Assembly (NCBI GenBank): GCA_965223705.1
Contig: OZ245015.1
Span: 1,664,001 to 1,728,000, forward strand
From: Myxococcota bacterium
GTDB taxonomy: Bacteria > Myxococcota_A > UBA9160 > UBA6930
Direction: 5' to 3'
Length of the DNA stretch: 64,000 nucleotides
Position 1 is the stretch's first letter. Every line of letters begins with the position of its first letter. The notes under the pieces were generated by a model. That model did not search any database. It saw only the letters and a program-made list of their open reading frames with translations, and had not been told where the DNA came from. A program made the translations under genes and the position numbers. Of this stretch, positions 1-64,000 are shown piece after piece.

Positions 1-1
1 C

Positions 2-568
2 AATGGCGAACCGATCCCCATCGTCGCGGTCACCGCCCACGCCATGCGACATGACCGCGAAGCGTGCTTTGCCGCAGGAATGACCGCCTACTTGAGCAAG
101 CCCTTCGGACGCGCGGAGTTGGCGGAGGTGTTGCGGCCCATCGCCGATCGGCGGCGGGAGGCGGCGGCGCAACCGGAACCGGAGTCGGCGCGCGAGGCGG
201 GCCCCGCACCGATTCTCGACGCGCGCCAACTCGAAATGCTGGCGCGGCTCCCGAAGAAAGACCCCGAAAAGTTCTTGCGGCATCTCATAAAGAGCTACCG
301 CTCGTCGAGTGAAAAGCTGCTGGGACAGATCGATGAGGCCTGGGACGCCCGCGATTTCGAAGGCGTTTTCAGGGCCGCGCATCAGCTCAAATCGAGTAGC
401 GCACAGCTCGGCCTGAGGGAGACCAGCGAAATGGCTGCCGTCTTGGAGAAAGAAGCCCGCGCCGAGGAGGACGGGCTACTCGAAGAACGCATCGACCACC
501 TCGCCGCCGCGATTGCGCGAGCCAACGACGCGCTCGCGCGCGTTCGCATTGGAGGCCGCACGGTATGA
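2..568 (+). CDS. C-terminal part (receiver + Hpt) of a hybrid sensor kinase/response regulator, 5' truncated by the window
   Basis: Frame is open from base 2: IPIVAVTAHAM...AGMTAYLSKPF (receiver end), then Hpt motif AHQLKSSSAQLG; stop overlaps the next ATG. Confidence 0.85.
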   Translation, partial: NGEPIPIVAVTAHAMRHDREACFAAGMTAYLSKPFGRAELAEVLRPIADRRREAAAQPEPESAREAGPAPILDARQLEMLARLPKKDPEKFLRHLIKSYRSSSEKLLGQIDEAWDARDFEGVFRAAHQLKSSSAQLGLRETSEMAAVLEKEARAEEDGLLEERIDHLAAAIARANDALARVRIGGRTV

Positions 569-2685
569 GCACGCCGACTCGCCGCCCGTTAGCCCTCGTC
601 GTCGATGACGATCCGATTCTCCGGACCGTCGGAAGCGAGGCTTTGGAAGCGCTCGGGTTCGCGATCGAGGAAGCCGAGTCGGGCGAGGATGCCCTGCGAG
701 CCGTCGCCGAACGGACGCCGGACTTCGTACTCCTCGACGTCAATCTACCCGGACGCGACGGCTTCGCCGTGTGCCGCGCGATGCGGCGCAAGTCCGAGCT
801 CGCGGAAGTCCCGATTGTGGTCGTTACCGGAGCTTCCGAAGCCGAGGTGATCGATCGCGCGTTCGATTCCGGTGCGACGGATTTTGTCCACAAACCCCTC
901 GATTGGCAGTTGATCCAGCACCGTGTGCGCTTCTTGATGCGCGCGAACAGCGCGTTCAAGGATTTGCGAGACCGACAGCTCGAGCTCGAACGAACCCGCG
1001 AGCTCGGTGGGCTCGGCTCTTGGGAGCTCAACGCCACGACCCAAGAGTTCGGCGTCAGCCCGGAACTCCAACTACTGCTCGGCCTGGACGACACATCTTC
1101 GAGTTGGCAACCGTTCTACGCGGCGATCGAGCGAGAAGATCGCGCCGCGTTCGAAAAGCTCATCCGCACCGTTCGCGAAACCGGACAGCGAGGAACGCTC
1201 GAACATCGCGTGATCGTCGGCGAATCCGAAGTTCGCCACGTCGAGCACACCGTCGAGCTCGCTTCTGCGCCAACGGGCGAGCGGCGCTTCCAGGGCACCG
1301 TGCGAGACGTCACGGAGCGGCGACGCGCCCAGGATCAGGTCGAGTTCCTCGAAGATTTCGATTCCGTTACCACGCTTCCGAACCGGAATCTGCTGCGCCG
1401 TCGCTTGGAGCGGTTAGTGGAGCGGAGCGATCGCGGAAGGGGATCGATCATTGTGCTGTGCGTCGGCCTCGACCGCTTCGAGCGCGTGAACCGCGGCCTC
1501 GGGCTGCAAGCTGGAGACGCACTTCTCCGGGCCGTCGCCACGCGTTTGGTCGAGTCGGTCCGCGTCACGGATTTCATCGGGCGCGCGTCCGGACCTCCCG
1601 AGATCTCGCGGCAGGGCGGCGACGAGTTCACCATCGTCATCGGCGGAGGGGAGCTTTCCGGCGAACTCAACGTCGCCGTCAACCGGATCCTGCGTGTGTT
1701 CCAGAGCCCCTTCGACATCGACGGTCGTCGCGTGCCCGTGAGCGCGAGCATCGGAGTGTCGCGCTATCCCGAAGACGGCGACAGTGTCGATGCGCTCCTC
1801 GGCAGCGCCGCCGCAGCCATGGTGCGCGCCAAGAAAGCCGGAGGAGGGCGTTACCACTTCTTCGACCCCGGCGCCGATCGCGCCGCGAAGAACGAGCTCG
1901 CCGTAGAATCCGACTTCACGCGTGCGATCGAGCGGAACGAGTTGTTTCTCGAGTATCAGCCCGTGTGCGACGCCCGAGACGGCTCGCTCGTATCCGTCGA
2001 AGCGCTCGTGCGCTGGAACCACCCGACCCGCGGCAGGCTCGGACCGATGGATTTCGTGCCCACCGTCGAGTCGAGCGGGCAGGCCACCGCACTCGGAAAC
2101 TGGGTCCTGCGCGAAGGCTGTCGCCAGCTGCGTGAGTGGGACCAACAAGGCCTCGAAGGCCTATCGCTCAACGTCAATGTCTCACCACAACAGTTCGTCG
2201 GCGGCGACCTCGGAACCTTCGTGCAGAAAATCCTCGCCGATACCGGCTTCGATCCGAACCGACTCGAGATCGAGCTCACCGAGACCTCCCTCGTCGGCGA
2301 CGGCGACGAAGTCGAAACCGCGTGCCAGACGCTCCGGACCTTGGGTGTCGGCTTGGCCCTCGACGACTTCGGCACCGGGTTTTCGTCACTCAGTCACCTC
2401 ATCCGCTTCCAGATCGACACACTTAAAATCGACCGCAGCTTCGTCAGTCGACTCGAAGAAGGCGGGACCGCGGCCGCTGTCACCGCGGCGGTGATCGCCA
2501 TGGCGCGGCGCCTCGGTATCACCGTCGTTGCGGAAGGCGTCGAAACCGATGCGCAGGCTCGGTTTCTCAAAGCGGAGCGCTGCGAACGGCTGCAGGGCTA
2601 CTTGCTGAGCCGACCGCTCTTGCCGGAGCAGCTGCTTGACTGGGCGCAGGAGCGGAGCGGGGAGCCTACTCCGAAGGCGGACTAG
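565..2685 (+). CDS. REC-PAS-GGDEF-EAL diguanylate cyclase/phosphodiesterase response regulator
   Basis: N-terminal VVDDD...LLDVNLPGRDG receiver; SRQGGDEF; EALVRW and DDFGTG motifs. Confidence 0.92.
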   Translation: MSTPTRRPLALVVDDDPILRTVGSEALEALGFAIEEAESGEDALRAVAERTPDFVLLDVNLPGRDGFAVCRAMRRKSELAEVPIVVVTGASEAEVIDRAFDSGATDFVHKPLDWQLIQHRVRFLMRANSAFKDLRDRQLELERTRELGGLGSWELNATTQEFGVSPELQLLLGLDDTSSSWQPFYAAIEREDRAAFEKLIRTVRETGQRGTLEHRVIVGESEVRHVEHTVELASAPTGERRFQGTVRDVTERRRAQDQVEFLEDFDSVTTLPNRNLLRRRLERLVERSDRGRGSIIVLCVGLDRFERVNRGLGLQAGDALLRAVATRLVESVRVTDFIGRASGPPEISRQGGDEFTIVIGGGELSGELNVAVNRILRVFQSPFDIDGRRVPVSASIGVSRYPEDGDSVDALLGSAAAAMVRAKKAGGGRYHFFDPGADRAAKNELAVESDFTRAIERNELFLEYQPVCDARDGSLVSVEALVRWNHPTRGRLGPMDFVPTVESSGQATALGNWVLREGCRQLREWDQQGLEGLSLNVNVSPQQFVGGDLGTFVQKILADTGFDPNRLEIELTETSLVGDGDEVETACQTLRTLGVGLALDDFGTGFSSLSHLIRFQIDTLKIDRSFVSRLEEGGTAAAVTAAVIAMARRLGITVVAEGVETDAQARFLKAERCERLQGYLLSRPLLPEQLLDWAQERSGEPTPKAD

Positions 2686-3229
2686 CGAGCGGAACGCTCT
2701 GGGCCAGCGAATAATCGATCGCGGCTTGGAGCTTGTTCTCGATCTGGAAGTAGCGAAGTAGCTTCGGCCCGGGAAGGACGGACTCGAATCGCGCGAGATA
2801 TCGGCTGCGCAACCCGATCCGATCGCGTCGAATCGCCAGAAACTCCTCGATCATCGCAACCGCGCGTAGGCCTTCCGGATCTTCCTTCTCGAAACCGAAC
2901 GTCTCGACCAGCTTGACCAGCCGATCGTTGATCCCTCGCAGTTCATGGAGTTGCCGGTCGTAGATCGGCCAGAACTCCGCAGCTTCCTTTGAAGACAGGT
3001 GAAGGTTTTCCGCGACGATCGCCCGATGGTTCTCCGCGATCGCCGCGCGCTCGAGCGCCACGCGTCGTTCGATGTCGGCGTCCGGATCCGACATCGCACC
3101 GACCGAACCCTCGATACGCTTGTGCGTGTCAGGGAAGGCTTCGCCTACCGATTGAGCCAACGCCGCGGGTGCGGCGAGAAGTACGGCCAGCCCGAGGCAA
3201 GAAAGTTCGAGTCGCATCGCCCGAAGCAT
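2666..3229 (-). CDS. Exported hypothetical helical protein
   Basis: Signal-like N-terminus (LGLAVLLAAPAALA), helical body with FWPIY motif. Confidence 0.7.
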   Translation of the reverse strand: MLRAMRLELSCLGLAVLLAAPAALAQSVGEAFPDTHKRIEGSVGAMSDPDADIERRVALERAAIAENHRAIVAENLHLSSKEAAEFWPIYDRQLHELRGINDRLVKLVETFGFEKEDPEGLRAVAMIEEFLAIRRDRIGLRSRYLARFESVLPGPKLLRYFQIENKLQAAIDYSLAQSVPLASPPSE

Positions 3230-3252
3230 TATTCTTCGGGAGGGAGATCGCC

Positions 3253-3894
3253 ATGGCCCTCAAGCTCACCGAGTTCTTTTTCCGAAAGCCCGGGATGACG
3301 GCAGACGCCTTTCTCGACCACTGGCAGAAGCAGCACACCGGGGTCGTGTCCGCCATCGAGGGCCTCCGCCGCTACGTGCAAAACCCGGCCGCCGGGCTCT
3401 TAGTAGGGAGACCCAACCCCTTCGACGGCATGGTGGAAGTCTGGTTCGACGATTTCGCCGCCATCGAAGCGCTTCAGCAAAGCGACTATTGGGAGACCAT
3501 CGTCGAAGACGAACTTCGCTTCGTCGACCGGCCGACCATGCAATTGTTCTTCTCAGAGGAGCCCCTACCCGAGCGGTATGACCCCGGATACAAACAAGTC
3601 TTCCTGCTCGACCCAGCGGAGGGTATTTCGCTCGGGGCCTTCCGCGGCGAAGCCACGCGCGCGGTCGAGACATCGGCGCTCGATGGCCTGCGCGGCATCC
3701 AGCGCCAGCTGCCCGTATCAATCCCGGGCAACCCGCCAGCCTGCGCCGGCGCCGTCGAGATCTGGCGCTTCGAGAGCCTCACCGCCCTCGAAGCCGGGAT
3801 GAAGAGCCCCGGCGCGCGCGCCTTATGCGAAGCGCGCGAAACCTGGGCGGTCGCTCGAGAACCGCATACGGCCGAGGAGCGGGTGATCCGATAA
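3253..3894 (+). CDS. EthD-family protein
   Basis: RKPGMTADAFLDHWQKQH...LRRYVQN...FDGMVEVWF; GGAGGGAG RBS before ATG 3253. Confidence 0.82.
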   Translation: MALKLTEFFFRKPGMTADAFLDHWQKQHTGVVSAIEGLRRYVQNPAAGLLVGRPNPFDGMVEVWFDDFAAIEALQQSDYWETIVEDELRFVDRPTMQLFFSEEPLPERYDPGYKQVFLLDPAEGISLGAFRGEATRAVETSALDGLRGIQRQLPVSIPGNPPACAGAVEIWRFESLTALEAGMKSPGARALCEARETWAVAREPHTAEERVIR

Positions 3895-3987
3895 GGGAGA
3901 TCCGCGAGCGGCGCCTATATATAGGGGCAGAAGCGGCGGAAAGGGTTTCTCCGAAGCCCCCGAATTTGCTAGCTTGCTCGCTCCCGC

Positions 3988-4064
3988 GGGGCGGTAGTTC
4001 AATTGGTTAGAGCACTGGCCTGTCACGCCAGAAGTTGCGGGTTCGAGTCCCGTCCGCCCCGCCA
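3988..4064 (+). tRNA. tRNA-Asp (GTC)
   Basis: Acceptor stem GGGGCGG/CCGCCCC, anticodon arm CTGGC-CT-GTC-AC-GCCAG, T-loop GTTCGAGTC, encoded G-CCA end; 77 nt. Confidence 0.98.
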
Positions 4065-4067
4065 TTT
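4042..4067 (+). repeat. att site, tRNA-proximal copy of a 26-bp direct repeat
   Basis: TTCGAGTCCCGTCCGCCCCGCCATTT, identical to 27120-27145. Confidence 0.95.
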
Positions 4068-4125
4068 CCTTAGCAAATCCGGATAGTTAGAGTCGAACGC
4101 TAGCGCTCGCCGAAGACGCGGGGAC

Positions 4126-7100
4126 TCACATGAAGAGCCGGTAGTCGTAGGCCCTGGTGCCGAACCGCTCGAGCAAAGAACCGATACGCGCGATCTGCCC
4201 GGACGATTCCACGGTTGCGGGTAGCTTCGTATACAGGTCGAAGGTATTCCAGTTCATCTTCGAGAGCCCCAGGATCTCCGAGCACGCGAGGTTGAGGTCG
4301 GACTTGCCGGCATGCCTCTTCAGGACTAACGGGGCGGGGATCCGCCGCTTGCCCTGGTAGTACTTGAAGCGGGGGTTGAGGGCCGTCGCGACCCCATGCA
4401 CCCAGAGGAGAGCTGTGTGCCCGTCGAGTCGGACCACGCTCCCTCGATCGACCGGGAAGTTGTCTTCGTCGAACTGCCCTCCGGGCTTCGCGATCGACGA
4501 TACGTACCGAAGCGCGGGGTCAATGTTGATCTCCAGCATGTCAACTTCGTCGATCCCGCCGAGGCCCTCCATCAAACCGTCGCGCTCGTCGCGCTGGAAA
4601 GGACTCCGCTTGTGGAGCACCACGCGCTCGGGGAGCCGCATCCTCGCCTCGTAGAACAACTGGCGAATGGTCTCCCCGACACGGCGCGCGTCGTCCCGGG
4701 ACAGGAATGGGTTCCCGCCACGGAAGATCGGATCCTCGACCTTGGTGAGCCTATATTGCAACCCCTCTCCGCGGGAGTTGTAGATGTGACTGCAACCCAA
4801 GACGACGTGGCGGCCGCGCTCTGAGTTTTGATCGATGCTGTAGCCGAGCCCCACGAACGCCGTGTTGCTATCGAGGACGTCGAGGACCCAGGGCGTTCGC
4901 ATGCTCTTCACGTAGAGCGCGAGGGATAGCCACCACCAGACCCGACACTGCTGGGGCTCGCGCAGCGTGTGTCCCTCGAGGAACTGCGTCGTGATTCCCC
5001 GCGGAACACAATAGGCCTTCACGAAATCGTGGACGTCGAATCGCTCGCTTTCGGTCCTGAACCGCTTCCACTGGTCAAGGCGATCTGGGACGTACACGAG
5101 CACGACGCTGGGGTCTGACGACGCCTGGATCGCATCCAACGCCTGGGTGATGCTCCGCGCCAGCTCGACAGACCCGGTTCGGGGATGGGTGCCCTGTCCT
5201 GGGACCGAGTACGAGCGCCAGCCCGGCGACCCCGGAGTTGGGAGTTCCAGCGGGAGGCTGAACGCGGCGTCGAAGCCAGGGAAGTCGAGCAGGTAGTCGC
5301 GTTCGTTGCTGAGGGGTGTGTGCCGCCGGTGTGACCGCTGGACGAACTCACTCAGCACCTGCGTCTCCGGTTCCGGGCAGATGACACCCAGCCGAACGCT
5401 CGGGGCGAGGCCGCGCTCCGTGATCGAGTAGTCATACGGCCGATTCTGGGCGACTCCGCGGATCGGGTGGAAATCTCGCACCGCGGTGGTGCCATCCTTG
5501 CTGGCGAAGATGAGCTGGGGCTCCTCCAGCTCGAAGCCGTGGTGCGCGACATGCCGAGCGACACTTTCGGGGATCCGTGCGGCCCCGCCTCCGGAGCGAG
5601 CGAGCAGGGCCGCGAAGATTGGGGTGCGTCGGATCTCGAACGTGAAGGGCGTCTGAGAGCCGGTGGGGTAGTGAAACTTCCTGCGCTTGTCCGAAAACAG
5701 TCGGCGTCGCCACCCCTCTACTGCGCGATTGAACTTGTTGTTGTGCTGCCAGCCGAGCACCGCCATGCGGACTCGGCGCTCCACCTCCTCAGGAGCCTCG
5801 CTCCCGTCCGCGGCTTTCACGGTGACGGAAGGTTTGACGACGAGGTACTGCTTGCCCCCGATGCGCCTCAGGTAGAGCACCGCGGAATTGTGAACCGACC
5901 ACTCGCGCTCGCCCTCCCACCGCTTCTCCTGAGGAGCGGGGTCCCAGAGTCGGGCGCGTCCGTCGGTTTCGAGGCCCGCGGTGCTCGCGATCGACCTCGC
6001 GAGAGCCCGCCTAAGCAACGACACGATGGTGCCGGTCTCCAGCCGAAGGTCGCTCTCTCCGATCGGCGTCCGCTCCACCGAACCCTTGATGAGCCCGTCG
6101 AAGGCCGCGCGAATCGAGTCGACGTCTCCCATACACGCAATTCGCCCTCGGAACGGAATGGCGACCAGGTCGTGGCCCTCTGTCTTCCCTTCTACCCACG
6201 CCCACGCGCGCTCCTCCGGCCATTCCGTCGGTTCGAACTCGTAGACCTCCGACGGGCACCGGATCTCGAAGGCGTTGCTCTTGATCAGTGACCCCGCCCC
6301 CACTGGCTCGGCAGTGAAAGGCTCCCTCTCCTGCGCTTGCTCGATGGCTTCTACCGCCTTAACGCGGATTCCCTCGTTCGCTTCGCCATCCAGGCAGCGA
6401 AGCGCGAGGCGCGAGAGGAGATCGTCGAAGCCCTGCGTAGGAACTAGAAACGCGGAGCGCCCATTTCGACGAGCCGACTCGATCAGCTCCAGGACTCGCG
6501 GCGGGACATCTTCGTCTCCGTAGACGCACCAGTAGATGGCGCCGAGCCCAGGAGCGGAATAGGCCGCTTCGAGGGTGTCCATCACCGAGTCGTCGCGTCC
6601 GCTGTAGCCTGCGACGATGAGGGGCCGGTCCGTGATCCACTCCACGAGCGACGAGCGCAATTTCTCATCCTGGTGTTGAAGTTCTGATGGAGTGTTTCGA
6701 AGGTGGTCGTAGCGATAGTCGCCGTGGAGAGCGACACAAAGCAACTCCCCGGAGCGCACCCGACGCGGCAGTCGCCCGCGTGTGTCGAGCCCGACCTCGA
6801 TGGCAGAGAGGCTGAAGTCCGCGGCGGCTCGCACGGGGAGCTGGTCGAAGTTGGTACTCCACGCCGAGTCAACGATCCCAGCTTCTGCTAGCGCGCAGAG
6901 TGCCTTGTAACCGATGTGCGGGCGCGCCGGCTGTATCACCCTCTGGAACCAAGCGCGTCTGTCCTCGGTGACGGGGAAGCACTGCTCGATGTAGAACCCG
7001 TACTCCTCGGACGACTCCAGCACGGGGAACCCGCCGCGTCGATCCAGCCAGCGCTGGATCTCTTGGCGCACCGCGGGCAGCGAGAGCTCGGAGAACTGCG

Positions 7101-7287
7101 CCTCGAGGCCAGGGTTGTTACTCAGGAAGATTTCTCGCTTCCACTCCCAGACGCAGCGGTCCGCGGACGGAACGCCCGAGGTGATGGAGGTTCCAGCACC
7201 GAGGAAGAACGCGTGAGGCGTGTCGCGGTTTACCGCGACGGAGCGAACGAGCGCGTCGAGCGAGAGCGAGATCGCAGGTTCGTCCAC
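4126..7287 (-). CDS. SIR2-APAZ-short prokaryotic Argonaute fusion (single-chain SPARSA-type NADase defence protein)
   Basis: SIR2 motifs FLGAGTSITSGVP, STNFD, LHGDY, GYSGRD; MID motif HDFVK...TQ...YVK; PIWI C-terminus LSKMNWNT...LPATV...YDYRLFM; no DEDX tetrad (GLG where D is expected). AGGAGG lies 9 nt before GTG 7287; the ORF is open to 7308. Confidence 0.93.
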   Translation of the reverse strand: MDEPAISLSLDALVRSVAVNRDTPHAFFLGAGTSITSGVPSADRCVWEWKREIFLSNNPGLEAQFSELSLPAVRQEIQRWLDRRGGFPVLESSEEYGFYIEQCFPVTEDRRAWFQRVIQPARPHIGYKALCALAEAGIVDSAWSTNFDQLPVRAAADFSLSAIEVGLDTRGRLPRRVRSGELLCVALHGDYRYDHLRNTPSELQHQDEKLRSSLVEWITDRPLIVAGYSGRDDSVMDTLEAAYSAPGLGAIYWCVYGDEDVPPRVLELIESARRNGRSAFLVPTQGFDDLLSRLALRCLDGEANEGIRVKAVEAIEQAQEREPFTAEPVGAGSLIKSNAFEIRCPSEVYEFEPTEWPEERAWAWVEGKTEGHDLVAIPFRGRIACMGDVDSIRAAFDGLIKGSVERTPIGESDLRLETGTIVSLLRRALARSIASTAGLETDGRARLWDPAPQEKRWEGEREWSVHNSAVLYLRRIGGKQYLVVKPSVTVKAADGSEAPEEVERRVRMAVLGWQHNNKFNRAVEGWRRRLFSDKRRKFHYPTGSQTPFTFEIRRTPIFAALLARSGGGAARIPESVARHVAHHGFELEEPQLIFASKDGTTAVRDFHPIRGVAQNRPYDYSITERGLAPSVRLGVICPEPETQVLSEFVQRSHRRHTPLSNERDYLLDFPGFDAAFSLPLELPTPGSPGWRSYSVPGQGTHPRTGSVELARSITQALDAIQASSDPSVVLVYVPDRLDQWKRFRTESERFDVHDFVKAYCVPRGITTQFLEGHTLREPQQCRVWWWLSLALYVKSMRTPWVLDVLDSNTAFVGLGYSIDQNSERGRHVVLGCSHIYNSRGEGLQYRLTKVEDPIFRGGNPFLSRDDARRVGETIRQLFYEARMRLPERVVLHKRSPFQRDERDGLMEGLGGIDEVDMLEINIDPALRYVSSIAKPGGQFDEDNFPVDRGSVVRLDGHTALLWVHGVATALNPRFKYYQGKRRIPAPLVLKRHAGKSDLNLACSEILGLSKMNWNTFDLYTKLPATVESSGQIARIGSLLERFGTRAYDYRLFM

Positions 7288-7483
7288 GGATCGAATCCTC
7301 CTGACCACCGGCGACGGGTGCCGGCACGGTTTGGAGTTCTAGGCTCGGAGGACGACCCGAGGGGGGAGTTCAGGCCAAACAGCTAGTCTACCGAACGGGG
7401 TACGCCGACGACATCCAGCCTCCCGCGAGGTGCGTCGCAGGCACCCCCGGTCGTCCCTGTATCGTCCTTCCTAACACGAGCAA

Positions 7484-9034
7484 TTACTCCGCCCCAACGT
7501 CGTCAAGTAGGCGGTGCAGATCGCGCACCTTTTCGGTGAGCGTCTCGATCTGATCGCCGAAGGCCTTGCGCATGATCTCGGCTCTCTTGAGGATCTTCTC
7601 GCTGCCGCTCTTGATCGTTTCCGCTGAGCGGGTCACCTCGTCGAGGCCGCGCGCCTGCTTCTCGATCTCAAGGATGGCGCGCTCGATCGCATCGAAGTCG
7701 GCCGCTTCGGCATCGCTGCGCGCACGTCCGCGTGCGCAGAGCGCCCGCGCTACCGACACGCCAGCGACGAGGACCACGTCGCTTCGGGTATCCTCAGCAT
7801 CCCACACCAGAACGACATCGTTCCCGTAGCGTCCGAGAGGCTCGAGACCTTCAGGAGCACTACACGCCGAGAAGACGAAGAGCCCGACCGTCGCATCGCG
7901 GTTCTTGCGCGCTTCCTCAGCCTCAGCGAGAGCCTTCTGGAGGGTGTACGACGCGTCCTCCTTTGCTTCGGTTACGATCCGCGCCCCGGCCGCAGCGTGC
8001 TCGGGGCCGAGCTCGATAACTGCGTCTCCCTTCTTGCAGTTTTTGATTCGACCGGTGGTGTTGCCGGTGGGCGTGGCGATATCACCTGCTCTCTGGCTGA
8101 GGCTGTTGAGCTGCTCGAACACCGCATGTTCGAAGTCGTCGCCATGGCGCGTCGAGCGCGCGGCCTCCTGCTTTCGCGCGACCATCTCCGCGAGCTTCCC
8201 TAGCACCTCGCCGTGGAAACGCTCGTTCGCCTGCCGCTGGGTATCGATCACCTCGAGAAGCTCACGCTTCATGCGCGCGAGCGCGGAGCCCTCGTCGTCG
8301 AGGGAGAACTCGCTGCTGATTTGGTGCTGCGCCTGCTCGACGCGGCCCACCAGGCGCGAGAGTGCTGAGTCTTCTCGATCGAGCGAGAACTCAGCCATCA
8401 CCTCGCCGATCCGTTTTTCGAGCGCCTCGCTCACCTCGCCGTGGTGCTCAGCTAGCTCCACGACGAGGCGAGAGAGGGCGCCCTCCTTGTTGTCGAGGGA
8501 AAACTCGGAGAGGATCCGCTCGCGCTGCTCGCCCAGCGTCTTCTCCACGGAGACGGCCAGCGATCCGACGAGCCCCTCGGAAGCCTCGGGATCGAGGAGC
8601 TGCATGAGGGGGCTGTGTTCGCCCAAGTGGCCCGCGAGGGTCTGGGCCAGCTCCGATCCTTCGCTGCCGATCTGGCTGCGCAGCAGCCGCTCGAGCTCAC
8701 CGTCCCGCCGGATCAGGCGCTCGACCCGTTCGTTGAATCGGCCGCTTTTAGGATCGAAGTACCCCTTGAGGCAGGTCCCGATCTGCTCTGCGACGGTACG
8801 CTGGTGATGAGACAGCGCCTGGCCAAGGTTCTCGAGTAGGCGATCGCCTTCGGCGCGCACGCGCTCGGCGTCGATTCGGCCTTGCGCCTGGGTAAGCGCG
8901 AGCGCCCCGATCTTCATCGAGGCGATAGCGAAGTCGTGGCGCTCGCGGCCATCCGGATGGGGCTCGAGGGCGGCGCACAGGTCGCGGTCGGAGACGATGA
9001 GCTGGAGCTCGATGCTGTCGATATGGGCGCTCAT
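7484..9034 (-). CDS. Coiled-coil/internal-repeat protein with a C-terminal PD-(D/E)xK-like domain (RmuC/DUF2130-like architecture)
   Basis: RBS AGAAAGGA before ATG 9034; three EFSLDxxxxALxR repeats; HGDDFE...KGDAVI...VTEAKED. Confidence 0.7.
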   Translation of the reverse strand: MSAHIDSIELQLIVSDRDLCAALEPHPDGRERHDFAIASMKIGALALTQAQGRIDAERVRAEGDRLLENLGQALSHHQRTVAEQIGTCLKGYFDPKSGRFNERVERLIRRDGELERLLRSQIGSEGSELAQTLAGHLGEHSPLMQLLDPEASEGLVGSLAVSVEKTLGEQRERILSEFSLDNKEGALSRLVVELAEHHGEVSEALEKRIGEVMAEFSLDREDSALSRLVGRVEQAQHQISSEFSLDDEGSALARMKRELLEVIDTQRQANERFHGEVLGKLAEMVARKQEAARSTRHGDDFEHAVFEQLNSLSQRAGDIATPTGNTTGRIKNCKKGDAVIELGPEHAAAGARIVTEAKEDASYTLQKALAEAEEARKNRDATVGLFVFSACSAPEGLEPLGRYGNDVVLVWDAEDTRSDVVLVAGVSVARALCARGRARSDAEAADFDAIERAILEIEKQARGLDEVTRSAETIKSGSEKILKRAEIMRKAFGDQIETLTEKVRDLHRLLDDVGAE

Positions 9035-9067
9035 GGTGGTGTCCTTTCTCGTTCTCGCCCGAGAATT

Positions 9068-9083
9068 TGCAATGCCTGTGCCA
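9068..9083 (-). promoter_or_regulatory. sigma54 (-24/-12) promoter
   Basis: Minus strand TGGCAC-AGGCA-TTGCA, an exact TGGCAC-N5-TTGCW match ~35 nt upstream of the 9034 start. Confidence 0.85.
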
Positions 9084-9202
9084 CCCAACGCGCCTGTCCG
9101 GAGCGTAGAGAAAATCGCTTTTAATATGGTTAGTTATGAGATTGCCGGATCCTCGCGGCCACTCAAACTATCGACCCGGTCACCCGATATCTTGTTGGAT
9201 AA

Positions 9203-9216
9203 ATAAGATTTCTTAT
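9203..9216. promoter_or_regulatory. Candidate upstream activating sequence (palindrome)
   Basis: ATAAGA-TT-TCTTAT in an AT-rich patch ~120 bp upstream of the sigma54 promoter, flanked by two GATATC sites. Confidence 0.55.
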
Positions 9217-9471
9217 GAAATAGATATCGTCGCAGTCGTCGGCGACAGTCACGCGCGTCCCCAGCCAGCTTCGCGCCCCGGCTGCCCAAGCGACGGAGCA
9301 GTCCGAACGAGTCGGAACGACGATCTCGTACTTGGGCCGGGGGCGCGCGTGGCCCGAGGGTCGGTCTGTCGATGCCCTGGTCGTACCTTCGATGAGGCCA
9401 GAGTCGAATGGGGATCTCAATGACCTCGGCTAGCGGAGAAACCGCATAGCGAGGGCGGACATTGGCATCGG

Positions 9472-10368
9472 CTAGATGGCCTTGGTGATACGGAACCCGT
9501 CCGCGAACCGGAGCGCCGTTCCCTCACGCACGTCACGCAGGCGACGAGTCCAGATTTCATCCTCGAGTATCCGGATATCCGTCGTCGAGCCCCGCTCCTC
9601 GCTGAGGCCATAGTCAATCGCGATTCCCCCACGTTCCGTCAGGATATACCGAGCGTGGGCTCGTTCCCCTCGCGGCAGGCGATCCCAGCGCAGAATCTCT
9701 AGCTCGATCGACCCAGGCAGAACCGAAAGAAGGGCCTCTTCGCAGTCTTGCCGGAACTCTTCCTTGAGCCTGCGATCTGCCCTCGTGTGGAACTGGCAGA
9801 CCGTTAGATCTGCAGCCCGTGGCTCTACGATCCCCAGCAGGGCACAGAGAACTGCTACCCGGTCTGGAGCTTGGGGCTCAAAATACGGATCCACGAAATA
9901 GAGCTCGCGGCTGACTCGAAGTAGGCCCCCAGCACACTGAGCGATCGCCCTGGCCTCTCGCGGGACGACTGCGCCACGATCGACCTTCCAACGCCCATCC
10001 TCTGGATGCCAGTCGTCGGTGAGAACGCGACGAGAGCCAGCTGGGTTCGTGCTAGCGATGATCGCTCTGAAGGGCTGGCGCTTGTCCTCAGCAATGGCGT
10101 TACTGATCCACTCCTCTTCTTCGGACCACCGTTGACATGGGCGATCGACGAGCAGCGAACTAATGCGCTTCGCAATTTCTACCGCCCGTATCCGATCGAG
10201 CTCGCTCAGCCTGCTCAGATGCGGCTTGACGCATTCCTTCCAGTCATCGGGGAATCGCGCCACGAAACGACCGGCATCGGGACCAAAGGCGTCCCAGAAG
10301 TACCGGAACTCCTTTGGGTGCGACCAAACGGCCATCAGTTCAGGCTCGACTGCAAACTCGGAGTGCAT
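9472..10368 (-). CDS. Hypothetical protein with a putative PLD-like (DPY...HxR) nuclease domain
   Basis: FVDPYF and HARYILTERGGIAIDYGL motifs; starts 3 nt after the ATPase stop. Confidence 0.6.
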   Translation of the reverse strand: MHSEFAVEPELMAVWSHPKEFRYFWDAFGPDAGRFVARFPDDWKECVKPHLSRLSELDRIRAVEIAKRISSLLVDRPCQRWSEEEEWISNAIAEDKRQPFRAIIASTNPAGSRRVLTDDWHPEDGRWKVDRGAVVPREARAIAQCAGGLLRVSRELYFVDPYFEPQAPDRVAVLCALLGIVEPRAADLTVCQFHTRADRRLKEEFRQDCEEALLSVLPGSIELEILRWDRLPRGERAHARYILTERGGIAIDYGLSEERGSTTDIRILEDEIWTRRLRDVREGTALRFADGFRITKAI

Positions 10369-10371
10369 TGC

Positions 10372-11943
10372 TCAGAAGAGTTCCTTAACCCGCTCTTCGA
10401 AGAACCCTTGCGGCCAGCGATCGACGAATTCGCCGCGATCGCTGATGGCCAATGGCGTCACCCGGACCTCTCCCTCCTCCTGCTCTACAAATAAAACGGA
10501 AAGCTGATTCGCAGCCAGGCGGGGCCGACCCGGCTCGACCTCGCCCCGATGCGTCTCTTGGATTCTTCTTAGCAGTCGAAGCATCAAGTGCTCACTGTGC
10601 GTTTCAAGGATGCAAATGCCGCTTCGTGCCGTTGCTCTCCACGCGAACAAGTCCCCGAGCTCCACCTGAACGCTCGGATGAACGTGGAGTTCCGGCTGCT
10701 CTATCGCGATCACACGCGGGGAGGCTTCTCCGTCAGAATCAGTCGCTGCGACAATCACTGGAACAACCTGCGAAATTCCGATTCCAACATCCGTCGGAGC
10801 AACAGGCAACTGCCGCTCGAGATCAACCACAACGACGCGCCTGTGGGTAGGCAACCGATTCAGCGCTTCAGAGATCGCCTCAGCGTCATCGATCAGAGCA
10901 CGTGATCGAAGCGATGCCATAAGGAAGCTCTCGAGAGGGAGCTCTTTATACTCTTCAATTCGAACAGCGCTACCCGAGCCGATCCGATCCAGCCATCGGT
11001 TCACCTGCAAGACAAAAGTGTCGTCGGCTCCGATGAGCCGGTCCCAGGCAGCGAGTCCGGTGGACCACCTTGATATATCCGGCGTTAGCGGTGCTGAGTA
11101 TCCCCTCGGCGGCGTCTCGCGGATCGGCCCCAGGTACCGCAGCGAGGCCAGCTCCGAACGCAACATCCCGCCGAGGCCTGCGAAGAACGCCGTCAAGCGA
11201 TAGATCAGGCTCCCGCCTCTGTACGGCTCAACTACTTCAACTCCGTCGAAGTCCAGCCAAAGAGCATCATCCCAAAGGGGAACCGCAGACGAGTGCATCT
11301 CGGGACATTCGAACCGGTCAAACTCGGCGAGGTCATCATAGAACTCCTGAATGGCCTCATCAGTCTCCTCTGAACGAGAGTTTCCTACGACTCGATTCCA
11401 GTTGTACCGGAGAAGAGGATGCGAGAAGTTCAGGCCGCACAGATCGACCCTTTGTCCGTCTGCTGCGACACGTAGTTCGCCTACTGATTCACCGTTTACC
11501 TCGAGTGCAAATCCGGTGACTGTCGATCGCTCCAACCGGTCGTGCCAACCGATCGTCAGCTCTACACAGAACTCCTGGACCTGCTTGTAGAGCTCATTGT
11601 TGTAGTCTCGAAGCTCGACCCACCGATGAGGCTCGCGGGTTCGTTCAGGAATGTCATTGCCCTGCGGATCGACACAGAAGCGGATCACTACGTCCCGCTC
11701 CTCCTTCTCCCTCAGATGGACAAGACTCTCGAAACCTCCAAGATCCACAAAGGGGCCACCGACCTCAGTTGTGTCTGGATCAGAATTCCGATGCTCTAGA
11801 ATCTCTCGCGCGTAGTGCAGTGAGTGGAGCACCGAGCTCTTGCCGGCGCTGTTGGGGCCGAAGAGAAGCGTTAGCGGCTTGAGGTCGACGCGCGTCCGGC
11901 TCCCTACGCCCTTGAAATTCTCAATCTCAACCGCAACAAGCAT
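10372..11943 (-). CDS. ABC-type ATPase (AAA_15/AAA_21-like) with a DUF3696-like C-terminus
   Basis: Walker A GPNSAGKS, signature VGIGISQ, Walker B IEQPELHVHP, H-loop ETHSEH, C-terminal WPQGFFEE; ATG overlaps the hsdS stop. Confidence 0.88.
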   Translation of the reverse strand: MLVAVEIENFKGVGSRTRVDLKPLTLLFGPNSAGKSSVLHSLHYAREILEHRNSDPDTTEVGGPFVDLGGFESLVHLREKEERDVVIRFCVDPQGNDIPERTREPHRWVELRDYNNELYKQVQEFCVELTIGWHDRLERSTVTGFALEVNGESVGELRVAADGQRVDLCGLNFSHPLLRYNWNRVVGNSRSEETDEAIQEFYDDLAEFDRFECPEMHSSAVPLWDDALWLDFDGVEVVEPYRGGSLIYRLTAFFAGLGGMLRSELASLRYLGPIRETPPRGYSAPLTPDISRWSTGLAAWDRLIGADDTFVLQVNRWLDRIGSGSAVRIEEYKELPLESFLMASLRSRALIDDAEAISEALNRLPTHRRVVVVDLERQLPVAPTDVGIGISQVVPVIVAATDSDGEASPRVIAIEQPELHVHPSVQVELGDLFAWRATARSGICILETHSEHLMLRLLRRIQETHRGEVEPGRPRLAANQLSVLFVEQEEGEVRVTPLAISDRGEFVDRWPQGFFEERVKELF

Positions 11944-13127
11944 CAGAGCTTGTCCCGGAAGGCACGTTGAGAGAGACTTTCGAAGAGAGGTTCTTGGGCC
12001 GAATCCCGCAGCTGAGCTTCCAACGCCCGAACGGTTTCGATAGAACGACAGAACTGCTCCTGAACCTCTAACGGCGGAAGAACTATCGGTGTTCCTCGCA
12101 GCGAAGCGAGATCCAGACGCTTTGTGCCGTGAGCTGCAGTAGAGATGCGCGCCAGCAGGAACCCCGACATTGCCCTAAGCGTCCAGAGCAGAAACTCTGG
12201 CATTGCTCGATCGGATGGACGCACCGCCTTTAGATCCTGGTTGATCGTCAGGGGCGCACAAGACAAGGCAACTGGCATCGTATGCGCCAAGATCATCCCC
12301 CGGACAACAATCAGCACTGCACCGGGCGCAACAATTTGCACTCGTCCCTGGGCAACGGCCGCCTCACTGATATGGTCCTGCGCATCCTCCAGGTAGGCGC
12401 ACTTCATATCCTTTGGCGACACCCACGGAATCCGCCCACCCCAGAAACTCGGCTCCTGTTTCGATGGCGTAGCCCCGCTCGATATGCTGGTCTCATCTCC
12501 GATCGTTGAAGCTGGCCAGCCTCGATCGTTAGTCACAGGATCACCGAACAGCTCAGAGTAAATTGCGAGCGGGAGGTCTTCGCTGAGAGCGATGGCTTCG
12601 TGGTGTTTCCGGCGGATCGCATCAGCCTTATCAAGAAGAGACACAATCCGGTCCTGCTCCGGTCTTGGCGGCACTGGGACTTCGGTGCTGGCCACGCTCC
12701 TCGTGTTGAGGGTCATTCGCGTCGAACCTTTTGTCTGAGCTAACGAAGCTCGCTGACCGTCGGCCGAGTTGAGATAGCGGGCCAGGAACTCCGGAGTTAC
12801 GTCTCGAAGGCCCTTGATCGCTATCAGGCCAGCGCAGTTGGCTTGGCCAAGGTCTTCCGGGATCACAGCGGCGGTCCCCGACTTGCCGATCCTCACGACC
12901 ACTACGTCACCCGGGGATAGTTGAGATTTTCGCTCTGAAGCGTGGAATTCCCGCGAGACGAACTCCAAGTCCTCTAGCTCGAGCCCATTGGCCCTCACGT
13001 TCTTCCCCATCAGGAACGGGATCCCTTCGGGAACTCGATGCTCTTTGCTCGGGCCGACATGGCCTACGACCACTCGATCGCAAATATCAGCGATCTGCGC
13101 CGTCCGCCACGATTCGGGGGCCCTCAC
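11943..13127 (-). CDS. hsdS: Type I restriction-modification specificity subunit
   Basis: Two TRD halves each ending in PVPP/LPPL-EQ conserved helices; SGATPSK...IPWVSPKDM; follows hsdM. Confidence 0.93.
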
Positions 13128-14704
13128 GATCCAGTCTCGCTGTTCTTCGAGAGGAGTTCCCGGAGGCTATCGAGTTCACGAACGATGCCCGACTCCAGCG
13201 CGCGGATCTTACCGATGATCTGAATCGGAGTTTCGTAGTCCGGCTCTTCATAGACCGTCTCCCTGTATCGCGCGACGGAAAGATCGAAATCGTTCTTAGC
13301 GATCGTCGATCGATCAACAAAGAACGCCTTACCAGTGCGATCCGTATCCTTCTTTGGGTCGCGCTCGATCCAACGCTGGAGGCAATCCGGCAGGTCGTTT
13401 GCGTTGACAGGCTCCCGCTTGTCATCCAAAGAACGGCCATCAGCCTCCAAGTCATAGAAGAAGACATCGGCAGTCTTGCCGCCGCGCGTAAAAACCAAGA
13501 TCGCCGTCGACACACCGGCATAGGGCCTGAAGACGCCGGACGGGAGTGAGACCACCGCCTCGAGCTGATTCTCCTCAACTAGCAGCTTTCGGATTGCAAG
13601 ATGCGCCTTTGAGCTACCGAACAGGACCCCATCCGGCACCACCACGGCTGCGCGCCCACCGGGGTCTTTCAACATGCGGAGCGTAAGCGCCAGAAAGAGG
13701 AGCTCAGTCTTCTTCGTCTTGACCTTGCCAGTAAGGGTCGGATCAACATCCTCCGCGTCGAGGCTGCCCTTGAAGGGTGGGTTGGCCAGAATCACGTCAA
13801 AGTGATCGTCTGCGAGCTCCGGTCGATTCTCGCGGAAACCGCGACTAAGCGTATCCTGGTAGTAGATATGGGGATTCGAGACATCATGGAGCATCAGGTT
13901 CATCGCCGCGATGCGCAGCATGGTTACGTCGAAGTCGAAGCCGTAGAACATCCCCTTCTGGATGTGGTCACGGTAGGGCTCGAGGAGATCGCCCGTGTAC
14001 ACCATCTGAGGTTCGCCGTCGTCACCAAGAACAGACTCCCCCTCCTCATCCTCAGCTGGGAACTGGCCCTCCTCTGACGAGTAGTTTCTCAGTAGGTACT
14101 GCATCGTCTGGACAAGGAAACCGGCTGTTCCCGCCGCGGGATCGCCTACTATCTCGGTAGGCTTCGGATCCACCAGCGACACCATCAAGTCGATGATGTG
14201 TCGGGGGGTCCGAAACTGGCCGTTGATGCCCGCTGTTGTGAGCTTGCTGAGAAGGTACTCGTAGAGGTCGCCCTTTGTGTCGCCCTCCCCTAGCGGCAGC
14301 TCGTCGATCAGCTTGATGGCCGCGTAAAGCAGGCTCGGCTTCGAGATGATGAGCTGGGCGTCCTTCATGTACTCGCCGAGGCGATTCTGTTTCTCCGCGA
14401 CGGCCCGGATGTGCGGGAAGAGCTCGTCGCGGACGACGGCGAGCATGCGCTCGGCGTCCCCGTCGTGCTTGAGCTTTGACCAGCGCAGGCGCTGAGTGTC
14501 CGGGCCGAAGAGATGGCCGGGGAACGGTTCGCCTCGGTTCTTGCGCGTGAAGACTCGCTCGTCGCGCGTCTCCCGGATGTCGAGCAGGCGGGCGAACATC
14601 AGGAAGGAGATCTGCTCAATGACCGTGAGCGGGTTGGTGATGCCCCCCGTCCAGAACTGCTCCCAGAGTTTGTCGATCTGACTGCGTAGCTTGCCGGTGA
14701 TCAT
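13124..14704 (-). CDS. hsdM: Type I restriction-modification N6-adenine methyltransferase
   Basis: [36 protein letters not shown]. Confidence 0.97.
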
Positions 14705-17700
14705 GAGTACATGCCCTCGGGACCGGGTTCGGTCGGGGTGGGTTCGGGGTTCGCGCCGGGCTCCGGGCTCTCGAAGCTGGCGATGAGACCGAGCAGCTGG
14801 TCGATCTGGGCCTCGTCGCCGAAGAGCCCGTCGATTCCGTCGGGGTCGAGCGACGTGAACGGCGGCTCGTAGAGCCGCTCGAGCTCGATCGCCCCCGCGC
14901 TCGCGATAAGGCTCTTGAGCAAGCTCAGGAAGCGCACTTGCCGGGCATTCAGCGCAGGGTGCTGATGGACAAAGGCTTCGAAGCGCTTCTCGACAGCCTC
15001 ACCGTCGAGCCCAATCACGCGGCGAATCGCCAGATCGAGGTGCCCTGCGGTCTTCGGGTAAAGCTGCTCGAGCTTGGCGAGGTCGACGTCGGGGTTCTGG
15101 GTGAGGACGAGGCTCACGAGTTCGTCCAGGTCCTGCCGGCCGACGGGGCGGCCGGCCTTGATCTTCCGCAACGTCTCGTTGCTGGCCAGAAGGTCGCGCA
15201 GTACCTGTTCGACCCGCTTGCGCCAGCCCACCAGGTCGAGGCCCTCTATCTTGACTGTGTGCTCGCCCTCGCGCACGAGCATCGGGTCTTCGGCCACGTC
15301 TACCACGTGGGCATAATCGGCGGGGCTGACCAGGCGCTCGCGGTACTTCATGATGGCCCGCAGCTCGCGCCGGACTTCCTCGAGCGCCGCGAAGTTCGGA
15401 GCGTCCCAGAATTCGACACCTTTCACCTGTGCGATCGCATCTGCCTTGGCCTTGACCTGGGCGAGGTTCATCTTGAGCTGGGAGAGGGCATTCAGAAGGT
15501 CGCCCTTCAGATCCTGAAATTCGCTCGCCTCAGCGATTCGAGCCCGCTGGAGGCGGGTCATCAAGAGATCGAACTCGTGGGCTTCCACATGGCCGCGGAT
15601 GTCCCGCTCCTTCATGAGGGGCGCTACCTCTTGGAGCAGGGCCGCCTTGGTGGCCGGGTCGAACTGCTTCAGGATCTGGGTGTCGCCCACTTTCTTCAGC
15701 GTCCGCCAGGCGTCACGCACGGCGATCGTCCCTGAGTCCTCGAGACTTGCTATGTCCTGCCGTAGCAGTTCAACCACCAACTCGAATGTAGGTAGCTCGG
15801 GTTTACGGAGCGCGGCTTCGGCGAGCTCCACGCGGTTCTCAAACAGCTGATGGAGGAGCGACTTGCGAGGCGAGGGCGTTGGTTCGACGTAGGTCTGGCC
15901 GAAGAACTCGAAGTTGCCCCAGTGATCGAAGACCAGAAACTCCTTCTTGTGCTCGCCGTAGCCAAAGAGATTCTCGCACTTGCGAGTGCCGCGACCGATC
16001 ATCTGCCAGAACTTGACATAGGACTTCACGGGTTTGGCGAACACAAGGTTTACGACCTCCGGGACGTCGATGCCTGTGTCGAGCATGTCGACCGAGATGG
16101 CGATCTGGATGTCGTTGTGCTGGCCCTGTCCCTTGAAATCGTCAATTAGTTGCTCTGCACGCGGATCGTAGTTGTCGATGACCGTGCAGAAGCTGCCTCC
16201 GTAGTGCGGGTAGAGTTCGTCGAAAAGCTCCTTCAGAAGGACGGCGTGGCGGTGGCTGCGCGCGAAGACGATCGACTTCCCTGGCACCTGGCCGCTTACG
16301 TCGCGGATGCCGTTATTGATCAGGTTGCGCAGCATCTCGCGGTTCGTGTCCTTGTTGAAGATGAAGCGGTCGAGTTCGGCGGCCTCGTAGTCAAAGCTCT
16401 CAGCATTCGAAATCTGTTTTTCGAGCTGTGCCCGCTGCGCCTCATTCATCTGTGCCCACTTCATTCCCTTGCGCTGGAAGCCGGTTTGAAATGTGCGAAC
16501 GTGAAGCGGGACGAGGACCCCGTCATCAATGGCGCGGTCCAACGGATACGAGGCCGTCGGGTCTTGGTCCTCGCAGCCGAAGAGATCGTAGGTGTTGCGA
16601 TCGATGAAGCGCACCGGCGTCGCCGTGAGCCCGACTTGGAGCGCGTCGAAGTAGTCGAAGAGATCCTTGTAGCGGTTGTAGATGCTGCGGTGAGATTCGT
16701 CCGCGATCACCAGATCGAAAAAGCCCACGTCGAAGCTCTCGAAGCAACTCTTCATCGCCGGATAGGTGGCGAAGTAGATTTGGTGCTCCCGCTCCTGGGC
16801 AGTTTTGGCCGTCACCGCAACTCGCTTGGCGTTCGGGAGGAGCTGCTTGAAGGCGTTCAATGCCTGCTTGCGGAGCTCGCGCCGGTCGCATAGGAAGAGA
16901 ATGCGTTTAGCGCGATTGGCTCGAAGGAGCACGTCAGCGAGCGAGATGGCCACTCGGGTCTTGCCAGTGCCCGTTGCCTGGACGATCAGCGCCTTCCGGC
17001 GCCCCTGGTCGAAGCGCTCGCCCACACGCTTCACGGCCTCCACCTGGTAGAGGCGGCCGGCGATCTCGTCGCTGATCGGCACTTCCTCGAGTCGGGCCCG
17101 CTCGCCGCGCTGGAAGTGGAGATAGGCGAGGCTGTCCTTTGAGTAGAAGCCGTACAGCTTGCGATCGACCTCGTTCTGGGCGTCATCCCAGAGGTAGAGG
17201 TCGAAGCCGTTGGTGTAGAAGATGACCGGGCGCTGTCCGTACATCCGCTCGAGGCCGTCGGCGTAGAGCCGGGCTTGGTACCGGCCCTGGACGGCCTCGA
17301 TTGAGGTCTTTTTTACCTCAACGACAGCCAGCGGCTTTTCCGCATCGTCCCAGAGCACATAGTCCGCCCGACCCTTGCCGCTCTCCGTCGGCTGGTAGTC
17401 GACCTCGACCTCTTGGCCCACCTGGGCCGTGTTCTTACCCGCTTCCCCAACCACCCATCCAGCGGAAACCAGCATGGTTTCGACGAGGAACTTCCTGGTG
17501 TCGGACTCATTAAAGGAGAGCTCGCTCGCGGCCCGCTGACCGGACTCGACAATGATCTGAAGCTCTTGTGCGGTCTTCTCTGCGTCCTCGGCCTTCGCAC
17601 GCGCAGCGTCCAGCTCCGTCAGGATTCTCTCCATCTGCGCTTCCTGGGCGGCGAGCTTCTCAAGCGCAGCCGTTTTCTCTCGCTTAAGCTCGGCCTTGGT

Positions 17701-18207
17701 CACGCCAGCCGCGCCCCCCGACGGGGGCAGTGTGAACTTCGGGCAATCGCTCTGCGCACCCTTGTCCACCGCCATGTGGAGCCAGCTGCCGAGGTGATAG
17801 ACCTCGCTTAGCGCCCGGCGCGCCATATCGAAGTTGACGGCGCCGCCGTGGGCCGCCTTGTTCCCAAGTTTCCGGACAGCGTGAATCTTGGTCAGCACCA
17901 CCTGGGGCACCGAGTCCTTGAAGGGCTGACCGTCGAGGAGCGTGAAGAAGTCAGCGTCATAGGGCTGAGAGAGACCCAGCACCACGTAGAGGTCGTTCGT
18001 CATCGCCTCTGCGAAAGTGCGGAGCTTGATCAGCGCGCTCGCCGGGTCGGGGTGCAGGTATTGCTCGGCGAAGCCACCGAGATCAGCCAGGTAGGTGCGC
18101 TTGTTGCGGAGGAACTCGAAATTGACGGATTTCACCACGGCGGCTTTCTCCCGGAGATCCGCGAGGTCCCCAAACGGGCCAGCTGTGTGCGTTTCCTCGG
18201 CTGACAT
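14701..18207 (-). CDS. hsdR: Type I restriction endonuclease R subunit (EcoAI/EcoEI-like, DUF4145-like N-terminus)
   Basis: Nuclease ADYVL...VEVKK; Walker [36 protein letters not shown] before ATG 18207. Confidence 0.96.
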
Positions 18208-18258
18208 TTGCACTCTCCCACAGCGCATGGAGCCATACCCCCGTCGGTCGAGTGTTTG

Positions 18259-18274
18259 AGCAAGGCGCGTGCCA
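18259..18274 (-). promoter_or_regulatory. sigma54 (-24/-12) promoter for the hsdRMS operon
   Basis: Minus strand TGGCAC-GCGCC-TTGCT, directly after the activator stop codon and ~50 nt before hsdR. Confidence 0.85.
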
Positions 18275-19798
18275 TCATCGCGTCCCGGCTTTCTTGGGGG
18301 CGTTAACGCCGTATTTTCCCATCCAGTTCGTGAGGGTTTGGTAGCTAGGCAGCCCTACCAGCTCGGCCGCCTTCGTCTTATTCCCATCAGCCTCGCCGAG
18401 GGCCCGCTCAAGGTAGTGCTTGGCCAATTCTGCCATCAAATCAGGTAGTTGCAGCTCTTTTCCAAGCGGGCGACCGAGAAGGTCCGTAGTCTTGCCCTGA
18501 ATCGGTTGGAGGAGCTCCTCGCGGACGTCCTCCACCCCAATTTTGGCACCGGGCGTCCAGAGCACGAGCCGATCCATGGTGGCCTGCATCTCGCGGACGT
18601 TCCCAGACCATTCGTGTCGAAGCAGAAGATTTCTTGCTTGAGGAGAAAGGGTCTTCTGCTCAAAAGTGGGTTGGTCGGCAAACTTCTCGTTGGCAGCGGC
18701 AAGAAAGTGGTCGAGGAGTGGAGTTAGGTCGCCCTGACGCTCCCGCAGAGGGGGCAATCGGATGACGCCGGACGCCAGCCGGAAGTAGAGGTCCTCCCGG
18801 AAGGTGCCCCCTGCCACTTCAGCCCTCAGCTTGCGGTTGGTGGCGGCGATGATTCGAACGTCAACCTTCACGGGGTTACTGCCGCCAACTCGCCGGATCT
18901 CCCGTTCCTGGAGTGCACGCAGGATCTTCGCCTGGGCCGCGAGCGGGAGCTCGCCGATCTCGTCCAGAAATAGTGTCCCGCCAGCCGCGGCCTCGAAGTG
19001 ACCAACGTGGCGTTTGTCGGCGCCGGAGAACGCGCCTTTCTCGTGACCGAACAGTAGAGACTCGACTAGGCCCTCTGGCAGCGCCCCACAGTTCACGTCT
19101 TCGAATGGCTTCTCAGAGCGGCGGCTGGCCGCGTGGATTGCCCGAGCGAAAAGTTCCTTGCCCGTGCCCGATTCACCCTCGATGAGGACGGTCGTATCGT
19201 GAGGCGCGACTCGTCGGGCTCGAGCAATCGCGCGGCTGAGCGCCGGACTGCGTCCGACGATCTGGGCGAACTCGGGGGCCTCTGGGGGTAGGCCCGCGGT
19301 CAGGCGTTCGAGTTTCTCGTCCGTGCGGCGAAGGGCGCGCGGAACGTACTCGGCTGCGAGGTCGAACGGGAATGCGACGCCGCGCACGCCACGCTCAACG
19401 CTCGACTGGATCAGCTCCGCAGGGAATCGCGTCTTCGCGAGCAGAATCCAAGCCGCCTGCATCGACGGGGTGCCCGGGCTGATGTGGGCCGCTAAGTCTG
19501 CTTCTTTACCGAACTCCGCGTGTGTGAACTCGATCGCCCGCTCTACGGCCGCGACGATCTCGTGGAAGTCCGTCGGGTCGTCGAGTGTTTCGATTCTCAG
19601 GTGGATCGGAGACCCGCCCCGATCTTCCAGCCATTCTGAGTACTCGCGACTCTCGCCCTCGTCGTAGTTCGACAAGAGGACAACTGCATCGAAGGTTCGA
19701 GCGTCGAGTACGCTCGCCGTCGGGCCCGCGCCCGGCCTCTTGCCCGTGGAGCAGTCGAGATCGGTCCGGCCGAGCCATGCGAGGAGGATCTTCGGCAC
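18275..19798 (-). CDS. sigma54-dependent activator with an N-terminal RtcR-like CARF domain
   Basis: N-terminal ILLAWLGRTD...DPTDF...HISPGTP; AAA+ GESGTGKE, GAFSGA, LFLDEIG, FREDLYFRL, WSGNVRE; C-terminal Fis-type HTH (GNKTKAAELVGL). GTG 19798 is the preferred start; the ORF is open to 19846. Confidence 0.9.
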   Translation of the reverse strand: MPKILLAWLGRTDLDCSTGKRPGAGPTASVLDARTFDAVVLLSNYDEGESREYSEWLEDRGGSPIHLRIETLDDPTDFHEIVAAVERAIEFTHAEFGKEADLAAHISPGTPSMQAAWILLAKTRFPAELIQSSVERGVRGVAFPFDLAAEYVPRALRRTDEKLERLTAGLPPEAPEFAQIVGRSPALSRAIARARRVAPHDTTVLIEGESGTGKELFARAIHAASRRSEKPFEDVNCGALPEGLVESLLFGHEKGAFSGADKRHVGHFEAAAGGTLFLDEIGELPLAAQAKILRALQEREIRRVGGSNPVKVDVRIIAATNRKLRAEVAGGTFREDLYFRLASGVIRLPPLRERQGDLTPLLDHFLAAANEKFADQPTFEQKTLSPQARNLLLRHEWSGNVREMQATMDRLVLWTPGAKIGVEDVREELLQPIQGKTTDLLGRPLGKELQLPDLMAELAKHYLERALGEADGNKTKAAELVGLPSYQTLTNWMGKYGVNAPKKAGTR

Positions 19799-20181
19799 AG
19801 TCGAAGCATAAGAAAATTTGCGCTCGGCTCCACTTTCGTACCTCAACCAGCAGGGCCGGCACGAGCCGGGCTGGCAACACGCAAGAATGGCGCGCTGCGC
19901 TTGGTCAACACGAGCCCGGCCCTCCCGGGAGAGCGACGCGGGTACGCGCCTCTCGGTAGTTCGCGAGACCGCCTCGCCCCGAGCATGGAAGCCGGATCTT
20001 CCCAGCTCCAGCAGCGACGACCTCGTCCCTGGGACTGTACTTGCCGCCTGTTTTCAATCCGTTGCGAACTCTGACGACAATCGCGATTTCCACGACATGA
20101 ATGGTGAGAATCCGGCAAGGGTTTCGCACCGGTGGCGATTCTCTTGGCTGGGAGACGCCGCAGGCGGGACACTCAGGCCGA

Positions 20182-20855
20182 ATGCCGCTCCGAAACATCT
20201 TCGATCAATACGACCAGAACGAAAACCGCCTTACGCACGCGCTGTGCTGTGCTCTTGTTGAGGACGACAGCTCCTTCGCGCGTTTCTGCTGGACTTCGCA
20301 GATCGAAGGGTGTCAACGCGCGTCGATCTCGAAGTCGAAGAGCAGTCAATCCCTGGGGAGGTCGCGCCACCGGGTGACGAAGAAGATCAGCGGCGCGGCC
20401 TACCCGACGCTTGGATCCACTCGAACCATGACTGGGCCGTGCTCGTAGAGAGTAAGGTCACCGCACCCGTCGAGGTCGATCAACTTCGACATCACCACAA
20501 CATGGCTCGCCGTCAGGCTACCAAGAGGGCACCTGGTGCCGCACCTTGGTTTATCGGACTACAGCGTCGCTATCCAAGCCAGCACTCTGTCCCAATCGTC
20601 GACGCACGGTTTGAATTCGATCTGCGAACGCTGGTCCGCGATCATGAGAGTTCCGTCAAGACCCAGCCGATCTTTCTTCAGGCCGCCTACTCGGCAATAC
20701 AGAATCGCGCACCGAACTTTCAGGCTGGGGTCGGACTCAAATTGTCTTATCGATACTGCCCAGCCACATCCTCGCCCGAAGCGTTAGGGCTCGTTGCGGA
20801 TGCTTGGCTCGCATGTAGGCCACTCATCGATCTGCTCCTGAACCCTGAGAAGTAG
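20182..20855 (+). pseudogene. Frameshifted PD-(D/E)xK-like nuclease gene
   Basis: MPLRNIFDQYDQNENRLTHAL in one frame continues as LLRAFLLDF...GLPDAWI...LVESKV in another; consistent with a 1-nt loss near 20270. Confidence 0.62.
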
Positions 20856-20864
20856 GATTTGCGT

Positions 20865-21644
20865 ATGGAAGCGATTGGACTCGATGTTGGCTTCTCTGCT
20901 ACCCGACCCAGTTCTGGGGTCGCGCGATTCTCTTCCGACGGGATCCTGCGAGTAGGTCATGCGACTTCCGACTGGGCAAGCCGCAGCGCAGTCGCCGGTG
21001 AGGAGGCCGTACAGGTTGCAGCGATTGACGCCCCTTACACGAGAATCGCAGAAAGTGAGCCTCGGGCATGCGAGCGAGTCTTTACGCTCGGGCCCTTCGG
21101 CGGCCGATGCAAACCCGGATTGTCCCATGTCCCCGGCACGGGACGCGAACTCCGAAGAGCAGGGTGGGAGACCGCGCAACAGCTCAAGCCACTCGCGCCA
21201 AGCGAGCCTCTTCGTGTTCAGTTTCCACGTATCGAAGACTGCAACGTTGTGGAGGCGTTTCCGAACGCGTATCTCGGAGTGTGCGTGCCGTCCAGTATCT
21301 ATGACACGAAGCCGCCGCTACGACGGGGGAAGAAGTTCGACTGGCTCTACGAACGATGGGTTGACTCGGGACTCTTCCATCGAGCTGCTCGGGAAGCGGG
21401 ATTGCCTGATAGCGTGGCTGAGCTGTGCGATTCGAACACTCAACACGACGAGCGCGCCGCGCTCGTTTGTTTGCTGACCGCGAGTGGTGTTTTCCTCGGT
21501 CGCTACACCGCTGTCGGAGACCCCGCCGGTGGGTACTTCTTTCTACCAGCGTTCGAACTCTGGGCCGACTGGGCGAGAGAAGCGATCGAACGTCAGAGCG
21601 TTCGCGTGCCCGAAATCGAAGTTTGGAAAGACGGCACGCGATAA
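20865..21644 (+). CDS. DUF429-family predicted RNase H-fold nuclease
   Basis: IGLDVGF, AAIDAP, VVEAFPN, HDERAALVC motifs. Confidence 0.75.
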   Translation: MEAIGLDVGFSATRPSSGVARFSSDGILRVGHATSDWASRSAVAGEEAVQVAAIDAPYTRIAESEPRACERVFTLGPFGGRCKPGLSHVPGTGRELRRAGWETAQQLKPLAPSEPLRVQFPRIEDCNVVEAFPNAYLGVCVPSSIYDTKPPLRRGKKFDWLYERWVDSGLFHRAAREAGLPDSVAELCDSNTQHDERAALVCLLTASGVFLGRYTAVGDPAGGYFFLPAFELWADWAREAIERQSVRVPEIEVWKDGTR

Positions 21645-22139
21645 ACGCTGACGAGCGACCGGGAGCGGGCCGCGTGCTGAGGAAGCTACTCAGGTGCCAG
21701 CGAGCGGACGGCTATCGACACGGTCCAAAGCCTAGGAGCACCTGTACACTCGCACCTTCGCAAACGCGTCGATGGAGACGTTAGATGACCTCTGGAGACT
21801 TTCCAACGTAGACCGTCCCGGGTTTTATCTCTTGAAAGCAACCAAGCTCATACAGCGCTGAGGATTGGCAACCTCGGACACGAAACTCTTGTTGCCCCGA
21901 ATGCTGCATCTCGCACTTGCGCATAGCCACCTCGACCATGGCGCTCGTCGTGCCCACTTTGCAGACGAGGCCGATAGCCAGGGCTCCTAGCAAGGCGTGC
22001 TTTCCCATAGCTAGTGATACGACGGCCACGCCAAGGTGGACGACCGATGCATCAAGATGACCGGACCCGGCGTCGACATCGCGACGTGTCGACAAGCCCT
22101 CTCCAATCCACTGTCGCGTTGCGGGCGTAGAGAAGAGGT

Positions 22140-23036
22140 ATGAAACGCCTGGTCGCGGGACTGCTGGGGGTGGTGTTCGCGGTAGCTTCCGCGCCCGTTG
22201 CGTTCGGCTACTGGCCTGAGTGCGCGCGCGCAAGGTTCTCGCAAGGTGGTGAGGCAGACCCGGAGATGCACGCGAGGCTCGTTGAGTGGCTTCGCTCTCC
22301 ATGTTTTCGAGAGTTCCCCGGTGGTGTCCGGATGACCAAGTACCTCATCGGGCGTTTTGAGAACGACCTGTGCGCAGATAGTTGGTGGCTCAACGCGGTA
22401 TCTCTCGCGAAGACCGAACTAGGGTTTTCGTATGTTGAGCAGAAGGTGTGGGGTGATTCGCGTCCTCGGCTTCAACGGCGAGCACTCGATGCTTTGCGAA
22501 GTGCGGAACATCCCGGGAACCTCGAAGTTGCCCGCAAAGGACTAAAGCGGTTCGAGCCGGAATCCGAGCCCTATTTCTATTCGCTTCTGCTGGCCGGAGA
22601 AGCCATGTGGCTTCTCCGGAAGGTCGACAACGCGCTCGTAGAAATCTTGTTGGACCACTCGAATGGTCCCCGAACAGACAGAAACACTCGCCAGGCCCGT
22701 CGCGAGTTGCGCCGCCTCGTGCGAAACATGTTGTTGGACAGGTCTTTAGTTCCCTTCTACGACGAACGCCCCTGGAACAGGGCTACCTTGGATGAGCCGG
22801 ACCCCAAGGACTTCTGGAAGCATCAGCCACCCATCGCCACCATCCGCGGTCGCGAGGGGTTCGTTGCGAGGGGAGGTCCCTGGCCAACGATATGTCAGGG
22901 TCCCTGTCAGAAAGGCTATCGCCAGCCTACGCCAGGAAACTGGCCGCCTTCCCATTCGGCACTTCTCGCAAGGTTGTTTCGACCTTGGGGAACTTTTCGT
23001 CACGACTGTCGGTCAGACTTCGCGCCGCGTCCGTAG
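22140..23036 (+). CDS. Exported hypothetical protein
   Basis: RBS GAGG; signal peptide MKRLVAGLLGVVFAVASAPVAFG; no recognised domain. Confidence 0.55.
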   Translation: MKRLVAGLLGVVFAVASAPVAFGYWPECARARFSQGGEADPEMHARLVEWLRSPCFREFPGGVRMTKYLIGRFENDLCADSWWLNAVSLAKTELGFSYVEQKVWGDSRPRLQRRALDALRSAEHPGNLEVARKGLKRFEPESEPYFYSLLLAGEAMWLLRKVDNALVEILLDHSNGPRTDRNTRQARRELRRLVRNMLLDRSLVPFYDERPWNRATLDEPDPKDFWKHQPPIATIRGREGFVARGGPWPTICQGPCQKGYRQPTPGNWPPSHSALLARLFRPWGTFRHDCRSDFAPRP

Positions 23037-23066
23037 AGACACGAAGGCGGGACGATCGGTCGATTG

Positions 23067-23521
23067 CTAGTCCTGCAAGAACGAGGCAAGGCACGGATGG
23101 CTGGTGAGGGCGGACGCAACTGAGATCGGTGTATAGACCTCGTAGGTCCCCTGCGATGCGGACATTTGAACTCGGAGCTGCTCGTCGCCGAGTTCGTAAA
23201 CCTGGGTGACGAAAGTTCCTGCTTCTTCTGAGCGAAACTCGATCGTAAGGACTGCTCCGTCACGATTGGTCACTTCGAACTCCGAAATTGGGGAACACCG
23301 CCCCTCGAAAACGCCGATCGCTTCTCCCCCCGGAATACTTGGATCATATGTCCGAAGAGGTTGGGGTCGGCGACGATCTCCCACTGCTCGTCGGAATACT
23401 CAACCTGCTCGCTGAGACCCGACAAGGTCAGGGCTCGGTTCGATCTCCAGACGCCTTCCAATTCGGTTTTGGACTGAGAGCACGCGAGGAGGGAGGCCGC
23501 GAGAATTACTAGCCACCGCAT
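23067..23521 (-). pseudogene. Lipoprotein split by a frameshift at a G6 run; paralog of 52821-53285
   Basis: Lipobox LLAC; ORFs 23270-23521 and 23067-23384 join into one protein colinear with the intact paralog if one G is added at 23326-23331. Confidence 0.75.
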
Positions 23522-23663
23522 TTGGGGTGGATCGACGCACGGGCCCCGCCAGTTGAGCTCGGTAGCCGTCGGACGGCGGTGTCCCAGGGTTCAGGATGAA
23601 ATGAAGCCCACGCGAAGGAACAGCGGAACGAGAGTCGTCGGCCAGACGATCGAATCGCACAGG

Positions 23664-23681
23664 AGACCTTTTAAAAGGTCT
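23664..23681. promoter_or_regulatory. Perfect 18-bp palindrome, candidate operator
   Basis: AGACCTTTT/AAAAGGTCT between divergent genes. Confidence 0.5.
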
Positions 23682-23737
23682 TGAGATATTCTAGAGCTTC
23701 GCCGAATAGATAGGTGCGCAACGAAGAGGAGTGACAA

Positions 23738-24217
23738 ATGGCGAGTGCCAAGCCCTTCGAACTCACGGTCACCAACCTGCCGGAAATCGCAACGCTCAAA
23801 CTCGGTAAGAAGGGGAGCGTCGAGATCGACCTCACTCAGATCCCCACCCACCTCTGGGGCGGGCCCGACGGCTTGCTCATGCGCGGGTTGAAGCGGCAGC
23901 TCATGAACACGATGGGAGCCAAGCCGACGACGCTTCCGGCGGAGGAGATGGTGCAGGCTTGGTACCTCGGCTACCCGCACGCTCGGGCGGCCGGCGTTGG
24001 AACCGAAGAGCCGAAGTCGGCGCGGGATCTCAAGAAGGAAGCGGCGGCGCGTGCGAAGCTGAACAAAGCGGCGGCGCTCGACATCGCTCGGGCGCTCGCA
24101 GTATCACGGACGGGAAACGCGAAGCTGAAGGAGGCCAGCCGCAGCCAGCTGAAACGCACGCTCGGAGACGACTTCGACGCGCTCGAAAAACAAGCCGAGA
24201 AGATGGTGGGAAAATAA
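23738..24217 (+). CDS. Lys/Ala-rich hypothetical protein
   Basis: Strong RBS AAGAGGAG, clean codon usage, downstream hairpin at 24227-24241. Confidence 0.72.
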   Translation: MASAKPFELTVTNLPEIATLKLGKKGSVEIDLTQIPTHLWGGPDGLLMRGLKRQLMNTMGAKPTTLPAEEMVQAWYLGYPHARAAGVGTEEPKSARDLKKEAAARAKLNKAAALDIARALAVSRTGNAKLKEASRSQLKRTLGDDFDALEKQAEKMVGK

Positions 24218-24473
24218 GACGGGAGACCGAAGCGGCTTCGGGGTCCTCGCGATAAGTGCGGCGCTTGTATCCTCTATCCTGGGCTTCATGATCGCTCAGA
24301 TCGCTGTGCTCAGGATAAAGGGACTGGCCGGACCAGCAAGCCCTGACCCCACCGCCTCTCAAGAGCGTTACTTCCGGCCGTGTTGGAGAGGCTGCTGACC
24401 TGCCCGCAGTGATCGGGTTTGGGCTGGTCGGCGGCTACCTCGAAGTTCGAGCGATGGAGGTTCAATAGGCGCT

Positions 24474-24977
24474 ATGCAGGACGCCGTAGCGGTCCACGAC
24501 TGGTTGGCCATTGGGATATCAGCCTTCGCCGCGTTGAGTTCGATGGTCGCGGTTGGATTCTCGATCTACACCTGGAGGCAGCAGCGTCCATACGTGGACC
24601 GGCTGCAAGAGATTGAAGAGGCGCGCGAGCGAGATCGGGTTGCGGACCGCGAAGCGATAGTGAAGCAGGCCGAAGCGGCGGCGCAGCGGGCGGTCTTCGA
24701 TGTGTATTCGGAACCAGTGGGCAAGGGTACGGCGCACCTCTGTCTTGAAAACGTCGGCGAAGCCACAGCGCGTGAAGTTCAGATCGCGGGATCAGCGCAC
24801 GCGCAATGGTTGGTCGACAAGGGAACACCCGTTCTCGACATGCTGCGGCCAGGCGAAGCCTGGAAGCTCATGGTCGCGACGTTCAAGGGGATGGAGCGCC
24901 CTGATCGGATCACGGTCTCGTGGCGCGATGAGCGCGAAGGGTTGCAGCACGAGAACTTCAGGTTCCCAGACTTCTAA
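24474..24977 (+). CDS. Hypothetical single-pass membrane protein
   Basis: N-terminal hydrophobic helix WLAIGISAFAALSSMVAVGFSIY, a coiled segment, then a beta-rich domain (LENVGEATAREV). Confidence 0.62.
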   Translation: MQDAVAVHDWLAIGISAFAALSSMVAVGFSIYTWRQQRPYVDRLQEIEEARERDRVADREAIVKQAEAAAQRAVFDVYSEPVGKGTAHLCLENVGEATAREVQIAGSAHAQWLVDKGTPVLDMLRPGEAWKLMVATFKGMERPDRITVSWRDEREGLQHENFRFPDF

Positions 24978-25221
24978 GACCATTCAACTTTTGTTTGCGC
25001 AAATAAGTCGCAGGGCCTCTAGTCGGCCCATCTAACTCCAGCCGCCCTTCGTGGAATCGCTGCCGGACCCAGCCGGCCCTCCTACTTGATAGGGCGCCAC
25101 GGTGAGCATCGCCGGCGGCTAGCCCATCCAGGTCGTCGACCACCGCCATCAGCAGGCCGCGCAACCAAACTACCTCCGCTCAAGCGCGACCACTCCGATG
25201 CCCGACGATGAGATCGACCAG

Positions 25222-25554
25222 CTAGCGGCACATCCTCTTGAATCGATTGCCGATGTCGATACGCGGATTCGATACCTCAGCGAGCCATCGCCGCCGTTCC
25301 CGCGTGTAGTAGAGGTACGTTCGGCTGGCCGCCGGTGAACCCTCCGCCCAATAGATCTCTCTCTCGCCCTCGGCTGTTGCGCGAACCCGCGCCACGAGCA
25401 TGTCGCAGAACAGGCAACGTTCATAGTCAGCGGGGTGCCGCTCCTGGCATTCGGCTGTCTTGCGTAGGTTCGTGCCGCGGTATTCGTCGGTCAGAGCCGG
25501 AGCCGCTACAAGTGCTACTGCAAACGCGATCATCAGGAGCCTCGCCATACTCAA
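25222..25554 (-). CDS. Small exported hypothetical protein
   Basis: Signal-like LLMIAFAVALVAAPALT; four Cys. Confidence 0.45.
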   Translation of the reverse strand: MSMARLLMIAFAVALVAAPALTDEYRGTNLRKTAECQERHPADYERCLFCDMLVARVRATAEGEREIYWAEGSPAASRTYLYYTRERRRWLAEVSNPRIDIGNRFKRMCR

Positions 25555-25621
25555 CAGTACGCCGAAAACACCGACATGGATGAAACACCCGCGAGGCGCA
25601 CTTCAGACGTCGCCGGCGGAC

Positions 25622-26890
25622 TTACCGCGGCCTTAGAAGTTTGACTAGGGCTGGATCCCTCAACCGTCCGTATCGTTCTGTGCTCTTGATGTCTGAATGC
25701 CCCAAGATTCGCTGGATGATGTCGAGCGGCACCCCGCCTTCTCGCAGTCCTGTTGCGTAGGAGTGCTTGGTTCCTTCATAGAGCTTTGCGCTTGTCCCAA
25801 CCTTTAAACACGCGCGGTTCCATTCCCTTTCCATCGCGCTCGTAATCCATCGTCGCTCCGGGTTTCTCGCCGTCGGGTTTGGAAACAGGGCGGGCGATAG
25901 GAGGAACGCGGGCCCGCCTGTTCGCATGGCTTCTACTCGCGCCTCGAGCCGCCAACGGATCCAATCGCGGAGTTCGTTATCAACGGGGATGGCGCGGATC
26001 TTCTTCTGCTTCGTGTGTAGGATGGGAGCCGTCGCGTTCGGCCCCTTGTACGCTTTGTCGACGGTAAGCCAACCCTGGCCGTCATCACCCTCCGTGTAGT
26101 CTCCGATCGCACTCGCCCGTGCTTCGCCGGGGCGGAGACCGTGGCAACACGCAAGGAACGCCCCACGCCGCTCGTGAGGAATGGCTTCCTTGACCGCTTG
26201 CTGATCGGACGAGCTGATGATCTGAGGTGAGTGCTCGGGAATTTCGATCCTCGGGAGCTCTGGAATCTGATCGAACGTGATTTCACCCCGTCGCCGTAAC
26301 CAACCGAGGAACGCGCGCAAAGCGCCGAGCACCTTGTTCCGCGTTGCAGGACTAAGCCCGGTTCCGTTTGCGCCGCCCTTTTGGCCGAGCCACAGGTCGA
26401 AGTCGTCGACCAGCCGCGTAGTGACTCCCGTTATGGGGACGTCTTTGAGAAACCCAGGCCAATATCCCGGGTGCAGGACGTAGCGCTCAAGTTCGCGGAC
26501 GTAGGTGGGGCTCAGGCTCCTGGATTCGACGCGCGCTCGTTGATGTTCGAGCCAATTCTTCGCACGCGTAAGGACGAGCTGATCGTCTCGCGTCTTTGCG
26601 AGCCACGGTGAGAGAGCGCTCCCGAGCGTTTGTCCCGCGGCGATGTTGTTGCGAACCGATGCGAGCACGCGGTCGGCGAGCTCGCGGGTAAACTTAATTC
26701 CGCGCCCTCCGGAAGGGTTTGGCACGGACCAGATAGCGCCCTGCCTACCGAAGCAGACGTAGTAGCCGCCCGTCTTTCGCTGCCGGACCTTTCCGATGCT
26801 ATCCGCCACGTCCCAACACATCCCTCGCGCGAGGTCCGGAAGTCGAGTCCTTTCCGCGTTGTTCGCCGACATCAACTGTGAGTGGCACAA
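25622..26890 (-). CDS. Tyrosine recombinase/integrase
   Basis: GLRPGEA (Arg I), TKQKK (Lys), YEGTKHS (variant HxxR box), LGHSD, TERY (Tyr nucleophile); lies next to the att repeat. Confidence 0.93.
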   Translation of the reverse strand: MCHSQLMSANNAERTRLPDLARGMCWDVADSIGKVRQRKTGGYYVCFGRQGAIWSVPNPSGGRGIKFTRELADRVLASVRNNIAAGQTLGSALSPWLAKTRDDQLVLTRAKNWLEHQRARVESRSLSPTYVRELERYVLHPGYWPGFLKDVPITGVTTRLVDDFDLWLGQKGGANGTGLSPATRNKVLGALRAFLGWLRRRGEITFDQIPELPRIEIPEHSPQIISSSDQQAVKEAIPHERRGAFLACCHGLRPGEARASAIGDYTEGDDGQGWLTVDKAYKGPNATAPILHTKQKKIRAIPVDNELRDWIRWRLEARVEAMRTGGPAFLLSPALFPNPTARNPERRWITSAMEREWNRACLKVGTSAKLYEGTKHSYATGLREGGVPLDIIQRILGHSDIKSTERYGRLRDPALVKLLRPR

Positions 26891-26902
26891 CCAGAAAAAA
26901 GG

Positions 26903-26928
26903 TTTTGAAATATTTTGAAAGATTTTGA
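26903..26928. repeat. Three phased TTTTGA(AA) repeats upstream of the integrase
   Basis: TTTTGAAA-ta-TTTTGAAA-ga-TTTTGA, exact 10-bp period. Confidence 0.7.
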
Positions 26929-27119
26929 GCGATGCTCGGCAGTTGCCTATGCACTGCCTTCGGGAGAAGGTCTTAGACGACGGACGCCGTGTGTGCCGCA
27001 GATCGGACGCAGCTGAGGTGCAGCGCGGGGTTCAGCACAACGTCCGCACAACATTGCCCTGTGCAGGGGCTAAAGCCAAGTGGTTGAAATCCCGGAAGAC
27101 GCGACCGCCATCGTCGTCC

Positions 27120-27145
27120 TTCGAGTCCCGTCCGCCCCGCCATTT
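27120..27145 (+). repeat. att site, distal copy of the tRNA-Asp 3' end
   Basis: Identical 26-mer to 4042-4067. Confidence 0.95.
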
Positions 27146-27899
27146 TTCTAACGATTTCGAATAGTTAATGCGGCTGATTGTCGTGAGCGCAAAGGCCCCC
27201 GAGTTCAGTGAGGGCCATCGGCGACTCCGAGCTATCAGAACGGAGACCGTCGTTCTAGGTCGCGCGAAGTGATCGTTGGATCCACCATTAGTCGGTTGCG
27301 CACCCAATGAAGGATCTCATCGGCGCACTCAGGTACACCGACACGGGCGATCTGCCCTCTCAGGAAGTCGAGCAGGATCTCGGCGTCCCTGTCTTTCTCC
27401 AGGTCTTGAAGCTGGATCACTTGTAAGGCTGTCGCGTAGATCGGCGCGTTGCACGGCATGACCGGAGCGTAACCACAAAAATGTGTCGCCGCGGAACGGT
27501 GATTGCCTCTGCTCGGAACGGCGACTACCGCAGTCGGCGCTTCAAAAACTGGAACAGTTCCGCAGGCTCGGCATCCGCATCAACCGGGCTCCGGGTCTTT
27601 GTAGAACTCCGCGTACCACTCATGGACACGGCGCGTCCTCGGGTCACCTTCGAGCGGCGGCGGCTCGTCTCGGCAAAGCAACATCAAAGCCATGAAGGGC
27701 CGGGACTCCAGGGCGATGCCTTTCGTGATCAGCTCGCGATCGATCGCCCGCATCCGCCTGTCGAACTCTTTGTCGTCCACCAGTCTGAAAAACCCCTTTG
27801 CCGATTCGGAAGCATAGCGGGTATGATTCAGCCTGCCCCGATTCAAAAAGACGGAACTTTTTTCGCGGAGGAGTGGATATTCCCGGTCCCAAAATTACA

Positions 27900-28112
27900 A
27901 TGGGCGATGTGCCCCGGGGTGGTAAGAGGAAAGGCGCCGGTCGTCCGCCGTTGGGTGACGACAAACTCGTACCGGTCGAGGTCTATGTGACGGTCGAGAC
28001 GCGAGAGATCTTCGACCGCGACGCGGAAGATCTAGGCAGATCGCGCAGCGAGCTCATGCGCGAGGAACTCGAGCGCGCCGCTACCCGGCGAGTCAAGAAG
28101 CGCAGCAAGTGA
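27900..28112 (+). CDS. Small CopG/ribbon-helix-helix protein with an AT-hook-like N-terminus
   Basis: RGGKRKGAGRPP followed by VEVYVT...SRSELMREELE; start ATG 27900 or GTG 27909. Confidence 0.65.
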   Translation: MGDVPRGGKRKGAGRPPLGDDKLVPVEVYVTVETREIFDRDAEDLGRSRSELMREELERAATRRVKKRSK

Positions 28113-28291
28113 TTTCCTGTCTCTAAAGCCTTCGCGCCATCTAGCCGCGGTCCCAATCGGCCACCACTCCGCCCAGGTTCGCGTGTGCCGCACAAACCCG
28201 AAAATTGGATCACGATTGATGTTGCCCCCAGCGGGACCATCACCATATCTTTCCGTACTTATGTGCAGAAGGTGCATTCTGTGGGGACGGG

Positions 28292-28939
28292 ATGGGTGAT
28301 CACGACGGTAACGAGACTCGCCAAGAGCTCGAAACCGAGAATCGACGGCTAAGAGAACGCCTAAGAAAGCTCAATTCTCTCGGAAACCAAGAGACGCGTG
28401 ACCGAATTATGGAAGCGCTGATCGAAATCGGTAAAGAGAAGGGCCACGCGATCGAACTTCGCGACGTAGTGGAGCGCGTCTCGATCGGTAACAGCACGTT
28501 CTACAAATACTTCGCGAGCCGCATCGAAGCGGTGCAAACACTCGCGCAGCTAATTGTCGGCGACATCTTCGACCGCTCGGTTCACGTGATGGAAATCGAC
28601 GACGCTCTCGAAGCCCTCGAGGCGTGGATGAAAGTCGGCTTCTACAGCGTGGAGCAGTACGGCGCACTCGCCGTCGAGCTCTGCTATCCGGACAGGCTTC
28701 CCGAGTGGCTGTCTCCGATTGAGACCAATGAAGACGTTTACCGGATGACCGGCGCCCTGATCCGGAAGGCTCAGGAACAGCACTACTGCCGAGAGACGCC
28801 GATTCGGCCGGCGGTCCGAACCTGGTTTGCGATGTGCCACCCGGGACGGATGCACGCGTGTGTACGCGATGGCCTCAGTTGGGAAGAGGCGCGCCGGGAA
28901 ACGTTCGACGTCTTTATGATGGCGTACGGCAAGAGGTAG
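28292..28939 (+). CDS. TetR/AcrR-family regulator with an N-terminal coiled coil
   Basis: TRDRIMEAL...LRDVVERVSIGNSTFYKYFASR HTH. Confidence 0.78.
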   Translation: MGDHDGNETRQELETENRRLRERLRKLNSLGNQETRDRIMEALIEIGKEKGHAIELRDVVERVSIGNSTFYKYFASRIEAVQTLAQLIVGDIFDRSVHVMEIDDALEALEAWMKVGFYSVEQYGALAVELCYPDRLPEWLSPIETNEDVYRMTGALIRKAQEQHYCRETPIRPAVRTWFAMCHPGRMHACVRDGLSWEEARRETFDVFMMAYGKR

Positions 28940-28942
28940 ATT

Positions 28943-29590
28943 GTGCCGACAGATGACGAACTCCGATCGCAGAACGAAGAGCTCCGCAGCAAGATCGAAC
29001 AGCTCGAGGCGATTCGGGGTCGCAGTCGAAGGGATCAGATCATCGAGGCGGCGCGTGAAGTCGCCAAGGTGAAGGGCTTCGACGCAGACCTTCGCGAGAT
29101 CCTCCACCTAGCCTCAGTATCGACCACGACTTTCTATCGTTACTTCCAAACCCGCGAGGAAGTCATTGCGGAGTTGGTCCGCAGGCTCAATCAACGCGCC
29201 GTTGCGAAGACCTCCGAGCTTCTCGAAGTCGAGGACGGAAAGAAACGGATACTTGAGTGGATGTGCTTCGCGTTCGGCCAGTACACCGAGTACGGAATCC
29301 TGTCCAATGAGATCGCGATTGGCGAAGTGCCGTCACCCTATACGGAGCTTGTCGACTCGTCGGGGATGTGGCGATTCGTGGGCCGCACGGTTCGGGACTG
29401 CAAGGCACAGGGGCATTGCCGAACCGACGTCGACACGCGCGTGGTCGTCCGCACCTACGTCTGGCTCGTTCAGCCTTTTCGGATGAATTGGTGCCGGCGC
29501 GACGGGATGACGGATGAGGAGATCATGGCCGAGACGATGGAGATTTTCTTCCATGCCTTCGCCGCCGATCCCCCGAAAGTGGCCGCGTAA
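28943..29590 (+). CDS. TetR/AcrR-family regulator with an N-terminal coiled coil (paralog of the preceding gene)
   Basis: RRDQIIEAA...LREILHLASVSTTTFYRYFQTREE HTH; same length, 215 aa. Confidence 0.82.
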   Translation: MPTDDELRSQNEELRSKIEQLEAIRGRSRRDQIIEAAREVAKVKGFDADLREILHLASVSTTTFYRYFQTREEVIAELVRRLNQRAVAKTSELLEVEDGKKRILEWMCFAFGQYTEYGILSNEIAIGEVPSPYTELVDSSGMWRFVGRTVRDCKAQGHCRTDVDTRVVVRTYVWLVQPFRMNWCRRDGMTDEEIMAETMEIFFHAFAADPPKVAA

Positions 29591-29711
29591 ACTCAGCCGG
29601 AACCCCGGAAACGTCGTTGCCGGCGTCTCCGGCTCCGGCCGAACCGGCGTCGCGTCCGGTACTCCTCGCAGGACCTGGCCGAAACGGGCAGAGCGAGCGG
29701 CAAACCGCTGA

Positions 29712-30893
29712 TCAGGAAGGCGCGCCTGTTGATCGACCCGGATCGTTCGTCGGCGGGCGTTCCTGCTCGCCCAGCACCCCGGCATCGCGCAAGGCGCGGA
29801 CGGCGCCGGGCGAGCGCCCGAGCCATTCGCGCAGGATTTCCTCGTTGTGCTCGCCCCGATAGGGCGCCGGTCCTCGCACCTGCGCTTTGGCGTTGCTGAA
29901 GTGGTACGGCGCCTGCGTCGTCTGCCGTGTGCCCCCGGCCCGGTCGTCGATCTCGGCCAGGATCTCTCGCGGGCCCACGCTCGGGTTCGTTTGCAGGGCC
30001 TCTTGCCAGGGGCGGACGCGACCCCAGGCGAGGTTGACCTCGTCGAGTAGCGTCGTCGCAGACTCCCAGGTCGGGAGCGAGGCGAGAAAGGCGGCCATCG
30101 CCTCGCGGCGCGCGGCCTCGTCGCCTGGATCTTCGAGACCGCACCGCTTCGCGAGCGTCCGCCACAGAAAGTGGAATGGTGTGGCAATGATCATGCGACC
30201 GCCCGCAACGTCGTAGATGTCTCCGCTCCCAGCGGGTGGGGTATCACCCGCGAGGATCATCGAGACGAAGTCGTCGTGATAGAACTGGGCGTTCACCATC
30301 GACAGGTCGATGTGTTGTCCGACGCCGGTTTCTCGCGCCAACAGCAATGCGGCCAGCACTCCGATGACCCCGTGCACCGACGCTGTCGAGTCGGCCATCG
30401 AGAGCGGAAAATCGACCGGTTGCCGACCGTGGAGGGATGCAAACCGATCGATCAAGCCGGTTTCGGCGTGGAGAATCGGGGCATACGCTGCGCGGTCGCG
30501 CTCGGGGCCTTCCTGACCGAAACCCGAAATCGAAAGCATCACGAGGCGCGGGTTGCGCGCGTGAAGCGCCTCCCAAGACAGGCCGTGGCGATCCATGACA
30601 CCGGGTCGAAAGTTCTCGACCAGCACGTCCGCAACATCAGCGAGTTCGCGAACCAGCTCGTCGGCGCCGGCCGCGCTGAGGTCGATGCAGACATTGCGCT
30701 TGCCCACGTTGTGTTGCGTGTAGTGGCTCGACAGGCCGCCGATCCGGCTCCCGTACGCGCGGGTCAGGTCACCGCGAGGAGGCTCGACCTTGACGACATC
30801 CGCGCCCAGATCGGAGAGGATGCGGGTCGCAAACGGGCCCGAGAGGGCTCGTGTCAGGTCGAGCACCCTGACGCCGTCTAGCGGGAAACGCAT
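29712..30893 (-). CDS. CaiB/BaiF family III CoA transferase
   Basis: PLDGVRVLDLTRALSGPF, LGADVVKVE, DVLVENFRPG, GQHIDLSM. Confidence 0.93.
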   Translation of the reverse strand: MRFPLDGVRVLDLTRALSGPFATRILSDLGADVVKVEPPRGDLTRAYGSRIGGLSSHYTQHNVGKRNVCIDLSAAGADELVRELADVADVLVENFRPGVMDRHGLSWEALHARNPRLVMLSISGFGQEGPERDRAAYAPILHAETGLIDRFASLHGRQPVDFPLSMADSTASVHGVIGVLAALLLARETGVGQHIDLSMVNAQFYHDDFVSMILAGDTPPAGSGDIYDVAGGRMIIATPFHFLWRTLAKRCGLEDPGDEAARREAMAAFLASLPTWESATTLLDEVNLAWGRVRPWQEALQTNPSVGPREILAEIDDRAGGTRQTTQAPYHFSNAKAQVRGPAPYRGEHNEEILREWLGRSPGAVRALRDAGVLGEQERPPTNDPGRSTGAPS

Positions 30894-30935
30894 ACGGTCC
30901 TCTCATTTCGCGCCGATCCCACCGGACCGTCCGGG

Positions 30936-32552
30936 CTAATCGAGTGCAAACCCCGCGTACCCCTTCGCGGCGACTTCGTCGCAGCGCTCTCGGAAGAGCG
31001 GGATGCCCCCGACGTAGTTGAGGAAGACGCGCTTCTTGCCGGGGATGTTCGCCCCCATAAACCATGAATCGGTCTCGGTGAGAAGGGTCTGGTCCGCGGC
31101 GTCGAGGGCTTCCTTCGTCCAGGCGTCTTCGGCCTCTTGGGTCGCTTCGATCCGGGTGTAGCCGTGCTCTCGCATGTAGGCCATGCAGTCGGTGATCCAC
31201 TCGACGTTCTGTTCCAGGCAGCGCGGGATGTTGCAGAAGCTCGAGGAGTTGTGGGGGCCGCCGGTGATGAACATGTTCGGGAAGCCGACCGTGTTCATGC
31301 CGAGGTAGGCGCTCGGTGCCTCGTCCCAGCGCTCCTTCAGGCTGGCGCCGCCCTCGCCGCGGATATCGATGCGTTTGAGTGCCCCGGTTACCGCGTCGAA
31401 CCCCGTCGCGAAGATCACGACGTCGAAGGCGAACTCGGCGTCGCTCGTCGCGATCCCCGTTTCGGTGAAGCGTTCGATGGGCGTGGCATTCAGGTCGATG
31501 AGGTGCACGTTCGGGCGGTTGTAGGCTTCGTAGTAGCCGCTTTCCATGGGTTGGCGCTTCGTGCCGAAGGGGTGGCAGGTGGGGGCGAGCAAGTCGGCCA
31601 CCGCGGGATCGTCGACACGCTCGCGGATCTTCTTGCGGATGAACTCCGAGACCACTTCGTTCGCCGCTTTGTCCGTCATGACGTCGGCGAACCCCCCGAG
31701 CCAGAACTTGAAACCCTTCTGGTTCCACGCCTCCTCGAGGTACGCCTCGCGCGCTTCGTCGTCGAGGTCGAACACGCCGCGCTCGTCGAAATCGTGGATG
31801 AACCCGCCGAAGGTGTTGTTGCAGCGCTCGAAGATCTCCGGGTAGCGGGCCTTGATGTCGCGCTGTTCCGCGGGCGTGATCTCGGCGTTCCAGAGCGGCT
31901 TGCAGTAGTTCGGCGTGCGTTGGAACACCGTGAGGTCGCCGACGTTCTTGGCAACCTCCGCGATCATCTGCACCGCTGTGGCCCCTGTGCCGATCACGCC
32001 GACGCGTTGCTCGCTCAGATCGACCGGTTCGTGCGGCCAGGTCGAGGTGTGCCAGGACTTCCCGCGATAGTCGGCGAAGCCGGGGATCTCGGGGATGTAG
32101 GGCGCCGAGAGGACGCCCGTCGCCTGGAGGAGAAAGCGCGCGGAAGCACGCTCGCCGCTTTCGGTTTCCACGGTCCAGAGGCGTTTCGAGGCATCGAAGT
32201 GCGCCGATACAACGCGCGCGTTGAACTGGATATCGCGCCGAAGATCGAACTTGTCGGCGACGTGGTTGAGATAGCGCTCGGTTTCGGGCTGGGCCGAGAA
32301 ATGCTCCTTCCATTCCCATTCGTCGAGGAGCTCTTTCGAGAAGGAGTAGCCGTAGCTGTAGCTTTCCGAATCGAATCGGGCGCCGGGGTAGCGGTTCCAG
32401 TACCAAGTGCCGCCGACGCCGCTCCCGGCCTCAAAGCCTCGAGCGCTGAACCCGAGCTCGCGAAGCCGGTGGTGGAAATAGAGCCCCGAGACGCCCGCGC
32501 CAATCACGATGGCGTCGGTGGCGGGCGGGTCGGTCGAAGGCGATGTCGTCAT
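30936..32552 (-). CDS. Baeyer-Villiger monooxygenase (type I)
   Basis: GAGVSG, GGTWYWNRYPG, fingerprint YRGKSWHTSTWP, GTGATA, FQRTPN, ATGFD. Confidence 0.94.
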   Translation of the reverse strand: MTTSPSTDPPATDAIVIGAGVSGLYFHHRLRELGFSARGFEAGSGVGGTWYWNRYPGARFDSESYSYGYSFSKELLDEWEWKEHFSAQPETERYLNHVADKFDLRRDIQFNARVVSAHFDASKRLWTVETESGERASARFLLQATGVLSAPYIPEIPGFADYRGKSWHTSTWPHEPVDLSEQRVGVIGTGATAVQMIAEVAKNVGDLTVFQRTPNYCKPLWNAEITPAEQRDIKARYPEIFERCNNTFGGFIHDFDERGVFDLDDEAREAYLEEAWNQKGFKFWLGGFADVMTDKAANEVVSEFIRKKIRERVDDPAVADLLAPTCHPFGTKRQPMESGYYEAYNRPNVHLIDLNATPIERFTETGIATSDAEFAFDVVIFATGFDAVTGALKRIDIRGEGGASLKERWDEAPSAYLGMNTVGFPNMFITGGPHNSSSFCNIPRCLEQNVEWITDCMAYMREHGYTRIEATQEAEDAWTKEALDAADQTLLTETDSWFMGANIPGKKRVFLNYVGGIPLFRERCDEVAAKGYAGFALD

Positions 32553-32640
32553 GCGGTTCCTCGGCAGGGTGATGGGCTTGGCCCTATTCTAGATGTTCTC
32601 GCGAGGAGTGGTTTCCGACCCCGAGCGACGAGGAGGTTCT

Positions 32641-33282
32641 ATGCCCATGGTCATCGATCGCTTCGATCCGAGGCGGAGCGCCGTCATCGTGGTCGACATG
32701 CAGCACGATTTCGTCTCCCCTGGGGCCGCGCTGGAGACTCCGATGGGAAGGGTGCTCCTGCCCACGCTAAAGCGACTCCTCGACCATGCGCGCAGCAGCG
32801 GGATGCGCGTCATCTACACCGCCCATGTCCATCGCCGTGACGGCTCGGACATGGGTCGATTCGGAGAGATCTGGTCACCGATCGCACAAGGGACGGCGCT
32901 GGTCGACGGTGAGGCGGGGGTGGACGTGATCGACGAGGTCGCTCCGCAGGAGGATGAGCCCATCATCAAGAAGCATCGCTACAGCGCGTTCTTCGGCACC
33001 GATCTCGATATGATCCTGCGGACGGCGAACATCGAAAACGTGATCATCACCGGCGTCACCACCGAGAACTGCTGTCACGCGACGGCGCGCGACGCGATGT
33101 TCCACGGGTATCGCGTCGCCTTCATCTCGGACGCCACAGGTACCTTCGACTATCCCGATATCGGTTACGGCGAGATCCCGGCGAGCGAGGTACACCGGGT
33201 TTCCCTCGGCGTCCTCGGGGTCTCGACTGCGCACGTGATGGATTGCGAGGAGCTGATCTCGCGGACGGCCGCCGCGGAATAG
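32641..33282 (+). CDS. Isochorismatase-family cysteine hydrolase
   Basis: VVDMQHDF, KHRYSAFFGTDL, GVTTENCC; AGGAGG RBS. Confidence 0.92.
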   Translation: MPMVIDRFDPRRSAVIVVDMQHDFVSPGAALETPMGRVLLPTLKRLLDHARSSGMRVIYTAHVHRRDGSDMGRFGEIWSPIAQGTALVDGEAGVDVIDEVAPQEDEPIIKKHRYSAFFGTDLDMILRTANIENVIITGVTTENCCHATARDAMFHGYRVAFISDATGTFDYPDIGYGEIPASEVHRVSLGVLGVSTAHVMDCEELISRTAAAE

Positions 33283-33311
33283 GCGTGTCCTCCGGAACGC
33301 GCCGAACGTCG

Positions 33312-34514
33312 TTACCGCACGTCGTCCGTAAAGTTCGGAAGCACCTTTTCCGTCAGCAGCTCGAAATGACGCATCATCGCCTTTTGTGGAACCACTTCGT
33401 TGAAGGTGAAGCAGAACAGGTACTCCGCAGGGAGCTCTTCGAGCACGGATTCCAGTTTGCGATTGACGGTATCGGGTGAGCCGCAGATCGTGAGTCCCCG
33501 CTCCACCTGGGATTCGAAGGTCTCCGGAATCGTGCGGTAATCCTCGCCGTCGTTGGCGAGTGCCGCGTTGAAACCGAAGGGCCCGAAGAAGGGATGCCAC
33601 ACCTGCGCGCTTCCGTTGGCGCCGAGCTCGAAAGCTTCTTCGTCGGTGTCGGCGACAAGGATCTCGCGGGTGAGTCCCATGCGCTCACCGAACGCCAGGT
33701 TACGCCCCGCGTCGGCATGGGCCTCTTGACAGACGCGGAACTGCGCCGCGGCGAGGTCCATGTCGCAAACGATGGAGATCGGAACGACGTCGCGTTCCCC
33801 GGCCCATCGAATCGACGATTCGGAGAAGCTAAAGGGCTGAAAAACGGGCGGGTGGGGCTTTTGAAAGGGCTCTGGAACGATTCCGACCTCGGTGAGTATG
33901 CCGTTCGCGTCCACCCCACGACCGAGTTTCCGCGTGATGTCCTGCGCCGCCCAATGCGTGCGGGGCGGGGGGATCTCCCAGTGCTTTCCCTTGTGATGGA
34001 AACTGCTCTCCGTCCATGCCTTGATCACAATCTCGAAGTGTTCTTCGTACAGCTCTTTCTTTAGGGCTTCGTAACGCTCGGGGTCGCTCGTGCTGTCGGC
34101 GAGCGTTTCGTAGTGCTGCCCAAGGGTGTTTACCCAACGCGGTTGATAACCCCGAGCGAAGCCGGCAAAGGCGCGGCCTTGTGTCAGCTGATCGAGCATC
34201 GCGATGTCTTCGGCAACGCGCAGCGGGTTGTGGCACGGCAAGACGATGCCGAGTTGACCGACGTGAAGGTTCTTCGTCTGCTGCGCGAAGTAGAGGTCGA
34301 GCATGACCGGGTTCGTCGACACCTCTTCCCCTTCGATGTGGAAGTGGTGCTCGGTGCTCGCGTAGCCCCAGTAGCCGTGCTCGTCGCAGTATTGGAGCTG
34401 CTCGGTCAGGTTCCGCACCATGCGCTGGTAGAGGTCGGTGCGGCGTCCGGCCATCCCTTGTTGGAGTTCCGAGACGCTGCCGATCGTGGGTAGGTAGAAG
34501 ACGCCGACTTTCAC
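33312..34514 (-). CDS. LLM-class flavin-dependent oxidoreductase
   Basis: TEHHF, HNPLRVAEDIAMLDQL, PFQKPHPP; GGAGG RBS before GTG 34514. Confidence 0.92.
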   Translation of the reverse strand: MKVGVFYLPTIGSVSELQQGMAGRRTDLYQRMVRNLTEQLQYCDEHGYWGYASTEHHFHIEGEEVSTNPVMLDLYFAQQTKNLHVGQLGIVLPCHNPLRVAEDIAMLDQLTQGRAFAGFARGYQPRWVNTLGQHYETLADSTSDPERYEALKKELYEEHFEIVIKAWTESSFHHKGKHWEIPPPRTHWAAQDITRKLGRGVDANGILTEVGIVPEPFQKPHPPVFQPFSFSESSIRWAGERDVVPISIVCDMDLAAAQFRVCQEAHADAGRNLAFGERMGLTREILVADTDEEAFELGANGSAQVWHPFFGPFGFNAALANDGEDYRTIPETFESQVERGLTICGSPDTVNRKLESVLEELPAEYLFCFTFNEVVPQKAMMRHFELLTEKVLPNFTDDVR

Positions 34515-34554
34515 AGGGACCTCCTTGCAAAGGATCACCTTGCCCGGAAACACA

Positions 34555-34590
34555 CCCTCGTGGGTATGACAGGTGTCATACCCACGAGGG
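34555..34590. promoter_or_regulatory. Perfect inverted repeat (17-bp arms), core GGGTATGA-N6-TCATACCC
   Basis: CCCTCGTGGGTATGACA-GG-TGTCATACCCACGAGGG between divergent genes; core recurs at 36065-36088. Confidence 0.65.
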
Positions 34591-34651
34591 CCTTAGCTCC
34601 GGGCCGCACCGCGCATCGCCTCAGTTCGAAGAGGGGCTACGCTCAGGGGCG

Positions 34652-35635
34652 ATGCTGGCCCAGCGGATCGAGCGTCTACAGCACCCGCTCGTGCGACGGG
34701 ACCTCACGCCGGATCCCCTCGAGGAAGGCGAGCTCCGGGTTCGCGTCGAAGCGTGTGCGGTGTGCCGGACCGATCTGCACTTGATCGACGGAGAGGTCGC
34801 GGTGCCGCACCTCCCCGTCACGCCAGGGCACGAAGTCGTCGGCATCGTCACCGAATCCCGGGCGCGAGACGTTCCGGTCCAAGTGGGGGATCGCGTCGGG
34901 ATCCCGTGGCTGGCGGGGACGTGCGGCGTCTGCCGCTACTGTCGGAGTGGTCGCGAGAATCTTTGCGACGCGGCTCGTTTCACCGGTTGCCACGTCGACG
35001 GTGGTTTTGCCGAAACCGCGAAGGCCGACGCGCGCTTCGTGTTGCCGATTCCGGACGACCTCGATGCCGCCCACGCGGCGCCGCTGCTCTGCGCTGGTCT
35101 GATCGGTTATCGGTCCTACCGCATGGCAGGGGATCACGCGTGCTTGGGGCTGTACGGCTTCGGCGCTGCGGCGCACATCGTTGCGCAATTGGCGGTTGCG
35201 GAAGGGCGCAAGGTGTTCGCCTTCACGCGCCCGGGCGATCGCGAGGGGCAGACCTTCGCTCGAGGGCTGGGCGCCGTCTGGGCCGGCGGTTCCGACGAAG
35301 CGCCGCCCGAGCCCCTCGATAGCGCCATCCTTTTTGCACCGGTCGGCGCCTTGGTTCCCAGGGCACTCGCTGAGGTGCGCCGAGGAGGGCGGGTCGTCTG
35401 CGCCGGGATCCACATGTCGGAAATCCCCGCGTTCCCGTACGAGCTTTTGTGGGGCGAGCGCCGCCTGCTCTCCGTGGCGAATCTGACGCGCGACGATGGC
35501 TTCGGGTTCTTCGACACCCTCGCGAAACACCCGGTGCAAACGCGAGTCACGACGTTTCCTCTAGAAGACGCCAATCGCGCTGTGGCGGCACTGCGTCGGG
35601 GAGAACTTCTCGGAGCCGCCGTGCTGATCCCCTGA
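34652..35635 (+). CDS. Zinc-dependent alcohol dehydrogenase family protein
   Basis: CRTDLH, GHEVVG, CGVCRYC...ENLC, GLYGFGAAA. Confidence 0.94.
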   Translation: MLAQRIERLQHPLVRRDLTPDPLEEGELRVRVEACAVCRTDLHLIDGEVAVPHLPVTPGHEVVGIVTESRARDVPVQVGDRVGIPWLAGTCGVCRYCRSGRENLCDAARFTGCHVDGGFAETAKADARFVLPIPDDLDAAHAAPLLCAGLIGYRSYRMAGDHACLGLYGFGAAAHIVAQLAVAEGRKVFAFTRPGDREGQTFARGLGAVWAGGSDEAPPEPLDSAILFAPVGALVPRALAEVRRGGRVVCAGIHMSEIPAFPYELLWGERRLLSVANLTRDDGFGFFDTLAKHPVQTRVTTFPLEDANRAVAALRRGELLGAAVLIP

Positions 35636-35642
35636 GCTTTGC

Positions 35643-35987
35643 CTAGGGATCGTTCGAGGGACCGCCGGAGGCGAAGAACACCAACAACGTGATGTCCTCT
35701 TCGATTTTGAAGAAGGAATGCTCCGAGCTGGCCTGGACATAAAGGATGGAGCCGGGGCCGACCACACGCTCCTCGTCCCGAACCTTGACCCGGCCCCGCC
35801 CTTCGACGACGTAGTAGACCTCGTCCTCATCGTGAGGGCTTTGGAGATCCGTGGACCCAGCCTCGAGGTGGTAGATGCCGCAACTGAGCGCCGGAACCCG
35901 AAGGAATTCGCGGTAGGCGAAGCCTGATTTTTCGCGTTCGGCGATCTCGCTCGCGATATCGAAAGCCTTCCAGAGTTCTCCTGCCAT
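35643..35987 (-). CDS. Cupin-domain protein
   Basis: QSPHDEDEVYYVVEG...EHSF. Confidence 0.88.
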   Translation of the reverse strand: MAGELWKAFDIASEIAEREKSGFAYREFLRVPALSCGIYHLEAGSTDLQSPHDEDEVYYVVEGRGRVKVRDEERVVGPGSILYVQASSEHSFFKIEEDITLLVFFASGGPSNDP

Positions 35988-36064
35988 CGCGTAAGCCTCC
36001 TCTAGCGCCCCCTACGGTACACGCAAAACCGCGGTCGCCGTCAACCTTGCCGAGCGCCGGGCTT

Positions 36065-36088
36065 CGGGTATGAGCGCGGTCATACCCG
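36065..36088. promoter_or_regulatory. Second copy of the GGGTATGA-N6-TCATACCC palindrome
   Basis: CGGGTATGA-GCGCGG-TCATACCCG between the divergent cupin and BVMO genes. Confidence 0.6.
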
Positions 36089-36153
36089 GCGGGGGGCGCG
36101 CCCGCACGCTTGTCCTACCGTGAAGCTACGCACGTCTGTCGAGGAGAAACGCA

Positions 36154-37755
36154 ATGGCCAAGAGCGATCACTACGACGCCATCATCATCGGAGCCGGCAT
36201 CTCGGGCATGTACATGAGCCACAAGCTGCGGGAGCTCGGTATGTCGTTCCGGGTCTTCGAGGCCGGCACCGGCGTCGGTGGGACGTGGTACTGGAACCGC
36301 TATCCCGGTGCGCGTTTTGACTCCGAGTCCTACTCCTACGCCTACTCGTTCTCGGACGAGATTCTCGACGAGTGGGAGTGGAGCGAGCATTTCGCCGCCC
36401 AGCCCGAGACGCTGCGCTACCTGAACTTCGTCGCCGACAAGCTCGATCTCCGTCACGATATCGAGTTCAGCACGCGCATCGTGGCCGCGAGCTATGACGA
36501 GGCTTCGAACACCTGGGAGGTCGAGACCGAGCAAGGCAAGCGAGCACGCGCGACGTTCCTGATCACAGCGATCGGTCCGTTGTCCGTGCCCTACGTCCCG
36601 GCATTCAAGGGCATCGATACCTTCAAGGGCCAGTCGTTCCATACGGGAAGCTGGCCGCACGAACCCGTCGACCTCCGCGGCAAGCGCGTCGGCATCATCG
36701 GCACCGGTGCCACCGCGGTTCAGGTGATCACCGAAATCGCGAAGACGGTCGGATATCTCACCGTGTTCCAGAAAGAGCCCAATTTCTGCGTGCCGCTGCG
36801 CAACAAGCCGATCGACGCCGAAACCCAGAAAGAGCTCAAGGCCAACGCCAAGAAGATCTTCGACCAATGCAAAGCGACCTTCGGCCAATTCATTCACGGC
36901 TTCGACGAGCGCTCCGCACTCGAGGTCTCACCGGAGGAGCGTGAGGCGTTCTTTGAGAAACTCTACGCGGAGCCCGGTTTTGCGCTGTGGCTCTCGAACT
37001 ATCACGACATTTTCTCGAGCCGCGAGGCCAACGATCTCATCACCGAGTTCGTCAGCGAGAAGATCCGCGAGCGGATCGACGATCCCGAGGTGGCGGCGAA
37101 GCTGATCCCCAAGGACCACGGCTTCGGTACGAAGCGCGTGCCGATGGAGAGCGGCTACTACGAGGTCTACAACCAGGACAACGTGCTGCTGGTCGATGTC
37201 AACGAGAACCCGATCGAGTACATCACCGAAAAGGGTGTCCAGTGTCGTGACGGCGAGTACGAGTTCGATCTCATCATCTACGCCACTGGCTTCGATGCCG
37301 TGACCGGCGGATTCATGAAGATGGATATCCGCGGCGTCGATGGACAATCGCTCCGCGACAAGTGGGCCGACGGTCCGCGAACCTATCTAGGGCTCCAGAC
37401 CGCGGGCTTCCCGAACCTGATGACCATCGTCGGCCCCCACAACGGCGGCACGTTCTGTAACATTCCACGCTGCATCGAACAGAACGTCGAATGGGTGGCC
37501 GATCTCCTGCGCTACATGCGCGACCATGACTACCACCGGATTTCGGCCACGCCGGAGGCCGAGGACGCGTGGACCGAGCACGTCTACGACGCGGTCAGCG
37601 AGACCCTGATTCCAGAGACGGATTCGTGGTTTATCGGCGCCAACATTCCGGGCAAGAAGAAGACCTTCCTCATGTACGCCGGCGGCATGCCGACCTTCCG
37701 CGAACGCTGTGACGAAGTCGCCGCGAACGGCTACGAGGGATTCGCGCTGGGATAA
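36154..37755 (+). CDS. Baeyer-Villiger monooxygenase (type I), paralog of 30936-32552
   Basis: GAGISG, GGTWYWNRYPG, FKGQSFHTGSWP, GTGATA, FQKEPN. Confidence 0.94.
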   Translation: MAKSDHYDAIIIGAGISGMYMSHKLRELGMSFRVFEAGTGVGGTWYWNRYPGARFDSESYSYAYSFSDEILDEWEWSEHFAAQPETLRYLNFVADKLDLRHDIEFSTRIVAASYDEASNTWEVETEQGKRARATFLITAIGPLSVPYVPAFKGIDTFKGQSFHTGSWPHEPVDLRGKRVGIIGTGATAVQVITEIAKTVGYLTVFQKEPNFCVPLRNKPIDAETQKELKANAKKIFDQCKATFGQFIHGFDERSALEVSPEEREAFFEKLYAEPGFALWLSNYHDIFSSREANDLITEFVSEKIRERIDDPEVAAKLIPKDHGFGTKRVPMESGYYEVYNQDNVLLVDVNENPIEYITEKGVQCRDGEYEFDLIIYATGFDAVTGGFMKMDIRGVDGQSLRDKWADGPRTYLGLQTAGFPNLMTIVGPHNGGTFCNIPRCIEQNVEWVADLLRYMRDHDYHRISATPEAEDAWTEHVYDAVSETLIPETDSWFIGANIPGKKKTFLMYAGGMPTFRERCDEVAANGYEGFALG

Positions 37756-37796
37756 ACCGGGGCTCGTCCGGCGCGATCGCTTGCTACGATTCCGGC

Positions 37797-38630
37797 ATGC
37801 GAATGATCACGCTTGTTACTTTGATTTCGATAGCGCTCGTCGGTTCCGTGTCCGCTCCGTCCCGGGCCGCGAGCGGCAATTTCGCGGGGCTCGAAGATAC
37901 CCTCGCCCACGAGCGACGCGCCGACGACCGTGGACGCGACCTCTATCGGCATCCCGAGGAGACCCTGCGGTTCTTCGACGTCCAGCCGACGCACACGATC
38001 GTCGAGTACGCGCCGGGGCGCGGGTGGTACACGAAGATTTTGGCGCCCTACGTCGCACCGGCGGGCCGGTACATCGCCGTCAGCTTTGCGGGCGACGACA
38101 CGCCGATCGAACGCTTAAAGGAGCGGCTCGCGGGGTGGGATGAGGCGTTCCCCGGACGGGTCGCGGAGATGACCGGGCTTCCGGCCGAGCGCTTTACAGC
38201 GCACTTTGGCAACTCGATTCCGGAGGAGGCCCACGGCACGGTCGATCGCATCCTCGTGATCCGCATGCTCCACAACCTGTTGCGTTGGGATATCGCCGAT
38301 CAGGAGCTTCGGGCCCTGCGCAAGATGTTGAAGGACGACGGCCTGGTGGGCGTGGTGCAGCATCGGGCGAAGCCCGACGCGCCGTACCGTTACCGGGATG
38401 GCAACAAGGGTTACCTCCGCGAGCAGGACGTCATCGCGATCATGGAACTCCACGGCTTCCGTTTGGTCGACAAGAGCGAGATCAACGCGAACGCCGCAGA
38501 TCCGACGGATCACGAGTCGGGTGTCTGGACGCTTCCGCCGAGCTATCGCTTGGGCGAGACCGACAAGGACAAGTACGCGTCGATCGGCGAAAGCGATCGG
38601 GCGACCTTGCTCTTCGAGAAAGCCCCGTAG
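37797..38630 (+). CDS. Exported class I SAM-dependent methyltransferase-like protein
   Basis: Signal peptide; RDLYRHPEETLRFF, EYAPGRGWYT, VWTLPP, IGESDR. Confidence 0.85.
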   Translation: MRMITLVTLISIALVGSVSAPSRAASGNFAGLEDTLAHERRADDRGRDLYRHPEETLRFFDVQPTHTIVEYAPGRGWYTKILAPYVAPAGRYIAVSFAGDDTPIERLKERLAGWDEAFPGRVAEMTGLPAERFTAHFGNSIPEEAHGTVDRILVIRMLHNLLRWDIADQELRALRKMLKDDGLVGVVQHRAKPDAPYRYRDGNKGYLREQDVIAIMELHGFRLVDKSEINANAADPTDHESGVWTLPPSYRLGETDKDKYASIGESDRATLLFEKAP

Positions 38631-38631
38631 G

Positions 38632-39687
38632 CTAGAGAATCTCTGTCAGGGAGCGGATCAGGTCGAGCTGTTGCGCCGCATTGCGGCTATCGAGCCCGAT
38701 GAGCATCGTGAAGTCGATATCGAGCGACTGCCAGCGCGATAGCTGATCGCGCATGTGCTCTTTCGGACCGACCAGTGCGAGCTCGTCGATGAGCTCGACG
38801 GGAACCGCGGCTTCGGCATCGGCTTTCTTGCCGGCGAGATAGAGCTGCTGAATCCGATCGGAGGTCTCCTGGTAGCCGTAGCGGTCGATGGCGTTCTTGT
38901 GGAAGTTCTGATCCTTCGCTCCCATGCCGCCGATATAGAGCGCCAGAAACGGACGAACCCGATCTCGGCACGCGTCGAGATCTTCGCCGGGGACCACCGG
39001 CTGGAAGACGTAGATGTCGAAGTTGTCGAGCGACTTACCGCCGCCTGCCTTGGCGAAGCCGGCCTCGAGTTTCGGGCGGTAGACGCGGTCGAAGTGGATC
39101 GGCGAGAGAAGCATCGCCAACCATCCCTCGGCGATTTCAGCCGTTTGTTCGATGTTTCGCGGTCCTTCGGCGCCGATGACGATGGGGATGTCCGGGCGCC
39201 CATGCAGGATGCTCTTCAGCGGCTTGCCGAGGCCCGTCGCGTCCGCGCCCGCGTAGGGAATCCGATATTGGTCGCCGTCGTGGGTGAGCGGAGCCTTGCG
39301 CTCGAAGATGTCGCGCAGGATCCCGACGTACTCGCGCATCCGCGCGATGGGCCGTTCGTAGGATGCCCCGTACCAACCCTCGACGACTTGCGGCCCGGAC
39401 ACTCCGAGCCCGAGGATCATTCGCCCGCCACTCAGTTGGTCGAGCGTCATTGCCGCCATTGCGGTGGCAGCGGGCGTGCGCGCGGCGAGCTGCACGATCC
39501 CCGTGGCAAGCTTCATCTTCTTCGTGTGAGAGCCGATCCACGCGAGTGGTGTGAGCGCGTCTGAACCGTAGGCCTCCGCCGTCCACAACGAGTCGCAGCC
39601 CATCGCTTCGGCTTCCTGCACGTATCGGATCGGCGCGTCGATGGTCCGCCCGGAATAGCCCAGCGAAATTCCCAACTTCATCGTCAC
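38632..39687 (-). CDS. LLM-class, probably F420-dependent oxidoreductase
   Basis: [32 protein letters not shown]. Confidence 0.92.
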
Positions 39688-39717
39688 GACTTCAAGTGAG
39701 CGACTCGCTCCTGCGAA

Positions 39718-40809
39718 TCAGGTGCCGCACGTCGCCGGTGGATCCTGGGTGACGTCGAGCGCGTTGCAAACGGGGGTCTCGGCTGTGGTTTTTAGTAGCT
39801 TGCGGGTCCATAGTGCGGAGCCCGGCATGGTGTTGCCGAAATTCGGCTGACCGGAGCCCAGGCTCTGGTTGTCGTTCAGGTCGCCACCGATAGCCATGGC
39901 CTGAACAAGATATCCGACCGAGGCGGATCGAAACGGTCCAAATCCGCCGATGGCCGGGTTGTACGCCGCCGGGTCGGTCAGCGCAAAGAGGCTCAGGTGT
40001 CCCACGAAGTACGGCGTTCCGCCGGGCCCATTCTCTCGGCGGACACTCAGACCAAAAATGTCCTCGAGGTTCACGACCGTGATGCAGTCGTACTTCAGCG
40101 TATTCGAAAGCGACTGTTCGTCGTCGTCGTACACCAGCCCGCCGACGGTCACCGGTGAGTTCCAGCCAATGCGCCCGTGGAGGGTGTAGAGAACCAGCTG
40201 AGCGGCGACGTCATCGTCCGGAGCGATGAAACTCGTCGCGAGCACAGCAGGCACCATCAGCGTGTTGTTCTGGTTCGTACCCTGAACCTGATGATGCCAG
40301 CCGTTCGCGGACATCGCGAGTCCCGCAAGAAAGTTGATGTAAGTGAAGTCGGCGATCAGGGAGTTCGTCGATCTCAAGTTTGCGGGGACTCCTGCGCCCA
40401 GCGTTGTGTGAAAGACGATGAAGCCGCCGCCGACAAGTGGGGCGGATCCGGAGGGAATGAACTGCGTTCGCACGATATTCAAGTTGCTCTGGGTGATATC
40501 GCTGCACTCGTACGTGACCTTCGCGCCGCCGACGCCGTCCGGTTCGAAGACGAAGTAGGTCGTCTCCATCGGTGAGAGCGGGCAGTCGAAGTCGATGCCT
40601 TGCCACTCCTCGTTCAACGCCGTCCAGTGAACGGTCACAGGCTCGGAAAGGGCATTGGTCAAGCTGACGACCGTGACGTCCCCGAGGCTCGCGAACCAGG
40701 GGGTCGAGACGACACTCCCCGTAGCCGAGTGATCCATCAGATCGAGGGCGGCGTGGCTCGTGTTGTGAACGAGGCAGAGCGCGAAGACGATTGCGGCGAT
40801 CTTCACCAT
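39718..40809 (-). CDS. Secreted beta-rich hypothetical protein
   Basis: AGGA RBS; signal peptide MVKIAAIVFALCLVHNTSHA; Thr/Asn/Gly-rich. Confidence 0.7.
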   Translation of the reverse strand: MVKIAAIVFALCLVHNTSHAALDLMDHSATGSVVSTPWFASLGDVTVVSLTNALSEPVTVHWTALNEEWQGIDFDCPLSPMETTYFVFEPDGVGGAKVTYECSDITQSNLNIVRTQFIPSGSAPLVGGGFIVFHTTLGAGVPANLRSTNSLIADFTYINFLAGLAMSANGWHHQVQGTNQNNTLMVPAVLATSFIAPDDDVAAQLVLYTLHGRIGWNSPVTVGGLVYDDDEQSLSNTLKYDCITVVNLEDIFGLSVRRENGPGGTPYFVGHLSLFALTDPAAYNPAIGGFGPFRSASVGYLVQAMAIGGDLNDNQSLGSGQPNFGNTMPGSALWTRKLLKTTAETPVCNALDVTQDPPATCGT

Positions 40810-40935
40810 GGTTGGGGGTCCTTTCGCAACGAATGGTGCGATACCCCTACCATGTTCGCGCGAATCGCGTCCACATCAAAAATCGCGGGTCGCTTCGAGA
40901 TACACTGGCGCAAAGCTACAGACGAGGAGCCCGAT

Positions 40936-41817
40936 ATGACTTACGAAACGATCCTCTACGAGAAGAAAGACTTTCTCGCGACCGTCACGCTCAACCGCCC
41001 CGACAAGTTGAACGCGCTTTCGGAAACCCTACAGCTCGAGGTGCGGGACGCTCTCGAAGACGCCGGTTGGCGCGACGAACAGGTTCGCGTGATCGTGCTG
41101 AAAGCCGCCGGGCGTGCCTTCAGCGCGGGGTTTGACATCAGCGCCGATCAGGGCGGCAGCGCGGTCCAGTGGCGCGATTTTTTCATGAAGGGGAAGGGCT
41201 TTGCCGCATCGGCTTGGTGGGACGTCTTCTGGGGCAACCCCAAACCCATCATCGCGCAGATTCACGGCTACTGCATCGCGGGGGCGTTGGCCACCGCGAC
41301 CTTTTGCGATTTGCGGATCTGTTCGGAAGATTCCCGCTTCGGTGCGCCCGAGATCCGGATGGGGGGCCCGTACATTCCAGCCGTGTGGCCCTGGGTGATC
41401 GGTATGACGAAAGCGCGCGAGCTGCTCTACACGGGCGAGCTCATCGACGCGGCGGAAGCCAAGCGTCTCGATCTCGTGAACGATGTCGTCCCCGCAGAAG
41501 AGCTCGACGAGTTCGTCTACCGACGCGCGGAGACCATCTCGAGACTTCCCGCGGCCACGGTCGAGGGCAACAAGAAGCTCGTCAACATGTCCTACGAACT
41601 CATGGGCGTGCGCCAAGTGTTGGAGCGCTCGATGGAACTCGAGGCGATCGTACACGCCAGCGAGGAGGACGCTCCCGAGATCCGCGAGTTCAATGACATC
41701 CGTCGAGAGCGGGGACTCAAGGCGGCGCTCGACTGGAACGCCGGCCGTTTCGCCGAGAACGATGCGTGGTTCGCGGAGAGGACGAGCTCGGTCGTCGCGG
41801 GCTCGAAGAAGGAGTGA
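40936..41817 (+). CDS. Enoyl-CoA hydratase/isomerase family protein
   Basis: GAGGAG RBS; TLNRPDKLNA, AFSAGFD, PKPIIAQIHGYCIAG, FGAPE. Confidence 0.93.
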   Translation: MTYETILYEKKDFLATVTLNRPDKLNALSETLQLEVRDALEDAGWRDEQVRVIVLKAAGRAFSAGFDISADQGGSAVQWRDFFMKGKGFAASAWWDVFWGNPKPIIAQIHGYCIAGALATATFCDLRICSEDSRFGAPEIRMGGPYIPAVWPWVIGMTKARELLYTGELIDAAEAKRLDLVNDVVPAEELDEFVYRRAETISRLPAATVEGNKKLVNMSYELMGVRQVLERSMELEAIVHASEEDAPEIREFNDIRRERGLKAALDWNAGRFAENDAWFAERTSSVVAGSKKE

Positions 41818-41827
41818 CAGGCTCCGC

Positions 41828-43855
41828 TTATTTGGCGAGTGGGTCCGGTCGCAGCTGAATCCAGCCGACGTAGGACTGCTGGATCTCGGAGTGGATCAGC
41901 GGGTCCAAGCCGTTGTTGAACCAGAGTCCGCGCCCCTTCCAGCCAGTTTTCGCATCGTCGATTCGACCGTCGAGCCCGCGGGTGTAGGTGTTCAGCGGGT
42001 ACGGCACCCGGATCACCGTGAATTCCTCTGTCTCGGGATCGAACACGAGGATCGAGTCTGAGCCCGTCCCGTTCATCACCACCTTGTCGTGACCCATACC
42101 GAGGGTGTTCCACTGATCGACCCAGATGTAGTAGTGCATGTCGGCGCTGCCGGCTTCGGCCGGCAGGCCTCGCAGGCCTGGGCCCGGACTGCGCCACAGG
42201 GTCCAACCTTCCGGACACTGGTCGCCAATGCCCCACGTCTTCTTGCAGCGGCTTCGATCGAAACGCGCCAGGTGGCCGCTCCCGCCGAGAGAGGCCCAGA
42301 TGTTCCCCGCGCGATCGACATCCACACCGCGCGGTCCGGAGCCGGGAGCGGGAGGACGGTAGACCTCGTGGCGATCGGTCGCGGGGTCGTAGCGCATCAA
42401 CAACCCGGGGAACTCCAGGGGAGCGCCGAACTCCGCACCGGGGTGCGCTGTCCAGACCGAGCCGTCCGTGGGGTTGGGAATGACGCCGTAGTGGAAGCCC
42501 ACGATCGGTCGATCGGGTTCGCCGTCGCCGTCCGAGTCGACCACGACCTCGGACCAGCCCTGCGCTTCGCCGAGGCTCTCCGGGCGCGCCGGGTCGTACT
42601 TCGCCGGATCGAACCAGCCGACCACGTACGAATCGCCGCTCGTCCAGAGCACACCCTTTTCGTCGAACTGGAGGTGGTGCGTCCCGTAGCACGTATCGAT
42701 CAGCTCATAGGACTCGGTCTTCGGGTCCCAGTAACCGAGCTGCCGGTGGTGGTAGTTGTCGGCGATGACCGGCGCCTTGCGACAGAAGCTCGGAAGATCC
42801 TCACCCCATTCGCGCCGCACCTGAGTCGTCAGCCAAACCCGGCCTTCCGCGTCCATCATCGGATTGTGCGGATTCGCCGGATTCTGGTACTTGCCGGTAA
42901 ACCCGGTGATGCCCTCCTGTACGGGGCAACCGAGGGAGCCGAATCCGTAGGGTAGAGGTTCGCCGCCCGCGAGGGGCTTGTAGGTCTGGTCGCACCACGG
43001 TGTCGCGAAGGCCCCTTCGGTCGGGACCGGGATGCTTCGCACTCGGTGAGTGTCTGGATCGAGGACCAGCAGGTGATCGTTCCCGATGTCGACGCCGTAC
43101 ACCGGGCCTCCGGCGTTCACCGTTGGATCGCGCTTGTCGGTGGCGATCTCATCGTGGGCGTACGTGTAGCCGTCGCCCCAAGCCCACTGGGTAATGACAA
43201 CGTTGCGCTCGAGTCCCCGCGGCCGGGGCGGGGGCTCGGGCGTCTCGCCGTTTTGAATTCGTAGGCTCCAGGCCTCGAGGGCGTCGAGCAGTTGCTCGCG
43301 ACCGAGGTGGTCCGCGAACGCGTTCATGAAGCTCGCCTTGCGTAGCCCGAGATCGTACCCGGCCCGAGCGCGCCCCCGCGTCGTGGCCGAGCCGAGCTGG
43401 TGGCAGAGCTCGCACCCGAGCTTCATCTGGCTGGCGAAGGCGGCGCTCTTACCCGGTGGTTCGAAGAGCGAGAACCAGTAGTTCGCCGGGAAGATCCGGG
43501 CCGCCTCCCGGGGAGACGACGCCTTCTCGACCTTCAGCGTGACCGAGCTACCGCGCTTCACCGGCGTCTTCCCCGAATCCCGCAAGCCGTAACCGCGCAC
43601 CCACATCTGGAAGGTCGACTCCGGAAGATCGGGCACCACGAAGCGCCCCGCATCGTCGGTGACGACGATCTTTCGGTAGGGCGTCGGCAGCTCGGACGTC
43701 TCGGCGATCACCCACACACCGGCTTCGCCGTCACCCGCGCCGGAGACCACCCGCCCTTCGACATGCGTGGCGTCCTCCGCCGCCGCGAGAGCCGGCAGCG
43801 CGAGGATCGAGAGGGTCAGCCACAAGACGGCGTGCTCCGCGGCGAGCCGTTTCAT
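41828..43855 (-). CDS. Exported protein: carboxypeptidase-regulatory-like domain + c-type heme motif + beta-propeller
   Basis: Signal peptide, VVTDDAGRFVVPDLP, CELCH, repeated GxxW blades. Confidence 0.78.
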   Translation of the reverse strand: MKRLAAEHAVLWLTLSILALPALAAAEDATHVEGRVVSGAGDGEAGVWVIAETSELPTPYRKIVVTDDAGRFVVPDLPESTFQMWVRGYGLRDSGKTPVKRGSSVTLKVEKASSPREAARIFPANYWFSLFEPPGKSAAFASQMKLGCELCHQLGSATTRGRARAGYDLGLRKASFMNAFADHLGREQLLDALEAWSLRIQNGETPEPPPRPRGLERNVVITQWAWGDGYTYAHDEIATDKRDPTVNAGGPVYGVDIGNDHLLVLDPDTHRVRSIPVPTEGAFATPWCDQTYKPLAGGEPLPYGFGSLGCPVQEGITGFTGKYQNPANPHNPMMDAEGRVWLTTQVRREWGEDLPSFCRKAPVIADNYHHRQLGYWDPKTESYELIDTCYGTHHLQFDEKGVLWTSGDSYVVGWFDPAKYDPARPESLGEAQGWSEVVVDSDGDGEPDRPIVGFHYGVIPNPTDGSVWTAHPGAEFGAPLEFPGLLMRYDPATDRHEVYRPPAPGSGPRGVDVDRAGNIWASLGGSGHLARFDRSRCKKTWGIGDQCPEGWTLWRSPGPGLRGLPAEAGSADMHYYIWVDQWNTLGMGHDKVVMNGTGSDSILVFDPETEEFTVIRVPYPLNTYTRGLDGRIDDAKTGWKGRGLWFNNGLDPLIHSEIQQSYVGWIQLRPDPLAK

Positions 43856-44673
43856 TTCGTGGCCTCCTCGGTGATGCGTTCGAGAAACGGCGCGAGATCG
43901 GGATACCCGGTGGTTTCCCAGGCCCCGTCGACCACGAGGTTGGCGCCCGAGACGTATCCCGCGTCATCCGAGAGGAGGAAGAGAGCTGCCGCCGCCATCT
44001 CCTCGGGTGTGCCGGAGCGACGCATGGGGATCCGCTCGTAGTACGCGTCGTAAACTCCGTCCACGGCGCGCAGGGGAGCCGTCATCGGCGTGTCCGTGAG
44101 GCCCGGCGATACCGTGTTGACGCGGATCTTGTTCGCGCTGAGTTCGAGCGCCGCGTTGCGCGAGAACATCTCGACCCCGGCTTTGGCGCAGGCGTACGCG
44201 ATGCCTCCGTATAATGGAACATGAGCGTTCAGCGACGCGATGTTGACGATGGAGCCGCCGTCCCCCTGGCGAATCATTTGTCGCGCCTGTTGCTTCACCG
44301 CCAGGAAGACGCCTTTCAAGCAGATATCGACGGTGTTGCTCCAATCGGATTCACTCAGCTCGGTGAGCGGTCCGAAGGCCGAAGCGCCGGCCGCATTCAC
44401 GGCGAGATCGATCCGACCGAAATGGCTCACCGCCGTCTCGACGAGCCCGCTTACCTCGGCTTCCGAGCGGACGTCGACGACGGCCGTTTCGACCTTCTCG
44501 CCGAGCTCCTCGCGCACCGCCTCGAGGCCCTCCTTGGACAGGTCACCCACGGCGACCGAGGCGCCTTCGGCGACGAAGCGCCGAACGCTGGCCAGCCCGA
44601 TGCCCGAGGCGCCCCCGGTCACGACAGCTACCTGGTTCTGGAAACGATTCTCGACGCGTTGCGTAGTACTCAT
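43852..44673 (-). CDS. Short-chain dehydrogenase/reductase
   Basis: TGGASGIG, VNAAG, YACAK, IRVNTVSPG. Confidence 0.95.
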   Translation of the reverse strand: MSTTQRVENRFQNQVAVVTGGASGIGLASVRRFVAEGASVAVGDLSKEGLEAVREELGEKVETAVVDVRSEAEVSGLVETAVSHFGRIDLAVNAAGASAFGPLTELSESDWSNTVDICLKGVFLAVKQQARQMIRQGDGGSIVNIASLNAHVPLYGGIAYACAKAGVEMFSRNAALELSANKIRVNTVSPGLTDTPMTAPLRAVDGVYDAYYERIPMRRSGTPEEMAAAALFLLSDDAGYVSGANLVVDGAWETTGYPDLAPFLERITEEATK

Positions 44674-44729
44674 CCGACCTCCTGAGGGAAGTCTGTAGTG
44701 GGCGCGTCACCGACGCAAGCCGGCGAGAA

Positions 44730-45371
44730 CTAGCGGCGCTCGGGCAGTGGCCAATCGGGTCGACGCATGCGAAACACATCGGTCGTCGCGGCGTAGTCCG
44801 CCAGATAACCGAGGCGTGCGACCGGCTGGGTCTTCGAATAGTCGATCATGCCCTCGGTGATGACGGACTCATCGATATGGATCCCGATGACCTCGCCCAG
44901 AACGATCACGTTGGGAGAGCGGTCACCCCGCGCCTTGGTAGGGATGACCTGCACCAGTTCGCACTCGAAGTGCACCGGGCTCTCTTTGACCCTCGGCGCG
45001 TTCACGCGCTCCGCCGGTTCCGCCGTCAGGCCGGCGAGATCGAATTCGTCGACATCCATCGGGCATTCGGCAGACGTCATGTTCATCGCTTCGCGCAGCG
45101 CGAAGGTGACCAGGTTCGCGACGAAACAGCCCGAGCGTTCGACGTTGGCGAGGCTGTCCTTCGTATGGGCTTCCTCTCCAACGCCTCGGGCGCCCGACGA
45201 AAACATGACCTGCGGCGGGGAATAGGAAACGGCGTTGAAGAACGAGTAGGGCGCTAAGTTGGGCAAGCCATCCGGTCCGTAGGTCGAGATCCAACCGATC
45301 GGCCTCGGAGCGACCAGTGCCGAAAACGGATTGTGTTTGAGGCCGTGGTGCTCCTCGGTTTTCCAGTACAT
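44730..45371 (-). CDS. Flavin reductase family protein
   Basis: VAPRPIGWIST, NLAPYSFFN, PVARLG. Confidence 0.9.
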   Translation of the reverse strand: MYWKTEEHHGLKHNPFSALVAPRPIGWISTYGPDGLPNLAPYSFFNAVSYSPPQVMFSSGARGVGEEAHTKDSLANVERSGCFVANLVTFALREAMNMTSAECPMDVDEFDLAGLTAEPAERVNAPRVKESPVHFECELVQVIPTKARGDRSPNVIVLGEVIGIHIDESVITEGMIDYSKTQPVARLGYLADYAATTDVFRMRRPDWPLPERR

Positions 45372-45479
45372 GCTGCTTCTCCTGTGACCGCTACTCGACA
45401 GGGTTCCGGGGCCCCTCGATTCCGTCAACACCGGAGTCGATCCGCGGCATACTCTCCCCCGACTCACCAGGAGACGCAC

Positions 45480-45977
45480 TTGAAGTACCGATTACTCTTC
45501 GCTGCCGCCGTGCTGCTGAGCTCCGTGGTTTATGCAGCAGAGACGCTCCCGCACAAACCCGTACTGACGCTCGAAGCGGCAAAGAAGGCGGCCGATGCGT
45601 GCGAGGCGATGGCCAACGAGAAAGGGTGGAAGCTCAACATCGCGATTGTCGATGACGGTGCCCACCTTGTGCTCTTTCGTCGCATGCTCGGAAGCCCGCT
45701 CATCAGCGTCGATATCGCGATTCGCAAGGCGGAAACCGCGACGAAGATCCCGCGACCGACGCGCGCTTTGGCGGAGCGCGCCTACGGAACTGCCGACAAG
45801 CCCCCCGGTGCGCCTGGCATCGCGGCCCTCGGCGGGCTGACGCTTTTCCCGGGAGGCCTGCCCATCAAGCACGGCGACACGCCGATTGGAGGGATCGGGG
45901 TGAGCGGCGTGACGTCCGACCAAGACGAGCTCTGCGCGCAAGCGGGGATTGACGCGATTTCGAACCTTCTGCAGTGA
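45480..45977 (+). CDS. Exported GlcG/HbpS-family heme-binding protein
   Basis: AGGAG RBS + TTG start; IAIVDDG, AIRKAETA, PGGLPI...IGGIGVSG. Confidence 0.88.
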   Translation: MKYRLLFAAAVLLSSVVYAAETLPHKPVLTLEAAKKAADACEAMANEKGWKLNIAIVDDGAHLVLFRRMLGSPLISVDIAIRKAETATKIPRPTRALAERAYGTADKPPGAPGIAALGGLTLFPGGLPIKHGDTPIGGIGVSGVTSDQDELCAQAGIDAISNLLQ

Positions 45978-46390
45978 CGAAACCCAAGAATCTCAAGAAG
46001 TGGCTGGTCGCGATCGGGATCTTGTATCTCGTCTTTCCGCGAGATTTGGTCCCCGACTTCATCGGGAGGGGACTCGGCCTGATCGACGATGTGTTGCTGA
46101 TCGGCCTCCTGACCTACTTCTATCGCAAGCATCTGCGGAAATACATGGCGCGAGAAGCCGGAGACCGCGAAGGGAAGGAGCGGCATGGTGCGGCCGGGCG
46201 TCCTTCAGATCCATATGAGATTCTGGGCATCGATTCTTCGGCGTCCGCCGAAGAGGTTCACGCGGCCTACAAAGCCCGCATGCACGAATACCACCCGGAC
46301 AAGGTGGCGCACCTGGGTGAGGAGCTGCAGGAGATGGCGCACCGCAAGTCCGTTGAGATCCAACAGGCGTACGACCGACTGCGCAACTAG
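45974..46390 (+). CDS. DUF1232-like membrane segment fused to a J-domain
   Basis: YLVFPRDLVPDFI...GLIDD; DPYEILG...YHPDKV. Confidence 0.87.
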   Translation: MTKPKNLKKWLVAIGILYLVFPRDLVPDFIGRGLGLIDDVLLIGLLTYFYRKHLRKYMAREAGDREGKERHGAAGRPSDPYEILGIDSSASAEEVHAAYKARMHEYHPDKVAHLGEELQEMAHRKSVEIQQAYDRLRN

Positions 46391-47472
46391 TTGTCGAACG
46401 CGGGAAGGATCTCTTTCGCGAAATCCGAGAAGGCTTCCTGGCAATGGTCCGCAGCGGGCATGATGTTGATTTCGCGGATACCGAGCTTCTCGATCTCGCG
46501 AATTTCGCTGATGATTTCTTCCGCCGAACCGACCAGAGCAACGGCCCGGATCGCCTCAGGGGTGACGAACACCTTCTCGTCGGGGACCAGATAGGTCGCG
46601 TGACCGTCGTGGATTTGGCGGAACCGCTTTTCGGGCGCCAGGCTGAAGTTTTCGACCCGTTCGAGATAGCGCTCCCAGCAGTTCGCGAAGTGCGGCGGAA
46701 TGAGCTCGTCGTTGCGGCCGGCCTTCTCCCAGATTTCGTAGAAGAAATGGAGCTCCGTGGTGATCCAGGCGCCGATCTCGTTGATCACCCGCTCGCTCGT
46801 CAGGTCTTCGCCGGCTCGTAGAATGCACGCGGCGGAAAAAAGCACCGTGTGGAAATCGTCGCCGAGCGTGCGCCCCGCTTCGCGCGCGCCCTCGTGGATG
46901 TGGCCGAGGTTGTGTTCGAGAGGTCCCGGCTCTTTGCCGATGGTCGTCCAACCATCGCCGTAGGCGCCCGTCGCCTGACAGGCTTTCGGGCCGTTGGCCG
47001 CGACGTAGATCGGGATCGGGTTGTCGAGGTTCACGAACTTCCGGTCACGATGCAGGAATTCGATTTCTCGCGTCTTGCCGCGATACGTGTAGTCGACGGC
47101 CTGGCCGTGGAGGAGCGCGCGCGTCACGCGCAAGTACTCGCGGAACTCGCTCGCGGGGATCGGATCCTGGCCCATCACGCGCATCGCCGTGTGTCCGGTT
47201 CCCATCCCCAGAAACACGCGCCCGGGCGCGAGTTGATTGATGGACCCGATGGAATGCGCTGTGACGGGCGCGATCCGGGTTCCGGCAATCGAGACGCCGG
47301 TTCCGATCTTGATCCGCGAAGTGTTGACCGCAGCGAGTGCGAGGATGGAGTAACAATCCGACCAGATCATCTGAGAATCGGGGACCCAGGCGCGATCGAA
47401 CCCGAGCTCTTCCACGAATGGGATGAGCTTCCAGTTGTCGATGTGGGGATTGATGATGGCACCAAATTCCAT
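46387..47472 (-). CDS. LLM-class flavin-dependent oxidoreductase
   Basis: WVPDSQM, LAPGRVFLGMGTG, IPIYVAANGP. Confidence 0.9.
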   Translation of the reverse strand: MEFGAIINPHIDNWKLIPFVEELGFDRAWVPDSQMIWSDCYSILALAAVNTSRIKIGTGVSIAGTRIAPVTAHSIGSINQLAPGRVFLGMGTGHTAMRVMGQDPIPASEFREYLRVTRALLHGQAVDYTYRGKTREIEFLHRDRKFVNLDNPIPIYVAANGPKACQATGAYGDGWTTIGKEPGPLEHNLGHIHEGAREAGRTLGDDFHTVLFSAACILRAGEDLTSERVINEIGAWITTELHFFYEIWEKAGRNDELIPPHFANCWERYLERVENFSLAPEKRFRQIHDGHATYLVPDEKVFVTPEAIRAVALVGSAEEIISEIREIEKLGIREINIMPAADHCQEAFSDFAKEILPAFDN

Positions 47473-47555
47473 GCAGAGATTCCTCGTCAGCTTCGCGAGC
47501 TATATTACCATGATGAAGAACCCGACCACACACGCACTGGTGTAGGAGTATGTGG

Positions 47556-47969
47556 ATGTTCGGTACGTTTCGTGTGAAGAGCCTGATGACTCCGGACCCC
47601 CTGGTTCTCCACGACTACCAAACGCTCAAGGGCGCGCATGGCCTTATGAAGCTCGAGCGCATCCGACACTTGCCGGTTGTCTCGGAGGACGACGACGTGT
47701 TGGTCGGGGTCGTTACGCAGCGCGATCTGTACGCGGCGATGGCGACCAACCCCAACCAAAAGGTACGCGACGTCATGACGCCCGATCCGATCACAGCGCA
47801 CCCCGACACGACGGTCACGGAAGCTGCGGAGACGATGTTCAAGAAGAAGATCGGTTGTCTCCCGGTGATCGAGGACGGCCGGGTCGTCGGGATCCTTACC
47901 GAAGCGGATTTCGTCGCACTCATGGCTTCGGGAGATCTGCGCGATCGCGTGAGACGAGGCGCAGAGTAG
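47556..47969 (+). CDS. CBS-domain pair protein
   Basis: IRHLPVV...GVVTQRD; IGCLPVI...GILTEAD; AGGAG RBS. Confidence 0.92.
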   Translation: MFGTFRVKSLMTPDPLVLHDYQTLKGAHGLMKLERIRHLPVVSEDDDVLVGVVTQRDLYAAMATNPNQKVRDVMTPDPITAHPDTTVTEAAETMFKKKIGCLPVIEDGRVVGILTEADFVALMASGDLRDRVRRGAE

Positions 47970-47981
47970 AGGCAGCAGGCC

Positions 47982-49016
47982 GTGCCCCGCAAGAAGTCCG
48001 TCGCTGAGGTCGAAGCGATGCTCCGAGACGTCGCGATTCCGGACGCCGAGCTGCGGAAGTACCTGAAGGCCAACAAGACGCAAAGCCGTCCTTTCGAACC
48101 CGGGCTTCGATACGACGAAGAGCAGGTTGAAATCACCCACGCCGATCTGCCGCGCACCGAAGCGGGGGTGGTCGCGGGTTTTCTGAACGGTGTCTCCCGA
48201 TTTCGCCGCAGGGAGATCTTCCTCAATGCCGTGCAGGACCCCGCTACCCAGGATCGCAAGGTCCTGGTGACCGAGGGCGATTCGTGGTTCCAGTTTCCGT
48301 TCTTGCTCGAAGACGTCGTCGACCATCTGACCCCGCACTACAACGTGCTGTCGGTCGGGAAGGCGGGCGATACCACGGAGAACATGACCCTCAAGAGCCC
48401 CGAGTTTCTCGAGGCGATCGACCGCGCGGCTGAAATCATCGCGCGAGCGCCCGATGGCTTTGTCTTCTCGGCCGGGGGAAACGATTTCCTCGGACAAGTC
48501 GACGGCGAGCCGGTCTTCAAGATCATCCTCAGAGAGCAGCCGGCGGGGTCATCGTTCGATTCGGTGACTTCGTTCAATCTCCCCGAGCTCGACGCGCGCA
48601 TCGAGAGGGTCCGCCGAGGTTTTCGCTCGATGATCGCTGCGATCCGGCGTGACTATCCGAACCTGCCGATCTTCCTCCACGCATACGATCAGGTGTTTCC
48701 CTACGACGAGAACGACGCGCGTGACCGACGCAACCCGATCTACGCGGACAAAGACCAATGGGTCGCGGGCCCCATCGCGAAGCGCGGCATCACTGATCCC
48801 GTCGAACAGCGGAACGTCACAAACCATCTTCTCGGAATCTTGCGCGGGGTTCTCGATGATCTCGCGGCCACAAACGCCGGGGTTCACGTGATGGAAACGG
48901 GGCTGCCGCTCCAGGGAGACGTCGGTCTCTGGCACGACGAGATCCATCCGACCGACGAAGGCTTTCGACGGGTAACCGCCAAGTTCCGCGAGACGATCGA
49001 CGCGGTGCTCATGTGA
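47982..49016 (+). CDS. SGNH/GDSL hydrolase
   Basis: EGDSW, SAGGND, DEIHP blocks; no signal peptide. Confidence 0.88.
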   Translation: MPRKKSVAEVEAMLRDVAIPDAELRKYLKANKTQSRPFEPGLRYDEEQVEITHADLPRTEAGVVAGFLNGVSRFRRREIFLNAVQDPATQDRKVLVTEGDSWFQFPFLLEDVVDHLTPHYNVLSVGKAGDTTENMTLKSPEFLEAIDRAAEIIARAPDGFVFSAGGNDFLGQVDGEPVFKIILREQPAGSSFDSVTSFNLPELDARIERVRRGFRSMIAAIRRDYPNLPIFLHAYDQVFPYDENDARDRRNPIYADKDQWVAGPIAKRGITDPVEQRNVTNHLLGILRGVLDDLAATNAGVHVMETGLPLQGDVGLWHDEIHPTDEGFRRVTAKFRETIDAVLM

Positions 49017-49019
49017 CGT

Positions 49020-51128
49020 ATGCGCCAAGAAACCGACCGTATCGCCGAGCAGCTCGCAAAGGAGATCCCGGGGTGTGACGAACGCCATCTTCGCGGACTG
49101 GCCCGCGGTCGCTCGGGGCGGTTCCACGGTCGGTGGCTCAACGTGCTGCCGGATGAGGAAGACACGCGGGATTACCGCTACAGCGCAGGTCTCGGCCGCA
49201 TTCGGCCCGTCTTGCCCGTGCCGAGTATTCTCACCCCGGCACCGACGGAAAGTCGCGCGGCCCGAATCTTTCGACGGAAGCTCATTCGCGATCAGGGGGC
49301 GGAGGGCTCGTGCACCGGGCAGGCGCTGGCGGCGGTCATCGACATCCAGAACCTGTGGCGAAGGTTCGACCGGCCGACAGACTCACTCGACGCGCTTCAG
49401 CAGCGGACCGAATTCGCGGAGTGGGCCGACCGGCGAGCCTCCGCGCGCATGCTTTACGAAATGGCGCGCGCGCTCGATGAGGAGCCCGAGCACCGGATGC
49501 CGGGTTCCACGCTTCGCAACGCACTGAAGGCGTTTCGGCTGAACGGTTGTTGCCTTGACAAGAGCGCTCCCTACGAACCGTATGAGCCGGGTTGGCACCT
49601 CGGAATCGAACAGGCGAAGGAAGCGCGTTCGACGAACCTGAGTGCGTACTTCCGGATTGGCCAGAACATCAACGACTATCACGCGGCGCTCAACGAGGTT
49701 GGGGCGATCTACGTCTCGGCGATGATCCACGAGGGTTGGTATCAGGTCGGCGACCGCGAACCCCCTGCCGCGTCGGGCGGTACGCCGCTCGACATTCCGA
49801 CGCCGGGTGCGAACGAGAAACTTCGCGGAGCGCACGCCTTCGCCCTCGTGGGCTACGACGACGAGGGCTTCTTCGTTTTAAACTCCTGGGGCGCGTCTTG
49901 GGCCACTTCCATAGACGAGCGAACCGGTGAGCGTTTCGGTACCCCCGGCGTCGCGCGTTGGTCTTACGACGACTGGCGGGATCATGTCCTCGATGCCTGG
50001 GTGTTCCGATTGGGCGTCCCCACAGAGCGCGCCTTCCGCGCGCGGGGCGGCTTCGGGATCGATATCGACGCAGTTTCGGGGAAACGCCGGTCGCGGACGC
50101 CACGGGTCACGATCAACGGTCACTACCTCCACCTGAAAGACGGGCGCTACGTTACGACCGGACGCTATCCCAATACCCGAGAAACACTCGAAGACACCCA
50201 CGCGTTGCTGCGAGAACGCCTGCGGTCGAAAGCGAGCGGGCCGAGCTACGGTGACGTCCTCCTGTTCTTCATGAACGGGTTCAGCTCGCTCGACATCGAC
50301 GCCCCGCTCGTTGAAGCTTGGGTCCACCGCTGCAAAGAGCGAGAAATCTACCCCGTATTCGTGTTCTGGAACTACGCCGAACGGGCGCGTCTCGTGAACC
50401 TTCTCGAGGCGGATTTCGAAACCTATCGGTCGCGCTACTCGGGGTCGGGCGCCGCGCTCGCGAGGAAGCTCGAGCAGGGAATGGCCGACTACGGGCAGCT
50501 CTTTTGGGGGCACAGGGGGGAGCAGTGCGAGGCGATGTGCGGTGCGCCCGGTGATCCATTGCAAGACATCATGCGGCTACCCCTCTTCGCGGCGCTGATC
50601 CCCTTCCTCACCCTGGTGAAGAGCGGTCGGTGCCGATGTCATCTCGCGGCACACGGAGATGGCGTCTTCTTGCTCGAGCACTTCGCCGAGCGGTGCGCGC
50701 GGTTGCCCGAGTTTGCCGTCGACAACGAATCGCGCCATCACTGCAGCAGTGCCACCCTGTTCGCGCCGTTGTGCGACATGGAATACACGGAAAGTCTCGC
50801 GAGCCTGCTTCCCCAGGGCTCGAAGCAGCAAGTCGATGTGGTCACGCTCTCCGAGACCGACGAAGCGCGCGACCAGATGGGACCCTACCCGGGGACGCTC
50901 CCGCGGCTGGTCCAAAATTCTCGGTTTCCGGCGCGGGCGTCTTCGCCGAAGGACGAGCGTGTCTTGGGACTCTACGAAAATGCCAAAGCGAAGAAACGAA
51001 GCCCTGTCTATGACCATTGGACATGCCCGGAACACGGCACCCGCGAGCAGCGTTCGCACTTCGGCATGTTGAGCAACCCGTCTCTCGTGGACGCGTTCAT
51101 GGAGCGGATCATTTCGTCGGCTGGTTGA
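49020..51128 (+). CDS. C1 (papain-like) cysteine peptidase with a degenerate alpha/beta-hydrolase-like C-terminal domain
   Basis: DQGAEGSCTG, AHAFALVGY, LNSWG; C-terminal LAAHGDG in place of the GHSxG elbow. Confidence 0.83.
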   Translation: MRQETDRIAEQLAKEIPGCDERHLRGLARGRSGRFHGRWLNVLPDEEDTRDYRYSAGLGRIRPVLPVPSILTPAPTESRAARIFRRKLIRDQGAEGSCTGQALAAVIDIQNLWRRFDRPTDSLDALQQRTEFAEWADRRASARMLYEMARALDEEPEHRMPGSTLRNALKAFRLNGCCLDKSAPYEPYEPGWHLGIEQAKEARSTNLSAYFRIGQNINDYHAALNEVGAIYVSAMIHEGWYQVGDREPPAASGGTPLDIPTPGANEKLRGAHAFALVGYDDEGFFVLNSWGASWATSIDERTGERFGTPGVARWSYDDWRDHVLDAWVFRLGVPTERAFRARGGFGIDIDAVSGKRRSRTPRVTINGHYLHLKDGRYVTTGRYPNTRETLEDTHALLRERLRSKASGPSYGDVLLFFMNGFSSLDIDAPLVEAWVHRCKEREIYPVFVFWNYAERARLVNLLEADFETYRSRYSGSGAALARKLEQGMADYGQLFWGHRGEQCEAMCGAPGDPLQDIMRLPLFAALIPFLTLVKSGRCRCHLAAHGDGVFLLEHFAERCARLPEFAVDNESRHHCSSATLFAPLCDMEYTESLASLLPQGSKQQVDVVTLSETDEARDQMGPYPGTLPRLVQNSRFPARASSPKDERVLGLYENAKAKKRSPVYDHWTCPEHGTREQRSHFGMLSNPSLVDAFMERIISSAG

Positions 51129-51148
51129 TAACCTGGCCAGACGTGGGT

Positions 51149-51847
51149 CTAGGGCCCTTCCGGTGTCGTCCACCCCTCGGGCAAAGGCGGTCCCATCTCG
51201 AGTGCGGCCGGTTTGGCTCCCGGAGTGATCGCGCGCAGGGGGACCTTCTCCGCGAGCGCTTCCAAGCCCTTGTCCACGTTCATCAGGACCGATTCCAAAA
51301 CTGCGCGTCCCGCGGCGTTCCGGTAGCCGGCCATCGTGACGGAGAGGTAGTTCGCAACGACATCTTCCGCGTTCTGACCTTCGGTACTGCGTGTCCCCGC
51401 GCGGTAGTCACGGAGAACGTTTGATTCGCCGCCGTCGTAGAGCGTGTAGCGGGCCTGGGTCAAGCACGAGTGGCTCGAGAAGACGGTCACCGACAGATCG
51501 CACTCGATGCGCTCAAGCTCGATGCGGACCGAGAGTCCCTCTTCCGCGATCTCGCGGGCTCGCGTCGGCGGTCCGACTTTGCTGGGTAGTGCCGCCATTA
51601 CAGCGTTCTCAAAGACCTCCGTCAGGTTTTTGATCTCGTACTTCGACGGGTTGAGCGCAGCCGTGGCTTTGTAATTCTTTGCTTCGGTCGACACCAAGAT
51701 CACCGCCGTCACGTCGCCCTGGGTTCGAGCTCGCCGGCCCTCCCACGGGTGGACCGTAGGGTGCGGCGTCTCGACAGGGTACGTGCAGGCCAAAAACAGC
51801 GGCAGCAGGATCAGCGAAAGGAAGGGGGCGCGAGAAAAGCACCTCAT
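51149..51847 (-). CDS. Hypothetical lipoprotein
   Basis: Hydrophobic leader ending FLAC; start overlaps the upstream stop. Confidence 0.68.
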   Translation of the reverse strand: MRCFSRAPFLSLILLPLFLACTYPVETPHPTVHPWEGRRARTQGDVTAVILVSTEAKNYKATAALNPSKYEIKNLTEVFENAVMAALPSKVGPPTRAREIAEEGLSVRIELERIECDLSVTVFSSHSCLTQARYTLYDGGESNVLRDYRAGTRSTEGQNAEDVVANYLSVTMAGYRNAAGRAVLESVLMNVDKGLEALAEKVPLRAITPGAKPAALEMGPPLPEGWTTPEGP

Positions 51848-52347
51848 GGCGTGGCTCCTTGTGTCGGGCCGGTCGGTGCCGGGTCGATCGGTAGCGGGTC
51901 GCGGGGCGGGTCCGCGATCGGGATATCTCCGCTCATCGCGTCGATCACCATGTAGTTCACATCACGGACAAGCTGATTCTCGTCGTACCGGACAAGGGCG
52001 CGCAGTTCGTCGCCGTCAGTCGCGCCTTCCAGTGGAGTTCCGACAAGTTCCCAAGCACCGAGCGTTGCGACATCGAGCGCCGCATGGGTGATGGCCCGGG
52101 CGGACTTCTCGCGAGTCGAGTAGCCCTGCCGAAAGACAAAGAGGTCGAGCAAGCCGTCATCCTTTTGCTCGGTATGAATCGGGGCTCCCAACTCCGCGAT
52201 GACTGCGAGGCGGGAAATCCCAGGGCGCAAAACGTCGAGGTCCTTCTTGTCGGGCTGCTGCGTCGCCATGTAGACGGAGCAGCCGCTCAACGCTACGACG
52301 AACGCTAAGCTGAGCAACCACAGAGAGGTGAAGAGAATGGCCTTCAT
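51844..52347 (-). CDS. Hypothetical lipoprotein
   Basis: Lipobox LSGC; VIAELGAP, DVATLGAWELVGTPLE. Confidence 0.75.
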   Translation of the reverse strand: MKAILFTSLWLLSLAFVVALSGCSVYMATQQPDKKDLDVLRPGISRLAVIAELGAPIHTEQKDDGLLDLFVFRQGYSTREKSARAITHAALDVATLGAWELVGTPLEGATDGDELRALVRYDENQLVRDVNYMVIDAMSGDIPIADPPRDPLPIDPAPTGPTQGATP

Positions 52348-52720
52348 GCGCTTGTTTGTGGTCTTCATCGCATCATGCGTCGCGCTCGGGGGGCAGTTCG
52401 GCTGTGCCGCGATCATCAATGGTACCAAGCAAGAAGTCCTCTTTACGAGCGCTCCGAACGGTGCTGTCGTCGACGTGGCCGGTCAGATACGCAAGACACC
52501 GGCAACGATGACGCTCTCACGCAAGCAGACCTACCACGCGGTTTTCAAGCTCGACGGCTACCACACGGAGACGCGGCTCCTGAGCCGTGAGGTCTCTCCC
52601 TGGCTGTTTCTCGACCTCGGCCTCTATCTGGTCCCGGGGATTGTGAGCCTTATGCATGGCGGCGCCTACAAGATCGAGCCCAGCCTGATCCATGTGCATA
52701 TGTCTGAAATACGGGAGTAG
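52346..52720 (+). CDS. PEGA-like domain lipoprotein
   Basis: FGCAAIINGTKQEV, SAPNGAVV...KTP...KLDGY. Confidence 0.75.
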   Translation: MRLFVVFIASCVALGGQFGCAAIINGTKQEVLFTSAPNGAVVDVAGQIRKTPATMTLSRKQTYHAVFKLDGYHTETRLLSREVSPWLFLDLGLYLVPGIVSLMHGGAYKIEPSLIHVHMSEIRE

Positions 52721-52800
52721 AGGCTCCCCGGGCGGCCTGCAACAAAAGTTGCACCCGTGACCCGATCAGCCGATCGTTGATCTCGCCGATAAGTTCTATG

Positions 52801-52827
52801 CGATGGCGATGGCGATGGCGATGGCGA
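52801..52827 (+). repeat. (CGATGG)4 hexamer tandem repeat at a gene start
   Basis: cgatggcgatggcgatggcgatggcga, giving four in-frame ATGs. Confidence 0.85.
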
Positions 52828-53285
52828 AACGTTTCGTAGCGGCCTCGGCTGTCGCGTTGCTCGGCTGTAGTCCGTCGCTCTCGCTAGACGGCGCTTGGCG
52901 CTCCGACCGTGAGCGGACGCTCGCCGAACTCGAGACCGCAGGGAGCTTTACCGACGAACAATGGGCGTTTCTGAGCTCGCCGGGTTTATTCGGACACCTG
53001 ATTGTCGTCTTTGAAGGGAATCGCGCGATCAACGTGTTCGAGGGCGAGTGCCACCCTTATTCGGAGTTCGAAGTTCTGGAAGACTCCGAAGACAGAAAGC
53101 TCATCCGCTATTTCGATTCGGGACTCGAGTCGGTGATAGATCAAGAGATTCTCCTCGAAGAGAACCATCTCTACATGCCGTTCGGGTCCTACCGCTTTCC
53201 TGTGCGGGAAGCGTTCACGCGGATTTCGGTCGAAGAGGCATTTCGCCTCCATCCTTGCCTAAGTGCAATCGAAGAAGGCACCTAA
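52821..53285 (+). CDS. Hypothetical lipoprotein (intact paralog of the island gene 23067-23521)
   Basis: Lipobox LLGC; start may be any ATG from 52803 to 52821. Confidence 0.78.
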   Translation: MAKRFVAASAVALLGCSPSLSLDGAWRSDRERTLAELETAGSFTDEQWAFLSSPGLFGHLIVVFEGNRAINVFEGECHPYSEFEVLEDSEDRKLIRYFDSGLESVIDQEILLEENHLYMPFGSYRFPVREAFTRISVEEAFRLHPCLSAIEEGT

Positions 53286-53305
53286 CGGTCGCCCTGCGGC
53301 CCGCG

Positions 53306-53758
53306 CTACTCGTAATCGCCCGACGGATCGAACGACGCTCCCTCGGCCAAGACGCCGTGGCCGGGGACGTGATTGACCTCGAGGCGAGTTCCGACCGGAT
53401 CCTCGAATAGCACGGAGTAATAGCCCGGGGCCCAGCCGCCTTCTTCGGGCGCGTGCACCACCGTCGCGCCGATCTCGCGTAGGTGGTTGTAGACCGCATC
53501 GACGTCGTCGCGACTACGCGCTCGCCAGCAGTGGTGGTGGAGACCGACGGCGTTCTGAACGAACCGTTGCCCTTCGTACTGTGGATCGCAACGACCGATG
53601 GCCATCGCCGTTCGCCCTCCTACGAAGTACACGAAATCGACACCGTCGAACACCTGTTCCATTCCGAAAAATGGCAAGAGCTTCGTGTAGAACTCCCGGC
53701 ACGTTTCCCAGTTGCTCACGGTGATGTTGGTGTGAGCGACGCCGTTGATCTTGATCAT
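53306..53758 (-). CDS. VOC/glyoxalase family protein
   Basis: GVAHTNITV, GLHHHCWRA, FEDPVGTRLE. Confidence 0.92.
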   Translation of the reverse strand: MIKINGVAHTNITVSNWETCREFYTKLLPFFGMEQVFDGVDFVYFVGGRTAMAIGRCDPQYEGQRFVQNAVGLHHHCWRARSRDDVDAVYNHLREIGATVVHAPEEGGWAPGYYSVLFEDPVGTRLEVNHVPGHGVLAEGASFDPSGDYE

Positions 53759-53801
53759 TCGCGATTCCTCGTCAGGCTCAGGGCTGCGGTACGGTTTGCT
53801 G

Positions 53802-54272
53802 ATGCCTATTACCGGTTACGACCACGTCGCACTTCCGGCAAAGAATCCCGAAGCGCTGATCGCATTCTACAAGAAGCTCGGTATGCCCATCCTCTACGAG
53901 GAGCTGTGGCGCGCCGGGAAGACCCCGGCGTTTGCCGTTGCCGTGGGCCCCCACGCGAAACTCAACTTCCACGACCCCAAGTTGTGGCAAAACCCGCGTT
54001 TCGAGGCGCGGGGGCCGACGGCCCAACCGGGCTGCGGAGACCTGTGCTTCGTTTTCGATGGCACGATCGAAGAGGCCGAAGCGTTGATTCGGGAGGCGGG
54101 CGGAGAAATCGCCTACGGCCCGGTCGATCAACCCGGTGGCGCCGATGCTGGGAAACGCCGCGGGACGAGCGTGTATACGCGCGATCCCGACGGGAACTTG
54201 GTGGAGTTGATGACGTACCCGGCGGTGGGTCGGGGATCGATCGCGGAGCTGCTTCCGCGTGAAGAGCGGTAG
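53802..54272 (+). CDS. VOC/glyoxalase family protein
   Basis: GYDHVAL, GDLCF, SVYTRDPDGNLVE. Confidence 0.9.
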   Translation: MPITGYDHVALPAKNPEALIAFYKKLGMPILYEELWRAGKTPAFAVAVGPHAKLNFHDPKLWQNPRFEARGPTAQPGCGDLCFVFDGTIEEAEALIREAGGEIAYGPVDQPGGADAGKRRGTSVYTRDPDGNLVELMTYPAVGRGSIAELLPREER

Positions 54273-54283
54273 GTCGGCGTCGG

Positions 54284-55015
54284 CTAACGGCGGGTTCGCG
54301 CTGCGGCTGCGTACCAGTTCTTGAATAACGCCTGCGCGTGCTGCTGCAGTGCGGGCAACGCATCCAAGGTGCTGTTCTGGAACCGCGTCAGACCGCCGCC
54401 GCCGGTTTCGCCAAACGTCTCGTCCAACATCGCGAGAGCTTCGTCGCTTTGGCACCAGGTGGGCAGCGTCTCGGTGTCGACCTCGACGTGATACTGAATC
54501 GACAGGGTGGCGGGACCGAGGGTCATTGCCTGAATCGCGCAGCGATCCGAGCGCGCCAACACCTCGGCACCGCTCGGCGGCGCTCCGACCTCGGCTTTGT
54601 GCCACTGAAGGCGGGGGCCGGGCTCGCAGCCCGCAAAGAACGGGCTCGTCATTCCGGCAGCGGTGGGTTCGACCCGAAAGAGGCCGATCTCGGGTTGCGG
54701 CGCCTCACGTACGCTTCCGTCGAGCGCGTCGGCGAGGAGCTGATGACCGAGGCACACCCCGAGGTAGGGGACTCCGGCGGCGACCACCTCCCGAATGAAT
54801 TGCTTCTCCGGGACGAGCCAGGGGTGCTCGTCTTCCTGCCACACCTGCATGGCGCCGCCCATGACCCAGACGGCGTCGCAGGCGCTTGGGTCGGGATAGT
54901 CCGCGGGAGCGCCGTCGGGACGCAGCGTCGTTGCGGTTGCGCCCACTTCCTCGAGAAGCCTGCGCAGGTACCACGGGTGCCCTGAATCCAGGTGTTGAAG
55001 AACGAGGACGTGCAC
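54284..55015 (-). CDS. Class I glutamine amidotransferase-like hydrolase
   Basis: GVCLGHQL (catalytic Cys), QWH, QYHVE. Confidence 0.92.
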   Translation of the reverse strand: MHVLVLQHLDSGHPWYLRRLLEEVGATATTLRPDGAPADYPDPSACDAVWVMGGAMQVWQEDEHPWLVPEKQFIREVVAAGVPYLGVCLGHQLLADALDGSVREAPQPEIGLFRVEPTAAGMTSPFFAGCEPGPRLQWHKAEVGAPPSGAEVLARSDRCAIQAMTLGPATLSIQYHVEVDTETLPTWCQSDEALAMLDETFGETGGGGLTRFQNSTLDALPALQQHAQALFKNWYAAAARTRR

Positions 55016-55040
55016 GACGGGAGAATGCCATACTAGGAAG

Positions 55041-56495
55041 ATGCAAGAGGGAAGTCTCGGAAAAACCCATTTCGTCGCCGAGCACGGGCTTTGGAGCCGC
55101 GCTCAGCACGAGGCGGCGGAGGCGGTGACGGAGCAAGTCGAGTCCCAGGGGTTGCGAAACATTCGGATCGCCTGGGCCGATCAGCACGGCGTACTGCGCG
55201 GGAAACACGTGATGGCGCCGGACCTTCCTTCGGCGCTTCAGGGTGGGGTCGATTTCCAGACGGCTACGCTGTTCATGGACACCGCGAATCATTTGATCGC
55301 GCCGATCTTCGATCGCGAGGCGGGGCTCGGCTTCGCCGCGCTCGCGGGCGGTCCGGACGCGATCTTGGTGCCCGATCCCACGACCTTCCGGATCCTGCCC
55401 TGGGCGGAAGACACGGGCTGGATGCTCGCGGAAATGCATTTGGCCGATGGTTCGCCGTGTCCATTCGATACGCGGCACATCCTGCGTCGCCAGCTCGAAG
55501 ACCTCGCGTCGGAAGGCATGAGCTACATCGCAGGGCTCGAGGTCGAGTTCTATATCACGCGGCTCGAAGACCGGAAGTTCGATCCCGCCCAGGCGGGCTA
55601 TCCGCCCGATCCGCCCGACGTTTCCGTCATCGCTCACGGATTCCAGTACCTGACGGAGGATCGGCAAGACGAAATCGACGACATCTTGCAGCCCCTGTCT
55701 CGAAACCTCGAAGCCATTGATTTGCCGCTTCGCACGATGGAAGACGAATGGGGTCCGGGGCAGTGTGAGTTCACATTCGACCCGCAAATGGGTCTCGATC
55801 CCGCGGATTCGATGGTGCTGTTTCGAAGCGCGACGAAGCAGATCTGTCGTCGCGCCGGGCTCCACGCCACGTTCATGACGCGTCCGGCACTCCCGAATTT
55901 CTTTTCGAGCGGATGGCATCTCCATCAGTCCCTCGCACCGCTCGGTGGTGAGGGCAACTTGTTCAGCGATGCCGACGAACCCCTCTCGGGCCTGGGCCGC
56001 TCCTTCGTCGGCGGTCTCCTCGAGCACGCCCATGCCGGATCGGTCTTCGCGACGCCCACCATCAATGGCTACAAGCGGTTTCGCCCGAACTCGTTCGCCC
56101 CCGACCGCGTCACCTGGGCCGTCGAAAACCGCGGCGCGCTGATCCGCGTGGTCGGAGGCGCCGGGGATCCCGGGTCGCACATCGAGAACCGCGCCGGCGA
56201 ACCGTGCGCGAATCCCTACCTCTATATGGCTGCTCAGATCGCCGCCGGGCTCGACGGAATCCGTCGCAAGCGGGACCCGGGCCCGCCCGAAGCCGCGCCC
56301 TACGAATCGGCCAAACCGAAACTCCCGGCGAGCCTGATGGACGCTCTCGGTGCCTTGCGCGAGAGCACTTTCTACCGTGCGGCTTTCGGCGACGCCTTCG
56401 TCGACTACTACTGCGCCGTCAAGCAAAGTGAGATCAACCGCTTCCTGTCCCATGTGACGGACTGGGAGCAACGCGAGTACTTCGAGGTTTACTGA
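55041..56495 (+). CDS. Glutamine synthetase-family gamma-glutamyl ligase (TdnQ/AtdA1-like)
   Basis: DQHGVLRGK, GLEVEF, EWGPGQCE, SGWHLHQS, HIENR...NPYL. Confidence 0.9.
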   Translation: MQEGSLGKTHFVAEHGLWSRAQHEAAEAVTEQVESQGLRNIRIAWADQHGVLRGKHVMAPDLPSALQGGVDFQTATLFMDTANHLIAPIFDREAGLGFAALAGGPDAILVPDPTTFRILPWAEDTGWMLAEMHLADGSPCPFDTRHILRRQLEDLASEGMSYIAGLEVEFYITRLEDRKFDPAQAGYPPDPPDVSVIAHGFQYLTEDRQDEIDDILQPLSRNLEAIDLPLRTMEDEWGPGQCEFTFDPQMGLDPADSMVLFRSATKQICRRAGLHATFMTRPALPNFFSSGWHLHQSLAPLGGEGNLFSDADEPLSGLGRSFVGGLLEHAHAGSVFATPTINGYKRFRPNSFAPDRVTWAVENRGALIRVVGGAGDPGSHIENRAGEPCANPYLYMAAQIAAGLDGIRRKRDPGPPEAAPYESAKPKLPASLMDALGALRESTFYRAAFGDAFVDYYCAVKQSEINRFLSHVTDWEQREYFEVY

Positions 56496-56496
56496 G

Positions 56497-57009
56497 ATGA
56501 GCTGGCGAGGCGAAAAGATGGGCGGCATGACCGCCGAGGAGATGAATGAATTTCTCGCCGGCCCGTGGCTCGCACGGCTGGCCTGCTTGAAGCCCGATGG
56601 CGCGCCTTACGTCGTCCCCGTCTGGTACCACTGGGATGGCACCGCCTTCTGGGTGGTCGGGCGCGCGCGCTCGGAATGGGCGCATTACATCGCCGCCGAC
56701 CCCCGTGTGTCGATTGTGGTCGACGAACCCGATCCGCCGATCCGAAAAGTATTATGCGAAGGGACCGGCGTTGTCGTCGAGGCCGCCGTCGGCCCCGTCC
56801 TCGAGAACGGCGAAAAGTCGCAGTGGAATCTCATCGGAGAACGCTACACCGGACCCCGCTATTTGGGAGAGCGCGCCGAGGAATACCGCGGCGGCGTCAA
56901 CGTCGAACCATGCTGGACGATCAAGATCGTCCCGCAGAAGATCACGACGTGGCAGGGCTTCGGTTGGGCTCGCCGCTACTACCATCCGGAACTTCACGAC
57001 AAGGAGTGA
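56497..57009 (+). CDS. Pyridoxamine 5'-phosphate oxidase-like (split beta-barrel) protein
   Basis: ARLACLKPDGAPYVVPVWY, DPRVSIVVD. Confidence 0.88.
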   Translation: MSWRGEKMGGMTAEEMNEFLAGPWLARLACLKPDGAPYVVPVWYHWDGTAFWVVGRARSEWAHYIAADPRVSIVVDEPDPPIRKVLCEGTGVVVEAAVGPVLENGEKSQWNLIGERYTGPRYLGERAEEYRGGVNVEPCWTIKIVPQKITTWQGFGWARRYYHPELHDKE

Positions 57010-57013
57010 GATC

Positions 57014-58252
57014 GTGGAAAACGTCGCCATCACCGGTCTGGGTGTAATTTCGTCGATCGGCCAGAACATCGAAGACTTCAATCGGAACCTCGCAGCCCAC
57101 AAGGTGGTGGCAGGGCCCGTCCGCTGGAAGGACGACGACCACGAGAACATCTGGATGTCGCTCATCGAAGGGTTTGATCCCTTGGACTGGACCGAAGAGC
57201 GCGTCGTCCGGAACTCCACGGCATTTTCGCAATATGCTCTCGCAGGTGCCGTGCAGGCTGCGGCGGACGCGGGAATCGAATTCGATCCGTTCCGCACGGC
57301 CGTCGTCGTCGGCAGCGCGCTGGGTGGCGTCGACAGTTACGCGGTGGATCAGTACCGGCTCGATACCGAAGGCCCCGACGCCGTCGGCTCGAAGTTCATG
57401 GTGAACTCGCTCCTCAACATGCCGGCCGCACACATCGCGTTGCGCTGGAGTTTGCACGGGCCGCAATTGTCGATCGCTACGGCTTGCGCCTCTTCCCACG
57501 ACGCGATGGGCATCGCGGCTCGCATGATCGAGTCGGGTGAGGTCGATGTCGCGATCACCGGCGGCACCGATTGCGCGATCAGTCCGCTCGTCTTCTTCGG
57601 CGCCCGCAACAACAAGATGTTCACGCCGCAGCCCGATCCCTACAAGACGTGTCGGCCTTTCAACAAGGAGCGCTTCGGCGTGATGCTCGGGGAGGGTGCC
57701 GGCATGTTTGTCCTCGAACGCGCGGATCGCGCGCGAGCGCGCGGTGCCAAGATCTACGGAAGACTCCGTGGCTATGCAACGCTCGCCGATGGCTACCACC
57801 CGTCGTCACCCGAACCGGAGGGTCGGTACGAGCAACGTGTCATGGAGATGGCTCTCGAAAGCGCGGCGCTCCCTGACGGTGTCGACGCGATCGACGCGGT
57901 GGTGGCGCACGGGACGGGTACGCCCGCCGGCGATATCGCGGAACTCGCCGCCCTGAACCGGATCTACGGCAACCGTAAGAAGCCGATGCGCGTGATGTCG
58001 CCCAAGGGCAATTTCGGTCACCCCCACGGCCCCGCCGGTGCCCTCGGACTCCTCGTGGGCCTCTACAGCATGAGCGAAGGGGCACTGATGCCGACGGCCG
58101 GTACATACGACGAAAGTGAGCTCATGTCCGAGATCGGCAAGCTCCACGTACCGATCAACGAACCCGCGGAAGGGCAGATCGAGGCGCTGCAAGTCAATGC
58201 GTTCGGTTTTGGCGGACAGAACTCGTCGCTCGTGGTGACGCGCGAATCGTGA
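57014..58252 (+). CDS. Beta-ketoacyl synthase (FabF-like)
   Basis: AAGGAG RBS + GTG; VAITGLG, TACASS, AHGTGT, GH, NAFGFGGQN. Confidence 0.9.
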   Translation: MENVAITGLGVISSIGQNIEDFNRNLAAHKVVAGPVRWKDDDHENIWMSLIEGFDPLDWTEERVVRNSTAFSQYALAGAVQAAADAGIEFDPFRTAVVVGSALGGVDSYAVDQYRLDTEGPDAVGSKFMVNSLLNMPAAHIALRWSLHGPQLSIATACASSHDAMGIAARMIESGEVDVAITGGTDCAISPLVFFGARNNKMFTPQPDPYKTCRPFNKERFGVMLGEGAGMFVLERADRARARGAKIYGRLRGYATLADGYHPSSPEPEGRYEQRVMEMALESAALPDGVDAIDAVVAHGTGTPAGDIAELAALNRIYGNRKKPMRVMSPKGNFGHPHGPAGALGLLVGLYSMSEGALMPTAGTYDESELMSEIGKLHVPINEPAEGQIEALQVNAFGFGGQNSSLVVTRES

Positions 58253-58647
58253 AGTCGGCAAACTCGGCGCGATCCGCGACGATGCCCGGCCGCGCGAAGC
58301 CCCTCGGTGCTTACCCCCACTGGAAGCGGATCGGCGAGTGGATCTACATCTCGGGGACAAGCGCGCGCCAGGCCGATGATTCGATTCGCGGTAGTGACAT
58401 CGCGTCCCAGACGCGCGGAGTCGTCGAGAACCTCCGCGCCATCTTGGCCGATGCGGGCGCCACCCTCGATGATCTGGTCGACGTCACCGTCTTTCTCGTC
58501 GATATGGCGGACTTCTCCGCCTACAACGAGGCATACGCCGAGTACTTTGGCCCGGATGGACCGACGCGCACGACGGTCGCTGTCCGGGCGTTACCCCGCC
58601 CCGACTTGTTGATCGAAATCAAGGCGGTCGCGCACCACGCGGACTAG
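58249..58647 (+). CDS. RidA/YjgF-family protein
   Basis: GAYPH, PTRTTVAV...LIEIKAVA. Confidence 0.92.
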   Translation: MKSANSARSATMPGRAKPLGAYPHWKRIGEWIYISGTSARQADDSIRGSDIASQTRGVVENLRAILADAGATLDDLVDVTVFLVDMADFSAYNEAYAEYFGPDGPTRTTVAVRALPRPDLLIEIKAVAHHAD

Positions 58648-58780
58648 CGACGGGGGAGAGAGCTGCTGCAACGCGGCTGCGGGGCGCTGATACGTAGCCG
58701 GCAACTCCCCGCGCAACTGTGCGCAGTTTAATCTAAATCTCCATAAGTCACTGGAATTGATCACGTTTTTCCTGACAGCG

Positions 58781-58818
58781 TTGACAAATCGTACTTAACG
58801 TATACAATTGAATACGTT
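58781..58818 (+). promoter_or_regulatory. sigma70-type promoter overlapped by a 22-bp palindromic operator
   Basis: TTGACA-N16-TACAAT (58781-58808); AACGTATACAATTGAATACGTT (58797-58818) is palindromic with one mismatched pair. Confidence 0.75.
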
Positions 58819-58850
58819 TCCCGGTCAACCCGTCCAAGGAGGTTCGGTTC

Positions 58851-59351
58851 GTGGCTACCAAGAGTGTATTGAGCGTGCGGATCAATGAAGACGACGCCGA
58901 GTTCTTGGCGCGCCTTTCCATCGATGGCGCCACGACACCCAGCGAAAAACTCCGTGCGCTACTCGCGAACGAGCGACGTCGCCGGGAGGGGTACAAGAGC
59001 CACAGCCGAGTTGTCGGCTTGACCCGCGAGACCCTGGCTCCCGCACTCCGCGCAGTCGAAACAGCCGAGCGCAAAACAGGGAGCTACTCGGAGGTGATTC
59101 ACCTCGTCGCAGAGTGGTTACCCGACGCCTTCGCAACGTTCGTGACCGGTATGGCCGGGACACAACAGGGTGCAAAAAAAGTTGCACTCGCGCGGATGGA
59201 GTCGGATTTGGCCGATCTCATCGCGCGCCTCGCAGAATCAACATTTCGGCTTGGAGTGACGAAGAGTATTCGCGGTTGCGATCCCGAGGTGATCTCAAAG
59301 CGCATCTCCCCCCTCATCGAGCTGGTGGACGTCATTCGAGCCTCACGCTGA
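58851..59351 (+). CDS. Hypothetical protein with an RHH-like N-terminus, first gene of the PspA/flotillin operon
   Basis: AAGGAGG RBS; VLSVRINEDD...TPSEKLRALL. Confidence 0.72.
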   Translation: MATKSVLSVRINEDDAEFLARLSIDGATTPSEKLRALLANERRRREGYKSHSRVVGLTRETLAPALRAVETAERKTGSYSEVIHLVAEWLPDAFATFVTGMAGTQQGAKKVALARMESDLADLIARLAESTFRLGVTKSIRGCDPEVISKRISPLIELVDVIRASR

Positions 59352-59371
59352 GTGCTTAGGAAAGGAACCCC

Positions 59372-60067
59372 ATGTCTGAAGCCCTGACCGGAAAAGTCGC
59401 GCGCATCGTAAGTGGAAGCGTGCATGCGCTCGTAGACGCGATGGAGAACGCAGCCCCCGAAACCGTGCTCGAACAAGCCATTCGAGAAATCGATTCCGCG
59501 GCCGAGGATGTGCGCGTCGAACTCGGAAGCGAACTGGCGAAGAAACATCTGGCAAGCACGAGGCTTCTGGAAGAGAACCAACGCCACGTGGACTTGTCCG
59601 AGAAGATCGAACTCGCGCTCAAGGAGCAGCGGGACGATCTCGCCGAGGCAGCCGCTTCAAAGCAGCTCGACATCGAGGCGCAGATCCCGGTCCTCGAGCG
59701 GGCGATCGCGGACTGCGGCGACCGCGAAAAAGAGCTCGAAGGTTTGCTGTCGGCACTGGCCGCGAAAAAACGCCAGATGCACGACGATCTCGTGGAGTTT
59801 CGCGCGCACCAGAAAGCCGCGAAGGCCGATCCCGCGCCCTCTCAAGCGCGACCTAATTCATCGGCGGGTGGGTCGGCCGTCGAAATGCGCGTTGAGCGGG
59901 CCAGCTCTGCGTTCGATCGCGTGATCGAGGCGAACACGGGCGTCGGTGGCCGCGTTGCGCACTTGCAGACTGAGGCGCAGCTCGTAGAGCTCGAGTCGCT
60001 AGCAAGAAAGAATCGCGTACGGGAACGACTCGCCGCCGCCAAGGCCAAGATTGAGGCCGGCAGCTAG
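59372..60067 (+). CDS. PspA/IM30 family protein
   Basis: Amphipathic N-terminus, EQAIREID, RDDLAEAA, long coiled coil, ERLAAAK. Confidence 0.88.
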   Translation: MSEALTGKVARIVSGSVHALVDAMENAAPETVLEQAIREIDSAAEDVRVELGSELAKKHLASTRLLEENQRHVDLSEKIELALKEQRDDLAEAAASKQLDIEAQIPVLERAIADCGDREKELEGLLSALAAKKRQMHDDLVEFRAHQKAAKADPAPSQARPNSSAGGSAVEMRVERASSAFDRVIEANTGVGGRVAHLQTEAQLVELESLARKNRVRERLAAAKAKIEAGS

Positions 60068-60099
60068 GGAGAACCCGCGACACCCGAACGGGAGAGACC

Positions 60100-60777
60100 A
60101 TGATTGAGCTATTCGGTGCGCCGCAGAATCTGCCGTTTGCAGCGGCACTCATCCTCATGGGTATTCTCGCGCTGCTCGAAGGCGTTGGTGCACTTGTCGG
60201 TCTGGGGTTCTCGGCGCTTTTCGATTCGATTCTGCCGGACTTCGACATCGATGCGGATGTGGACGCTGAAGTAGGTGGAAGCGTGGGGCCAGGCGTCTTG
60301 ACGGGTCCGCTTTCATGGTTGCGGGTCGGGCGCGTTCCCGTCCTGATTCTGTTCGCCGTTTTCCTCGCAGCATTCGGCTTGATCGGACTCGCAGGGCAAA
60401 CGGCTTTCTACCGCATCAGCGGCTTGATGCTTCCCGCCGCCATCGCGTGGATTCCCGCCACGCTCTTGGCCTTGCCGGTGGTGCGCGGCGTCGGAGGCGT
60501 TATCGCCAGGCTGCTCCCGAAAGAAGAGACAAGTGCTGTTTCGGAGAAGACGTTTGTCGGTCGAGTTGCTTCCGTCGTACTGGGAACAGCGGCGGTGGGG
60601 CAACCGGCCGAGGCGAAGCTACGGGATGAGCATGGGCGCACGCACTATGTGATGGTTGAGCCCGAATCGGATGACGATGAATTTTCCGCGGGCGATGCCG
60701 TGCTCATCGTGCGCGCCGATGGCGCTCGTTTTCGAGTGATCCGGCCGCCTACGGATTCTCTCCTTCCCACGTCGTAG
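60100..60777 (+). CDS. yqiJ: YqiJ-like (NfeD-type) membrane protein
   Basis: NLPFAAAL, WLRVGRVP, PAEAKLRDEHGRTHYVMVEP. Confidence 0.85.
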   Translation: MIELFGAPQNLPFAAALILMGILALLEGVGALVGLGFSALFDSILPDFDIDADVDAEVGGSVGPGVLTGPLSWLRVGRVPVLILFAVFLAAFGLIGLAGQTAFYRISGLMLPAAIAWIPATLLALPVVRGVGGVIARLLPKEETSAVSEKTFVGRVASVVLGTAAVGQPAEAKLRDEHGRTHYVMVEPESDDDEFSAGDAVLIVRADGARFRVIRPPTDSLLPTS

Positions 60778-60791
60778 TCAGGAGGTCGTAC

Positions 60792-62522
60792 ATGTTTGGG
60801 TTTGGTGACCTGTTTTTCGTTGGCATCGTCGGTGTAGTGGCGTTGCTATTTTGCGGCCTGGTGCTTGCGCGCTTGTACCGCAGGGCTTCGAAGGAGCTCG
60901 CATTCGTTCGCACGGGCTTTGGAGGGCAAAAGGTGATTATGGATGGTGGAGCCCTCGTATTCCCCGTACTGCACGAAACCATCCCGGTCAACATGAACAC
61001 CCTGCGACTCGAGGTCCGCCGCGCAGAAGCCGGCGCATTGATTACGCGGGATCGGATGCGGGTCGACGTGGGCGCCGAGTTCTACGTTCGTGTCAAGCCG
61101 ACCGAGGAGGCTATCGCCGACGCCGCTCAAACACTCGGCCGGCGCACACTCGACACAGAAGCTCTCAAAGAACTCGTCGAAGGTAAGTTCGTCGATTCGC
61201 TCCGCGCCGTCGCAGCTGAGATGGCGATGGAAGAGCTCCACGAGCAGCGCGTTGAATTTGTTCAGAAAGTCCAGGCGGCGGTCTCTGAAGACCTGCTGAA
61301 AAACGGCCTTGAGCTCGAATCGGTTTCGTTGACTTCTCTCGATCAGACCGACCGGAACTTCTTCAATCCGAACAATGCTTTCGATGCGCAGGGCCTCACG
61401 AAACTCACGGAAGAAATCGAAGCGCGTCGCAAACAGCGCAACGATATCGAGCGGGATACCGAAGTCGCAGTCCAGATGAAAGACCTCTCGGCCGAGCGAC
61501 AATCGCTCGAGATCAAACGCGACGAGGAGTACGCGCGTCTCGAACAGCAGCGAGAGGTGGAGGTGCGCCGTGCGGAGCAGGCCGCCGACATCGCTCGCGA
61601 GCAAGCCGACAAGAACCGAGAGGCGGAAGAGGCGAAGATCCTTGCCGAGCAGAAGGTCGAGCAAGCGCGCATCGACAAAGAGAGGCTCGTTCGGGAGAAA
61701 GACATCGAGCGGCTCCGCTCGATCGAATCCGCGGAGATCGACAAGATCAAAGCCGTCGAGCTTGCGGACCAGGATCGCTCCATCGCAATCGCTCACAAGT
61801 CTCGGGAGGATTCCGAAGCCCGGGCACACGCCGATGAGGCCCGCGCTAAGGCGGTGGAGGCGTCCGAAGCGGTGGACACCGTTCGGGAAAACGCGATCGC
61901 CGAGCGTCAGAAACTGATCGAGCTCGTCGAAGCACGAAAGCGCGCGGAGCAGCAGGCGATTCAATTGACGGTGGCGGCTGAGGCGGAGAAGCAGGCTGCG
62001 ACGGATCAGGCGGAGTCGATTCGCACTTTGGCGGAAGGTAGGGCGAGCGAACGTCAGATCGAGGCGCAGGCCGACGCCGAAGCCGAGAAGCTGCGCGCAG
62101 AAGCGGCGCGAGTCCGCTACGCGGTCGACGCGGAGGGCCAGAAGAACCTGAATCAGGCAGAGAATCTGCTCTCAGACGAAGTGATCGCGATGCGCGTGCG
62201 CCTAGCACTCCTCGAGAAGCTCGACGAGATCATCCGCGAGAGTGTGAAGCCCATGGAGTCGATCGAAGGCATCAAGATCGTGAAAGTGGACGGACTGACG
62301 GGTGCAAGCGGGAACGGTGCGGGCGATCCGGGGAACGGTCACGGCGCGTCGGCCGGGGATCCAAATCTCGCCGATTCGGCCGTGAATGCCGCGCTGCGGT
62401 ACCGCGCACAGGCACCTCTCCTCGATTCCCTGATGAAAGAAGTAGGAATCGATGGAGGCGATCTCAACGGTCTAACCGCGGCACTGACCAATGGGGGAGG
62501 CGCGGCATCGGATAGTGATTGA
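60792..62522 (+). CDS. yqiK: Flotillin/SPFH-family protein
   Basis: AFVRTGFGG, LESVSLT, FNPNNAFDAQGL, AE-rich coiled coil, ALRYRAQAP. Confidence 0.92.
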   Translation: MFGFGDLFFVGIVGVVALLFCGLVLARLYRRASKELAFVRTGFGGQKVIMDGGALVFPVLHETIPVNMNTLRLEVRRAEAGALITRDRMRVDVGAEFYVRVKPTEEAIADAAQTLGRRTLDTEALKELVEGKFVDSLRAVAAEMAMEELHEQRVEFVQKVQAAVSEDLLKNGLELESVSLTSLDQTDRNFFNPNNAFDAQGLTKLTEEIEARRKQRNDIERDTEVAVQMKDLSAERQSLEIKRDEEYARLEQQREVEVRRAEQAADIAREQADKNREAEEAKILAEQKVEQARIDKERLVREKDIERLRSIESAEIDKIKAVELADQDRSIAIAHKSREDSEARAHADEARAKAVEASEAVDTVRENAIAERQKLIELVEARKRAEQQAIQLTVAAEAEKQAATDQAESIRTLAEGRASERQIEAQADAEAEKLRAEAARVRYAVDAEGQKNLNQAENLLSDEVIAMRVRLALLEKLDEIIRESVKPMESIEGIKIVKVDGLTGASGNGAGDPGNGHGASAGDPNLADSAVNAALRYRAQAPLLDSLMKEVGIDGGDLNGLTAALTNGGGAASDSD

Positions 62523-62525
62523 GGC

Positions 62526-63998
62526 TCAGGTCAAGCACGAATCGAACGCGTGGAAGGGCAACGGCGCAGCGAAGAGGTAGCCCTGAGCGCGGAAGATTCC
62601 GTTCTCGAGAAGCCACTGGCACTCCGCTTCGGTTTCGACGCCTTCGGCGACGAGGTCGAAACCCAAACGTCCCGCCATGAGACGCAGCGCGTGGGCGATG
62701 GTCTGGTGAAACTCGTTCTGATCGATCCCCGAGATGAACGAGCCGTCGATCTTGACCGTGTCCGCTTCGAGCCGGCTCAACGCGGCGAGATTCGAGTAGC
62801 CGATTCCGAAATCGTCGATGGCGATGCGGAAACCCATCTCGCGCAGGGGCTTCAACCGCTCCGACGCGAGGTCGAGGTTCTGCACGGCCCACGTTTCGGT
62901 GAGCTCGAGCTCGGTACGCGAGGGGTCGAAAGGTGCCCGTTTCAGGATCCCCTCGACTCGGTCGATGAAGCCCGGGTCGAGTAACTGGCGATACGACACA
63001 TTGAGTGAAGTGCGGATCGCACGCCCCGACGCCGTCCACGCGCGCGAATGCCCGACCACTTCGGAGAGCACCCATTCGCCGATGTCGACGATCAGTCCAC
63101 TCGATTCGGCAACCTCGACAAACGTCCCCGCCGACAGAAGCCCCTGGCTCGGATGTTGCCAGCGAACGAGCGCTTCGCCGCCGATCCAGGCGCGCGTCCG
63201 AAGGTCGACTTGGGGCTGGTAGTGGATCAGAAACTCGTGTTGATCGATCGCGCGATGCAAGTCGCGACGAATTTGCGAGCGGCCCTTGGCCCGCTCGCCC
63301 GTAGCTTCGCTGAAGAACCGGACACCGCCACCGCCCGCTTCTTTGGCGCGGTACATAGCCCGATCTGCGCAACGAATGAGCCGATCCGCTGCGTCCGCGT
63401 CACCCGGAGAGATCGCTACGCCGATGCTCCCGCTCACGCGGAGGGCCTGACCACGGTAGACAATCGCGCGCTCGATCACGTCGACCAAGGTTCGCGCAAC
63501 GATCTCGGCGTCTTCTGGACGCGTCAAATCGGACACGACCACGGCGAACTCATCGCCGCCGAGCCGAAATACGCGATCGCCGGGACGAATGGTTTCCTGC
63601 GCCCGCGCGGCGAACTCGACGAGAACCGCATCACCGGCCGCATGCCCCATCTCGTCGTTGATCGACTTGAAGCCGTCGAGATCGATGTAGAGCAGCGCCA
63701 TGGGCTGTTGGGTGTACGCCGCGCGCTCGATTCTTCGGGCGAGATCGGTTTCAAACGCGAACCGGTTCGGAAGTTTCGTGAGCCCGTCCTGTCGAGCCAG
63801 CTTCTTGAGTTCGTGATTGTGGTCGCGAAGCGCGCTTTCGGTCTTCTTGTTGATCGATATATCGACGACCGACCCGACGTAGGAGGTGAAGCTGCGATTC
63901 GGGGCCGGCACCGGCCTCGCCGTGCACTCGAGCCACTGTTCGCCGGTATCGCTCTGCGCGAGACGAAACTCGATCCGAAACGGTTCGCAATTCGCCAC
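62526..63998 (-). CDS. PAS-GGDEF-EAL protein, probably 5' truncated by the window
   Basis: DGLTKLPNR, I-site RPGD, RLGGDEF, GEALVRW, DDFGIGYS. Confidence 0.92.
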   Translation of the reverse strand: MANCEPFRIEFRLAQSDTGEQWLECTARPVPAPNRSFTSYVGSVVDISINKKTESALRDHNHELKKLARQDGLTKLPNRFAFETDLARRIERAAYTQQPMALLYIDLDGFKSINDEMGHAAGDAVLVEFAARAQETIRPGDRVFRLGGDEFAVVVSDLTRPEDAEIVARTLVDVIERAIVYRGQALRVSGSIGVAISPGDADAADRLIRCADRAMYRAKEAGGGGVRFFSEATGERAKGRSQIRRDLHRAIDQHEFLIHYQPQVDLRTRAWIGGEALVRWQHPSQGLLSAGTFVEVAESSGLIVDIGEWVLSEVVGHSRAWTASGRAIRTSLNVSYRQLLDPGFIDRVEGILKRAPFDPSRTELELTETWAVQNLDLASERLKPLREMGFRIAIDDFGIGYSNLAALSRLEADTVKIDGSFISGIDQNEFHQTIAHALRLMAGRLGFDLVAEGVETEAECQWLLENGIFRAQGYLFAAPLPFHAFDSCLT

Positions 63999-64000
63999 GG

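Follow-up and report, generated by a model that had tools for sequence, protein, structure and literature searches.

Within 64,000 nucleotides of a Myxococcota genome (contig OZ245015.1; this whole stretch is called the window, and positions are counted from its first letter), a mobile ~23 kb island at a tRNA-Asp gene appears from its sequence likely to carry a self-contained transcriptional switch that uses the RpoN of its host. The island is bounded by copies of a 26-bp direct repeat, the left one at 4042-4067 beside the tRNA-Asp gene (together 3988..4067, plus strand), and the right one at 27120-27145 on the side of a tyrosine integrase (25622-26890, minus strand; together 25622..27145). 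The genes for a CARF-domain sigma-54 activator, the type I restriction-modification (R-M) subunits HsdR, HsdM and HsdS, an ATPase, a 298-aa protein, a 516-aa nuclease and a SIR2-Argonaute (SIR2-pAgo) all lie on the minus strand, and rpoN is encoded in the genome (Sigma54_DBD, 205 bits). The best explanation, to which we give good though not full credence, is that the activator, its ACAAG-N4-CTTGT-type sites and two sigma-54 promoters form the island's own switch. On binding of a ligand by the CARF domain, the activator would assemble on its sites and use ATP to open closed sigma-54 complexes; promoter 1 would then boost hsdR-hsdM-hsdS and the genes for the DUF3696 ATPase and a PLD-like protein, and promoter 2 would boost that for an EFSLD-repeat PD-(D/E)xK nuclease. 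An initial annotation had interpreted the run as a single regulon: its activator family and both promoters stand, but the membership of the SIR2-pAgo and the proposed signal find no support.

The activator and the promoter at its stop codon

The activator (507 aa; 18275..19798, minus strand) is assigned a GTG start at 19798 in preference to a TTG at 19846, based on the length of its homologues (~507 aa). It matches the Pfam models Sigma54_activat, AAA_lid_14 and HTH_8, and the PADLOC profile RtcR_PspF2--CARF_AAA_HTH (PDLC01995) over practically its entire length (5.1e-189; residues 19-514, profile positions 2-480 of 481). The CARF4, Csx1/Csm6 and CARF1 profiles cross-match residues 20-150 at 3e-8 to 4e-6, and the translation contains a Walker A motif (GESGTGKE), a GAFSGA loop and a Fis-type HTH. 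By this full-length match, which includes the CARF N-terminus, and by its R-M neighborhood, the protein belongs to the R-M-linked RtcR_PspF2 family of CARF-AAA+-HTH enhancer-binding proteins, and at the profile level the architecture first proposed for it is borne out. It was rejected as RtcR proper: the NCBIfam RtcR equivalog NF038308 reaches 348.1 bits where 650 are required, and as this match begins only at residue 87 the N-terminus diverges from that of RtcR proper. The earlier remark that rtcA and rtcB are missing from the window holds for the genome at large, as neither RtcB nor RtcA (Pfam RtcB, RTC) was found in an assembly that is 95.2% complete. The nucleotide or damaged-RNA signal suggested at that stage is not supported, the RtcR ligand being an analogy only; by this analogy a 2',3'-cyclic-phosphate RNA end is a conceivable but rather unlikely ligand.

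The pattern TGGCACNNNNNTTGCW has two exact matches in the 64-kb window, at 18259-18274 and 9068-9083, both on the minus strand and oriented along the gene run. Shuffled versions of the window gave a mean of 0.02 matches, and 0 of 100 shuffles gave two. The two exact, well-placed TGGCAC-N5-TTGCW boxes initially reported are confirmed; genome-wide there are only 20 such boxes (4,559,241 bp, both strands). Each of the two has GG and GC elements spaced 10 nt apart on the gene strand upstream of a gene, as in sigma-54 promoters, and the genome encodes RpoN as well as an activator whose loop is of the GAFTGA type (GAFSGA). A simple scan of positions 4000-20400 detected no sigma-70-like promoters, versus 2.5 in shuffles.

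Promoter 1 carries the exact -24/-12 box TGGCACGCGCCTTGCT (18259..18274, minus strand), whose first base is the next after the activator TGA; transcription is expected to start near 18248. Behind it lies a complete and intact type I set on the minus strand: hsdR with an N-terminal DUF4145 (14701..18228, alternatively from an ATG at 18207 preceded by GGGAGAG; Pfam ResIII, EcoEI_R_C, HSDR_N and DUF4145, PADLOC REase_I PDLC03047 at 1.3e-290), hsdM (13124..14704; Pfam N6_Mtase and HsdM_N, PADLOC MTase_I at 4.9e-171) and hsdS (11943..13127; Pfam Methylase_S, PADLOC Specificity_I). These are followed by the gene for an ATPase with AAA_15, AAA_21 and DUF3696 matches in Pfam (10372..11943, minus strand). 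Its best partial PADLOC matches are to NsnB (3.8e-42), PDC-M55A and HEC-03B; as PARIS AriA, Gabija GajA or Septu PtuA it was rejected, since full-length models failed to match and only the P-loop head or tail did so. The ATPase gene is likewise 3' of hsdS in three related loci (L135, L141 and L138), in the first two of which it is followed by a homologue of the 298-aa protein. This ATPase partner (9472..10368, minus strand) was characterized by alignment, predicted structure and Foldseek. Its model has an overall pLDDT of 68, with 76-92 in ten-residue blocks over residues 131-230 and low confidence in the N-terminal 130 residues. Foldseek recovered six chains at E <= 1e-3 (including PLD3 at 4.2e-4, BJ-TSA-9, MITD1 and a bacterial PLD), with SauUSI and BfiI next, and the C-terminal half of the model thus has a predicted PLD-like fold. 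The catalytic motif of PLD-family nucleases is HxK(x)4D. The family alignment lacks this motif and has in its place an invariant H238-x-R240, within HARYILTERGG, followed four residues later by E in the window protein and D or E in relatives; nuclease activity hence remains a guess. A terminator-like hairpin (9228..9247, minus strand; consensus scan) separates this operon from the promoter-2 region.

The box at the activator stop is widely retained. Among 21 related loci, 11 have one with at most one mismatch within -50..+130 of the stop (0.04 expected) and 3 more have TGGCAC with an off-consensus -12 element, bringing the total to 14, and 4 have no box there; the other 674 kb of these loci contain only 7 boxes. 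Of these 7, six stand before genes: four point away from the activator start, a fifth lies in front of an internal helicase gene and the sixth is promoter 2 of the window. The seventh, at 21699 of the window, has no obvious gene behind it. In another bacterial class the box follows the stop in 4 of 5 loci (at +1, +2, +2 and +117). Promoter 1 therefore, as far as sequence comparison can tell, keeps its position in the majority of homologous loci of two bacterial classes. The gene directly downstream of the activator is of the hsdR type (type I R-M) in 11 of 20 relatives; elsewhere the activator is followed by Druantia III, Hma, a vWA-PP2C-kinase-MkoA-like train or, in genome G403, a CBASS operon.

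In 15 of 27 loci the activator start is preceded by sites that match ACAAG-N4-CTTGT at 8 or more of 10 positions (22 sites versus 0.83 expected), and the other 12 have none at this threshold. Across the genome of the window such sites have a density of 0.116 per kb. At the spot where relatives have tandem sites, the window has a weak remnant (19808..19821, 10-23 nt 5' of the activator start codon) that matches at 7 of 10 positions and, falling below the threshold, is a lead only. With just this remnant before the activator, the enhancer of promoter 1 would be either a distant site or an intragenic one (8 of 10) within the activator gene, at 18624..18637, ~355 nt upstream of the promoter. The intragenic site, for which we infer a regulatory role, shares with a site at promoter 2 the 10-mer AAGAAATCTT, of which the genome contains 8 copies.

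A silenced type I R-M system would be a danger to its host unless basally expressed. A consensus scan detected no terminator between the activator gene and the co-directional hsdR, and as the one runs into the other, a basal methylase that guards the chromosome probably comes from transcripts that start at the activator's own promoter and read through; sigma-54 would supply an inducible increment over this basal R-M expression. A quite improbable alternative is that the switch controls establishment or maintenance instead of sensing infection: in a role like that of the C proteins of type II R-M systems, it would time or limit restriction after entry of the island into a new host and leave the daily work to basal read-through. 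The mobility of the system (integrase, att repeats), the unterminated, co-directional junction with hsdR and, in relatives, the overlap of the tandem sites with the region upstream of the activator gene itself, a hint of autoregulation, are all compatible with such a role. However, as hsdR is first in the operon, promoter 1 is unable to favor the methylase over the nuclease, and the same switch heads methylase-free systems, namely Druantia III, the MkoA-like train and the CBASS operon of G403. Further, every characterized CARF domain covered in the main-text passages of Makarova et al. 2014 (PMC4012209) senses a ligand.

The second promoter, the repeat nuclease and the SIR2-Argonaute

Promoter 2 carries the exact box TGGCACAGGCATTGCA (9068..9083, minus strand), 34 nt 5' of an ATG at 9034 that follows an AAAGGA ribosome-binding site and is the real start of the nuclease gene (7484..9034, minus strand). 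The box initially noticed before this gene is upheld, but not the longest-ORF start at 9088, which would engulf it. Further upstream, two ACAAG-N4-CTTGT-like sites in tandem form a candidate enhancer (UAS; 9182..9216, comprising 9203-9216 and 9182-9195, 21 bp apart); their centers precede the -24 GG by ~106 and ~127 nt. The box agrees at 15 of 16 positions with that before nuclease homologues in loci L230 and L234, and in L230 and L233 the stretch between the activator and nuclease genes can be aligned to the promoter-2 region. By these alignments, promoter 2 and its tandem sites are homologous to regulatory DNA that elsewhere separates the activator and nuclease families. The conservation in homologous loci called for at the outset is accordingly found for promoter 1 in 14 of 21 and 4 of 5 loci, and for the promoter-2 region in the alignments with L230 and L233.

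The helical 516-aa protein contains the EFSLDxxxSALSRL repeat three times, along with a PD-(D/E)xK core and a long helix at its C-terminus. None of its 2625 homologues has an informative source name, and the family is unnamed. D337, E356 and K358 (D337...E356-x-K358) are invariant across 28 aligned sequences, and the model is confident in the core (pLDDT 78-92 in ten-residue blocks, residues 301-430). Foldseek gave weak matches to Bax1 (the best, 5.2e-3), McrC, XisH, AgeI and Hjc, none of them at 1e-3. Mrr_cat matches 10 of 28 relatives, and the window protein itself has no Pfam match, Mrr_cat included. The conserved D...(D/E)xK on a modeled alpha/beta core points to a PD-(D/E)xK nuclease.

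A nuclease of this family is the divergent neighbor of the activator in two genomes, once in G185 and twice in G194, and also in L203, L230 and L234. The box is found at 4 of 34 evaluable metagenomic nuclease loci, three of which have the divergent activator together with hsdR, the fourth ending at a contig edge. The other 30, closer homologues (44-73% identity) included, have neither a box nor an adjacent CARF activator, which indicates that the family is not obligatorily under such control. It could be argued that the island activator serves promoter 1 alone, that promoter 2 answers to another sigma-54 activator or is a relic, and that the nuclease and SIR2-pAgo are independent cassettes at the island tail. 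The ~20 genome matches to the AAA+ part of the activator profile represent as many other sigma-54 activators that could serve promoter 2, 30 of 34 nuclease homologues are solitary and boxless, and the lower GC3 of hsdS and the ATPase and 298-aa genes (0.63-0.66 versus 0.72-0.81 in their neighbors) suggests mosaic assembly. Yet tandem sites of the activator family stand at a normal enhancer distance upstream of promoter 2, the region aligns with intergenic regions directly flanking that family, and the activator is present at every evaluable boxed nuclease locus (3 of 3, and also in G185 and G194). We consequently regard this alternative as unlikely, and retain promoter 2 as part of the island's own switch.

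The last gene of the run (4126..7287, minus strand, with an alternative start at 7308) encodes SIR2, APAZ and MID-PIWI regions in a single chain (Pfam SIR2_2). PADLOC matches its pAgo model PDLC02384 full length (residues 14-1060) and Aga_SIR2-PNTD1-PNTD2 at 2e-197, and the protein conforms to the fused SIR2-APAZ-short pAgo type that we take to be SPARSA. Its place behind a nuclease gene predicted to be sigma-54-driven sets it apart from that type. The regulon membership once proposed for it finds no support beyond adjacency, and the idea that it is a passenger with an unrecognized promoter of its own, not transcriptionally coupled to the switch, is slightly the better bet. It is separated from the nuclease gene by 196 nt and has no upstream box with at most two mismatches; homologues are found in 7 of 401 genomes, the window genome included, the activator is present in 0 of the other 6, and the sole other fused homologue (G088) is likewise boxless. 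Against this, the two genes share one strand and consensus scans of the gap reveal neither a same-strand terminator-like site nor a sigma-70-like promoter; read-through from promoter 2 into the SIR2-pAgo gene is hence possible, with chances somewhat short of even.

Relationship to known systems and biological implications

The RtcR of E. coli and Salmonella, a sigma-54-dependent CARF-AAA+-HTH protein, activates rtcBA, which is divergent from it in the classical locus. The island activator shares this architecture, and the nuclease takes the place of the divergent target in G185, G194, L203, L230 and L234; it differs in that its targets are defense genes in a genome where rtcA and rtcB were not found. 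On a more tentative and rather doubtful proposal, the activator, tandem sites and stop-codon promoter form a portable switch with the activator gene inside the enhancer-promoter loop. The EFSLD nuclease would then be its ancestral partner, related to the activator as rtcBA is to RtcR, that moved downstream together with the enhancer, and one CARF signal would license restriction, the nuclease and, by read-through, the SIR2-pAgo. If true, this would be the first transcriptionally gated pAgo, in the form of a SIR2-Argonaute abortive-infection module.

In combining a long helical region with a PD-(D/E)xK core, the 516-aa protein resembles coiled-coil nucleases of the RmuC and Mrr types and ShdA of the Shield system, the last as mentioned in Bell et al. 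2024 (PMC11090510), and, as far as that mention goes, both these nucleases and the 516-aa family are often in or beside type I R-M loci. Its triple EFSLDxxxSALSRL repeat is distinctive, and it differs from them also in lacking a Pfam match and in the occurrence of Mrr_cat in only part of its relatives (10 of 28).

The wiring itself was anticipated, and the novelty initially estimated was too high. The main-text passages of Makarova et al. 2014 (PMC4012209) predict sigma-54-dependent activation of downstream genes by a CARF-sensed ligand, and describe R-M-associated RtcR-like regulators of the same protein family and type I R-M context; these passages name no promoter, binding site or nuclease partner. 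Relative to them, the mapping of the stop-codon box, the tandem sites, the second promoter and the EFSLD-repeat nuclease is new. The prediction was extended by Bell et al. 2024 (PMC11090510), whose sections on RtcR-homologue 'superoperons' include type I R-M, Druantia III and CoCoNuTs. As there, a long defense train on one strand has an RtcR homologue as its 5'-most gene, an arrangement for which those sections propose echeloned defense; unlike those superoperons, the window has no CoCoNuT (McrBC-type) system. Those sections also expect RtcR-independent internal promoters, whereas the internal promoter in the window and in G185 is of the sigma-54 type. Our literature search found no experimental test of such sigma-54/CARF wiring at defense islands.

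Most known defense systems are thought to be constitutive or de-repressed through WYL-type repressors. A ligand-gated sigma-54 switch would instead keep systems that are costly or toxic to the cell itself turned off until the arrival of a nucleotide or RNA signal. With one activator, two exact promoters, a candidate enhancer pair and two or three effector layers, all located to single-base precision, the window offers a compact test bed, and it opens a first way into the function of an unnamed nuclease family as large as more than 2600 homologues. As comparison places the same switch ahead of type I R-M, Druantia III, Hma, a Mokosh-like train and CBASS, a single experiment on it would inform many systems.

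The island and its CARF activator

The locus comprises a run of eight minus-strand genes that extends, in the annotation of the window, from 19798 to 4126 and encodes, in order, a CARF-AAA+-HTH activator, HsdR with an N-terminal DUF4145 domain, HsdM, HsdS, an ATPase with AAA_15/AAA_21/DUF3696 domains, a 298-aa protein, a 516-aa protein and a fused SIR2-APAZ-short pAgo protein. It lies entirely within a ~23 kb island that includes a 26 bp direct repeat (4042-4067 and 27120-27145), which is a copy of the 3' end of a tRNA-Asp gene (3988-4064), and a tyrosine integrase (25622-26890) adjoining the repeat copy at 27120-27145. The ~10 ORFs between activator and integrase (19900-25600), all without a Pfam match, are island cargo, and just beyond the island (44-2685) are genes for a protein with an Hpt domain and for a response regulator that combines PAS, GGDEF and EAL domains. 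GC3 is 0.63-0.66 in the genes for HsdS, the ATPase and the 298-aa protein (9472-13127) as against 0.72-0.81 in the other genes of the run, a contrast that suggests a mosaic origin of the operon.

The PADLOC profile RtcR_PspF2--CARF_AAA_HTH matches the activator (18275-19798) over almost its full length (5e-189). Residues 20-150 are matched by three independent CARF profiles, Pfam detects the sigma-54 interaction domain, a lid and a Fis-type HTH, and the translation contains GESGTGKE and a GAFSGA loop. A profile search against solved structures recovered AAA+ domains only, and the AAA+ domain also dominated a PADLOC family search of 61 relatives, with full-length matches restricted to two genomes, G000 and G031. 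The protein is not RtcR proper, with a score of 348 bits against the NCBIfam RtcR equivalog, whose cut-off is 650; the genome (95.2% complete) encodes RpoN, and neither RtcB nor RtcA was found in it. Because patterns from the AAA+ core brought back generic sigma-54 activators, genome searches used only the CARF part. At E <= 1e-5 this part matched 422 proteins, mostly of 501-507 aa, and this length identifies the GTG at 19798 as the start of the activator. The family has a patchy distribution, being present in 22 of the 401 sampled genomes of the phylum (this one included) and, in another class, in 5 of 350 genomes.

RtcR-like CARF-AAA-HTH proteins that are unlinked to Rtc and often lie beside R-M systems were described by Makarova et al. 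(2014, PMC4012209), who predicted that a ligand produced during infection would activate the downstream genes in a sigma-54-dependent manner, and noted that most of this branch is without the basic residue that follows strand 4 and may have another ligand. Bell et al. (2024, PMC11090510) place RtcR homologues at the head of 'superoperons' that include type I R-M, Druantia III and CoCoNuTs, expect RtcR-independent internal promoters, and give 2',3'-cyclic-phosphate RNA as the ligand of RtcR. For the activator described here such a ligand is an analogy only, and the nucleotide or damaged-RNA signal proposed in the initial annotation is unsupported. The portions of PMC4012209 and PMC11090510 considered here name no promoter, binding site or nuclease partner; their supplements may list such loci. 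RtcR genes of a Pseudomonas defence island are listed in a 2025 preprint (PMC12191111), in the relevant portion without comment, and a full-text literature search found no experimental test of these regulators.

A sigma-54 box at the activator stop codon

The sigma-54 box TGGCACNNNNNTTGCW has two exact matches in the window, at 18274-18259 (box 1) and 9083-9068 (box 2), both on the minus strand, which is also the strand of the genes. Shuffled controls contain 0.02 matches on average, with two matches in none of 100 shuffles, and the whole genome of 4,559,241 bp has 20 on both strands, or ~0.28 per 64 kb. Against this rarity, two boxes in a single 9-kb stretch, both directed along the genes, are far from chance; the two boxes reported in the initial annotation are confirmed.

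The first base of box 1 directly follows the TGA of the activator. We scanned the window and 20 related loci from the phylum sample, leaving out L193 (frameshifted activator) and L032 (without a CARF match), for boxes within -50 to +130 of the activator stop that keep GG and GC and have up to two mismatches. Such a box is present in 14 of the 21 loci. With at most one mismatch there are 11 against 0.04 expected, and only 7 more occur in the other 674 kb, counted over two strands. The box abuts the stop codon in six loci, as TGA/TGGCAC (the window, L136, L139 and L148), TGA/TGGAAC (L140) or TGA/CGGCAC (L135); three further loci (L139, L143 and L147) show TGGCAC with an off-consensus -12 element, and four (L142, L149, L151 and L154) have nothing of the kind after the stop. 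In the other class, boxes at +1, +2, +2 and +117, none with more than one mismatch, are found in four of five loci; the fifth has a frameshifted gene and was left unscored. This comparison marks the predicted promoter 1 as a feature conserved with the activator family. A one-mismatch box, TGGCACCTGAGTAGCT, is also found at 21684-21699 on the minus strand; this stretch of the island, upstream of the activator, is unannotated, and the box is not followed by an obvious gene.

The genes 3' of the activator are usually predicted defence genes. An hsdR-type gene follows directly in 11 of 20 loci, and other loci encode DruH/DruE of Druantia III (L143), HmaA/HmaB (L150) or a vWA-PP2C-kinase-MkoA-like train (L144 and L146). 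Homologues of the ATPase occur 3' of hsdS in L135, L138 and L141, followed in L135 and L141 by a homologue of the 298-aa protein.

Boxes are also encountered at other positions in related loci. In L198 (G403:C3:157000-164000), which belongs with L148, an exact box TGGCACGGCTCTTGCT points away from the homologous activator and lies 82 nt before a CD-NTase-like gene, followed by genes for an E1-E2 (Cap2-like) protein, a SAVED-peptidase effector and a second cyclase; this is apparently a CBASS operon under the same switch. The same activator has a second exact box at its stop codon, before a type I R-M system. In L199 (G407:C56:37300-44300), with L152, a one-mismatch box precedes a set divergent from the activator that encodes a DUF4145-type HsdR, HsdM and an NsnB-like ATPase, and the box after the activator stop leads into small genes of no known family. 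L140 (in genome G185) contains deep in its defence train an internal sigma-54-type box with one mismatch, TGGCACGGCGCTGGCA (7467-7452 of that locus), 20 nt before the ATG of a gene for a 786-aa ResIII/DEAD helicase, implying that multi-promoter layouts recur.

The second predicted promoter, its candidate binding sites and the putative nuclease

Box 2 is separated by 34 nt, including an AAAGGA ribosome-binding site, from the ATG at 9034 of the 516-aa protein (7484-9034), and a consensus scan finds upstream of it a terminator-like hairpin (9247-9228) that may mark the end of the first operon. The 260 nt upstream of each activator gene were read for recurring motifs, which revealed a 14-bp palindrome, ACAAG-N4-CTTGT, which mostly occurs as a pair spaced by 20-21 bp, at about -50 and -28 relative to the start codon. 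Sites with at least 8 of 10 matches precede the activator in 15 of 27 loci, a total of 22 in 4,050 nt where the remainder of these loci would predict 0.83; the whole-genome density of similar sites is 0.116 per kb. In the window a pair (9203-9216 and 9182-9195, 21 bp apart) lies upstream of box 2 at the usual enhancer distance, the centres being ~127 and ~106 nt from its GG; we regard these as candidate binding sites. A further site (18624-18637) lies inside the activator gene, ~355 nt before box 1, and a remnant with just 7 of 10 matches (19808-19821) directly before the activator start. Weight is given only to this motif, obtained by locus comparison. Two other candidate signals were rejected: the 9-mers common to both promoter regions are about as numerous as expected by chance, and a palindrome TGGTAG-N10-CTACCA, located where the activator gene encodes the HTH, is not conserved in relatives.

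An alignment of the promoter-2 region with the DNA between the activator and nuclease genes in L230 and L233 runs through the sites as well as the box. Among 68 metagenomic loci of the 516-aa family, the upstream region could be evaluated in 34. A box lies ~125 nt before the start in four of the 34, three of which (L203, L230 and L234) have a divergent activator followed by hsdR, while the fourth ends at a contig edge; a single one of 16 positions distinguishes the boxes of L230 and L234 from box 2. Neither a box nor a neighbouring CARF activator is present in the remaining 30, indicating that the family is often free-standing. For the nuclease loci L172-L175 and L179 no gene maps were used, since antisense frames called in GC-rich DNA make them unreliable. 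In the phylum sample it occurs in 13 of 401 genomes, and distant members (~30% identity) are divergent neighbours of the activator in G185 (once) and G194 (twice), with TGGCAC boxes before the divergent genes in both genomes.

Distant relatives (25-36% identity) are found within type I R-M operons of L251, L255, L256, L260, L266 and comparable loci from metagenomes; the gene order is ATPase, nuclease-like, hsdM, hsdS, hsdR, and a DUF3696-type ATPase adjoins. Homologues without a recognisable box in L211 and L212 (metagenome) and L177 (G396) adjoin an NtrC-type AAA+ gene, which matches only the AAA+ part of the activator and may represent a second kind of regulator for the family.

The 516-aa product contains three EFSLDxxxSALSRL repeats and belongs to a very large family (2625 matches among 8000 scored candidates, without informative source names). 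In the predicted model (mean pLDDT 73, pTM 0.35) the protein is helical and has a confidently predicted alpha/beta core, which weakly resembles the PD-(D/E)xK nucleases Bax1, McrC, XisH, AgeI and Hjc (best E-value 5e-3, no match reaching 1e-3), and D337, E356 and K358 are invariant in the alignment. Mrr_cat is detected in 10 of 28 relatives and not in the protein of the window itself; a profile search against solved structures returned nothing, and the clusters recovered from a protein atlas were all labelled 'hypothetical protein', with faint leads to Mrr_cat and DUF2130. A sequence overlapping the nuclease stop, GGGCGGAGTAATTGCT (7477-7492), has a perfect -12 element, whereas its -24 element is poor, with three mismatches; it is placed in a way reminiscent of promoter 1, yet is probably non-functional.

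The 298-aa protein (9472-10368) has few relatives (8 at E <= 1e-3, itself included). A PLD-like fold is seen in the confident half of its model, where PLD3 (4.2e-4) matches ahead of SauUSI and BfiI. As its invariant motif is H-x-R in place of H-x-K, a nuclease role is only plausible.

Proposed working of the regulon and the place of SIR2-pAgo

These observations are consistent with an ancestral layout in which the nuclease and activator genes would have pointed away from a shared region (nuclease, box, sites, activator), with a second box leading from the activator into restriction genes. In the island, the cassette of nuclease, sites and box would have been relocated to the tail of the restriction operon. 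Binding of a ligand by the CARF domain would release the AAA+ ring to open sigma-54 closed complexes at both boxes. Removal of the CARF domain is reported to make RtcR constitutively active, and the same would be expected of this activator. The gap between activator and hsdR measures 46 nt, is occupied by the box and contains no terminator-like site in a consensus scan; read-through from the activator's own promoter could provide basal methylase, which any type I system needs, with sigma-54 adding an inducible share. In the relatives the sites precede the activator gene and the box follows it, so that the gene would lie inside a ~1.6 kb loop, an unusual geometry that we deduce from the layout.

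The SIR2-pAgo gene starts at a GTG (7287) behind AGGAGG, 196 nt after the nuclease gene. No sigma-54 box with up to two mismatches precedes it, and a scan of the gap detected neither a terminator nor a sigma-70-like site. Homologues occur in 7 of 401 genomes, this one included, and the activator is absent from all six others; the one other fused form (G088) also has no box. Given the lack of a box here and in G088 and the missing activator in the six genomes, SIR2-pAgo is no more than a possible member of the regulon, and read-through from promoter 2 is a real possibility of somewhat less than even chance. At the level of sequence, the inducible defence regulon proposed in the initial annotation is supported for both promoters, the first being kept at the activator stop in both classes and the second aligning with its counterparts in sites and box; membership of SIR2-pAgo and the nature of the signal gain no such backing. 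Regulation of this kind has been predicted in the literature before; the arrangement found here is new, and the value of the locus is that of a compact, fully mapped test case.

Follow-up and report, generated by a model that had tools for sequence, protein, structure and literature searches.

Two open reading frames that close a type I R-M operon in a Myxococcota genome raise the question of what is made together with the restriction enzyme, and under which control. The operon lies in the window, the stretch of 64,000 nucleotides of contig OZ245015.1 analysed here. A sequence-only reading had proposed the two genes, an ABC ATPase and a putative PLD-like nuclease, as a possible back-up of the R-M system resembling PARIS and PrrC. 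Their tight packing was described correctly in that reading: the last base of the hsdS TGA is the A of the ATPase ATG (junction TGATG, a 1-nt overlap), and the effector ATG follows the ATPase stop after a spacer of 3 nt (GCA). The features of the locus are as follows.

18275..19846, minus strand: CARF regulator, the first gene in the order listed
18259..18274, minus strand: sigma-54 −24/−12 promoter-like site (consensus scoring)
14701..18228, minus strand: hsdR, with DUF4145, HSDR_N, ResIII and EcoEI_R_C (Pfam, PADLOC)
13124..14704, minus strand: hsdM (Pfam, PADLOC)
11943..13127, minus strand: hsdS, overlapping the ATPase start by 1 nt (Pfam, PADLOC)
10372..11943, minus strand: ABC ATPase of 523 aa (Pfam, PADLOC, structure model)
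9472..10368, minus strand: effector of 298 aa, predicted PIN-like plus PLD (AF2 model, fold matches, conservation)
4042..27167, no strand: island of ~23 kb at tRNA-Asp that carries the operon (bounding repeats of the tRNA 3' end)
4042-4089 and 27120-27167: the two copies of the tRNA 3'-end repeat, 48 nt, 83% identity
25622-26890: putative integrase-like ORF of the island (by motif)

Both the 523-aa and the 298-aa frames are real genes. Relatives of the 298-aa protein number 1,687 at E ≤ 0.001 and 1,050 at 1e-10 among 50%-identity representatives, and these relatives, together with the invariance of H238 and R240 and the presence of D160 in 138/142 aligned members, establish it as a gene. Loci were collected by scanning genome contigs for the motif (63, of which a duplicate was dropped), a route biased to one subfamily, by searching two samples of 401 genomes with profiles, where at least 10 and at least 18 genomes gave a match (five candidates scored per genome), and from plasmids (4 records, 3 distinct); the 30 loci found other than by the motif are free of the subfamily bias. 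An ATPase, whole or broken, lies directly upstream of the effector in 85 of 92 distinct loci (60/62 in the motif set and 25/30 in the others), so that the pair does recur elsewhere, as had been expected. The seven remaining loci comprise five effector fragments (L019, L030, L059, L130, L132), a BrxL (L134) and a weak match that has an ATPase downstream (L021). No third conserved gene accompanies the two, and some of the loci are frameshifted or truncated. Named records with the pair come from Acidobacteriota, Verrucomicrobiota, Thermodesulfobacteriota, Planctomycetota, Pseudomonadota, Deinococcota, Bacillota and others.

The 298-aa protein matches no Pfam, PADLOC or NCBIfam family, and no catalogued system is an exact counterpart. 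When the 142 aligned members were scanned with the same three collections nothing recurred except BrxL (7/142); the family profile gave only chance-level matches against the sequences of solved structures, and tblastn found no match in phage records. An AlphaFold2 model calculated from the alignment of the 142 members (pLDDT 95.3) predicts two domains, PIN-like at ~1–125 and a MITD1/BrxL-type PLD at ~130–295. For the latter, MITD1 ranks first in Foldseek (E 9.4e-5) with Nuc at rank 7, and VIA-align gives MITD1 2ymb a Z of 10.1 (rmsd 3.3, 127 aligned) and NucT a Z of 10.0; the PLD fold suggested from the sequence is thus upheld by both comparisons of the model. Residues 1–125 align with PIN 1o4w (Z 7.9, rmsd 3.4, 110 aligned), and many other PIN entries were matched as well. 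This N-terminal domain is absent from the sequence-only reading.

The putative active site of the PLD lies in the motifs VDPY (159–162) and HARY (238–241). H238 and R240 stay invariant although the members share only ~30% identity, G254 is found in 140 of the 142, and the pattern H-x-R(x)4-[DEN] in 142/142. A canonical HKD nuclease, HxK(x)4D, is ruled out by the HxR in place of HxK; the effector has instead the features of the MITD1/BrxL type, a D after the second strand and HxR. Its closest kin in sequence is the C-terminal domain of BrxL (hhalign probability 85.6; matched by the same seven members). The D-P/R-Y and H-x-R motifs are common to the BrxL C-terminal HKD (HRD), MITD1 and the DruE PLD, but those share a chain with an AAA+ ATPase, a MIT domain or a helicase, whereas this PLD is joined to a PIN-like domain and has an ABC ATPase as its partner. 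The window copy deviates from the family at S256 (D in 127/142) and Q192 (E in 110/142) and may therefore be weaker than the family norm. In the PIN domain acidic residues are kept at positions 8 (94%), 64 (75%) and 118/119 (58–73%), with N at 90; these we presume to be the catalytic D-E-D-D sites of PIN proteins, a set that the Menshen PIN domain discussed below lacks, the assignment following a sequence pattern rather than a superposition. Since the acids are kept, the PIN domain may still be active, with RNA as a possible target.

The 523-aa ATPase is matched in Pfam by AAA_15/AAA_21 and, in its C-terminal tail, by DUF3696, and in PADLOC by NsnB (143 bits), PDC-M55A (124), HEC-03B (117) and AriA (62). 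All of the motifs are present (Walker A GPNSAGKS, signature GIGISQ, Walker B IEQPE, H-switch ETHSE), and there is a large insert. The model (pLDDT 91.3) has a core resembling the SMC/Rad50/GajA heads. That the top matches are DNA-binding heads of SMC, Rad50 and JetC would suit a non-abortive helper, a Rad50/SMC-like ATPase and PLD DNase that would load on foreign DNA, or on the ends left by R-M cleavage, and degrade these with no toxin release; co-expression with hsdR is compatible with such a role, and HKD DNases are described as restriction factors in BREX and R-M-like systems. The structural matches, however, are to the common ABC core only (TM ~0.3–0.4, rmsd 14–28 Å), the model has no long coiled coil, and the swapping of effector and tail discussed below is typical of sensor-toxin modules, so that we consider the helper role quite improbable. 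A prediction of the 1:1 complex of ATPase and effector from paired alignments (score 0.01, mark 0.32) is uninformative either way.

The highest of the PADLOC scores leads to Menshen, in which, as described by Li et al. (2025, PMC12065111), NsnB is an ABC ATPase with DUF3696 and one NsnC variant is composed of inPIN and PB-PLD1, the latter resembling MIT_C. In the model given there the DUF3696 tails clamp PIN, the assembly being modelled as 4:2, and the loci are said often to adjoin type I R-M and to lose domains. The likeness to the window pair is close: a DUF3696-tailed ABC ATPase with a GxG signature, as in NsnB, is followed by a protein that by fold and motif has the NsnC layout of a PIN-like N-domain and a C-terminal effector, here a MITD1-like PLD with D and HxR, and the two share effector shuffling and association with type I R-M. 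The window ATPase differs in being ~140 aa longer, in its Walker B (EQ, not EN) and in falling outside the NsnB family, where its match scores 143 bits, split over two segments, and a canonical NsnB reaches 334. EQ was read in 57 of 74 ATPase rows (16 unparsed), and EN in the NsnB control only. The effector has no PADLOC NsnC match, its profile shows no similarity to NsnC alignments, and the operon differs further in its predicted sigma-54/CARF control. In a tree of 125 rows (FastTree with local supports, as for all ATPase trees here) the 19 Menshen rows fall on one side of a branch with support 97 that excludes the window ATPase.

The third Menshen component, NsnA, is missing. PF03235 (DUF262) has no match in this 95%-complete genome, and hsdS sits upstream of the ATPase instead. 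With a profile built from seven DUF262 proteins, DUF262 was found upstream of the pair in 0 of 92 loci, and Pfam found it in none of 40 upstream genes; the same profile, as a positive control, detects DUF262 in 20 NsnB loci. A single DUF262 match lies downstream of a pair, at L075. The 60 loci from NsnB-profile searches fall into three classes. The first (20 loci) has DUF262, ATPases of 367–394 aa where full length and no PIN-PLD matches, the third gene being out of view in at least three; the second has ATPases of mostly 430–470 aa and short partners (HEC-03A matches 9 of the 17 tested); the third (eight loci) has ATPases of 528–616 aa and PIN or PLD matches, without DUF262. The pair might still be a decayed Menshen that has lost NsnA, or a hitch-hiker with an inactive PLD, as the domain layout of NsnB and NsnC is the same, Menshen is reported to adjoin type I R-M and to lose domains, some pair loci are broken, and the window copy carries S256 and Q192. 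We regard this as very unlikely, given that DUF262 is absent upstream at every locus by a profile that detects it elsewhere, that Menshen ATPases form their own well-supported branch and are of 367–394 aa compared with ~500–650 aa for those of the pair, and that H238 and R240 are invariant at such low identity. On these sequence comparisons the pair is not Menshen but its sister. The Menshen loci, as their collection is outlined in PMC12065111, were seeded on DUF262, and NsnA-less pairs therefore lie outside that search.

That a pair of this clan without a sensor gene can work is indicated by HEC-03, a validated two-gene defence (Payne et al. 2024, 10.1101/2024.01.29.577857) in which both genes are required and which also turns up inside other systems. 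It too has two genes, a related DUF3696-clan ABC ATPase (HEC-03B, matched by the window ATPase as given above) and a partner of PIN fold. The HEC-03 partner, in contrast, is a stand-alone PIN of ~160–180 aa with catalytic acids and no PLD, and its ATPase has ~430–470 aa against 523 in the window. HEC-03A, a VapC-like stand-alone PIN, has no match in the window effector or in the 142 members, and the effector profile shows no similarity to a HEC-03A-like alignment. The ATPase likewise matches the PADLOC candidate PDC-M55 in part, but no PDC-M55 model matches the effector or the 142 members. PARIS (AriA-AriB) and PrrC resemble the locus in setting an ABC ATPase sensor and a nuclease behind R-M as a back-up. 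AriB is a TOPRIM effector that cuts tRNA, whereas the window partner is PIN plus PLD with no AriB match, and AriA matches the ATPase motifs only (62 bits against 143 for NsnB). PrrC has a HEPN effector that cuts tRNA, with the ABC and HEPN domains in a single chain; the window has two chains and no HEPN family by Pfam or PADLOC. The proposal of a PARIS- or PrrC-like two-gene back-up thus stands as to the different, PLD, fold of its effector, but the nearest kin are NsnB/NsnC of Menshen and HEC-03.

The gene ahead of hsdR encodes an RtcR_PspF2-type CARF protein and sigma-54 enhancer-binding protein (PADLOC 627 bits; Pfam Sigma54_activat and RtcR). At the first base past its stop there begins a perfect sigma-54 consensus (18274–18259) that faces hsdR-M-S-ATPase-PLD. 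The site lies beyond the coordinates given in the sequence-only reading and is absent from it. With the −24/−12 consensus, a score of at least 10/12 is found near the regulator stop in 26 of 32 tandem loci (16/20 with R-M and 10/12 without), compared with 0/32 on the opposite strand, 8/1600 shuffles, 5/538 other genes and 1/129 hsd genes. The whole genome has 10 perfect sites and a sigma-54 gene. Where the regulator is divergent (L013, L028, L066, L080) the site is turned toward the ATPase or hsdR. This conservation of the promoter suggests that the pair is an output of the CARF regulator, which is predicted to activate the operon of hsdRMS and the pair. For RtcR CARF, binding to tRNA halves that carry a cyclic phosphate is described (PMC7790460). 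RtcR-like CARF sigma-54 activators beside R-M were predicted to activate restriction genes by Makarova et al. (2014, PMC4012209); relative to that prediction, as worded there, the promoter evidence and the ATPase-PLD pair are additions, and the pair is the more constant downstream cargo.

Upstream context was assigned in the 68 loci that have an ATPase and extend at least 2.5 kb upstream (the duplicate removed and the frameshifted L025 and L066 left out). There are hsd genes in 43, the CARF regulator alone in 13 and neither in 12. The link of the pair to type I R-M and the CARF regulator is therefore confirmed: R-M is its commonest partner, yet an optional one. The 12 loci with neither, and one plasmid with a WYL regulator, imply that sigma-54 control is not universal.

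These counts bear on a strict guard, in which the ATPase would bind its cognate HsdM/HsdR complex and free the PLD in response to interference with that complex by an anti-restriction protein. PrrC guards EcoprrI in that way. In a tree of 74 ATPase rows, 15/15 rows labelled as having type-a R-M group in a single clade (support 99), and a second clade (support 96) takes in 23 of the 25 rows labelled type b. The two stray type-b rows have a truncated hsdM that is type a by BLAST, and the corrected match of ATPase clade to R-M subfamily is 17/17 and 23/23, across many phyla and despite other genes frequently inserted between hsdS and the ATPase. Pairwise identities over 37 loci (one row having a wrong hsdM ORF, and pairs above 80% being left out) correlate at 0.71 for ATPase and HsdM (0.47 and 0.75 within groups) and at 0.08 for effector and HsdM; the ATPase insert alone gives 0.47 and 0.77 within groups. 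The co-variation of ATPase and HsdM is compatible with a guard role, but common descent would by itself suffice to produce such correlations, the kin not being independent. Against a strict guard, the pair sits directly behind the regulator without R-M in 13 of 68 loci and has neither of them upstream in 12, its catalytic motifs intact. The closest ATPases to that of the window include those of five R-M-less loci nested among the type-a rows, also with intact motifs. In one of these five genomes an HsdM of the window's subfamily is nearly complete (53%/44%, a stop interrupting the match), and the other four gave no full-length type-a HsdM, with best matches of ≤48% and partial; five further genomes gave best HsdM matches of 36–39% over most of the length. 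We think a strict guard plausible, but rather unlikely.

A sliding window along the ATPase shows a step. Residues 1–465 correlate at 0.54–0.73 with HsdM and at ≤0.22 with the effector, whereas the tail, 465–523, correlates at 0.30 with HsdM and at 0.53 with the effector. The step, at the DUF3696 boundary, would mark the split between sensing and effector docking, and it fits an exchange of tail and effector as one cassette, as the Menshen docking model requires.

From its relatives and context the pair is likely to be an anti-phage module. We favour, with reasonable though guarded confidence, a conserved two-gene inducible back-up nuclease module that is predicted to be transcribed with R-M from a CARF-controlled sigma-54 promoter. 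This reading draws on the two validated defences of the ATPase clan, Menshen and HEC-03, on the near-obligate pairing, on the NsnC-like D...HxR layout, on the promoter controls and on the position in a tRNA island beside SIR2-pAgo. The CARF protein, activated by a nucleotide or broken-RNA signal, would switch on hsdRMS and the pair, and the ATPase oligomer would keep the effector inactive by DUF3696-PIN contacts of the kind proposed in the Menshen model. What trips the ATPase would then be a product of the phage, plausibly a protein that counters restriction, or DNA of an unusual kind. The active site of PLD enzymes is built from two half-sites; two half-sites, once released, would thus combine into a single site that cleaves nucleic acid, DNA being likelier than RNA, and cleavage would stop the infection or the cell. 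A more elaborate version, in which CARF senses damage nucleotides or RNA fragments and drives R-M via sigma-54 while an Hsd-tuned ATPase releases a swappable PIN-PLD nuclease upon anti-restriction attack, seems to us doubtful.

As to the target, Druantia DruE has a MITD1-like PLD pair (D-R-Y, H-x-R) that degrades ssDNA and on which defence depends (10.64898/2026.05.13.724313), and BrxL-HRD has been proposed as a DNase (PMC12839542). PLD-type defence nucleases are described as having more defined substrate specificity (10.1101/2025.07.10.664194). From the first two of these, the effector probably acts on DNA. The idea that it cleaves RNA and so feeds the CARF sensor is disfavoured, both by the ssDNA substrate of DruE, the one MITD1-like PLD assayed so far, and by the ends produced, since PLD nucleases leave 3'-OH ends and RtcR CARF binds cyclic-phosphate ends.

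Among the papers listed in full-text literature searches, none is on an NsnA-less ATPase and PIN-PLD pair or on its sigma-54 promoter; supplements may contain such loci. The pair is a real, widespread and uncatalogued ATPase plus PIN-PLD variant, and would form, beside Menshen and HEC-03, a third branch of the DUF3696 ABC-ATPase defence clan that is unnamed in PADLOC, Pfam and NCBIfam. It offers a minimal two-gene case for whether Menshen-type ATPase-effector pairs sense without NsnA, and the promoter gives a concrete handle on the 2014 prediction of CARF sigma-54 control over restriction operons. It would be unusual, if true, for an R-M system to keep its methylase as well as its nuclease waiting for a signal.

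A larger system of four or five genes that includes the 534-aa gene or pAgo was rejected, as the 534-aa gene was found in 0 related loci, and pAgo is matched in just 2 of 92 (L053, L136). In the window itself, the locus in the tRNA-Asp island has a SIR2-pAgo, identified by PADLOC, beside it.

ATPases of the DUF3696 clan are found without DUF262, the NsnA marker of Menshen, at L146, L151 and L194 (loci, like the other L-numbers, from other genomes or plasmids), where they are followed by genes encoding 268–372 aa. The PIN-PLD profile matched none of these downstream genes, and no PADLOC model was matched by those tested, at L146 and L151. They possibly represent further effector classes.

The stretch that separates hsdS from the ATPase is a hot spot for insertion (L018, L027, L053, L060, L119, L126, L128 and L034/L052/L082), and across these loci it holds TIR + 8xMP, PIN toxins, pAgo, Gabija-like genes, OLD-type ATPases and a PDC-M54A-like NTPase. 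A single CARF regulator precedes tandem ATPases or tandem whole ATPase–effector pairs in L037, L039, L043, L051, L058 and L069, the second ATPase in L058 having a sigma-54-like site of its own. An upstream WYL regulator replaces the CARF sigma-54 activator at L135:298-1173 and L014:13328-14395. The pair lies directly downstream of a Csx1/Csm6 CARF-HEPN gene at L017:6827-8107.

In the window, the following were located:
4042-27167, island at tRNA-Asp with terminal repeat
4126-7308, minus strand, SIR2-APAZ-Argonaute fusion, 1060 aa (PADLOC pAgo, 1325 bits; Pfam SIR2_2)
7484-9088, minus strand, coiled-coil-rich protein, 534 aa
20859-21644, plus strand, gene within the island with a weak PDC-S44 match

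The tRNA-Asp adjoins the Argonaute fusion gene, and the island contains an ORF (25622-26890) that is, by its motifs, putatively integrase-like. Scans of Pfam, PADLOC and NCBIfam matched no family in the 534-aa protein; its Atlas look-alikes are unnamed, with small shares of Mrr_cat (15%) and DUF2130 (13%). DUF2130 genes lie upstream of the ATPase in L075. Consecutive genes at 59372-62522 (plus strand) are presumably PspA-like, YqiJ-like and flotillin-like.
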